The notes below the pieces were generated by a model that saw only the letters and a list, made by a program, of their open reading frames with translations, was not told where the DNA came from and searched no databases. DNA of 41,373 nt. It comes from a virus. Lineage: Duplodnaviria; Caudoviricetes. Position numbers and translations under genes: made by a program. This document shows, one piece after another, positions 1 through 41,373 of the stretch (position 1 is the stretch's first letter; every line of letters starts with the position of its first letter). The DNA is taken from positions 1 through 41,373 of the IMG/VR virus record IMGVR_UViG_3300005611_000067; one strand, given 5' to 3'.

Positions 1-1
1 G

Positions 2-109
2 GGCGGCGGCGGTAACGCTTTCCAAAACGGCACCGCAAACGCTGGCGGCGGCGGTGGCGGGAACAACCCGGGAGGCTCCGGCATTGTGATTGTCAGGTAT
101 CAAATTTAA
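2..109 (+). CDS. 3' end of a glycine-rich virion-type protein (partial, runs off the window)
   Basis: Frame 2 reads GGGGNAFQNGTANAGGGGGGNNPGGSGIVIVRYQI*. GGSGIVIVRY is the typical C-terminus of phage glycine-rich domains. Confidence 0.75.
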   Translation, partial: GGGGNAFQNGTANAGGGGGGNNPGGSGIVIVRYQI

Positions 110-119
110 GGAATAAATT

Positions 120-269
120 ATGATTAAGAAATTTAAATGTAACTGCGGTCACACTACTCGTAAAACAGGATCACATGCTAAAGGAGCAATAAGTGGCAAA
201 AAAGAAATGGATTCAGTCCGCTATAAAAAGACCCGGCGCACTTACAAAAAAAGCAAAGGCAGCCGGTAA
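120..269 (+). CDS. Possible small basic protein (49 aa, MIKKFKCNCGHTTRKTG...)
   Basis: Translated by hand. AAGGA at 108-112 precedes the ATG. It overlaps the next ORF by 77 nt, so it is uncertain. Confidence 0.35.
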   Translation: MIKKFKCNCGHTTRKTGSHAKGAISGKKEMDSVRYKKTRRTYKKSKGSR

Positions 270-372
270 ATCAATTTCTGGTTATTGTCAATCCAAGGAT
301 CTTTCAACTCGCTCAAAGCGTCAATGCAACCTCGCCAAGACGTTGAAGGGTTTTAAAAAGAAAGGAAGGTGA
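193..372 (+). CDS. Small Lys-rich phage protein (59 aa, MAKKKWIQSAIKRPGALTKKAK...NLAKTLKGFKKKGR)
   Basis: GTG start with AAGGAG at 181-186. The WIQxAIKxPGAL...LAxTL pattern recurs in uncharacterised phage proteins. Confidence 0.75.
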   Translation: MAKKKWIQSAIKRPGALTKKAKAAGKSISGYCQSKDLSTRSKRQCNLAKTLKGFKKKGR

Positions 373-424
373 TCCATGTCTTTTCATAACATCCATAAGG
401 TTGCACTATCACAAGGAGGCAAAC

Positions 425-547
425 ATGCCTATGAAGTCTAAAAAGGAAATGATGAAGGATTACTCACCAATGAAGGGAAAGAAGAAGATGGGTAAGGCTG
501 TTGCTCCAAAGGGCAAGAAGCCTATGATGAAGAAGAAGTATGGATGA
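425..547 (+). CDS. Small Lys/Met-rich protein (40 aa, MPMKSKKEMMKDYSPMKGKKKMG...)
   Basis: Strong AAGGAGG SD just upstream of the ATG; translated by hand. Confidence 0.65.
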   Translation: MPMKSKKEMMKDYSPMKGKKKMGKAVAPKGKKPMMKKKYG

Positions 548-678
548 AAACTCCACATAACACAAAGAAATACGCAATTGAGAATACCGGGTTAAAGCCC
601 GATAGTTCCAAAGCGACTCGCAAGAAGCGAACAATCGCAAAGGAGATGAAGAAAAATGATAGAAGAAAACAAGCCTGA
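544..678 (+). CDS. Small basic protein (44 aa, MKTPHNTKKYAIENTG...)
   Basis: ATGA start/stop overlap with the previous ORF. It fills the gap to the scaffold gene. Confidence 0.45.
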   Translation: MKTPHNTKKYAIENTGLKPDSSKATRKKRTIAKEMKKNDRRKQA

Positions 679-1600
679 AGAATCCACAGAGACTCAGGTA
701 GGTAATGATATTGTCATGCCTAAAGAACCAGACGAGGATCCTGTTGTTGCAGGTGAAAGGGCTGCGTTTGTAAGGTATGTCAAGGACCAAGGGGAAAAGA
801 TTCCCCAAAATTTTAAAAATGCTGAGGACTGGTTCAACTCTTTGAAGAGTGCCCAGTCACAGTATACCAAGTCTCGGCAAGAGATTGCCGAACTTAAGAA
901 GCAATACAACGAGACAGCGGTTGGAAATCCAAATTATGACCCGCAGGCTCAAGAACAACCTACGCAACAGGAAGAACCTGTTGTTGAGGACATCAGCAAT
1001 ATTCCTGATGAGTTGTCAATTTCAAAACCTAAAGATCCAGAATACGGTAATATCACCGAGCAGGATTGGGCAAGGTGGGGAAGGGAGATTGATAAGAATG
1101 GCGACCTTACGGAAGCCACAAGAAAGGAAGTTGCCAAGAGACTCAACGCAGATCCTATTGTAGTCGAGCAAATGGTTCGTGGCAGACAAGCAATGCAGAA
1201 GCAAGCATTCGATGAATCTGCCAAGGTTGTTGGCGGTACGGATAATCTAAAAAGGATTTTCAAGTGGGCGGGTGAAAACTTGTCTGCTGCTGAGGTTGAA
1301 GCCATGAACAGAGGACTGCAAACCCCTGCCAGTGCCTCTATACTTCTTGGTCTTCAAGCAAGATATCAGCAGGCTCAACCAGCCACTCAGAAATCTCAAC
1401 CTGAGCCGTCTGTCTCAACCCCAAATGCCGTACCAGCCGGTCAAGTTCCCAAGCCCGGTGTTGAAGCACAAGCATTCAACTCGGAGGCGGAAATGAAAGC
1501 AGCAGTTTCAGATCCTCGGTATCGTACCGACCCTGCTTTCCGGCAAGCCGTCGAAAGACGTATGGTGATTACTCACCAACACGGCTACAAGAGGAGATGA
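656..1600 (+). CDS. Capsid assembly scaffolding protein (T7 gp9-like)
   Basis: Acidic and helical. The C-terminal FNSEAEMKAAVSDPRYRTDPAFRQAVERRM matches the gp9 'AMSDPRY..D..YR..VE' signature. It lies directly upstream of the capsid gene. Confidence 0.92.
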   Translation: MIEENKPEESTETQVGNDIVMPKEPDEDPVVAGERAAFVRYVKDQGEKIPQNFKNAEDWFNSLKSAQSQYTKSRQEIAELKKQYNETAVGNPNYDPQAQEQPTQQEEPVVEDISNIPDELSISKPKDPEYGNITEQDWARWGREIDKNGDLTEATRKEVAKRLNADPIVVEQMVRGRQAMQKQAFDESAKVVGGTDNLKRIFKWAGENLSAAEVEAMNRGLQTPASASILLGLQARYQQAQPATQKSQPEPSVSTPNAVPAGQVPKPGVEAQAFNSEAEMKAAVSDPRYRTDPAFRQAVERRMVITHQHGYKRR

Positions 1601-1682
1601 CCCTAACAATCCCCGTGAGAAGGGACTAGGATAATCTAATCCTTACTGTTTGTTAAGTTTAAAACATAAGGAGATTATCGCA

Positions 1683-3068
1683 ATGGCTGATAATGTTTAT
1701 AATTACCCATTTTCTAATAGTGCTGGTGAAAACACTGGCGCACTTCCTACTGGCTGGCTAACTGGTGGTCAGGCTGCTGACAACACCTCTGCTGGTGCTA
1801 TTGGTCAATACACAGTTTCACAAGATGGTACTGCTGATTATTGGCTTCCTATTTGGAGTGGTGAAGTTCTCAATGCGTACGATCAGTACAACATCTTTGA
1901 GCCACTTGTCACCACTCGGGCTATCACTAGCGGTACCACTATGCGATTCCCAATCACGGGAACCGTTGGCCTCAAGGCACAGTGGAAAGCCGGTGAAGAA
2001 CTAGAGGGTTCAACTGGAACTACTGATCCTCAGTGGTTCGATATTTCGCTTGATGAGCGTCCCATGGCCTCTCACTTTGAACTTGACGATATTTCGCTCA
2101 TGCTTACTCAGTGGGAGTATCGTGCAGAACTAGCCCGACAGGCTGGTCTTGCACTAGCCAATGCAAGAGACAAGCAGATTGCTTCTCTCATTGCTCAGGG
2201 TGCATTCATGGCAAGCAGAAGTCCTGCCGTCACCAAGGGTGGTAACTTTGGTGGTGCTACTACCGCTACAGATCTTACCAGTGCCTCTTATGACATGCCT
2301 GCTGATGCAGCGTTTAACCATCTTGGTCACTCTGCTGCAACTCAGGCTAATCGTGCCACTGCTGCACTCAAACTTCTTGAGTACATCGAGCGTTATATGG
2401 TTCGCCTACAAGAGATTGATGCACCAACCAATGGTGTGTATGTTGCTGTCAGCCCCCGTGCTTTCAATGACATCCGTGCCCTAGGTGTTGCTCGTACCAA
2501 TACTGAAGTTCAGAACATGCAGCCCATGTTTGGTGGCGTTGCTGCTGCTGGCGGTCTTGGTGCCCCATATACTCAGGGTATGAATGCTCTTACCGACACT
2601 CTTACCTACATGGGTGCAACCATTGTCAAGACCAATCACCTTCTACAGCAAACTGTAGAGTTGGGCGGTACTGATTATACCGTTGCTGCTGCCTCAACTG
2701 CTGGTCAGATTGACACCGAACTAGACAACATTATTGTTGCTCCCGGTGGTGGTACCGTGTTTACTCAGAGTGACCTAGAAGCAGATAAGATCGTTGATCT
2801 TGGTGATACCAAGTACAACTTTGACTGGCTTCGTTTCTCAACTGCTGGTACTCTTTCTGGTGGTGTTGGTTTTAGTGCCATGTTCCCAGTCAAGGCTCTT
2901 ATCTGGCAGCGAGATGCAGTTGCATCCCTCAGCCTACAGGGCATGAAGGTTGACACTATCCGCGACGTTCGTCGCAATACTCAGTTCACCGTTGCATCTG
3001 TGATGCGTGGTGGTGGCGTTCTACGACCAGAGCTTTGTGCTGCTGTTTGTGGTTCTGCTATCGTCTGA
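1683..3068 (+). CDS. Major capsid protein (T7 gp10-like), 461 aa
   Basis: Motifs IWSGEVLNAY, RAITSGTTMRFPITG, YRAELARQAGLALANARD and GVLRPELCA. ATG 1683 has an AAGGAG SD and is preferred over the TTG at 1650. Codon bias is strong. Confidence 0.95.
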   Translation: MADNVYNYPFSNSAGENTGALPTGWLTGGQAADNTSAGAIGQYTVSQDGTADYWLPIWSGEVLNAYDQYNIFEPLVTTRAITSGTTMRFPITGTVGLKAQWKAGEELEGSTGTTDPQWFDISLDERPMASHFELDDISLMLTQWEYRAELARQAGLALANARDKQIASLIAQGAFMASRSPAVTKGGNFGGATTATDLTSASYDMPADAAFNHLGHSAATQANRATAALKLLEYIERYMVRLQEIDAPTNGVYVAVSPRAFNDIRALGVARTNTEVQNMQPMFGGVAAAGGLGAPYTQGMNALTDTLTYMGATIVKTNHLLQQTVELGGTDYTVAAASTAGQIDTELDNIIVAPGGGTVFTQSDLEADKIVDLGDTKYNFDWLRFSTAGTLSGGVGFSAMFPVKALIWQRDAVASLSLQGMKVDTIRDVRRNTQFTVASVMRGGGVLRPELCAAVCGSAIV

Positions 3069-3097
3069 TAGACAATTAAATAACAACTAAATATCTG

Positions 3098-3133
3098 GGA
3101 ACCTAGGGGAGAAATCCCCTAGGTTTCTTTTTT
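3098..3133 (+). terminator. Intrinsic terminator after the capsid gene (T-phi-like position)
   Basis: GGAACCTAGGGGA-GAAA-TCCCCTAGGTTTC hairpin followed by a T run. Confidence 0.9.
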
Positions 3134-3154
3134 CTCGTTTTATAAGGAGGTATT

Positions 3155-3325
3155 ATGGATAATCCATTTAAAAAGAAATCACAAGGACTAGGAGACACAG
3201 TAGAAAAGGTTGCTTATATTGCTACCCTTGGTGGTCTTGTTGCTCCAAAGAAAAAGGATTGTAGATGCAGCGAACGCAAGGAAGCACTAAACAAGAAGGT
3301 ATCTTACACAAAAAAGGAAAAGTAA
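3155..3325 (+). CDS. Small protein (56 aa, MDNPFKKKSQGLGDTVEKVA...DCRCSERKEALNKK)
   Basis: TAAGGAGG SD. The stop abuts the next ATG. The GLGDTVEK...CxC..RKE.LN pattern is seen in uncharacterised phage proteins. Absent from the ORF track. Confidence 0.8.
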   Translation: MDNPFKKKSQGLGDTVEKVAYIATLGGLVAPKKKDCRCSERKEALNKKVSYTKKEK

Positions 3326-3970
3326 ATGGGAACATTCTCCAGATTGGATGCAGTCAACCACATGTTGCTCATGTCGGGTGAACACATTGTCAACCATCTG
3401 GAAGACGATTCCGGTGTTGATACAAGTGTTGCAGAGCATATCCTAGATGAGACAATCACCTCCTATGTCATGAGGGGTCTTGTCAATAATTCTTATTATA
3501 AAAAATACCAACCCAACTCTCAAGGGTATGTTTATCTTCCTTCGGATACGCTTCATGCAGAACTGTGTGAGCCTATTTGGAGTAAAGACAGAGATCAATA
3601 TGTCCTCGCTTCCTATAAGGGAAGCCCACCTTATTTATTCAATGTAACAGATCATACTGCTGATTGGACAGACAAGGGAGGTAGTGATGGTATATTGATC
3701 ATGTTGATTACAGATCTTGAGTGGTCTGATATTGAGACTCCTATGCAACGTGGTATCATGTCTTCGGCTGCTAGGGATTATCAAATGATTACCCAAGGCG
3801 ATCACAATGTAGACAAGTATCTTGCTCAAAGAGAAGTAACTTATATGTCCAAAGGTAGAGCATCGGACATCACCAATAAGAAACGAAGTTTCCTTGGTCA
3901 AGATCCCGGTACATTCCTTGCATCGACAAGAGACTATTCCTTCAGAGATCCTAGGAGGAGATACAGATAA
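3326..3970 (+). CDS. Tail tubular protein A / adaptor (T7 gp11-like)
   Basis: N-terminal RLDAVNHMLLMSGEHIVNHL matches the gp11 'LxAVNxMLxxIGExPV' pattern. Size and position also fit. Confidence 0.9.
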   Translation: MGTFSRLDAVNHMLLMSGEHIVNHLEDDSGVDTSVAEHILDETITSYVMRGLVNNSYYKKYQPNSQGYVYLPSDTLHAELCEPIWSKDRDQYVLASYKGSPPYLFNVTDHTADWTDKGGSDGILIMLITDLEWSDIETPMQRGIMSSAARDYQMITQGDHNVDKYLAQREVTYMSKGRASDITNKKRSFLGQDPGTFLASTRDYSFRDPRRRYR

Positions 3971-6723
3971 TGCCAACAACAAGAGTACCTATTCAATCAC
4001 TAAATGGTGGTGTCTCCAGAAGAGAGTCATCCAAAAGACTACCACAAGAAGTGGAGAATGCAGACAACGTACTCTTGACTGTTGAAAGATCAGCCGAAAA
4101 GAGACCACCTCTTACGCACATCAAGACAAGTATGGAAGGTGATTACCTAAACGTACCCAACATTGTGGCTGGTGGTGGCTTCAATCCAGATCATTTATAT
4201 TTCCATTTCATTGATGTTGATGGTCTTAATAGATTTTGTATTGTCATCAACCGGGCACAAACACAGACAAACCTAATGGTTCGTGTGTTCAGAATAGAGC
4301 CTACGGAATGGATTGAAGAAGAGTTTGATAAAAATAGTTTTGATAGAGGCATGAAGGAATATCTTATGCATTACAACCTATCAACAGACTCTTCTCTTCC
4401 CATTGATGACATCATGGGTAGTGTTACCTATGGATCTGGTGCAATCTTTTGGAACAAACAAATGAGGCTTGGGTTTTTACCAGACAACTCAGACAAGGTT
4501 GTTCCTTCTTGTGACCTTGGCTCTCCTTGTGTAGATGGGTTTTATGAACCAGATCCATCATACATTCATTCTGGTGACAAGATCCATTATAAAACAGCAG
4601 ATATGTTTTTTGTTGACTCAAGTGGAAATACTGCTAATGGTGGATCAGGACAAGTAAGACTGCCCGGAGCAAACGAAGAAGACAAGTCTGCTGTTCCCTA
4701 CGAGCCATCAAAGGATAGTGATAATCTATATAATCAATGGATCAGTGTTGTTGCAGATCCTGCTAATGGTGGTGGTTATAAGAATGTCATTGATGATATC
4801 GAAACAAGAGTTAACTCTGTAAGCCTTGAGTCCTATGCAGTAGGACATAGTGTAGAAAACTTTTCTGAGGTTGCTATTCCACCCCCAGACGATGATGTTA
4901 ATTCTCATTGTGGATGGAAAGCACAAGCAATGATGCAGCATTTGTATCATAGAAGCGAGAATGGCATTTCAGGATCTACAAATGATGCGGGTTATTTGAC
5001 ATCACCATTTAAAGACATTACTGGTAGCGATTCAATTTATAATTATGAAACCGCCAACACATACGGAAAGGGAGAGATTTGGTATGCCCGTGATCCATAC
5101 TTCTCATTCCCATCTGGGTTTTACAGAACAGTAAGCAACTCCGAAAATGGTCAACCTTACTTTCAACCAGTAAGATCAGAGGATAAGAATTCTGTAATCG
5201 ACCATAGAACTTTTCCTGTCATGATCCGAAAGGAATCTGATGGCAAGTGGCGTATCAGCTATTCTCCTTTGGTTCCAAAGACAAGTGGTACTGCTATTAA
5301 CAACCCCGGTCCAGAAGCAATCAATAGCAATGAAACCATCAAGGCTATGGAGTTTTGGAAGGGTAGACTATGGATAGCCACAGATACAACCATCTTTGCT
5401 TCTAGAGTAAATGAGTTTTTTAATTTCTTTTTAAACGACTCATTGAACATAACCGACTCAGATCCAATTGACATATCGGTAAATACAGGCCAATTTAATA
5501 GAGTGCAAAGTCTAACATCGTTTCAAAACTTCTTATTCATCACAACAAGAAGTGGCAATCAGTTTGAGATCAGAGGATCATCAACCAATGCTGGCAATGT
5601 TTCACCCACGTCTATTGAATTGAGAAGCACGTCGTTCTACTCTACAGCATCCACAGCAAACCCAGTTAAAATGGGCACCAACATATACTTTTTTGATGAG
5701 GAGAAGTTGTTCTTGTACAGTGGGTCAGATGCATTTGGCAATGAGTATTCAACCGCCTATGAGTTAAGTACTCATTGTCGTGGATATCTACCTGTCAATT
5801 ACCAAGAGGTAACAGCAGTTCCATCATACAACTCAATCATCATGGTTGATAAAGATAACAAGAATCATATGTATATCTATACCCAAAAGGTCAATGGTCA
5901 GCAACTTGTGCAAAATGCATTCTACCGATGGGTATTGGATGAAAACGATCAGATCATGGCAGTACAAGGATATGAGACAGGTTTCTATCTTGTTGTTAAG
6001 AGAACCAATGGTGTAACTCCAAGGCTTTATGCATACTATGGTACCTTTGAGCCTGTCACCCTTGCCACACCTTTGCTTGATAGGTTGATTAGAGTGGAGT
6101 CAAACAAGATTACATATGATGCGGACTCAAATATCACAACCATCAGGCTACCATACTTTGATCCTGCGGCTATTGAAGTTGTTTTGGACGATGGATGGTC
6201 AGAGAGCAGAAGATATACAAGACACATTGCAACAGGCGTTGTCTCACAGGAATATGATGGGCACTTTACCACTAACTTATTGGTGCCCGGAAACCTTGCT
6301 TCTGAGAGACAACCTAATGGATCATATCAGCCAAGGCGTGTGTGGGCAGGGCGACCGTATGAGATGAACATTCAACTATCACCTCTTCATGTGAGAGACG
6401 CAGAGAACATAGCAAGACCCGGAGTCTTGAATCTTAAGAGGATGACCACAAGACACCGAAACTCTGCTCAATATAATATTGAAATTGAAAGATACAATAG
6501 GGCAAGATCTTCAGTAAGGAGCGAGACGTTTACCTATAACGATACTACAGATCTTCTTGGAATGCTTCGGATTGAGAGGGAAGGAGAGTTGTTGTCAAAG
6601 ATCCTAGGATATGCCGACTCAACCACCATCTACATCAAGAGTGATTTCCCAACACCTTGCAACATAACCTCGATAGAAGTGATTGGAAACTTCAGACCGG
6701 GCGACACTTCAATCCAGAAGTAA
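3970..6723 (+). CDS. Tail tubular protein B / nozzle (T7 gp12-like)
   Basis: IQSLNGGVSRR...EKRPP start, FWKGRLW, FFNFF...DSDPIDI, QNAFYRW, and C-terminal SDFPTPCNITSIEVIGNF. Confidence 0.92.
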   Translation: MPTTRVPIQSLNGGVSRRESSKRLPQEVENADNVLLTVERSAEKRPPLTHIKTSMEGDYLNVPNIVAGGGFNPDHLYFHFIDVDGLNRFCIVINRAQTQTNLMVRVFRIEPTEWIEEEFDKNSFDRGMKEYLMHYNLSTDSSLPIDDIMGSVTYGSGAIFWNKQMRLGFLPDNSDKVVPSCDLGSPCVDGFYEPDPSYIHSGDKIHYKTADMFFVDSSGNTANGGSGQVRLPGANEEDKSAVPYEPSKDSDNLYNQWISVVADPANGGGYKNVIDDIETRVNSVSLESYAVGHSVENFSEVAIPPPDDDVNSHCGWKAQAMMQHLYHRSENGISGSTNDAGYLTSPFKDITGSDSIYNYETANTYGKGEIWYARDPYFSFPSGFYRTVSNSENGQPYFQPVRSEDKNSVIDHRTFPVMIRKESDGKWRISYSPLVPKTSGTAINNPGPEAINSNETIKAMEFWKGRLWIATDTTIFASRVNEFFNFFLNDSLNITDSDPIDISVNTGQFNRVQSLTSFQNFLFITTRSGNQFEIRGSSTNAGNVSPTSIELRSTSFYSTASTANPVKMGTNIYFFDEEKLFLYSGSDAFGNEYSTAYELSTHCRGYLPVNYQEVTAVPSYNSIIMVDKDNKNHMYIYTQKVNGQQLVQNAFYRWVLDENDQIMAVQGYETGFYLVVKRTNGVTPRLYAYYGTFEPVTLATPLLDRLIRVESNKITYDADSNITTIRLPYFDPAAIEVVLDDGWSESRRYTRHIATGVVSQEYDGHFTTNLLVPGNLASERQPNGSYQPRRVWAGRPYEMNIQLSPLHVRDAENIARPGVLNLKRMTTRHRNSAQYNIEIERYNRARSSVRSETFTYNDTTDLLGMLRIEREGELLSKILGYADSTTIYIKSDFPTPCNITSIEVIGNFRPGDTSIQK

Positions 6724-6735
6724 AGGAGAATCAAC

Positions 6736-9700
6736 ATGGCTGACTGGATTCGTTCACCGTCATATAGATGGTTTACAAATGCTCAATGGGTGCAATACGC
6801 CTTTGAGAAGACGGAGAATGAAAACGCTCAGTGGAATAGTTATTATGGATCCAATCCAAAGATTACTATTTCTCCCGGCCTTAATCCTGATAATCCTACA
6901 CACCAACTTGCTGCATTAGGATCATCTATTTGTAATATTTGTGATTTATACAACAACTGCGGTAATACTCTTTGGTCGTTAATTTGTATAATGTCTAAAT
7001 ATGTAGGCCAAGAAAACTGCAATTGCGGTATATGTGAACAATGTGCAGACAATTTAGGGGGAGCATTTTGTGATGCACTTGGTGAATTTTGCGACAATGG
7101 ATCAACAATTCCTTGTGGTGTTATTCCAGAAGATTGCAATTATGATCTAACTCTTTGTGGGGTTTTTCAATGTGATGCGCTGGATAACAATAAATGTATA
7201 AATGAATATGGTCAGTTTGTTGATTGCGACAGTGAAGATTCATTGTGCAATCCATGTAATGGTGGATGTGATGATTATGTTCCATGCCCGTGTGGTGAGG
7301 GCGGCGGATGTAAGTTAATCCCATCTACTGAAACATGTCCATCAACATGCTGTGTACCCGGAGAACCCGGCTGTGTTGAGTGTTGTTATCCGGGTTTTGA
7401 AAACTGTGGTATCTGGGCACCAGAAGATTTATGTTGTCCAACGTGTGGTGAAGGGTGTCAACCATATGGATACCCAATGCCTGAAAGTTTTTGCCAATCA
7501 TGTGAGTACTGTAACATTGACCCAACTGCTGAACAATGCAGTGTAAATTGTTGTCAATGCCCAAACAGTTCTATATGGATTACTTGCGAAGAAGTCGAAC
7601 AAGGGGCATGTGAACCACCACAATGTGCAGACTTTAGTGCCAATTGTTATGAGTGCGGAGGAAGTTACATTCCTATTTGGTTTGGTTGTTATGAAGATGA
7701 TCCATGTCCAAACCCATACAATCCAGACTGTACAACAGGAGAAGAAACAGTGTGTTACGATTTTAATACAAATGATCCAATCTATTACAACCCATCCAAC
7801 TTGGGTGCCTCGGTTATTATTGAATATGATAATCCTACTACTGGAACCCCCTATGGATACGGTAATGTAGCAACACTGTGTTCTGTACCTGACTCACTTC
7901 AATTATGTGTCTATCTTGTAGATGGAAGCGGAAACAAAACTCAACTAACTTATGAGACTGATTTCCAAATCAATGAGCAAGATGCAACAGTTACTTTACA
8001 ACAATCGGTTACTGTTGCTGGGTTTGCAAAATTAAGATTTGAAAGATGTAGTGATGACAAGAGAATGTTCTTGACATTCAAGGATGGAGCCAAGTTAAGT
8101 GCTGAAGATCTTAATACATCTTTGCACCAGTTGCTCTTCTTAATTCAAGAAAAGGAATTTGCAAGTAACAACTATTATCAAGTTGCTAATGATGATGGGT
8201 CAGGTGGAGCATTGTTTACAGTAACACCATCAACCAGTTCTCCATTTAACTTTGACCTGTCAAGCGTAACTGCTAATGATGTATTGATTTGGGATGGTAA
8301 TGGATCATTTGTGGGGGCACCACCCTCACAGATTGCTGGTAATATTACTTTAGATAATCTAAATAATGTAAGCATTACCAGTGTAACAAGTGGGGAGTTC
8401 CTTTCTTTCAACGGAACCAATTGGGTTAATGCATCCCTGCCAGCCGCTGCAACTTACTTTGAAACCTTTGAAACCTACAACACAACAGCCAATAATGATC
8501 TTGATGACTATTATGTTCTAGGGCAGTGTGATACTGATATAGATGCTGCATGGGGAGCATTGACTACAGGCTGCATGGCTGTACCCAAGGATCTAATACC
8601 CAATGCCATTACATCCTTTGGGTTGGGATACTACGCCGCACAGCAACAGATCTCAGATCAACTAGGAGATCCAACGGAACAACTACCAGTATATATTGCA
8701 AATCAAATCAGTACCAGCACGGCATCTGGCGGCATAATCCTAACATCATTTAGATGGGAAATTGGTAGAGGAGAGGGTAGAAATATTTCAAGTATATCAG
8801 ACTATCCCCTTGCTTATTTTGATATCAACAAGTTTGATACCTTAGACCACCCCGGCACAGGGGGTACTCTAACAGGATCAGATCCAACACAATCAGATTT
8901 GGCATACTATAGGCCATGGCCTGCACTTACTTGCTCAGTATGCAAGAACAAGTTATATATGACCAATATTGAAAAGTTCTTATACAACCCAAGCAAGACC
9001 CATACCTTTGGATTAGAGTTTACAAGTGGGACACTTAACCCAACTACAGACAGATATCTTTCTAGAGTTCGCAGTGTCATTAATAAATCTGACTGGGGCA
9101 CAGCACTTGGTTATACAGAAGAACATCCATTGACCGATTATCCAAATGCAAGTGTTCAATATACAGATCAAACAAACAGTATGATTACTGTCAATTATCA
9201 ATTTACCGATGCATTGAATCTTAATAACTACTCCAATACAAAACATGTACCAAGTGTTGTTACATACTACCTATCGCATCTGTGGGATGGAACAGGAAGC
9301 CCACCTTCGTATATCGTATGGGATGGTAATATGGATACGCTTGGTAAAGTTGATGAGTCGGGGATTCCCACTGATGTTTCAACATATCTTGGAGCAGGGA
9401 CTGGGAGCAACTGGTTCTATTGGCGATGGTGGATAACAGGTTATGATAGTGGGAATGACTCAAGCGATCCAGCCAATATAGACAGTACCAGTTATTATAA
9501 TCCATTTGATCCTGCTAAAGTATCTCTTGAAAATGACAATAGTTATACTATTCTACCAGCATCTACAAACTGGTATACAGATTATTTAGCAGATCCTACT
9601 GATTTAACCATGGCTAAGGGCGGTAGTTATTCAATCAAAGTTGACGCAAATAAAGTATTCACAAACCTTGAAAGAGTTCTTCCTGACATGTATGATGAGT

Positions 9701-10335
9701 ATGTGTTTGAAGTTCAATTCTCTACGGCTGGGTCTGTAACAACTACAAACTGCCCTGATGCAAATTGTTATGAGATTGTAGCAAAGGTAGAGAAGTACAT
9801 TGATGGTTGTGATGACGGGGGCACCGGATGCACTCAAATTGGATCTGGCGGAACCAACTCAGATGGTTATCATATTTACCCAGATGACTTTGATGCCAAT
9901 GTAGTAAGAGCATGGGATACTTATCCTTATGAAAAACTTGGTATTGACATTAGGAACAAGACAGGTAATGGATTTGATCTTGTTCTTAAGGTACCAAGAC
10001 TTAAACGAATTGGTTTAATTGATGTATATGCTGATAGTGATGGTAACTTTAGACAACTTGCATTGGATTGGCTGGCAGATTATCACGCTCATGATTGGGA
10101 TAGTACTTCTGTTGCACAACCAGAAGCAAATAGCACATCAAATATAAATAATCATCCACCTTATTATGAAGATATGTATATCAATAAGCACAACAATAGC
10201 CCAACAGATGGTGGATCTGCCGCAGCATTTAGTCTTGAAACAGCAGTACAGTTTATCCGTCTTGGAATCCCTGCAAATATTAGGGTGAGTTTCTACACGG
10301 TGACAACTCCACAAACCAATTTGTTTGAGGGATAA
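6736..10335 (+). CDS. Tail fibre-like protein with an N-terminal Cys-rich domain and an internal T7 gp17-type anchor domain
   Basis: FKDGAKLSAEDLNTSLHQLLFLIQE is the gp17 N-domain signature. LDNLNNVSITSVTSGEFLSFNGTNWVN is a fibre repeat. About 49 Cys lie in aa ~66-340. Confidence 0.8.
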   Translation: MADWIRSPSYRWFTNAQWVQYAFEKTENENAQWNSYYGSNPKITISPGLNPDNPTHQLAALGSSICNICDLYNNCGNTLWSLICIMSKYVGQENCNCGICEQCADNLGGAFCDALGEFCDNGSTIPCGVIPEDCNYDLTLCGVFQCDALDNNKCINEYGQFVDCDSEDSLCNPCNGGCDDYVPCPCGEGGGCKLIPSTETCPSTCCVPGEPGCVECCYPGFENCGIWAPEDLCCPTCGEGCQPYGYPMPESFCQSCEYCNIDPTAEQCSVNCCQCPNSSIWITCEEVEQGACEPPQCADFSANCYECGGSYIPIWFGCYEDDPCPNPYNPDCTTGEETVCYDFNTNDPIYYNPSNLGASVIIEYDNPTTGTPYGYGNVATLCSVPDSLQLCVYLVDGSGNKTQLTYETDFQINEQDATVTLQQSVTVAGFAKLRFERCSDDKRMFLTFKDGAKLSAEDLNTSLHQLLFLIQEKEFASNNYYQVANDDGSGGALFTVTPSTSSPFNFDLSSVTANDVLIWDGNGSFVGAPPSQIAGNITLDNLNNVSITSVTSGEFLSFNGTNWVNASLPAAATYFETFETYNTTANNDLDDYYVLGQCDTDIDAAWGALTTGCMAVPKDLIPNAITSFGLGYYAAQQQISDQLGDPTEQLPVYIANQISTSTASGGIILTSFRWEIGRGEGRNISSISDYPLAYFDINKFDTLDHPGTGGTLTGSDPTQSDLAYYRPWPALTCSVCKNKLYMTNIEKFLYNPSKTHTFGLEFTSGTLNPTTDRYLSRVRSVINKSDWGTALGYTEEHPLTDYPNASVQYTDQTNSMITVNYQFTDALNLNNYSNTKHVPSVVTYYLSHLWDGTGSPPSYIVWDGNMDTLGKVDESGIPTDVSTYLGAGTGSNWFYWRWWITGYDSGNDSSDPANIDSTSYYNPFDPAKVSLENDNSYTILPASTNWYTDYLADPTDLTMAKGGSYSIKVDANKVFTNLERVLPDMYDEYVFEVQFSTAGSVTTTNCPDANCYEIVAKVEKYIDGCDDGGTGCTQIGSGGTNSDGYHIYPDDFDANVVRAWDTYPYEKLGIDIRNKTGNGFDLVLKVPRLKRIGLIDVYADSDGNFRQLALDWLADYHAHDWDSTSVAQPEANSTSNINNHPPYYEDMYINKHNNSPTDGGSAAAFSLETAVQFIRLGIPANIRVSFYTVTTPQTNLFEG

Positions 10336-10337
10336 CA

Positions 10338-12185
10338 ATGGCTACAGTAGAAGTAATCAAATCAGCAGGAAGTGGTTATGATATTGAATTTATATCATGG
10401 TCTCCTATACAACTCATTCAAGAACTTGGGGTTGCTCAATTAAAGATTTACTTTGCGGTTGACAACAACACCAACCCATGGACTGAACTATATAGACCAT
10501 CATGGATCCATACTTTAAGCAACGCATCAACGGTCAGTTTAAAAAATGCTACCTATACAGGACAAAGCAATGAGCAGATTCCAGCATATCTAGATCCTGC
10601 AATACACAAACTTAAGTTAGTTAGGGTTACTTCCACTAGCCTATATACTACTTTTGTTGATGGTGCAAAGTTAAGTGGCAGAGATTTGAATGTTGTAAAT
10701 ACTCAGGCACTTCACTTGTTGGAAGAAGAGGCAGCACGATTGGATGGAGAGGATGCAGACATCTATTCATTTATCAGTGCTTCTCTTGCCAACTACTATA
10801 ACAAAACAGAAATTGATGCAGTCCTTAATAATTTAGGATTGGTTGAGTCTTGGCAAGAGGGTACTAGTTATATCCAAGGTGATGTTGTTAAACATGACGA
10901 TCCTAATACAGAAGCAACTAATGATACTGTTTGGTATTGTACAACTAGCCACACAGGAACGCTACAAAACCAACCATCGGAAAGCGGAGGTGGTGTAGCA
11001 TATTGGTCATCGCAAAAATCAACAGTATTGAATAGTCTAGGATACATTAGAAAACTTCCGGGTGTAACTGGAGAAGAACTTGAGTGGAACACTATAAAAG
11101 TTTCAAATGCAAATGCCTCAGCATTAAAAATCATAACACATGCAAGTCAATCTACAGATGTATTATCAGTAAACAATTCTAGTAACGATATCATATTCAA
11201 CCTTACTTCCAGTAATTCCCTTATACTCAACAACAACATGTCTATCTGGGCTAAAGGAAGTGTGTACTCTTCTGGAAACAATTGGTTTAATTATACTCCA
11301 ACCGACACAGTAGTAAATACTCCAGTGGTATCTGTTAAAGGTAGAGGAAATCACAATGCATTTGAGGTTGTCAAATCAACAGCCTCAACTAATACATCAT
11401 CTGGAGATGTATTGTTTACAATAAACGATGACAGTTTGTTTGCTGGTGCCACAAGCCATTATATTGATGGTGGAACAGTAGAGTTTATAAACAAACTAAT
11501 ATGGTTTTCTAATGGAGAAACACAGGATTGCTATGGTAATGATACTCTCGATGTTAACAACGAGCCACCGTTTACAGGAGTTAGGTTTGGTAGAGACGCC
11601 CAGTTTGGTACTTTAGCCTCATGCTCATCGCCATTTGTTCCAACCCTTAGTCTTTCTGCAACAACAGGAAATATTGGTACAATAGGAACCATAACAACAT
11701 CAAATACAATAACTGGTTGGGATGTGGTAGTTGACAATGTTCAAAGTGCGGATTATCTTAAAACAGATGCAACTGGTAAGATTATTGCTGGCATTGGCTC
11801 ACCAGTAACAAACCATGTTGCTTGGCAAGTAGCAGGATCAAACACTTCATTAGCAAATAGGGATGTTGTTTATTTAGACAATGGAACAGGTCTGTGGACA
11901 AAATCACAAGCAAACAATCCAGCAACACTTGGAATAGGAATGATTGATGGACTGTCTGGTTCATCAGACAACCAAAGTTTTTCTGTTGTATTTATTGGAG
12001 CCGTGTCTGGATTTACCAATTTGGAAATTGGAAACTGGTATTGGCTATCTGCTACAGTTGCAGGAGGAATTACATCTACATCCCCATCAGGTTCTGGTGC
12101 ATTGGTAGATCCAATTGGTGTTGCTGTAAGTGCAACAACACTATTTGTAACCCCAGCCAGAGCAAGTAAACTACCAATAGTATAA
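10338..12185 (+). CDS. Tail fibre protein: gp17-type anchor, CBM5/12-like module and C-terminal beta-rich domain
   Basis: FVDGAKLSGRDLNVVNTQALHLLEE anchor motif. WQEGTSYIQGDVVKH...VWYCTTSHT...YW resembles carbohydrate-binding module family 5/12. Confidence 0.82.
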   Translation: MATVEVIKSAGSGYDIEFISWSPIQLIQELGVAQLKIYFAVDNNTNPWTELYRPSWIHTLSNASTVSLKNATYTGQSNEQIPAYLDPAIHKLKLVRVTSTSLYTTFVDGAKLSGRDLNVVNTQALHLLEEEAARLDGEDADIYSFISASLANYYNKTEIDAVLNNLGLVESWQEGTSYIQGDVVKHDDPNTEATNDTVWYCTTSHTGTLQNQPSESGGGVAYWSSQKSTVLNSLGYIRKLPGVTGEELEWNTIKVSNANASALKIITHASQSTDVLSVNNSSNDIIFNLTSSNSLILNNNMSIWAKGSVYSSGNNWFNYTPTDTVVNTPVVSVKGRGNHNAFEVVKSTASTNTSSGDVLFTINDDSLFAGATSHYIDGGTVEFINKLIWFSNGETQDCYGNDTLDVNNEPPFTGVRFGRDAQFGTLASCSSPFVPTLSLSATTGNIGTIGTITTSNTITGWDVVVDNVQSADYLKTDATGKIIAGIGSPVTNHVAWQVAGSNTSLANRDVVYLDNGTGLWTKSQANNPATLGIGMIDGLSGSSDNQSFSVVFIGAVSGFTNLEIGNWYWLSATVAGGITSTSPSGSGALVDPIGVAVSATTLFVTPARASKLPIV

Positions 12186-12194
12186 GGAGATACC

Positions 12195-13271
12195 ATGCCA
12201 CAGAATTATGATATTATTGAGATTATCTCCAGCGATCAAACTGGTGGATGTAACTGTACCTCGTCTGATTTTTCAAATGATTTTATTGCCAAAACAAATG
12301 GCACCTATACAACAAGCCTAAGATCAAGTGATAACAATTCAATATGGACACCATCTAGTTTAACAATTGGAAGTGCTAATGCATCAAGCCTCCAATCAAT
12401 TGTAATTTCTAGTAACTCAAATACAAACTCAAAGATAACAATTCAGTCAACATCTGATAATACAGAAATATACCCAGACAAGATATTGAGTGATAGGTTT
12501 CAAGCAGGATCAACAGATATCAAAGAGACTGGATCCATTATCAATGACTTAACCTTCAATGGTGATATACTACCCGGAACAAATAATCTATATGACATTG
12601 GATCTACTTCAAATAGAGTAAAGAAAATTTGGTCCATTGATGCAGATTTATCAGGCACATTGTCAATAGCAAACCTAAGCCCAACTACTTTAGCTGTAGG
12701 ATCCACATCAGTTTTTACTGGTCTCGCTACCTTTAATGGGAATATTGAAGTACCGGGGATATCCACACTTGGGACCATACTTTCAACCACTATAGTGGCA
12801 CAAACTGGAAGTTTTACATCATCAATTTCATCTGCTTTAGGTTCATTTACTACTGCAACTGTTAGTAACCCACCAACTATATCTACAAGTGTTGTTCGTA
12901 AATCAGATGTTGAGCTAACTCCAAATCAATCACTGAATATTTACAAACTCTCAACAAATGCTGATGGGTTTATTGACAGCATCACAGCAGCCACTGCTGA
13001 TGATTTACCAACCCATGTTACAAGACATCACACAACAACAAGACAGACTGCTGCACCGGGCAGTGGTTTAGGTGGAGACGGATTAAACTCTTATGAGATT
13101 GGGGCAGTAGAAAGAGCCAACCCAGTAGTGAGTAAGCCGTTAAGAATGACAACATCACCCAATCACACCTATGGAACAGCCGTTCCTTACTTTGTAGTAA
13201 TCGAGACAGGAGATCAACCAGAAACCTCTGGACCAGAAGGCCAGATCATATTTAGGAAAGCCCAACAATGA
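12195..13271 (+). CDS. Ser/Thr-rich tail fibre-associated protein
   Basis: GDILPGTNNLYDIGSTSNRVKKIW is a repeat motif common in phage fibres. It has an AAGGAG SD and lies in the tail module. Confidence 0.7.
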   Translation: MPQNYDIIEIISSDQTGGCNCTSSDFSNDFIAKTNGTYTTSLRSSDNNSIWTPSSLTIGSANASSLQSIVISSNSNTNSKITIQSTSDNTEIYPDKILSDRFQAGSTDIKETGSIINDLTFNGDILPGTNNLYDIGSTSNRVKKIWSIDADLSGTLSIANLSPTTLAVGSTSVFTGLATFNGNIEVPGISTLGTILSTTIVAQTGSFTSSISSALGSFTTATVSNPPTISTSVVRKSDVELTPNQSLNIYKLSTNADGFIDSITAATADDLPTHVTRHHTTTRQTAAPGSGLGGDGLNSYEIGAVERANPVVSKPLRMTTSPNHTYGTAVPYFVVIETGDQPETSGPEGQIIFRKAQQ

Positions 13272-14503
13272 GTAATCATATTGGAGGACCGAGCCAACCC
13301 GGAGGACCACCAGAAGAGAATGGAAAACTGTGGATTAGAGACAACACAGGAACAGCCTTAGAAATAAGTGATGTATGGATTAGAGAAGAAGGACAACTGA
13401 AAAAAATTGATAAGGTTTGGATTAGAGATAACTCATATGCATATTCATCTGCTGTCCATTATGATAACTTACCAGAGCCTTTGATAGCACCACCAACACC
13501 AACATACAATGAACAGGCACTTGCTAAAGGACACAAAAGAGAACTATATGTTCCTCAAGCAGCAGGCGATTCAAATAGTACTGGTACTATAAATGATTCA
13601 GCAGTTCTTAATTACATTGCAGGACGACCTTGGTTAAACGACGCAGAATATGGGATTCTTGATTTTGAAACCCCATACATGAGTTGGTTGGCTCAAGGCG
13701 TAAGCAATCCACCAAATGATAATTATTTCCATGCATTGAATGAAATGATTGATCTTATCCAAAAAGTTAAAAATTCATTTCCACAAATTAAATGGGCTTT
13801 TTATGGTGAACCAAATGTTAGATTCTTTATCTTTAGCAATACTTGGTTAGGATTAGAGCAAAGTAATCAGTATGATTTAATAAACGAAAGATTAAATCAA
13901 TATGTAACAGCATATGGTCCACTTCTTGATGAGCAGGATTACATATCACCTTCATTTTTTGATAAATATGTAGCCCCAGAAAGATCTGAACAAACTAAAA
14001 GATGGGTGCATTATAATATAGAAGCAAGTAAAAGACACAATGAAGACAGAAACCAAGACAAACTAATAATTCCAATGCTATGTCCAATGTATCAATATAT
14101 AAATATTGGTGATAATTATTTGCCAATATTTGTAGGTAGTGAAGAAGTAAGAGATGAAATGATTTATCCAGCATTGGAAAATGGGTCGTATAATAACTTT
14201 ACTTTATGGTCTGGTCAAACTTTTTGGGTACCGAGTGCGTTTGATCTATCGACATATCCTCTAGATTGGACAGATCTTCCAGAAGACGAACAAGCCATGG
14301 GTCAACGAATAAGCAGATATAGAGCAGCATATACTGAAGAATTTTTTAATGGTGTTGCCCCAGATTGGAACAGTCCAACAGACGAAGAAACACTAAGACA
14401 CGCTGTGTGCCAAAGAATGATTCAATACATGGATGACATGAAAGCAGATGCTATTGAAAAATTACAAACCAATCCAATAACACAACTTGTATACGAAATC
14501 TAA
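13268..14503 (+). CDS. Putative virion glycoside hydrolase (GH56/hyaluronidase-like TIM barrel) with an N-terminal fibre-attachment-like segment
   Basis: GILDFETPY (DxE), KNSFPQIKWAFYGEP and DYISPSFF occur in the order of the GH56 motifs IDWE, PxxxWG(F/Y)YxFP and ALxPSxY. The N-terminus has three (L/V)WIR repeats. Confidence 0.55.
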   Translation: MSNHIGGPSQPGGPPEENGKLWIRDNTGTALEISDVWIREEGQLKKIDKVWIRDNSYAYSSAVHYDNLPEPLIAPPTPTYNEQALAKGHKRELYVPQAAGDSNSTGTINDSAVLNYIAGRPWLNDAEYGILDFETPYMSWLAQGVSNPPNDNYFHALNEMIDLIQKVKNSFPQIKWAFYGEPNVRFFIFSNTWLGLEQSNQYDLINERLNQYVTAYGPLLDEQDYISPSFFDKYVAPERSEQTKRWVHYNIEASKRHNEDRNQDKLIIPMLCPMYQYINIGDNYLPIFVGSEEVRDEMIYPALENGSYNNFTLWSGQTFWVPSAFDLSTYPLDWTDLPEDEQAMGQRISRYRAAYTEEFFNGVAPDWNSPTDEETLRHAVCQRMIQYMDDMKADAIEKLQTNPITQLVYEI

Positions 14504-14515
14504 AGGAGAGATACA

Positions 14516-14779
14516 ATGGAAGGAAAGCACCCAGACTTATCAACTGTTTTACAATTGCTTCAGATAGTAATTATTGCTATAGGTTTGGCTGGAGTATTTG
14601 TAAGAGTAGGTGAATATCAGGCAAATCAAGTCTACAACACAGGTCAACTAGAAGATTTAAAAGAAATTGTAGAAGAGTTGACCAAATCGCAGATTGAATT
14701 TGTTGCAACAGATGCTGCTTTAAAGGAGAGAATAGATGCGCTTAGAGTACGCATGGATCGTCTTGATCGTTCTAATTAA
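14516..14779 (+). CDS. Single-TM coiled-coil membrane protein (holin or inner-membrane lysis candidate)
   Basis: Hydrophobic VLQLLQIVIIAIGLAGVFV followed by a heptad-like helix. It has an AAGGAG SD and lies between the tail and terminase genes. Confidence 0.6.
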   Translation: MEGKHPDLSTVLQLLQIVIIAIGLAGVFVRVGEYQANQVYNTGQLEDLKEIVEELTKSQIEFVATDAALKERIDALRVRMDRLDRSN

Positions 14780-15293
14780 TGGGTGTTCCCCTTCCAAACA
14801 AATAGGAAAGAATGTTGTAGAGGTTTCTAGAGTAGCACAGTCAAGCAAAGAGCGATTCCAAACTATTGAGGAAGAGGTCCGTAAAACCGAGCATATGGAT
14901 GTTCTGCTCATCAGTGATGAAGCAAAACATGGAGCAAGAGAGCAACAAGATATTATTGATATTATGTACAATACCGTGGAACTGTTACCAGAGATTGATG
15001 ACACAGTTCCATGGTGGGCACCAATACTGGAATACGGATTGTTGTCACTAGGAATCATAGGAGCCTTCGTCATCCTATGGTACCTTGGATTGGGAAAACC
15101 AATTAGAGCGTTTATGAGATTGTTTGCCTCAATGATTCCCAAAGGGAAGAAAGAAACCGCAAAGTTGATGATTGAGGCAGAAGACGATACTTCCAAAACA
15201 AGCATCAGAGAAGCCGTGGCTGTTCTCAGAGCAACAGACAAGGACTTTGATGCTGCATACAAAAAGGAGAAAAAACAATGGAAGCATTCCTAG
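14736..15293 (+). CDS. Lipoprotein with a second TM segment (spanin-like candidate)
   Basis: Signal peptide ending LINGC (lipobox-like), then WWAPILEYGLLSLGIIGAFVILWYLGLG. AAGGAG SD at about 14722. Confidence 0.6.
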   Translation: MRLEYAWIVLIVLINGCSPSKQIGKNVVEVSRVAQSSKERFQTIEEEVRKTEHMDVLLISDEAKHGAREQQDIIDIMYNTVELLPEIDDTVPWWAPILEYGLLSLGIIGAFVILWYLGLGKPIRAFMRLFASMIPKGKKETAKLMIEAEDDTSKTSIREAVAVLRATDKDFDAAYKKEKKQWKHS

Positions 15294-15385
15294 GAAGTTT
15301 GTGGTTTGCTGGGCTGATGTGCCTAGCCGGATACATCGCAGGATGTATATTTCCCATCTCTAAGATTAGAAGCCTTATTCGATGA
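15278..15385 (+). CDS. 35-aa membrane peptide (MEAFLGSLWFAGLMCLAGYIAGCIFPISKIRSLIR)
   Basis: AAGGAG SD at about 15263. The stop overlaps the terS ATG (ATGA). One hydrophobic helix. Absent from the ORF track. Confidence 0.65.
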   Translation: MEAFLGSLWFAGLMCLAGYIAGCIFPISKIRSLIR

Positions 15386-15603
15386 AGAGTAAAGTACAGA
15401 TCTTAAATGAGATGCTACTGGATTCACTTGTTCGGGATCTCAAGGATCCTGACAAGTGTACTCCGGGGCTATATACCGTCATCCGTGGCATCATCAATGA
15501 CAATAGAGAAGCAGCAGATGGCATCCCAAGTCAAGCACTTGAAGAAGTAACCAAGGCAATGTCCGAGGCTGCACCCTTCAAGATCAAGGAATCAACATAT
15601 TGA
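15382..15603 (+). CDS. terS: Terminase small subunit (T7 gp18-like)
   Basis: 73-aa helical protein overlapping terL. The 'TPGLYTVIRGIINDN...PF' segment resembles gp18-type 'xxAxxxxAxxFLKDN...LPF'. Confidence 0.65.
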   Translation: MKSKVQILNEMLLDSLVRDLKDPDKCTPGLYTVIRGIINDNREAADGIPSQALEEVTKAMSEAAPFKIKESTY

Positions 15604-17264
15604 TTAAACCTACTGAAGAAGTCGTTAATGATTTCAGGAACCATGTGTTCTTTTGCATGAAGCACCTAGGACTTGGAGAGCCTACCCCCATGCAATATGA
15701 AATCTCAAGACAACTTCAGTATGGACCAAACGATTTCATTCTGGCGGCTGGGCGTGGAACAGGGAAGTCCACGCTCACCGCCATGTTTGCCTCATGGTTC
15801 ATGATGGCAAATCCAAACAAGACTGTATTGGTGTTGTCTGCCACCCAACAGAAAGCCATTGAGTTTGTATCTCAAACAAGAAAGATCCTGAACATGGTGC
15901 CATACTGCAATCACATGATTCCAGATGAGCATACCAAAGACTCGGCACTTGGCTTCAATCACAATATCAGAACATCATTCACACAGGATCTATCCTGCAC
16001 TGCCAGAGGATCAACCTCTCAGATTACAGGACTCCACGCAGATCTCATCATCTGTGATGACGTAGAGATCTCAACCAATACCCAAACTGTAGAAGCAAGA
16101 GAGCGTCTTCTTCACAAACTAACCGAACTAGAGTCCGTCAGGAACAAGGGATCAAGAGTCTTGTTCCTAGGGACACCGCACTCTGCGGAATCAATATATA
16201 CAGTACTCAAGCAATCATATCCATTGGTCAAGTATCCTGCTCTCATGCCTGACCAAAGCCTCCCCGGTGAATCCGAGGATATTGCTGATTGGATATGGGA
16301 TCTTAATCTTGCTGCTGGCGAGTCCACCCAGCCTGAGCGTTTTGACACGGAAATGCTCATGGAACGCAAGGCTAAGATTGGACCCAAGGCTTTTGCCTTG
16401 CAATACATGCTTGATACTACCCTGTCAGATATAGACAAGTATCCGTTGAAGCTGTCCGATCTCATCGTATTCGATGTGCCGTTTGACAAGGCTCCAGAGA
16501 AAGTCATCTGGCAGGGTCAAAACGCCAATAAGAAGATGCCAAGTTGGGGACTGGGTGGGGATATGATCATGGAACCTATGCACATATCCTCAAACTATGT
16601 GGACTATCAACATAGACACATGGTCATAGATCCCTCTGGTCGTGGGGCAGATGAGACTGCTGTATGCATTGCCTCCACGGCTGGTGGGATGATCTACATC
16701 CACGAACTGATTGGATGGGAGGGGGGATACAACGATGCTGTCCTAAACAAAATTGCTAAATTATGTTTAGAATATGGGATCAAAATGGTACGGGTAGAGT
16801 CCAACTTTGGTGATGGTCTCTTTTCCAAAGTCATTACCCCATTCCTCATTGAGAACTGTGGGCGTATAGGCATCGAGGAGTTCCGTGTATCGGGACGGAA
16901 GGAAGCAAGGATGCTGGATACCCTAGAGCCTGTGATAGCCCAGCATCGCCTTGTATGGGATCGTAGGGTAGCCAAGGATGAGAAGAACCAGATCCAACTC
17001 ACAAGGCTCACAGACGAGCGTGGATGCCTCAAACATGATGACCGCATTGATGCCCTTGCCAGTGCCGTGGACTTCTACAAGGACATGATGCAATACAATA
17101 CAGATAGACTTATTCAAGATAATAAACAAAAAGAATGGGAAAACATGGTTGCTAGTTGGGCTAGCGATTTCAGGGCTTCTGACTGGATTCCCCACAGTGG
17201 GGCTATTCGCGAACTGACAGCCAAGAAGCAACAAAAGAAAAGTAACCAATGGGGATGGAGGTAA
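15600..17264 (+). CDS. terL: Terminase large subunit (T7 gp19-like)
   Basis: Walker A GRGTGKS, Walker B IICDDVE, FLGTPH, QYMLDTTLSDIDKYPLKL, nuclease IDPSGRGADET, ESNFGDG and HDDRIDALA. Confidence 0.97.
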   Translation: MIKPTEEVVNDFRNHVFFCMKHLGLGEPTPMQYEISRQLQYGPNDFILAAGRGTGKSTLTAMFASWFMMANPNKTVLVLSATQQKAIEFVSQTRKILNMVPYCNHMIPDEHTKDSALGFNHNIRTSFTQDLSCTARGSTSQITGLHADLIICDDVEISTNTQTVEARERLLHKLTELESVRNKGSRVLFLGTPHSAESIYTVLKQSYPLVKYPALMPDQSLPGESEDIADWIWDLNLAAGESTQPERFDTEMLMERKAKIGPKAFALQYMLDTTLSDIDKYPLKLSDLIVFDVPFDKAPEKVIWQGQNANKKMPSWGLGGDMIMEPMHISSNYVDYQHRHMVIDPSGRGADETAVCIASTAGGMIYIHELIGWEGGYNDAVLNKIAKLCLEYGIKMVRVESNFGDGLFSKVITPFLIENCGRIGIEEFRVSGRKEARMLDTLEPVIAQHRLVWDRRVAKDEKNQIQLTRLTDERGCLKHDDRIDALASAVDFYKDMMQYNTDRLIQDNKQKEWENMVASWASDFRASDWIPHSGAIRELTAKKQQKKSNQWGWR

Positions 17265-17267
17265 CAT

Positions 17268-17948
17268 ATGGATTTAGGAGCAATTGCACTAGGTGCTGGC
17301 ATAGTAAGCGGTATTTTTCAAGGTATTACAGGCAATTCTGCTGCTAGAAGAAGAGAGCAACAAGCACGACAGGCTTGGATTCAGGGAGAAATGCAAAAGG
17401 CCATCAACAATGGTAAGCAATTATTCAATGCCTCTTATGCCCAGCAACAACAAATGGAACGAAATGCTGCCATTCAACGAGCAGCATATCTTTTTGAGAG
17501 CGATTCACTTAAAGCACTTAGCCTCCAAAAATCATTTGCAGATGGGGAGATGAGCAAAACCTACAGACAAATGAAAGGTGCATTAGGTAATCAACTAGCA
17601 GCATCCAAAATATCTGGAGGCACAGCCAAGGCATTGAGCCTAGCACAAAGTGCAAACTTCCTAAATCAAACAATGCAGTCAGATAGAAACTATAAACAAA
17701 CAGAAAACAATATCAAGAGACAAATGGAGAATATGATGAATCAACAACGCTTTGATTTAATCATGCCCAACCTACAGTTATCCAGTCAAAAGCCAATAGG
17801 AGAATCCTATGGGGCAATGAATATTATTGCAGGAACAGCAGGTGGTCTTGCGTCAGGTCTAGGCGCGTATGCCTCTATTTCCGGCATGGGCACATCAGCA
17901 CCACAAGTTGGTCAAACACCTGCACCATATTACCTAGCAAGACCTTAA
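17268..17948 (+). CDS. Internal virion (ejection) protein, gp14-like
   Basis: Gly/Ala hydrophobic N- and C-termini flank a Gln-rich helix. 226 aa, first of the ejection cluster. Confidence 0.7.
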   Translation: MDLGAIALGAGIVSGIFQGITGNSAARRREQQARQAWIQGEMQKAINNGKQLFNASYAQQQQMERNAAIQRAAYLFESDSLKALSLQKSFADGEMSKTYRQMKGALGNQLAASKISGGTAKALSLAQSANFLNQTMQSDRNYKQTENNIKRQMENMMNQQRFDLIMPNLQLSSQKPIGESYGAMNIIAGTAGGLASGLGAYASISGMGTSAPQVGQTPAPYYLARP

Positions 17949-17959
17949 GGAGACTTTAA

Positions 17960-20900
17960 ATGATTGATCCAAGAATGATTCGACCAGAGGCAGTACCACC
18001 TAATACCGATATTGTCACACCGTCTCCACAATACTATGGACAGGGGCAGGTTGTTGGAGGGCAAATCCAACTTGGAGATGTCTATGGTCGTCTTCCCAGT
18101 CAATCACAAGAAGAATACATGTATGGTAATCTGGCTAATATTGCAAATGCTGCAATGGGACTGGCACAAATACCGGGTCAACTAGAGCAGGCACAAAGAC
18201 AAAGAGACCAAAGACACGATCAAGATGCAATCAATGCATACCAAGTCGAGTTGAATAAAGTTGAGCAAGCCTCCCTCAATGGAGAATCACTTTACAACTA
18301 CAACAACAATGAATATCCTATCAACAGACCAGAAGGAAAGTCTCAGTTGGAACTGGATATTCAAGAAAGAATGCTTGGTAATCTTATCACATCTGGTGGG
18401 AAAGCAGAAGCATCTAGATTGAAAACGTCAATCTTAGCACAAAGAAATCAAAATGTTGATGGCAGATTAAATGAACTTTTCCTTGAGTATCAAAAAGAAG
18501 TAGATAGATTTAATAGAGATAATCCTTTATTGAATCCTGCTGCAATGGATATAGCGTTTAGATCCGATCCAAAAATAAACGATTTGGTCACACAAATAAA
18601 TTCATATCGTGACACAAAATCTACAGCAATGGAACAGATTCAACTAGGTATATTTAAAAACAACTCTTCTTACTCTAGGGGTGCTAATAGTTATCTATTA
18701 GAACAGGCTACCAAAGGATGGAAAGATTCAATGTCAACTGTGGTTGATGTTCTTCCTGAGTTTGTAGCCTTATCAACAAATGGAGACATAAACACAATCT
18801 TCCCAAGTTTTCAACAATTGGTTGGAGATATGCCAAATGCCGATCAGTTTTTTCAAGCAATTGGTTTTGCAGATGGAGATATTGTAAATGGCTCTATTAT
18901 TGACAGCATAGTAGATAACCCTACGGCTAACAATTTGAACAGATTGGTGCAAGCCATAGCAGATCATTCATTACAATTTGTGCCAAACTTAACTCCTGAA
19001 GAAAGAGAAAGCCAAATTCGTGCCTTCGTAAGTTCAGTTGAAGGGCCTATTGTAAAAATTGCTAGTAAAGAGACAGAAAGAAGACTACAACAAGAAAGAT
19101 ATGCAACAGTATTGGGTAGAAGTATGGAATTAAATGAGTATGCTAGCAATCCAGAAGGAGCAAAATATATTCCACCAACGGAGTTGTATATAGGAACAAC
19201 AGAAAAAGATGCTGTTGATGGAATGAGAGGTTTATTGACAAGACCACCAGAAAACGAATACAAACCTCTTCCTTTTGTAATATCCCTAACATCAGCATAT
19301 TGGGATGACAATCTAGGATACAGAGGAATGCCTTTATCTTCCAGTCAAGTTAGAGTAGCAGAGTTGCACTTCCAGACAAGCAAAGAAAACTTGGTAGAGA
19401 GGGGATTATATACTGAAGAAAACGGAATATATTTCCTTACAGAAAAAGGCATGTCTTATCAGCAATCAAAGAAAAATGAGATGCTTTCTACAGTAGTCCA
19501 ATCAAGAGAGTATCAAACCATTTATCAAAATACTTTGAGTAATCTAATTGGAGATACTCATATATTAGCCTCTGCTAATGTGGACCAAGCAGCAGATAGA
19601 ATCAATGCATCGCTTATTAGAATAACAAGAGAATTATTCCCATTTGATCAGAGTGTATCCGATGCTGATATTGTTGATACACTTGGACTTGGTGATCAAA
19701 TAAAACTGCCTTCTCAAAAAGTGTTGGGAATTATGGGAGATTCTTCTTCTACAATCCAAACCAAAGTCAGAGCAGTGCTTAGTGCGTTTGACAACAGGCA
19801 GGCAAATTCTGGAGCATCAAGAGATGTAATAAATAGATGGATAAACACAGAAGATCCGCTTAAAAACCCCATGATGAGATACGAAGCATTAGATTTTCTA
19901 AAAAGATATAAAGAAAATCCAGATAGCCTTGATGATTTTCTAGGGGACTTATTACGATCAGGTCACAATGAAGCATCAGCCACAAAACTATATCAAACAG
20001 CCTTAGACATTGAGTATAGAACACAAACAGGAAACATGTTTACAAAACAATTGGTTGGTTGGGGGCTTGTCAGTCCCAATATAACCATATCATCAGAAGA
20101 GTTATTTAATTTTGATAAATCATCTATTGCAGATGTGAGAAATTTGTGGGAAGATCCTAATTTATTCAATAAGGAAGCAGGACAACTAACTCAAAAGGGA
20201 GCCGTAGCATGGGCATACCTTAGCAATGATTTGATTTATGGTCCCACAGTAGATGAGAATAAAATTAATAGAATGGAAAGTTTCCTAATTTCTGTAGCAG
20301 ATGCTGAAAGGAGTTTCGGAGACGAACCAGATATGATAGGTACTCCACTTACATTTCTAACTGCATTTATTGGAGTTGGAGAAATGGTTGCCAATGAGGG
20401 AATATCTCTAAGAGATAATGCAGCATTTCAACTCAATCTATCAGATACCATGATTGGTCGTCCTGCTTCATCTAATATTGTTGACCTAACATATGACCCA
20501 TCTGTAAGATATCAAGATAGATTTACAAGGATATTCAATAACCCAAATGAAAAAACTGACAACATATCACTAGCATTTTCTTTGAATGTCGCTAAACAAC
20601 TAAGAGCATTAAAAAATGTTTCTCCAGAGGATAAAAAAAGAATTCTTAGAGAAACATCGTTTGGTTTTACAACTCGCTTTGCTATAGCAGGCGATGATAA
20701 AGCAAGTCTAAATAACATAAGAAATTCAAATTTTACCAGTGCTATGCCTGAAATTAGGCCCAATGGAAATGATTTAAATGCAATGGAAGCAGCGAGATTA
20801 TATAGGTCTTCGCTACAAGATCGTGATGACTTAAACATAGAAACACCACTAGGTCTTCTTGTTTCAATAACAAATACAAGGGCACCGCGATCTGAGCAAA

Positions 20901-22978
20901 TAGTTATCAATGATGACAACAGAGGACAATTGTCTTTAGATACTACAATAGGAATGCTGAACTTACTTAAAAGAGCAAACCACAACATTACTATTCGAGT
21001 TCCAGAAGGAGTTGCTGATGCTTGGAATGCATCGTCTTTAAATGAATCAGATACAATTCTTCCGGGTACAGTAATACCATTATGGGCAAATGATCCAAAT
21101 GTTATATCATTAAATAAAATATTGCAATCATATCGTAATCCAGAAAACCAAAGCAGACTTGCGGAATTCGGTAGTAATGGGTCTGATCAAGATCAACTAG
21201 AGATGATGAAAATTTTATTGGATAACTTTGATGCCTTTGCGTCAGAAACTACACCGGGACGTTCAGATAATTTTGCATTTACATTAGGGTTCTTAGCATA
21301 TGCTAACGAACAAGGATATATACCCCCAGAACAAGGTCTATCTTATAGCGATAGATTTGAAAAAATTGCAGATGAATTCCTTTTGTCAAATGTCACAAGA
21401 CCAGTGGGTCCATATTGGTCCTATCGCTCAACAAACATGAGAGGTGGATTCGATCAAACAAAATCTTTAAATGTGCCGCCGCCATATTTAAATAAAAATG
21501 GAAGACCATCATGGAACTTCCCCAATAATCTTTTACAAGACTCAAATGGAAAACATGTTTTTGCAAATGATAAACACCAAATAGCAGGATTGTTTTTCAA
21601 CTCTAGACCAAAACTTTCCTTCAATCCTGAACAATATTCAAAAAATAGATTAGAGTTTATTAAAACTGGAATTCCCGGTTTTGGAGCAACATGGAATCAA
21701 CTATCTGACAAAACCAAAGACACAATACAGACGCTTGCGTTTTCAGATATTACATTAATAGATTTCATGAGAGGAGCATCATACTTGGCAAACAAAGAAG
21801 TACCATCATTTGCCAATCCTAGATATCCAGATTTTACATACAATTCTGGCAACTTGGAAGATAATGATCTAAGAAGAGCATTTGATCAGGGAGGATGGGG
21901 ATTAGTAGAAATACCTAGAGATCCGTATGGATTTCAAAGAAATAATGAGGGTGCGTTTATCATAAGGAATAATGGAAGTAATCAAGAACTACCGCTTTCT
22001 GGAGATCTTATGGCATTTATTGATTTAAGATCAGTTGCTAATTCAATTGTAAATCCTCGTACGCCAAAAGAAATGAGAGATTTAGAAAGAGTGGCTATTG
22101 GTATGGGAGGACTTTATGGTGCGCTTACTTATCAAACAGCCCCAATATTTAACGGTAGAAAAGAAGTTAAACCAATAGATCCCAAAAGACGAACCGCAGA
22201 TCTTCCTAAAAATGTAATAAAAGTAATAGAAGAAAAACTAGGAGAGGATTACTTACCAAGCGAAGAATCCAGTGGTGGTGGCTTTTTTGATGGGGAAAAA
22301 ACAATACCATTAAGTTCTAATACTGCATCAGGAGGTTCGCTTGGTACTTTGGGATCGGCTGCTGCTATGCTCTCTCAAACAACAATGGCTTTGCCACCAC
22401 AAAGAGATGTAGCAAAATTAATTATTGGTGAGGAAGGTTTTATATCAAAGCCAAGAAAGGCAACTAAAACTGAGCAATACTTAACAGTTGGTCATGGACA
22501 CAGATTAGATGGTAGTAGTAGAAGTAGGGCTGCCTTTAAAAAAGCCCTTCCAGATAAGAACTACGATGAGTTTATGAAAGGCAAGGGATCAATAACCAAG
22601 GAAGAAGCCCTTAGGTTGTTTGAAACAGATGTGCCAGACTATATAAAACGAGCCAGAGAGTTCACAAACCACGAATATATCTACAATAAAAAAACACAGC
22701 AAAGACCAAAGGGTGGAAAACTAGGTGGATTAACCTTTGACGATCACTCTGATGAACTTCAAAAATACATTATCTCTGCTACATTTAGGGGTAGTTGGGG
22801 CAAGTCACCTAAAACCAGAAGACTGCTTTCTGAAGGCAAGTATGAAGAAGCAGCAAAAGAATTCCTAAACAATGATGAGTATCGAACAGCGGTTGAGGAT
22901 GGTCGAAGAGGTATTCGGAAAAGAATGGAAGATGTTGCTAAGGCAATTCGAGACGAAGCCAAGAGGAAACGATCATGA
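17960..22978 (+). CDS. Large internal virion protein with a C-terminal lysozyme (GH24/T4-lysozyme-like) domain
   Basis: Helical body. The C-terminal LIIGEEGF...YLTVGHGHRL...ITKEEALRLFETD...YEEAAKEFLNN segment is a muramidase pattern. Confidence 0.8.
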   Translation: MIDPRMIRPEAVPPNTDIVTPSPQYYGQGQVVGGQIQLGDVYGRLPSQSQEEYMYGNLANIANAAMGLAQIPGQLEQAQRQRDQRHDQDAINAYQVELNKVEQASLNGESLYNYNNNEYPINRPEGKSQLELDIQERMLGNLITSGGKAEASRLKTSILAQRNQNVDGRLNELFLEYQKEVDRFNRDNPLLNPAAMDIAFRSDPKINDLVTQINSYRDTKSTAMEQIQLGIFKNNSSYSRGANSYLLEQATKGWKDSMSTVVDVLPEFVALSTNGDINTIFPSFQQLVGDMPNADQFFQAIGFADGDIVNGSIIDSIVDNPTANNLNRLVQAIADHSLQFVPNLTPEERESQIRAFVSSVEGPIVKIASKETERRLQQERYATVLGRSMELNEYASNPEGAKYIPPTELYIGTTEKDAVDGMRGLLTRPPENEYKPLPFVISLTSAYWDDNLGYRGMPLSSSQVRVAELHFQTSKENLVERGLYTEENGIYFLTEKGMSYQQSKKNEMLSTVVQSREYQTIYQNTLSNLIGDTHILASANVDQAADRINASLIRITRELFPFDQSVSDADIVDTLGLGDQIKLPSQKVLGIMGDSSSTIQTKVRAVLSAFDNRQANSGASRDVINRWINTEDPLKNPMMRYEALDFLKRYKENPDSLDDFLGDLLRSGHNEASATKLYQTALDIEYRTQTGNMFTKQLVGWGLVSPNITISSEELFNFDKSSIADVRNLWEDPNLFNKEAGQLTQKGAVAWAYLSNDLIYGPTVDENKINRMESFLISVADAERSFGDEPDMIGTPLTFLTAFIGVGEMVANEGISLRDNAAFQLNLSDTMIGRPASSNIVDLTYDPSVRYQDRFTRIFNNPNEKTDNISLAFSLNVAKQLRALKNVSPEDKKRILRETSFGFTTRFAIAGDDKASLNNIRNSNFTSAMPEIRPNGNDLNAMEAARLYRSSLQDRDDLNIETPLGLLVSITNTRAPRSEQIVINDDNRGQLSLDTTIGMLNLLKRANHNITIRVPEGVADAWNASSLNESDTILPGTVIPLWANDPNVISLNKILQSYRNPENQSRLAEFGSNGSDQDQLEMMKILLDNFDAFASETTPGRSDNFAFTLGFLAYANEQGYIPPEQGLSYSDRFEKIADEFLLSNVTRPVGPYWSYRSTNMRGGFDQTKSLNVPPPYLNKNGRPSWNFPNNLLQDSNGKHVFANDKHQIAGLFFNSRPKLSFNPEQYSKNRLEFIKTGIPGFGATWNQLSDKTKDTIQTLAFSDITLIDFMRGASYLANKEVPSFANPRYPDFTYNSGNLEDNDLRRAFDQGGWGLVEIPRDPYGFQRNNEGAFIIRNNGSNQELPLSGDLMAFIDLRSVANSIVNPRTPKEMRDLERVAIGMGGLYGALTYQTAPIFNGRKEVKPIDPKRRTADLPKNVIKVIEEKLGEDYLPSEESSGGGFFDGEKTIPLSSNTASGGSLGTLGSAAAMLSQTTMALPPQRDVAKLIIGEEGFISKPRKATKTEQYLTVGHGHRLDGSSRSRAAFKKALPDKNYDEFMKGKGSITKEEALRLFETDVPDYIKRAREFTNHEYIYNKKTQQRPKGGKLGGLTFDDHSDELQKYIISATFRGSWGKSPKTRRLLSEGKYEEAAKEFLNNDEYRTAVEDGRRGIRKRMEDVAKAIRDEAKRKRS

Positions 22979-25626
22979 GTTTATATGACTGGTGGAAAAT
23001 GAAGAACGAGCCATCTGAGCAAGAAAGGCTTAGGCAGGAAAAAAACCAAAGAATATACGATATGATGGCTGGATCCATAGCAGAAGAAACAGATGAGAAT
23101 ATGGAAGAGTTTAATAAATTTGTTTCAGACCTTGTTGTTTATACTAGTTTTTATGAAAGCGTAGATCCCAGTATGGTTCAAAGATCTCAATTAGAACAAG
23201 AGATGAAAGAACAACAAGCCCAGTCAAGACAAGAATCATATGATTTTATAAACAAAATGTTAGACAATTCTGGTGGATTAACAGAAAACCAAAAGAAACT
23301 ACGCAAAGACCTTGGTCCACTGGCTCCTGTTATTGGTTTCGATTTAGAGACGGGAAACCTTGTTTCTAGAGATATTGATCCGCAGCAAGCGTTTGATCAA
23401 GCATCCTACGGAAGACTCAACCAACTTGCTTTATCTGCTGTTGAAACCCCATCTATCTATAGAACTACTAGATTATACACAATAGGAGAACAATACTTTG
23501 GAACTCTTGAGAGAGAGAACCCAGAGTTGTTTCCTCGCTTAACCCCAGAAGAAGAAGCATTTAGAAAACGATCAACTGCCTATGATTCAACTTGGGCAAA
23601 GATCCTTGACTACATTCCTTTTGTCGATAATAGACGAGAGGGAATGGAAGATGTAGATACAAACTTCTTTTTATTTGAAAATATTAGAGCCTTGTTTGGC
23701 GAAGAGGGGATCCTTCCAACTCAAGTATTTGGGGAGCAAAAACAAGAAGGATGGGATGCTAAAAAGGCTTGGGAACTCATGCAAGAATACCACCCAGACT
23801 ACTCTTCATATCTAGTAAATGTTGCTGGAGTAAATGTAGAACAATTGTTAAGGACACCAAACCATTGGGAGTTTAGATACGCTATCAATGAAGCCGTGGA
23901 TATGTCCCACATCCAAGCAATACTTTCATCTAGAGCAAGAGATCAAAACTGGGTTGAGAATAAATTAGATTTTGCAAAACAGTTCATCATTCAGAGTTTT
24001 AGATCTGCCGACATGCCTGTAGAACTTGCCCTTACCCTAGCATCAGCAGGCGGCTACGCAGGCGTAGGAGCCGTTACAACACTAGTCAGAGCAAACAAAG
24101 CAAGATCTTTAAGCAGAGGAGTATACAGTGCTGCTAGGATGGCTGACAATGCCAGAGATCTAGCCAATGCCACAAAGAAAACAAACTCATTGTTGCAGAA
24201 TCTAAGAACATACCAAGCACTCATGGTCCCAAGTAACTGGGGTTATATTGTAACCAACAGTATCCTATCAAGAAGACTGGCTGTTGAAGGTGTACAATGG
24301 GGATCAGAGGTTACTGCGGGTAAGTTCATGACTTCGGTTTTCACTGACTTTGGGCAAGGTCTTGTAGAAGGTGCCTTGTACAATATACAAAACCAGATTA
24401 CAGACAATATGGAATGGAGCAGTGGAAGACTTTGGGGTGAAATGCTTGAAGAGGGTGTTGGTCAGATAGTATTTGGAAAAGTTTTCAGGGGAATCAACTT
24501 GGGATTGGGACAGGCAATTGAAGGAATAGGTGCTGATCAAATTGGTCCAGCACTTTGGGATAAGGCAACCAGAAAAATAGACCCTGCTCTCAAGCAAATG
24601 ATTGAGTTACAAGCAAACCTCAATGTGAAGGATGTACCAATTGAGGTTATCCAAGAGACGTATTTCAATGCATTCCTTCAACTCCATCAACACTTCGCTT
24701 GGCAGCAGATGACTGGGGATAAGTCAATGCCATTAAGTGTAATACGATTGCAGTCAGCCCTTCAACGACAAGCAGCCAACAAGGGTGTCAACATTGATCT
24801 CAATTCCATAATCAGTTCAGTGTTTGATTCTGTCCCAGAAGGCGTGCAATTGACAACAGAAGAAGCAGCCATTCTTCTGCATACCCATACAGTAGATCGT
24901 CTAAGAGAAAGAAACATTCGTGTTGGTGATGAAGACATGAAGGCTCTACAAAGGGCTATTTCAATTGAGTTCATTATGAGAAATAAACTTGAGGAAAAAG
25001 GCATCTCAGAAACCGACCTTATGAGATTGGCATCAACAGATATAGATGCCTTTAAAGAATTGATTCAAGATACTTATGAAGAGATTAGTGCTGATCCTGA
25101 AGCAATCACAGAAGCAGCAGAAAGAATTACTGAAATATATAAATCAGCAAGAGAAAAGACAAATCTACCAGACTTAAAAATAGATCTTAATAGTTATAAT
25201 GAAAATGCACAAGCCTTGGAGTTCTTGGATATCTTCAGAGATGATGATGGTGTTATTGATACAGAGTTGGCTAAAGAAGGCATTACCATGGTTGAAAATC
25301 TAAATGCCAACATACACAAAAATACATTAAGTATTGTAAGAAGATTGATAGAAGAAAGGGAAGCAACACAAGCGACTAGACCTGCTCCTGAGGCTGCTCC
25401 TGAGGCTGCTCCTGAGGCTGCTCCTGAGACTGCTCCTGAGACTCCTAAACCACCAGCAAGTGAACAAGCCGAGGGTACGCCTACATTACCCTTAGAACAA
25501 ATCACAACACCTGTAGATGAAGGTGTTTCGGAAACAGATACCCCACCAATTGATCTAACTAAAACAGAACCTCAATCTGACTTTGATCAGTTTATTGCTG
25601 ATGCAAGAAAACGAACGGATTGTTAA
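22975..25626 (+). CDS. Internal virion protein (883 aa)
   Basis: Helical with Gly/Ala-rich amphipathic segments and a Pro/Ala/Glu linker near the C-terminus. ATGA-coupled to the upstream gene. Confidence 0.65.
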   Translation: MSLYDWWKMKNEPSEQERLRQEKNQRIYDMMAGSIAEETDENMEEFNKFVSDLVVYTSFYESVDPSMVQRSQLEQEMKEQQAQSRQESYDFINKMLDNSGGLTENQKKLRKDLGPLAPVIGFDLETGNLVSRDIDPQQAFDQASYGRLNQLALSAVETPSIYRTTRLYTIGEQYFGTLERENPELFPRLTPEEEAFRKRSTAYDSTWAKILDYIPFVDNRREGMEDVDTNFFLFENIRALFGEEGILPTQVFGEQKQEGWDAKKAWELMQEYHPDYSSYLVNVAGVNVEQLLRTPNHWEFRYAINEAVDMSHIQAILSSRARDQNWVENKLDFAKQFIIQSFRSADMPVELALTLASAGGYAGVGAVTTLVRANKARSLSRGVYSAARMADNARDLANATKKTNSLLQNLRTYQALMVPSNWGYIVTNSILSRRLAVEGVQWGSEVTAGKFMTSVFTDFGQGLVEGALYNIQNQITDNMEWSSGRLWGEMLEEGVGQIVFGKVFRGINLGLGQAIEGIGADQIGPALWDKATRKIDPALKQMIELQANLNVKDVPIEVIQETYFNAFLQLHQHFAWQQMTGDKSMPLSVIRLQSALQRQAANKGVNIDLNSIISSVFDSVPEGVQLTTEEAAILLHTHTVDRLRERNIRVGDEDMKALQRAISIEFIMRNKLEEKGISETDLMRLASTDIDAFKELIQDTYEEISADPEAITEAAERITEIYKSAREKTNLPDLKIDLNSYNENAQALEFLDIFRDDDGVIDTELAKEGITMVENLNANIHKNTLSIVRRLIEEREATQATRPAPEAAPEAAPEAAPETAPETPKPPASEQAEGTPTLPLEQITTPVDEGVSETDTPPIDLTKTEPQSDFDQFIADARKRTDC
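25382..25446 (+). repeat. 12-bp tandem repeat (CTGCTCCTGAGR, about 5 copies) encoding APEA/APET
   Basis: cctgctcctgaggctgctcctgaggctgctcctgaggctgctcctgagactgctcctgagactcct read directly. Confidence 0.95.
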
Positions 25627-25638
25627 CAAGGAGATAGT

Positions 25639-28600
25639 ATGGACCCATGCTCACCAGAACTTATACAAAAAATTCTTGATGAAAGACGCACTCAACTAGA
25701 AGGCAGAGGATTGAATGCAAATCAAATTGCAGCAGACCTTGCCCATGTGGAGGCAGCACTTAGCGATCCTGCTGGATATGCTAGATTGGTGCAACCCAAA
25801 GGGCTGAATGCAGATGAGCAACGAGAATTGGATGGACTGATTGAAAAGGCAAGACGAGGCTTTGATGCCGGTATACCAAGAATTTCTAGTATTCTTTCAC
25901 AAGGTGAGACTGAAAGACTTAGAGTGTTGGTCTATAAGAAATCAAACAGAGGGGGTCCACAACCAAAAATAACTAGGTTTGAAACAGCAGAGAGCATGAT
26001 CCAACGATATCGTGATTCTGGAGATGAGGTAAAGGCAAACCGTTTAGCAACTCTTCTTAGAAAAGCAAGAGAAAGAGCCGAGGCAAATAACAGACGAGGG
26101 CAAGACAATGCTAAACTTAATGAACTAGAGTTGAAATTGGATGATCTAAATCAAGATATCGACACAATTGTAATGCTTCTAAATCAAAACAAGCCTAAAG
26201 CAATCAACGAAAACAGACTAGAGTTGGTTAAGTTAGGCAAAAGATTACAAAGAATCAATAATAAAATTGACTCTGAAAAAAATTCTAAACGAAAGGGAGC
26301 ATTAAAGAAGCAAGCGTCAGAGATTGTAAAGAAAATAAAAGAACTGGAAAAGAAGTCTAATAAAGTAGTAGAGCAATTTAAACAAAGAAACCCATCAGAA
26401 AGAAAAGCATTGGCAGAATTGATCAAACAAAAGCGAGATCTTATTGATCAGTTGTCAAAAGACTTTGGTATCTACCGAGGAGTTTCCTTGGACTCATTCA
26501 TTGACAGTGTTCCACAAACTCTAGCAAGCATAGCCAAAGACATAGAAGAAATGAAGAGAGACATTTCATTCAGGGAAGATGTCATTGAAGAAATGTTCAA
26601 GGAAAGTAATACAATTGAATCAGCCTTGCTTGCTAAAGTATTGGGTGAGAATTTTGTAATGCAACGGGTGGACAAAAACAAGCCGCTTACCAGAAAAAAG
26701 GTCAATGAGTTGTTCAAAGAGTGGAAGAGCCTTTCCTTTGAGTATGCAGGATCTAGAGAAAAATTCATTGCGGATACTGATTTTGCAGATGAGGAATCCC
26801 TTGATGAACTTGCTTCATCACTGAATGATCCAACAATAGAGGGGATCATTGACGAAACAGATGGACAGATGCTACTGATACCTGACAAGTCACTGGCAGA
26901 AAGCATAAGAGATTCTACACCGGGCAAGATCCCAAGCAAGAATGTCCTTGGAGAAAAAGACGGAGAGGTTCTCTATCGAGCATTAAAGTCATTGCTATCT
27001 CGAATGGAAACATATCGAAGACTGCCCCAATTTGGAAGGTTTGTCGATATAGCATTTATTGCCAAGATCATCAGCCAAATCCCAAAGATTGATGACGTAG
27101 ATGCTACTATATTGTTTAAGAAGGCAATTCAGTGGAGAGATTCGGATACCAGTGCTGGAGACATGTCATATGATGAGATTCTCAGTATAACAAAAACTCT
27201 GCTAAAAGAACTAGGATTGGATGAAGATGTGCTATCATCCCCAGAGTTTACCGATCCAGTAAACTGGAAGAAGAACACAAAAGTCTTTTCATTGGGTCTT
27301 GAAACATATTTGGATGGTGATAAAAACATCCACACCGTCATCTTTACAGAAGAGGGCAGGGAGAAAGATCCTAGTTCTGTTCGATCAAGTGCAGATGGTG
27401 TGGCATTTACCAGCGAAGAGTTGATGGATCTATTGGTTGAGATTGAATCAAAACAAAACCAAGGCATGGCTTTGGTAACATATAACGGCAACGCATTTGA
27501 TCTATATGCCATTGCTCAAAAGATTGGAACACGAGAAGCAACCGAAATGGCATCTAGGATCATGCTTCGTAGTTTCGATATATTCCAAAACATGAGGGCA
27601 TTCCGAAGCACAACGGAGAACTCAACAAATGCCACTAGCCAGATGTATAAGTTGGGCAATGTGGCATCAGCAGTAGGTGTATCTGAGTTTAAGACAGAAG
27701 ATAACTACATGCCTCCATTGTTGAAGAAAAGATCTCTTGATCAGACAGTAACCATTGAAGATCTTTCTGCAATACCAGATGAAGTATTGTCCGCAGAAGA
27801 AAAGGAAATAATTGTCGAGGACATCAACAAAGTAACTTCTGATCAGGCAAGACAAAGACTGGAAACATATTCACTGGCTGATGGAGCATTAAACATTCAA
27901 GTGTTCAGGGCCATGCAGGAAAGAAACGGTGCTTCTGTCAGAGTCAGACACACCAACAGGAACGTCTATGCTGTAACTATTGAGGAACTAGTGCCTACTT
28001 GGGCATCCGTTACACAACACTCATCTACCTATAATGGCATATCTGAATCTGTTGCACAGTGGACTACAACAGCATTAGGTAGAACAATGGCAACGGCATT
28101 TGATAGTTTCCTTGGACAAGAAGAAAACAACAAAACGGTCATAGATCTTGACAAAGCCCAACCAATTGTAATGGCTCTTATGGCTGCATCCTTAAGATTT
28201 GCGCCAAACACTGAAGCCTTTGGAAGAGTTCTATCTAAGGTTATTAAAGAAGGTCTTACGCCAGAACAACAGGCATACATGACAGCCGTTAAGATTTCCA
28301 AGTTAAATGCGGAGGCTGCTAAGGAAATCAACAAGAGTACTTATCTAAGCAACGACAGTAGACTTCCAATTGGGATTATAGGAGCAGATAAAAACGGATT
28401 GATTCCGGGCATTGAGTTTGCAGAAGGGAATGAAAAAGACCAAAGGAACCAATACATCAGTGCTGTTGTTGATGGATTCAAGGAACAACTAGGTAGATCC
28501 TATCAGAAAAGACTTGCTGAACTTGCAGAAGCAGAGAACTTCAAGCCGCAAGAATCAACAAACCGAGAAGATGACTACATTATGGAATTCCTCATTGCCA

Positions 28601-31600
28601 CAATCAAGAAGTACAGTGATTTGAAAGACTTTGATATTGTTGATTTTGGAAATGGAAACATTGACTATGCCGTAGCAACAAGCCTTGGTCGTGGTATTGC
28701 ACAAATTATTACAAACCACCGGCAAGGATTTAAACCATCATTAAATTCTAAACCTAGTGAAGAAATAAGTGCTAGGGCTAATAGACACCTATTGTCATCA
28801 GGCGGTAAACCAGATAGGAAGGTATATCAGTCTCTTATCTTTAGGGCACCGGTTGTTGGTGAGGTCCATCATATTTTCCCAAGGGCATTGCCAGACATTG
28901 AATCTGCATTTGTAGATTACAGATTAAGACAACGCATTCAACATATTCTTAATTCCGACATCGACGATCCAGAGTCTGTTATCAATGCCTACAAGAATCT
29001 CACAGAAGATCCAGATGAAGTCTTAACCGATAGAAGACCAGATCTGTTATCAATGGGCTTGAATCCAAATACAAATAACAGGGCTTTATCTAATAAACTA
29101 CCAACAATTGAAGATCTTAGGGCAAGGACAATTGAAGCACTATTGGATATGCCAGAGTTGCTACTTCTTTGGCAACACGACTCAATGACATATGCACCCG
29201 GAGCAAAAATATTCTTGGATGAAAATACCAAAAATAGAATGTTCAAGGAAGATGCACTTTCTCCGGGGTCGTTGTCAGCAACCGCAGTTCTTTCGGGTAT
29301 GGGTCCATTGTTTGCTCATGTCAAAACATATCCATTTTTAGGCGAAGATATTTTATATCAATCACTTGAAAGAGGAATCAAAGCATATAAAGAGGGTGGT
29401 TTTAGTAGAAGTAATTACTTTGACTTCAACATGAACGGTGCCCACCACATGGCTGCTTTGTCTTTGATGTACCTTGACAAAGATGGATCTAGGTTGGATG
29501 ACATGTTAAGAGATATTGGTCTTGAGGATGAAGCAAAAGATAGATACCAAGAAGCCGTAACTCTCTTGCGTGATAGTCTTGATCAAATTGAAAAGGTATA
29601 TATCTCACAGAAAGATACAAATGGAACGGAGCAGGCACGAAGACTAAAAGAGTTTTTAACAGAATCTGCTCAAGAAGCAAGAGAAGGTTTTAAGAATGCA
29701 GTTATTGCTAGACTATATTCTGGTGGGTTGAAAGCAGTTAGAGAGGGTATTGAAAATTGGATGTCTGAATCCAAACCAGTAGGACTTACGGGAGTTGATG
29801 CAGATTTTATTGCTCAACACTTGATGAACACCAAAGCATATCTTCAATTCAATATTCTAGATGAAGCATTGGGTGGTGTTACTTCTGAGCAAAGACAACA
29901 ATTAGCAGCGGCAATATCAACAGAATTGCGGGATGTATACCAAAAAGATTGGACAAAAAATCTTAGACAAAAGGCTAAGGAAAATGGTTACACTATAACC
30001 GCAGAAAGAATGTTCTCCTTAAATTTCTTACAAGAAGCCATTGAAGAAAGAATTAAATTTATTGCTGAAATTAGAAAACTTGATATTAAAACAGTAAGAG
30101 CCGAATATCAAGAAAGAATTGATAAAGCAATAGAGTTTGTTGGTGGTTTAGAAAAAACTGAAGATGGGCTTATTAAACTGGGAGATGAGCAAGCAAGGAA
30201 ACTTAATATTATTCTAATGGGCAAAGAAGAATGGTATAAGACAACACCTACTCTAATAGCATTGAATGCATTGCAAAGAGTTCCCTTTAGATTAAGAGGT
30301 ATCGAGAATGATGGCATAAGAGGTAGAATACAAGAACATTCCGATATCCTTGGCCGTCGCATTGAGGAATCGGATATTCTTGGTTTTGAAGATTTCAATG
30401 TCTATTTTACAATGGGGTTTGATTCAAGTGGTGGGCGTGGGTATTTTGTTGGGCATAAGTTCCAACCTATCAACTCAGAACTGTCATCAGTCGAAAGAGA
30501 AAATACCCCCGGTGGAAAAGATGATCAGAAGTATGCCATGTGGGGATTCAATAAAAACAATCTTAGCAAATTGAGTAGAGATAAGGCTGAACTTGAGGTG
30601 CAAAAACTTATGGCAAGACATATTGCTATGCAACTATCACCACGATATGCACCAAAGTTTGGTAACTACAACATGGCTGAATCCGAAACAAGAGAAGGAT
30701 TTATGCAAGAGTGGTATGAGCGATCAACTAGAGAAGACCAATCATATATTGACTATATTCGCAATGAACCAAGTTTATCAAAAGACGCAATTGATTTAAG
30801 AAGAAGCAATGGTGGCTTGCTTAAGAATGCAATCCGATTCTTGGTTGACCCATCTAGAACACTTAATACTGCAATGGATATTGAATACAACCCCGGATCA
30901 GAAAAAAGCATCAAGGGGCTTGGTGCATTCAGGCCAGAGTATGCAGCCATTCCTTGGCAGGAAAGAGGCATCATGTCACTTCAACAGATGTTCTATAATA
31001 AGTTGATCCAAGATGCCAAAGCAGACAAGGTAGCTAGAATGGACAAAGAGATAACTTCTGTCAATGATGTTATTCCATCTGAAGCAAGAGGATATGCCAA
31101 TAGGTACAAAAACTCCAAGGCTCCATATGTCTATCCCACACCAGTTGATGGCATCTATGAGATGACAACTGGAAACACATCTAGACGATTGGAGTTGAGA
31201 GCCAACAACCTTCAATACACTCTTGAAAAATTTGGCATGACCCATGGTCATAAAGATCTTGTAGAAGAACAGAACTGGGCAAAACTATATACCATTTGGA
31301 AAATCAACAATCTTGCAATCAGTCCTTACGTTAGAAAAATGGCTAAACTTAAAAACAAGCCGGGACAAGAAAGAAAAGAATATGTATTGGCTCAGTCACA
31401 CGCATTGAACATGTATCAAGCATTGACCCAACTATGGTCATTTCACGACAGCGTATCGGCTGAATCAAGATCTTATCTTGAATTTGGCAAGATGATTGGT
31501 ATTGAGGGCAAGACATTACAAGAAAAACATTACATTGACATGTTGTTTTATTTTGCTAAAAGAGGAGTCAATGTCCTTAAGCCAATTACACTAGGTCTTG

Positions 31601-34600
31601 AGCCAACAAACAACATCGTTGCTTCTGGAGAACCTTCATCAGACGAACGCTCTACAAGAATAACAACTCTTACAGTGCAGAGTATCGACTCCTTACAGAT
31701 GATTTACAATGTTGTATATGAAACTGAAGGCAGAAAAATAGCAACAGAGTACATGAAAAAGGTAGACCCAGAAAACTTTAAATCGCTGGAAAAGGATGGT
31801 AATGGCTTTGTACTATTGAGTTCTGTACCAAAAGAACATCAGCAAGCAGTATTTAGAGAGATCTTCACATCGGATAGAACGCAAAGAAGAGAAGAGTTTG
31901 ATCTTTACTTGTTCATTGATGAAGTTACACAAGAAACTCAAATTGGAAATAAAATAGATTTTGACAATGCTAAGAATCCTAAAGCAAGGGGACGGGATGG
32001 TGGAATGCCTAGGTTCGATACTTCACGAACCAATGGCAATACAATCTACAAACTAACACCAGAAGATTTGCAAAACATGTTTACCCAACTTCAAAACCAA
32101 GTATTGTTGTATAACACAGAACTAGCAACAGCACTTGGAACAGATATTGGCATGGTAGACAATGAGAATATGGTGTTTATGAATGCAGAACGAAGACGAT
32201 TCTACGAAACACAGAGAATGGCCTATGCTGATGAAATGGATATCCTTTCAATTCTGCACTCTCGCTCTACTTCTCCATTAAGAACAACATACAATGTGGG
32301 AATGAGTGGCGATTTTGGTTTGCCTGTTGAAGTATATGATGCTGGTTTTTATGTTGCAGGAAAAGATGCTGACCCAAGAGGCACCGCATTTGATAGAGCA
32401 TGGCAGGGTAAAATCTCAAGAGCAATTGAGACGGCAAGGATGTATGGACTTACAGAAGAAGCAGAAAGACTTGAAACTCTATTAACAAGCGACAACAAGT
32501 ATCTTATTCCAGCAATCATCATCATGTCTCAAGTTGAAGAAAGAGAAGCAAGACTACAAAGATTAAGATCTTATGTTGGATCTGCTATGGATAATAAGCA
32601 GTTTGAAAAGATTTATCGAGATGCTTCTTTATTTATAAATGATTATTTGAACGCTGTTACAAGAGATGTACCTAGAAACAAATTCTCCCATCAAGCCAAA
32701 AGATTTGTTGAGTTGAATGGACCAATTGAAGTTATAAACATTAGTCCAAAGGTTCTTAAGGCTATTGGTGTTGAGGATACCTCTAGCAGAGAAGAAGTTC
32801 AACTCGCAAAGCAAGCCCTTGAGAATGCCAACAAACAATACACCCAAGAGGCTGGCATCTTGTTAACAGACAACAATATTGAGACACTTGTCGAAGACGA
32901 CGGTCTTACTGATGCATTCCAATCAAATGGACAACATATTGAAATACAAATCTCTGCACTTGTTCAACAAGGAGCAATAACAGAAGAAACTGCCGAGTTG
33001 TATAGAGGCATGTTTGGAATCATTCTAACTCACAACAAGGAGTTTGCAAACAACTTATCAATTGTTTTAGACCCTAGCCTTGAGCGTGCTGGTTTAAGTC
33101 AGAGATATGGCGATAGGTTTGTAATCAAACTCAACCCACAACTATTAAAGCGTAGAGCCGTACCTGAAGCATTGGAAGTCATGGCACATGAGATTTCACA
33201 CATTGCAAGGCTCAGGCATTTGGAAACCGAAAGTGAAGCATATCGTGGATTTATTGCAGCATTCAGAACCAAAGAAGGAAAAGAAGCAATTACCGACATG
33301 GTAACTTCCATGTATGCTGGAGACAAGGGTGAAATAAATGCATTGCTTGATCACTATACCACAAATGCAGAAGAATTTCTTGCAGAGTGGGGAGCATTTG
33401 TTTTAATATCAAGAACCATCAATAACAAGAGTGTCATCAACAATATTAACAAACTCAGAGAAAAATACAATGTTGTTGATGAGGCAACCAGTTGGTGGGA
33501 GCGAGCATTCAATAGAATAAAAAGAATTGCCTCGTCCATAACACAAAGAATGCAGGTATTTAGACAATCAAATCGCAAAGCAATGGAGTATATGGACAAC
33601 CTTGTTGAAGTCATGTTTAACTTTGGCAATACATACAGCACATCTAGGGCTGCGGTTGACAATATAACAGGAACATTCGGCACTCCTCTTGTAGAATTGG
33701 AGCGAGGAACCGGAATAATAGACAGTGATAAAATTGTTGACCTTTTGGGCAAGTACAATACAGTGGATGCACTAGAATCAAGGGTGGAATATCTTAGTGA
33801 AGAGGAGCAAGCCACACTTATAAATTACAAAAACGAGTTGGCTGAACTACCAGCAAATACAATTCTAGGTTTGGACACAAAAGAGTACATCGAAACCATA
33901 AATAGACTGGTTCAATATGGTAGTGAGACTGGTCAAGTTGAGATTACAAGAAAACCAAGAAGCAAAGATGAAAGAATAGCACTTGCTACCTTTGTTTTGG
34001 AGAGAATCTCAAAGATTAGAGGCGTAAGACCAGATAATCTTTCTGTAATTTCAAGACTTGTAAGGGATATGCCCAAGGCAACAAGAGTAAGAAACTGGAT
34101 TATTGAAACATTCTTGACCGGAACAGCAAGAAAAGTCGGAGAACAAGGTAAACTTGGCGGAGGTTTGGGTGGTGGTAGCAGTGCAAACCTTACCTATGCG
34201 TCTGCCGAGTCAATTTTGGTTGCACTTGGCTTCATTATGAACACGGTTAAGGGTGGTGGAATCTTCAGTGAAAAGGTTGGGGGCATTCTTCAAGACAAAA
34301 ACTACATTGAACAATGGTCAAGACCTGTTGTATTGATGTCAGAAAGAATTAAAAACTCCTATAACCAAAGAGAAGCACAATTAATTCGCAGTGCAGCCTT
34401 CTATTATATGCTTTTAGGAAAGCCATCTGATAGAAATCAAATACCAATTGGTGAAGATCTTACAAATGAGATGTTTGAACTTGCCAAACAGTATGCTGAA
34501 ACATATGCAAGCAACATTTCAAACTTTGTAGATCTTGCTGTAGAGTATGAAACCTACACTTCAAGCTTTGTCTCGCCTGAAGATATGATTGCTTTGAGAA

Positions 34601-37479
34601 TAAACAACACATTCTTTGAGAAAGATTCGGAAAGTGCTGGTAGATTTGAAGAAGCATTGTCCAAACTATACACCAAAAAGGTAGAAGACAACATGAAAGA
34701 TGAGGGCATGGTAGATGTATACTCCCTCTACCTGAGCGGTGGCATGTTTAGTATCAGCGATGCATATTCAAACAACAGCCCAATTGAGGAATTCTACAAT
34801 AAAATCCAAAGTGAGATAATCAAACTAAATGAAGCACAAAGACTTATTCTCGATGAAGTTGAGTCTTTTGCTTTTGAGTTATACAAAGAAAAGAACCCAA
34901 ATACCACTTTGACTCTTAGTTCGTTTAAGTATTCCTTAAAGTTAAACACAACAAACAGCAATTGGCAAGCCGCCAAAGAGCATCTTTTAGAAGCCGCAAC
35001 TAGAATCCTAAGACAAGCAAACTCTGGTAAATCATATAGTACTATCTTTAAATCTTTAAATTCAAGTCAAAGAAATACGATAATTAAATACCTACAGGGT
35101 AACTTAAACAATCAAGTTAGTGAATCGGCGGTACGACAAGAACAAGATATTGTAAGAGGCAGACTGCCATACATCTTTTATGGTTCTACAAAACCACCAA
35201 AGTATTTTAAAAACAATGTTCTTGACAAAAAGAATTCTCCTATTAGGTTGAGAGTACTTAATTTAATAAACTCACAAGGTCATAGTACTGTTATGCCTAA
35301 TGCCCAGTCATTGGATGTAACTGCCAAGGATATCTTTATCGAGGCAAGTGGTTTGAATCCAAACGAACGAAGCATCCTTAGAAATGGGTTTTCAACAGAT
35401 CTAAAATCAATCATTGTAGGTATGGAAAGAACAATGGCAAGATCTGCCTATAACCGAAAAGCCATCCAAGACCTGTCTGGAGTCAGGGGAGTTAGTTTTG
35501 CAAACCTCATTGAAGCAATTAAAGGCGCAAAGCAAGATTCCGATTGGGATAGTGTATTGGATGAGGTCCAGAGAAAACACGATCTTGCAATTGGTGCTGC
35601 AACTAGAGTAATTGAAACTCAAGGATCGGGTGAAGAAAATTTTGGATTGCGTGCAGCAGACTTCTTTACCACTGCACTATGGGGTCCAAACCGAAACGCC
35701 GCAGCATTAATCAACGAAGGTACATTAAGTACCGTTGTTACCACAATCTATGGAGGCAATCCCATAGCATTCATGAAAGATGTGGTCTCTGGTATATTGC
35801 CCTTATTTACAAATGTCATCTCACGAAAACTTGGAAATAGATTGCTTAACAATTCAATATTCACATCTGTCCCTCAAGCCTTGTTCGATATCGACACAGC
35901 AACAAGAGGATTCTTAGAACATCAATTAATTACTAAAGATGAAGAAGAAGCCGTCAGCAGTCTAGATCAAAATGGATTCAAAAAAACAAAACCAATAAAG
36001 GTAAAAGGTGCTATTGATTCTTTTTGGAAAAGAATAAAAGACTCTCATCTTATAGTAGAACCTGCATTAAGAGCCGCAATGATGCGACAAGCACAGGTAG
36101 CATTGATTAGAAGAATCAACAAATTAGAGAAGTATCTTGATTTTATCGAACAATATGATGGTCCAAGAGGACCAGAAATGTACAAGAGATTGGAAGTAGA
36201 AGTAGGAACTACTAGGATCTTGGATCTTTGGGGATCTGAAAAACTGGTTGTCCAATACATGCATGAGTCTGGTTTGCTTGATCGAAAAACAATCAAGGCT
36301 CTAAAGTACATTGTAACTGAACTTAACGGAATCTCGAAAACTGGAATATTGGGAAGAGAGTTCTTTGATATCAGCGAAATCCAAAGAATGATTGAAGAAT
36401 CTGTAACATCAAGACTGTTTGACAAGATGCCAAACTCTGGTGGGCTGACAAAGAACGATCTATACGAAGCATTGAATGCTGTTGGTAAATTCCAAGTCTC
36501 ATTGATGAGACAGGCTATTACAGAAGGAAATACAATGGATAGGCAGACAGAAGGTCGTCCTATCCTATCATTCATGAATCTGTACAGATCGTTTCCAAAG
36601 TTGTTTGTAACCCAACATGCCTTAGAATCCTATGGCAGAACAACAGGTGGGATCCTTGCAACCAAGGTTATAACAGCAGGGTTCTTTGATATTATTTACA
36701 ATCTTGCATTGTTGTGGGCTGTTGGTGTCATTACAGAAGATGACATAGAAAGATGGAAGAAAGAAGGACCAAACATAAAAGACTATACGCTTCTCACAAC
36801 CGTTGTTGCACGAAACCCATTCTTTACGACAAGAATGCTACCAAGCATCGTTGCATCACTACTTCCCATTATTGCTGGCAAGACCATTGCTGGTGATAAA
36901 ATCTCAATCTATGACATGACCTTGGCAGGACTGCCTCCAGCAGCCGCCGCAATCTTAAGCGGTGTAGCAAAAAGTATTCAAATTGGTCAAGATGCCATCA
37001 ATAGAGATGGTGAATTTTCATTAGGGCAGGCTACTGATTTTGCGGCTAGGTTAATTCCATTTATTGACCCAATTACAAGATACTATATTGCATCAGTCAT
37101 TGACCCAGAATTCAAACAAAACAAGAATAAAACCAATAGAGGAAGGAACACAAGCCCCATAAATGTAGGTAACACCTTGATGGATAATCAGTTAGAGACA
37201 GAAAGAAGCCTATTTAGGGCAATACTGAACGAAGCATTCCCAACAGGAATGAAGAACCTAGTCCAACCAATGCCTTCGTTTATGGACGCTCAGATGCCTC
37301 CTATGCCGTTCCAGCCTCCCAAGGCTACCGAACTACTCCAAAACCTACAAAGTCCCGCAGAGGGCGTCTCAGAGCCTCCTGCGGCACCTCAGCCACAACC
37401 AACCACAACTCCTAGCCCAATGGAGGGACCAAGGAGTATCAATCCTGCCAAACCACCAGAACAGTTAGGAGGACCGTAA
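25639..37479 (+). CDS. Giant multidomain ejection protein (3946 aa): degenerate exonuclease-like domain, putative virion RNA polymerase, HExxH zincin domain and gp16-like C-terminus
   Basis: TYNGNAFD and YSLAD exo motifs. FDFNMNGAHH, DRY and REGFKNAVIARLYSGG polymerase motifs. AHEISH...EEFLAE. Terminal RLIPFID resembles the ends of internal virion protein D. Confidence 0.75.
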   Translation: MDPCSPELIQKILDERRTQLEGRGLNANQIAADLAHVEAALSDPAGYARLVQPKGLNADEQRELDGLIEKARRGFDAGIPRISSILSQGETERLRVLVYKKSNRGGPQPKITRFETAESMIQRYRDSGDEVKANRLATLLRKARERAEANNRRGQDNAKLNELELKLDDLNQDIDTIVMLLNQNKPKAINENRLELVKLGKRLQRINNKIDSEKNSKRKGALKKQASEIVKKIKELEKKSNKVVEQFKQRNPSERKALAELIKQKRDLIDQLSKDFGIYRGVSLDSFIDSVPQTLASIAKDIEEMKRDISFREDVIEEMFKESNTIESALLAKVLGENFVMQRVDKNKPLTRKKVNELFKEWKSLSFEYAGSREKFIADTDFADEESLDELASSLNDPTIEGIIDETDGQMLLIPDKSLAESIRDSTPGKIPSKNVLGEKDGEVLYRALKSLLSRMETYRRLPQFGRFVDIAFIAKIISQIPKIDDVDATILFKKAIQWRDSDTSAGDMSYDEILSITKTLLKELGLDEDVLSSPEFTDPVNWKKNTKVFSLGLETYLDGDKNIHTVIFTEEGREKDPSSVRSSADGVAFTSEELMDLLVEIESKQNQGMALVTYNGNAFDLYAIAQKIGTREATEMASRIMLRSFDIFQNMRAFRSTTENSTNATSQMYKLGNVASAVGVSEFKTEDNYMPPLLKKRSLDQTVTIEDLSAIPDEVLSAEEKEIIVEDINKVTSDQARQRLETYSLADGALNIQVFRAMQERNGASVRVRHTNRNVYAVTIEELVPTWASVTQHSSTYNGISESVAQWTTTALGRTMATAFDSFLGQEENNKTVIDLDKAQPIVMALMAASLRFAPNTEAFGRVLSKVIKEGLTPEQQAYMTAVKISKLNAEAAKEINKSTYLSNDSRLPIGIIGADKNGLIPGIEFAEGNEKDQRNQYISAVVDGFKEQLGRSYQKRLAELAEAENFKPQESTNREDDYIMEFLIATIKKYSDLKDFDIVDFGNGNIDYAVATSLGRGIAQIITNHRQGFKPSLNSKPSEEISARANRHLLSSGGKPDRKVYQSLIFRAPVVGEVHHIFPRALPDIESAFVDYRLRQRIQHILNSDIDDPESVINAYKNLTEDPDEVLTDRRPDLLSMGLNPNTNNRALSNKLPTIEDLRARTIEALLDMPELLLLWQHDSMTYAPGAKIFLDENTKNRMFKEDALSPGSLSATAVLSGMGPLFAHVKTYPFLGEDILYQSLERGIKAYKEGGFSRSNYFDFNMNGAHHMAALSLMYLDKDGSRLDDMLRDIGLEDEAKDRYQEAVTLLRDSLDQIEKVYISQKDTNGTEQARRLKEFLTESAQEAREGFKNAVIARLYSGGLKAVREGIENWMSESKPVGLTGVDADFIAQHLMNTKAYLQFNILDEALGGVTSEQRQQLAAAISTELRDVYQKDWTKNLRQKAKENGYTITAERMFSLNFLQEAIEERIKFIAEIRKLDIKTVRAEYQERIDKAIEFVGGLEKTEDGLIKLGDEQARKLNIILMGKEEWYKTTPTLIALNALQRVPFRLRGIENDGIRGRIQEHSDILGRRIEESDILGFEDFNVYFTMGFDSSGGRGYFVGHKFQPINSELSSVERENTPGGKDDQKYAMWGFNKNNLSKLSRDKAELEVQKLMARHIAMQLSPRYAPKFGNYNMAESETREGFMQEWYERSTREDQSYIDYIRNEPSLSKDAIDLRRSNGGLLKNAIRFLVDPSRTLNTAMDIEYNPGSEKSIKGLGAFRPEYAAIPWQERGIMSLQQMFYNKLIQDAKADKVARMDKEITSVNDVIPSEARGYANRYKNSKAPYVYPTPVDGIYEMTTGNTSRRLELRANNLQYTLEKFGMTHGHKDLVEEQNWAKLYTIWKINNLAISPYVRKMAKLKNKPGQERKEYVLAQSHALNMYQALTQLWSFHDSVSAESRSYLEFGKMIGIEGKTLQEKHYIDMLFYFAKRGVNVLKPITLGLEPTNNIVASGEPSSDERSTRITTLTVQSIDSLQMIYNVVYETEGRKIATEYMKKVDPENFKSLEKDGNGFVLLSSVPKEHQQAVFREIFTSDRTQRREEFDLYLFIDEVTQETQIGNKIDFDNAKNPKARGRDGGMPRFDTSRTNGNTIYKLTPEDLQNMFTQLQNQVLLYNTELATALGTDIGMVDNENMVFMNAERRRFYETQRMAYADEMDILSILHSRSTSPLRTTYNVGMSGDFGLPVEVYDAGFYVAGKDADPRGTAFDRAWQGKISRAIETARMYGLTEEAERLETLLTSDNKYLIPAIIIMSQVEEREARLQRLRSYVGSAMDNKQFEKIYRDASLFINDYLNAVTRDVPRNKFSHQAKRFVELNGPIEVINISPKVLKAIGVEDTSSREEVQLAKQALENANKQYTQEAGILLTDNNIETLVEDDGLTDAFQSNGQHIEIQISALVQQGAITEETAELYRGMFGIILTHNKEFANNLSIVLDPSLERAGLSQRYGDRFVIKLNPQLLKRRAVPEALEVMAHEISHIARLRHLETESEAYRGFIAAFRTKEGKEAITDMVTSMYAGDKGEINALLDHYTTNAEEFLAEWGAFVLISRTINNKSVINNINKLREKYNVVDEATSWWERAFNRIKRIASSITQRMQVFRQSNRKAMEYMDNLVEVMFNFGNTYSTSRAAVDNITGTFGTPLVELERGTGIIDSDKIVDLLGKYNTVDALESRVEYLSEEEQATLINYKNELAELPANTILGLDTKEYIETINRLVQYGSETGQVEITRKPRSKDERIALATFVLERISKIRGVRPDNLSVISRLVRDMPKATRVRNWIIETFLTGTARKVGEQGKLGGGLGGGSSANLTYASAESILVALGFIMNTVKGGGIFSEKVGGILQDKNYIEQWSRPVVLMSERIKNSYNQREAQLIRSAAFYYMLLGKPSDRNQIPIGEDLTNEMFELAKQYAETYASNISNFVDLAVEYETYTSSFVSPEDMIALRINNTFFEKDSESAGRFEEALSKLYTKKVEDNMKDEGMVDVYSLYLSGGMFSISDAYSNNSPIEEFYNKIQSEIIKLNEAQRLILDEVESFAFELYKEKNPNTTLTLSSFKYSLKLNTTNSNWQAAKEHLLEAATRILRQANSGKSYSTIFKSLNSSQRNTIIKYLQGNLNNQVSESAVRQEQDIVRGRLPYIFYGSTKPPKYFKNNVLDKKNSPIRLRVLNLINSQGHSTVMPNAQSLDVTAKDIFIEASGLNPNERSILRNGFSTDLKSIIVGMERTMARSAYNRKAIQDLSGVRGVSFANLIEAIKGAKQDSDWDSVLDEVQRKHDLAIGAATRVIETQGSGEENFGLRAADFFTTALWGPNRNAAALINEGTLSTVVTTIYGGNPIAFMKDVVSGILPLFTNVISRKLGNRLLNNSIFTSVPQALFDIDTATRGFLEHQLITKDEEEAVSSLDQNGFKKTKPIKVKGAIDSFWKRIKDSHLIVEPALRAAMMRQAQVALIRRINKLEKYLDFIEQYDGPRGPEMYKRLEVEVGTTRILDLWGSEKLVVQYMHESGLLDRKTIKALKYIVTELNGISKTGILGREFFDISEIQRMIEESVTSRLFDKMPNSGGLTKNDLYEALNAVGKFQVSLMRQAITEGNTMDRQTEGRPILSFMNLYRSFPKLFVTQHALESYGRTTGGILATKVITAGFFDIIYNLALLWAVGVITEDDIERWKKEGPNIKDYTLLTTVVARNPFFTTRMLPSIVASLLPIIAGKTIAGDKISIYDMTLAGLPPAAAAILSGVAKSIQIGQDAINRDGEFSLGQATDFAARLIPFIDPITRYYIASVIDPEFKQNKNKTNRGRNTSPINVGNTLMDNQLETERSLFRAILNEAFPTGMKNLVQPMPSFMDAQMPPMPFQPPKATELLQNLQSPAEGVSEPPAAPQPQPTTTPSPMEGPRSINPAKPPEQLGGP

Positions 37480-37739
37480 TGGCAAAGAAGAAAGGTGCAA
37501 TGAAAGGTTGCAATATCGGAAACAAATGTAAAGATCCCAAGGGTGGGCTTACCGCCAAGGGAAGAGCCATGATCAACCGAAAGACAGGCTCCAACCTCAA
37601 GCCACCCCAGCCGGGAGGGGGTCCACGAAAGAAATCCTTCTGTGCCCGCAACCTAGGACAAATCAAGAAATTCAATATTGATTGTAAAAAGACTCCTGAT
37701 AAACGAGCATGTAAGGCAAGAAGAAAGTGGGCGTGCTGA
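37479..37739 (+). CDS. Small basic Cys-containing phage protein (KDPKGGLTAKGR...RKKSFCAR...ARRKWAC family)
   Basis: AGGAGG SD. The motif recurs in uncharacterised aquatic phage proteins. Confidence 0.85.
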   Translation: MAKKKGAMKGCNIGNKCKDPKGGLTAKGRAMINRKTGSNLKPPQPGGGPRKKSFCARNLGQIKKFNIDCKKTPDKRACKARRKWAC

Positions 37740-37740
37740 C

Positions 37741-37899
37741 ATGGCAAAAAAGAAAGCAAAACGAGACGCCTGCTACTCCAAAGTAAAAAGTCGTTACACC
37801 AAATGGCCCAGCGCATACGCCTCCGGGGCACTGGTAAAATGCCGAAAGGTCGGAGCCAAGAACTGGGGAAAGGGTAAGTCCAATGGCAAAAAAGGCTAA
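37741..37899 (+). CDS. Small basic phage protein (DACYSKVKSRYTKWPSAYASGALVKCRKVGAKNWG family), 52 aa
   Basis: ATG two bases after the upstream stop. The motif is recognisable from cyanophage-type hypothetical proteins. Confidence 0.85.
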   Translation: MAKKKAKRDACYSKVKSRYTKWPSAYASGALVKCRKVGAKNWGKGKSNGKKG

Positions 37900-38113
37900 C
37901 TTCGATCAAGAAAAGAAAAAGGGATTGCATGGATGGTTTAGTCGCAATCAAGGCAAGGGATGGGTGGATTGCAAGACAGGAAAGACATGTGGGAGGAAGT
38001 CTGCCAAGGGAGGAAGCAAACGACCATATCCAGCGTGCCGACCAACCAAAGCCATGTGTTCGTCAGCAAAGAACCGCAAGAAAGGACCAAAGAGAATTTC
38101 TTGGAAAAAATAA
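37883..38113 (+). CDS. Small basic phage protein (GLHGWF...WVDCKTGKTCGR...RPYPACRP family)
   Basis: Overlaps the upstream gene and carries a recurrent phage motif. Last gene of the late block. Confidence 0.85.
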   Translation: MAKKANFDQEKKKGLHGWFSRNQGKGWVDCKTGKTCGRKSAKGGSKRPYPACRPTKAMCSSAKNRKKGPKRISWKK

Positions 38114-38240
38114 TAAAAAAGAAAATCGACTAGGGGGTCAGGAATTTACGGAGGGGGAGTAACAAGTTGGGAGGTATCGTTACCCCCCCTTACCCCCCCA
38201 GCAATGCTACTGTGCTGGTGGGTGGCAACAGTGTGACCTC

Positions 38241-38264
38241 GGCTCCCCTCACAAGAGGGGAGCC
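38241..38264. promoter_or_regulatory. Perfect 10-bp hairpin upstream of the RNAP gene
   Basis: GGCTCCCCTC-ACAA-GAGGGGAGCC with no U-tract, 87 nt before the RNAP start. Confidence 0.6.
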
Positions 38265-38350
38265 ATGGCTGTACTGTTACAGCACTTAGGGCTTGTGTCT
38301 GACCCAACACAAACCCAATCACCAACAGGGTCAACTAGGAGACTGGTATC

Positions 38351-40141
38351 ATGTATAGATACCTGTTAAACAATGTGTTGCGTGCATCCAAGTTCATGCA
38401 ACGGGTCGCCGAACATACCGGCGTCGATGACCGCGATGGGTTGCAGCAGTTGTTGCAGATGGGTCTCGATGATGGCAACCTGAGCATGTTCTCCCTCTCA
38501 GGTAGTGATGCGATCGACGAGGCCGGTGAAGTTGGTAACAACTACTCATCGTTGTTCATTCGGAACAACGATGTCGAGTCCACCGGCAAGACCACGGCTC
38601 GTCTTCAGCGTAGTGCCGCAGCCACGAGGCGGCGGTCGATGGCACCTGACGGTGTTCTGGACCTTGACTTGCCAGATGCCTTCAAGGATGCTGTGACGTA
38701 CTTGTCGGAGACTGAGTTCGCTCCGAACAAGTTGGTGCTTCAGGCGATGCGGACTCTGGCTGCTGAGGGGTTCTTTGACCCCAAGCGGAACCAAATGGAA
38801 CTCCTGATGCTTCAGGAGTTCACGAACTTTGGTGAGGGTAATTACTACCTCCCATTGTTCCCAGACTTCCGCTATCGTCTGTACACTGACTCGCGCGGCG
38901 TTGCCTCCTATCAAGGTGGTGATGCCCACCGTGCGTCGTGTGACTTCGCTGAGAAGTTGCCTGCTTCGGACGATGATATCCAGATCTTTCTGGAAGTCAT
39001 CAAGAAGGAGTACGGTGTCACGGAGGACAACTACGAGGACATCCTTGCAGATCCCGTGAAGTTTGTCAGGGACTGCAAGGACAGCAAGCCCTTCTGTGCA
39101 TTGCGGGCTGCTGAGGCAATTCGCGAGATGAAGGAAGAGGGTTGTTCTGGCTACATTCTCCAGCAGGACCAGAGTGCATCTGGTCCAGCGTGGTATGGCT
39201 GGTTCACTGGTGACGAGGCTCTGTGCCATCTCACCAACCTCTACCCTTCAGACTCGCCGCAGTCGTTGTACACTGCAATGTCTGCCTACGTCAACGAGGC
39301 ACGTCTCCTGCCTGTTCATGTCAGGGACAACCCGATGTTCGTTGATCGGAAGACCGCCAAGACGTTTGCTGTTCCGATGATCTACTCGGCAGCAAACCCC
39401 TCGCTTACTCGGGGTGCAATTCTCAAGAACCCGCAGACCAGCCCAATCCAGTATGTGGACAATGCTGGTGATTACATAGTGGGATCTCTTGAAAAGGTCT
39501 CCAAGTTGGACCTCAACGAGAGGTACGCTGGTGTGTGGCAGGCTCTTGGATGGTCTCTGGCAGTTCGTGTTGCCAGTGATGTGGCTCGGGCATACGAGAC
39601 TTCGTTGTTCGGGTCCAAGGCGGCTGCTGGTCTTACCAGCCGTCTTCGTCCTTCCATGATGGCAATCAAGCAGGCATCTCGTAACCGTCGTAATGATGGT
39701 CAAGTCCTTAACTGGACTTCGCCATCGGGATGCCGTGTCTTCAACCGCGGCATGGTCGTCGACATGGATGCCAAGCCGTGGGATGTGAGTGTGACCTTCG
39801 ATGGCAAGCGTCATCGAATCTCATTCCAGCCACTTCACGCAGCGTCCTCAGATGCTGCGGCAGGCCCGAATGTCATCCACTCTGTGGATGCTAGTGCAAT
39901 CCACTTCATGGCTCTCATGGCGGCAGAGGCAGGGATTCGCATTGCGCCAATCCATGACTCCATCGGAACTCCCATCGCCCACGCTCGATGGGCTCGGCAG
40001 GCCTTCAAGGCTTGCATCAGTCGGGTGGATCAGAAGTTCTTGGATCGTGAGATCCTGATTCCCTCAAAGGTCACGCCCCTGAATTATCCGGGTGCTGACC
40101 GCAAGCGGTTTGCCAAGTCCCGTCACATCCTTGGTTGCTAA
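38351..40141 (+). CDS. Compact single-subunit T7-family DNA-directed RNA polymerase (596 aa)
   Basis: DFRYRLY (DxRGRxY), motif A QDQSASG, motif B RKTAKTFAVPMIYS, WTSPSG, PNVIHSVDA and motif C IHDS. AGGAG SD at 38337. Confidence 0.93.
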   Translation: MYRYLLNNVLRASKFMQRVAEHTGVDDRDGLQQLLQMGLDDGNLSMFSLSGSDAIDEAGEVGNNYSSLFIRNNDVESTGKTTARLQRSAAATRRRSMAPDGVLDLDLPDAFKDAVTYLSETEFAPNKLVLQAMRTLAAEGFFDPKRNQMELLMLQEFTNFGEGNYYLPLFPDFRYRLYTDSRGVASYQGGDAHRASCDFAEKLPASDDDIQIFLEVIKKEYGVTEDNYEDILADPVKFVRDCKDSKPFCALRAAEAIREMKEEGCSGYILQQDQSASGPAWYGWFTGDEALCHLTNLYPSDSPQSLYTAMSAYVNEARLLPVHVRDNPMFVDRKTAKTFAVPMIYSAANPSLTRGAILKNPQTSPIQYVDNAGDYIVGSLEKVSKLDLNERYAGVWQALGWSLAVRVASDVARAYETSLFGSKAAAGLTSRLRPSMMAIKQASRNRRNDGQVLNWTSPSGCRVFNRGMVVDMDAKPWDVSVTFDGKRHRISFQPLHAASSDAAAGPNVIHSVDASAIHFMALMAAEAGIRIAPIHDSIGTPIAHARWARQAFKACISRVDQKFLDREILIPSKVTPLNYPGADRKRFAKSRHILGC

Positions 40142-40153
40142 GCAACACATGGA

Positions 40154-40235
40154 CCCTTGCTCCCAGAAATGGGGGCAAGGGCATTCCCTAACCAATGTGG
40201 TTAGGTGTTCCTTTCTCTATCGGTGCTAAGCACCG
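40154..40235. promoter_or_regulatory. Three tandem hairpins downstream of the RNAP gene
   Basis: CCCTTGCTCCCA-GAAA-TGGGGGCAAGGG (40154-40181), CCTAACCA-ATG-TGGTTAGG (40187-40205) and CGGTGC-TAA-GCACCG (40221-40235). Confidence 0.7.
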
Positions 40236-40245
40236 GAGGTTAAGC

Positions 40246-40668
40246 ATGTTTCCATGTAGAAAGTTCCTTCTGTGGTCAAAGGACCGAACCTCTCTGGTTT
40301 CCATCACCTTGGACAAGAGGTTCAAGATCTTGGAGGCCGAGGGAGACACTCAGGGACTTGCCATCAAGAGTGGATCCCCTTGGGGTCCGGTGACTGCCAT
40401 GGCTAAGGCCATGGGCTGGGAAGTAATTCCCAACCAGTGGATGGCAAAGACTACCTACACCAAGCAGGTGTCGGAGTTGTCTTGGCGTGTGACCATCAAG
40501 CGTGCAAAGCACCCCATGGGAGACACGATCACGGTCACACATGTTGGTGGACCAACGCTGTCAGACGCCAAGGAGGAGTTCTGGAAGAAGTGGAACGCCG
40601 AGACTCGGGAAACCGGGTGGCACACGCACTTCAAGCCAACTGAGGCAAGGTACACCAACGAGGATTGA
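40246..40668 (+). CDS. Hypothetical early protein (140 aa)
   Basis: GGAGG SD at 40235-40239 favours ATG 40246 over 40195. Codon usage resembles the RNAP gene. Confidence 0.7.
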   Translation: MFPCRKFLLWSKDRTSLVSITLDKRFKILEAEGDTQGLAIKSGSPWGPVTAMAKAMGWEVIPNQWMAKTTYTKQVSELSWRVTIKRAKHPMGDTITVTHVGGPTLSDAKEEFWKKWNAETRETGWHTHFKPTEARYTNED

Positions 40669-40699
40669 TAGTTAGTTGTAAAATAAAAGGGCAATGAAA

Positions 40700-40738
40700 T
40701 ACCCTACGTTACCCTACATTACCCTACTGTTACCCTAC
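40700..40738. repeat. Four TACCCTAC direct repeats at 10/10/11-bp spacing, at the start of a TAC-rich tract
   Basis: Copies start at 40700, 40710, 40720 and 40731. Confidence 0.9.
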
Positions 40739-40904
40739 TATACTGTTTACACTACCGTAGGGTACCCCGGACTGTACCTAAATTGTACTTTAGCGTACTT
40801 TCTTACCGCAGTTTACCGTAGTTTACCGTACTTTACTGGCTACAGGGGGTCGTACTTAGGGCTACCTGCTTTTTTCCATGTACGAGTTACATCTTACATC
40901 TTAC

Positions 40905-40940
40905 GGCTGCCGCCGGTGGTAAGCCCGGCGTCAGCCTTTT
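40905..40940 (+). terminator. Possible intrinsic terminator
   Basis: GGCTGCCGCCGG / CCGGCGTCAGCC stem (one mismatch) followed by TTTT. Confidence 0.55.
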
Positions 40941-41018
40941 GAAATTTGTTCACCCGGTGTGTGCCATGCCGACATGGTGTAGGCAAGGTAACGCACCAAC
41001 TTTCACAGGAGTAGGTCC

Positions 41019-41228
41019 ATGCCTACAAAGAAGATGGTTGTTAATGGGGTGGAGTACATTGTTACTACCACGCAGAAGGAATCTTCCTTGGAGAAGTATC
41101 GCAGGGTTGATAATCATCTCATCCTTGGGATGCTTGGACAGATCGAGGCCGGAACCATGAAGGATCCTGTCAAGATCGAGGCATTGATGGAGGTCGCTCA
41201 AGAGCGAGGTCTGGCAGTAGTGGAATAA
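41019..41228 (+). CDS. Hypothetical early protein (69 aa)
   Basis: AGGAG SD upstream. Codon usage is consistent with neighbouring early genes. Confidence 0.7.
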   Translation: MPTKKMVVNGVEYIVTTTQKESSLEKYRRVDNHLILGMLGQIEAGTMKDPVKIEALMEVAQERGLAVVE

Positions 41229-41373
41229 CCTCCCACACCTCCCCCGGTAGGATAAACCGGGAGTCGGGCCCCCGGCGGGGAAAACCCCAAGCACCCTTGT
41301 GGTCGCCCCCGCCTCGCGCCGAACCCGACACGCGCACGACAGGCAACCCACACCGACGCGCCAGACCGCCTCC

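Follow-up and report, generated by a model that had tools for sequence, protein, structure and literature searches.

A probable permuted T7-type RNA polymerase module in the giant ejection-cluster protein of a T7-like phage

The window analysed here is a stretch of 41,373 nucleotides, positions 1 to 41,373 of IMG/VR virus record IMGVR_UViG_3300005611_000067 (Duplodnaviria; Caudoviricetes). The virion and replication genes of the genome are of T7 type and lie on a single strand; among them are genes for scaffold, capsid, tube, nozzle, fibre, terminase and portal, and the genome encodes its own PolA. An internal-virion cluster led by a gp14-like gene ends in its largest gene, which encodes a giant protein (Table 1). 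The preceding genes of the cluster (17268..25626) gave matches to T7_gp14 (E 2.9e-4) and to the internal virion protein family PHROG 805 (E 0.0029). For the giant protein itself, no gp16 sequence match was found in Pfam, PHROG or PDB. It contains one Cys in 3946 residues, versus 1.3–1.4% in the 596-aa RNA polymerase (RNAP) and the terminase, and N4 gp50 has 0 in 3500. The giant protein is likely packaged and injected as the largest ejection protein.

Table 1. Genes, protein features and repeat of the analysed window (positions in nt of the window, residues in aa of the giant protein)
Feature	Position	Strand	Details
gp14-like gene, 226 aa	17268-17948	+	Cys 0; ejection cluster
Ejection-cluster gene, 1672 aa	17960-22978	+	Cys 0
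Ejection-cluster gene, 883 aa	22975-25626	+	Cys 1
Giant protein, 3946 aa	25639..37479	+	Encoded by the terminal gene of the ejection cluster (internal virion proteins); single Cys, C4
DEDD-type 3'-5' exonuclease / RNase_H_2 domain, aa ~545-760	27271..27918	+	D553, E555, D621, Y744, D748 in the family
Conserved block before the catalytic pieces, aa ~1000-1110	28636..28968	+	G1004, D1009, P1081, R1099 in 33-34/34
Motif C candidate, beta-turn-beta, aa 1176-1185	29164..29193	+	H1180-D1181 at the turn
Motif A	29410..29463	+	D1262 (predicted metal ligand) 45/45; G1267 at D+5 45/45
Fingers subdomain, aa 1300-1413	29536..29877	+	D1301 and motif B (R1348, K1352, Y1360)
Thumb-start helix block, aa 1541-1552	30259..30294	+	810 and 596 family profiles both land on A1541
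DxxGR-type motif, aa 1595-1600, with palm-insertion block behind	30421..30738	+	R1600, W1635, E1683
Pre-motif-C helix and a short stretch resembling a specificity loop, aa ~1985-2030	31591..31728	+	Anchor 2010, D/E2017
HExxH zincin-like motif, aa 2517-2521	33187..33201	+	C-terminal to the polymerase module, an arrangement shared with N4 gp50 (PMC5512222, PMC13434306)
Inverted repeat	38227..38278	.	Stem of 10 bp without mismatch, loop of 4 nt; ~100 nt ahead of the gene for the 596-aa RNAP
Stand-alone 596-aa T7-type RNAP, canonical order	38351..40141	+	PF00940 E 3e-14

The giant protein family comprised 33 representatives at E ≤ 0.001, most of them ~4000 aa long. One search for shorter or longer forms returned 2 fragments, and another, below 3400 aa, returned none. 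Values of dN/dS were 0.06–0.28 across all segments of the protein, and purifying selection in the polymerase-like module was no stronger than in the rest.

Two further domains flank this module. The exonuclease domain matched PF13482 (E 5.7e-5, 23.6 bits against a cut-off of 22; atlas value 0.92), and its first Asp, D553, is Asp in 27 of 34 rows and Gly in the window record; an Asp codon was present at this position in relatives from 3/3 runs compared. The HExxH domain gave a SprT-like match under the cut-off (E 8.4e-4), with HExxH in 23 of the 34 rows, EExxH in 8 and a gap in 3. Both domains appear to be accessory and are degenerate in some relatives. The conserved block at aa ~1000–1110 was matched in distant giants too and is possibly the promoter-binding part.

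The catalytic residues were examined in a main alignment of 45 family rows, of which 40 are distinct at the 90% and 23 at the 50% identity level; the majority are 16–27% identical to the window protein. Between aa 1050 and 2179 only ten columns are invariant, and seven of these are polymerase residues: H1180-D1181, D1262, G1267, D1301, K1352 and R1600. Invariant as well is E1683 (45/45) of the palm-insertion block. A first-pass annotation made from the letters alone had read FDFNMNG (aa 1261, with D1262 at nt 29422), KDRYQ (aa 1300) and REGFKNAVIARLYSGG (aa 1348, nt 29680) as motif A, a DxY motif and motif B of a T7-family RNAP. All three strings lie at these places, and the homologue alignment that it had proposed bears the motifs out across the 45 rows: D1301 and K1352 are present in 45/45, Y1360 in 43/45 (Phe in two), and R1348 is Arg or Lys throughout. 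Two of three reference profiles land on the motif A block, which forms a strand followed by a helix in predicted model 2.

The other strings singled out by that annotation are also where it placed them, and the roles given to them did not hold. NTKNRMF (nt 29224), proposed as the DxxGR equivalent, has its Arg, R1200, in 9/45 rows. GFDS (nt 30415), a motif C candidate, is instead the start of the DxxGR-type motif, on which 3/3 profiles land at 1595–1600 (N4 profile E 0.0019); here R1600 is found in 45/45 rows, G1599 in 37/45 and D, E or G at position 1595, and W1635 of the block behind is found in 41/45. FHDS (nt 31441), likewise offered as motif C, has its Asp, D1937, in 10/45. The stretch VQSIDS (nt 31675), after which a degenerate motif C had been suspected, belongs to the pre-motif-C helix and has no conserved HD behind it. 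Both reference families land on position 2010 of this helix, D/E2017 is kept in 43/45 rows, and two relatives (G023, G025) have a near-canonical helix, again with no HD behind. Distant homologues of 5331, 5140 and 4731 aa (16–18% identity) share the same block order with more canonical motifs, and one distant homologue gave PF00940 (E 0.023) as its sole Pfam match. Two other candidates were rejected: R1148 as the DxxGR Arg (38/45 only; the profiles picked 1595–1600) and D2053 as the motif C Asp (41/45, in a D-x-x-G turn, missing in the most distant members and picked by no motif C profile).

To place the blocks, reference RNAP motif blocks were searched over the entire family profile of ~3950 columns; the block anchors had been spotted by eye before this test. 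In total 12 of 17 blocks fell in register, five of six from the family of the phage's 810-aa RNAP, six of six from that of the 596-aa RNAP and one of five from N4, whose profile is less diverse than the other two. Individual matches were weak (E 0.002–0.7). In a control with sister giants lacking the module, 0/12 blocks landed on a motif-like site. The motif C blocks of both reference families (810 and 596) picked H1180. With the blocks in register and C at 1180, the missing motif C therefore lies upstream of motif A. The H1180-D1181 pair (nt 29176–29181) is present in 45/45 rows, followed by S, C, A, G or Q, and D1181 is the predicted second metal ligand. The annotation had left the second catalytic Asp ambiguous; D1181 is its best candidate, situated ahead of motif A and just before nt 29200, where the annotated region began.

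The resulting order is C(1180)-A(1262)-B(1348)-thumb(1541)-DxxGR(1595)-pre-C helix(2010), which differs from the canonical thumb-DxxGR-A-B-preC-C. As judged from sequence, this would amount, in terms of the palm, to a circular permutation whose break separates the pre-C helix from the motif C hairpin, the thumb/DxxGR block having moved behind the fingers. Comparison of aa 1140–1530 with aa 1530–2070 revealed no similarity (E 0.48), and an internal tandem RNAP duplication was rejected. We regard the module as a permuted derivative of a single-subunit (T7-like) RNAP, not an ordinary member. The earlier claim of an RNAP module in a giant protein at the gp16 position is thus upheld by conservation, block tests and the fingers match, but not in its T7/N4 motif order. 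Kinship with N4 in particular was not borne out: the N4 profile, less diverse as it is, recovered 1/5 blocks versus 11/12 for the phage's own RNAP families.

Conventional searches gave little. The window's module had no sequence match in Pfam, PHROG or PDB, 13 of 14 block-sized pieces had no RNA_pol match, tblastn against 50,697 phage records returned no match, and the two RNAPs of the phage itself escaped detection by a 13-sequence HMM. Atlas features pointed to RNA_pol (0.86) and the N4 vRNAP cluster (0.85) as leads only.

In the predicted structures (pTM 0.52–0.59), the fingers matched T7 RNAP residues 558–694 (VIA-align; Z 9.8–10.1, rmsd 2.6–2.7, 98 aligned) and human mitochondrial RNAP (Z 8.7–8.9). 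For both models, T7 and mitochondrial RNAPs were the only matches with Z ≥ 8 among 48,161 chains, and the best 21 rows of a further structure comparison were all T7 or mitochondrial RNAPs. Superposition was limited to the ~98 fingers residues. The structure check suggested at first pass came out in part: the fingers match T7 RNAP (Z 10.1), but Foldseek returned nothing at E ≤ 0.001 in PDB or BFVD and the whole right hand was not recovered. N4 structures reached only Z 4.2–4.9; one such row aligned model residues 172–885 to N4 610–923, extending to the pre-C helix, and was weak (Z 4.9, rmsd 6.4). Model 2 places H1180-D1181 at a beta-hairpin turn (strands E47-50/E53-56); model 1 has a helix instead of the hairpin at 1176–1185, with pLDDT < 50 over most of aa 1171–1266.

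A complete genome 99.8% identical to the window encodes the 596-aa and an 810-aa RNAP besides the giant protein. The 596-aa enzyme is ~200 aa shorter N-terminally than the 810-aa one and retains the motif A Asp and the HD in 14/14 relatives. Among 17 records at least 90% complete, the module and the short RNAP were both present in 12 and both absent in 5; since a single clade lacks both, this co-occurrence may reflect one evolutionary event. Sister phages without the module share the HExxH and C-terminal parts of the giant protein. The need for a third RNAP is less obvious in a phage with two others, which counts against an injected transcriptase.

The inverted repeat ahead of the short RNAP gene (z −5.0) is kept in one relative (G007) as a hairpin with paired changes (z −9.0) and is a candidate hairpin promoter or RNase III site. 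Hairpins with stems of at least 7 precede the short RNAP gene in 11/13 genomes (shuffles ~0.1 each), many of them terminator-like; they have no shared sequence, and no promoter sequence common to the relatives was found. Hairpins of the form CCTAGG..CCTAGG occur in 11/15 genomes with the module and 0/7 without. These were rejected as promoters and are probable terminators, because the window copy stands after the capsid gene and before a T run.

Since all conserved catalytic pieces of a T7-type RNAP are present, the polymerase, though unusual in design, is likely functional and injected by the phage along with its DNA. Our preferred reading, which we consider probable, is that the giant protein carries a permuted T7-type RNAP module that is likely packaged and injected and would begin transcribing the entering DNA ahead of all phage gene expression. 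The separated pieces are predicted to fold back into one right-hand palm, in which D1262 and D1181 would be the two metal ligands, K1352 and Y1360 would lie on the NTP helix, and ribonucleotides would be admitted by G1267 and R1600. Its first target may be the genome end on which the 596-aa RNAP gene and the hairpin 38227–38278 lie, and a cascade would then run from virion module to 596-aa RNAP to 810-aa RNAP; transcription by the module might also help to pull the DNA in.

Several alternatives were weighed. The one that survives best, although unlikely, is that the module is an active nucleotide-polymerising enzyme other than an early-gene transcriptase, making short RNAs or primers or serving as a DNA-pulling motor, perhaps as partner of the 596-aa RNAP. 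This would fit the strict co-occurrence with that RNAP, the short specificity-loop stretch, and the finding of invariant catalytic residues but of neither a shared promoter nor a promoter-binding domain at the N-terminus. However, the module retains every one of the thumb, DxxGR and palm-insertion blocks typical of a processive RNAP, and the N4 vRNAP, which has the same protein plan, transcribes early genes (PMC4496689).

Somewhat less likely again, the module could be an RNAP relic with a DNA-binding or structural role; a second metal ligand would then be missing, and H1180-D1181 would not be motif C. In favour of this, matches to solved structures are limited to the fingers, model 1 lacks the hairpin, and the pre-C helix has no HD behind it. 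Against this, even members with 16% identity keep both Asp residues, K1352 and R1600 unchanged, whereas the HExxH and exonuclease domains decay in some members, and two independent motif C profiles picked H1180 from ~3950 columns.

A family-A-like DNA polymerase or end-repair enzyme, in which exonuclease and palm act together on the entering genome, is improbable. PolA likewise has a DEDD exonuclease domain upstream (here with Gly for the first Asp in the window record), and the R-x3-K-x7-Y pattern of motif B is common to PolA and RNAP. PolA has a steric-gate Glu at motif A D+5 and an HDE motif C, whereas the family has Gly at D+5 in 45/45 rows, the RNAP state, and never Glu after HD. Moreover, the structural matches are RNAPs, with no PolA among the best 50 rows for either model, the genome has its own PolA, and the exonuclease motif is not retained in all members. 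Chance matches in a long helical protein, to which the lack of a significant single sequence or Foldseek match might point, are very hard to credit and largely refuted by the invariance, the concordant placement by two profiles, the 0/12 control and the top structural matches.

If the permuted-polymerase reading is true, it breaks two rules, namely that an injected single-subunit RNAP is unique to Schitoviridae and that permuted palms are an exceptional feature of some RNA-virus RdRPs. It would also mean that polymerase-bearing ejection proteins had more than one origin or a wider spread, and would offer an experiment of nature on how much rewiring the T7 active site tolerates. The sister phages without the module would make its gain or loss a discrete step. 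The domain, which may represent a new orthogonal RNAP, lends itself to expression and assay in the absence of the phage. A broader proposal, for which we see the case as evenly balanced, is that of a widespread uncultured clade of 65–80 kb T7-like phages with an injected permuted-palm RNAP independent of N4, a rearrangement that would be without precedent in the T7/PolA superfamily, and with a three-RNAP cascade that does not need the host enzyme. A literature search, with subscription journals mostly outside its coverage, found no paper describing such a polymerase.

Among known systems, the closest plan is that of N4 gp50 (DEV gp71), likewise giant, free or nearly free of Cys and encoded by the final ejection gene; the shared layout is [N-part]-[RNAP]-[HExxH]-[C-part], with the RNAP module at ~aa 1000–2100 (PMC5512222, PMC13434306). 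The motifs of N4 vRNAP are in canonical order (DxxGR 420 < A 559 < B 666 < C 950), whereas here they are permuted; the giant protein has an extra exonuclease domain, and the N4-specific plug, dom_2 and helical domains had no Pfam match at E ≤ 0.05. A second RNAP, of minimal type, is likewise encoded by N4 (PMC4496689). In Schitoviridae/N4 this RNAPII is heterodimeric and the host enzyme is used late, while the present phage has two single-chain RNAPs, the short one as its second and a full-length one as its third; its virion genes, too, are of T7 type. The vRNAP has been called unique to Schitoviridae (PMC13434306, PMC5512222). With T7 and mitochondrial RNAPs (PF00940) the module shares the fingers fold, and motifs A, B, C, DxxGR, thumb-start and pre-C helix are all present; unlike them, it lies within a 3946-aa virion protein, has reordered blocks and goes undetected by Pfam, at 12–20% identity over the matched segment. 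The giant protein is ~3 times longer than T7 gp16 and belongs to a four-gene cluster; gp16, according to PMC13434306, has no polymerase, and T7 relies on host RNAP. Permuted palms are described as exceptions among RNA-virus RdRPs in PMC8310298, where those of Birnaviridae and Permutotetraviridae have motif C before A and keep the active site, a precedent by analogy only. Those enzymes are RNA-dependent and belong to RNA viruses, whereas the module described here is of the T7 family, comes from a DNA phage and has its thumb and DxxGR blocks displaced as well.

The large ORFs of the window are all encoded on the plus strand; the phage is T7-like, and the window covers its virion half. Genes for the scaffold, capsid, tube, nozzle, two fibres with T7 N-termini, and small and large terminase subunits are followed by a gp14-like gene, ORFs of 1672, 883 and 3946 aa, and a 596-aa T7-type RNA polymerase (RNAP). 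Across positions 15382–37479, the terminase genes lie upstream of the ejection cluster, an order also found in relatives L011–L015, and the cluster has four genes versus three in T7. The related record G001, which is complete (67,122 bp with terminal repeats), shares 99.8% identity with the window across the 20.6 kb compared, with zero substitutions within the giant ORF; the 883-aa gene ends with a Pro/Glu/Ala repeat (25382–25440) whose length differs by 48 nt between the two. G001 additionally encodes a portal, PolA, primase-helicase, RNR, ThyX and a stand-alone 810-aa RNAP (PF00940, E = 1.4e-83), for which identity to the nearest isolated phages does not exceed 28% (best of 2739 records). 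Its early region holds about four tRNA-like repeats (L008:7770–9110). All three runs examined, one each from an estuary, seawater and freshwater, contained contigs of related strains.

The 1199-aa fibre (6736–10335) contains 60 cysteines in the N-terminal region preceding the T7 fibre attachment domain (aa 403–486). The 1672-aa protein of the ejection cluster has a C-terminus (22400–22978) whose pattern resembles a phage lysozyme; an unnamed PHROG was its sole match, and a Pfam search gave none. Three small, strongly basic ORFs with alike starts are located 3' of the giant gene (37479–38113), the first of which is DUF6321 (E = 2.5e-19).

Homologues of the giant protein were obtained by word search (13), as 33 representatives out of 1.84 billion proteins, and from virus records. 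The alignment of aa 1050–2179 comprised 45 rows (40 distinct at 90%), with the homologue P0028 left out, and had ten invariant columns: H1180, D1181, G1210, D1262, G1267, D1301, K1352, R1600, E1683 and G1760. The first-pass annotation had proposed RNAP motifs A, DxY and B here; the strings it quoted are present at its positions, and since D1262, G1267, D1301 and K1352 are invariant in the 45 rows, these motifs hold. Two of its further assignments are not borne out by conservation: R1200 of the supposed DxxGR motif (NTKNRMF) is kept in only 9 of 45 rows, and D1937 of the motif C candidate FHDS in only 10 of 45.

Blocks of ~50 residues were cut round each motif in profiles of 45 relatives of the 810-aa RNAP, 14 of the 596-aa RNAP and 18 N4 mini-vRNAPs, and each was searched across the whole 34-row giant-family profile, where it could fall on any of ~3950 columns. 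The best match was in register in 12 of 17 tests, with individually weak E-values (0.002–0.7) and anchors already spotted by eye beforehand. The 810-aa and 596-aa RNAP family profiles concur in five blocks. A control search with the same 12 blocks against five sister giants that lack the module gave nothing motif-like (E 0.17–0.96). Profile comparison over the whole region recovered the same pieces out of order. Block order was the same, and the motifs clearer, in the distant giants G023 (5331 aa), G025 (5140 aa) and G022 (4731 aa): G023 carries, in order, IHDS, YFDGNFNGIHH, RALFKKPVMTYLYG, RDGYAGRWY and PRIVHASDAAH, with no HD behind the last, and the G025 piece had PF00940 as its sole match (E = 0.023). 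The blocks in the giant protein thus run C-A-B-thumb-DxxGR-preC. No internal duplication accounts for this order. The module is almost certainly homologous to RNAP, and it is very probable that the order is permuted and that D1181 belongs to motif C.

Catalytic blocks of the giant protein, stand-alone RNAP genes and the inverted repeat
Feature	Position	Strand	Profiles in register or remark
Motif C block	aa 1180		2/3
Motif A block	aa 1262		2/3
Motif B block	aa 1348		1/3
Thumb-start block	aa 1541		2/2
DxxGR block	aa 1595/1596		3/3
Pre-C helix block	aa 2010		2/3
Inverted repeat	window 38227–38278		24-bp arms; 5' of short RNAP gene
596-aa RNAP (short)	window 38351–40141	plus	
810-aa RNAP	G001 C1 21194–23626 (L008:2194–4626)	minus	

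An exonuclease domain at aa 545–760 gives the giant protein a PolA-like look, but some family members do not keep this domain and the genome carries a separate PolA of its own. Within the module, the residue at D+5 of motif A is Gly in 45 of 45 rows, the residue after HD is small and never Glu, the DxxGR Arg is invariant, and motif B has a Tyr. Work on T7 and Klenow polymerases marks these as RNAP states. The first catalytic Asp of the exonuclease (aa 553; 27295–27297) is Gly in the window record and G001; since the homologous protein P0002, L023 (a close relative) and each of the three runs examined have Asp, the Gly is attributed either to a private variant or to an error in assembly.

Two structural models were built: model 1 (aa 1050–2240, 35 rows; pLDDT 64.9, pTM 0.52), unreliable over the C and A region, and model 2 (aa 1130–2070, 47 rows; pLDDT 70.6, pTM 0.59). 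Model 2 places H1180-D1181 at the turn between strands 1176–1179 and 1182–1185 (block pLDDT 83 and 75), and a strand ends at D1262, followed by a helix (pLDDT ~65). With either model, the only chains among 48,161 reaching Z of at least 8 were T7 RNAP and human mitochondrial RNAP (Z 9.8 and 8.7 with one model, 10.1 and 8.9 with the other; rmsd 2.6–2.8 over 89–98 residues), values to be read with the tool's warning that Z below ~13 may be chance for helical bundles. The match spans the fingers (aa 1300–1416 versus T7 558–694), where the superposition agrees residue by residue with the sequence motifs. The best 21 rows of a second structural comparison were all T7 or mitochondrial RNAP. Superposition covered the fingers and not the whole hand in either model, and Foldseek searches with models of the module gave no significant match, both of which are expected because permuted chains meet order-dependent aligners. 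One weak N4 row starts in the fingers and reaches as far as the pre-C helix (model 885 to N4 923; Z 4.9, rmsd 6.4). The separated pieces are predicted to form one palm, with D1181 beside D1262.

The module was matched in 16 of the 35 virus records reached via the 810-aa RNAP, and in 12 of the 17 that were at least 90% complete. In all 12 of these near-complete records, the giant gene is directly followed by an RNAP-like ORF of 595–663 aa. The remaining five (G027, G028, G034, G035 and G036) lack the module, have giants of ~3300–4300 aa, and contain no short RNAP-like ORF separating the giant from the full-length RNAP, G027 being a linear record interrupted within this interval. Because these five look like one clade, the co-occurrence may be a single event. 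The giants of the five show homology in their HExxH and C-terminal parts, with hhalign values of 97% and 58% on a set made up of G034, G036, G027, G035 and the partial G030. The sister giants of that set (L176, L177, L178, L183 and L186, respectively; 3300–4300 aa, no polymerase module) carry one or two HExxH domains and ~1700 residues of other content. Against two close relatives, dN/dS was 0.03–0.28 in every segment of the giant protein and not notably lower in the module.

The stand-alone 596-aa and 810-aa RNAPs, both T7-type, are encoded by one genome at a distance of ~6 kb. The short RNAP lacks ~200 N-terminal residues and is fast-evolving. Its 14 aligned copies keep the motif A Asp and HD, with variable DxxGR and motif B; in several relatives the latter two are eroded and both Asp retained. 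The inverted repeat ahead of its gene, a candidate hairpin promoter, is conserved in G007 with paired changes; an RNase III site, for which T7 provides a precedent, is an equally good reading of it. Perfect hairpins occur within the last 450 nt ahead of the gene in 11 of 13 genomes (~0.1 in shuffles) and share no common sequence. Recurring CCTAGG hairpins, present in 1–8 copies in 11 of 15 module-bearing genomes versus 0 of 7 others, were rejected as promoters because they look like terminators; the one at 3102–3133, with a GAAA loop and T run 3' of the capsid gene, is a probable terminator. A non-coding array of ~10-nt repeats (TACCCTAC/TTTACCGTAC type) at 40698–40850, which follows the short RNAP and an ORF of 157 aa, is a possible origin or regulatory region.

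The giant gene is the last in the gp14-led cluster. Its product has 1 Cys in 3946 aa and its three cluster neighbours 0, 0 and 1, compared with 0 in 3500 for N4 gp50 and 1.3–1.4% for the 596-aa RNAP and terminase. An HExxH domain lies behind the module, in the position seen in N4 gp50; EExxH replaces HExxH (aa 2517–2521) in 8 of 34 family rows, which suggests that this zincin domain may not always be catalytic. The giant protein would be packaged in the virion and injected, and the module, which is likely to be active, would act on early targets, with a transcription cascade to follow; the genome end that would enter first is deduced solely from T7 gene order. Overall, we somewhat favour the module being an early transcriptase injected from the virion.

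N4 gp50 consists of an N-part, RNAP (998–2103), HExxH domain and C-part (PMC5512222, PMC13434306). In DEV and N4, the vRNAP stands in for gp16 within the ejection operon and is given as unique to Schitoviridae (PMC13434306), and PMC5512222 confines N4-like virion RNAPs to N4-like phages or prophages. The N4 transcription cascade and minimal RNAPII are outlined in PMC4496689. Among the papers listed in literature searches, none was found to describe the present module, although the supplements of PMC5512222 could include such proteins. Motif C precedes A in birna- and permutotetravirus RdRPs, an exception to the order common to template-dependent polymerases according to PMC8310298. The giant protein would function like N4 vRNAP, but colinearity and genome type set it apart from that group; its module belongs with the T7-like family as a permuted derivative.
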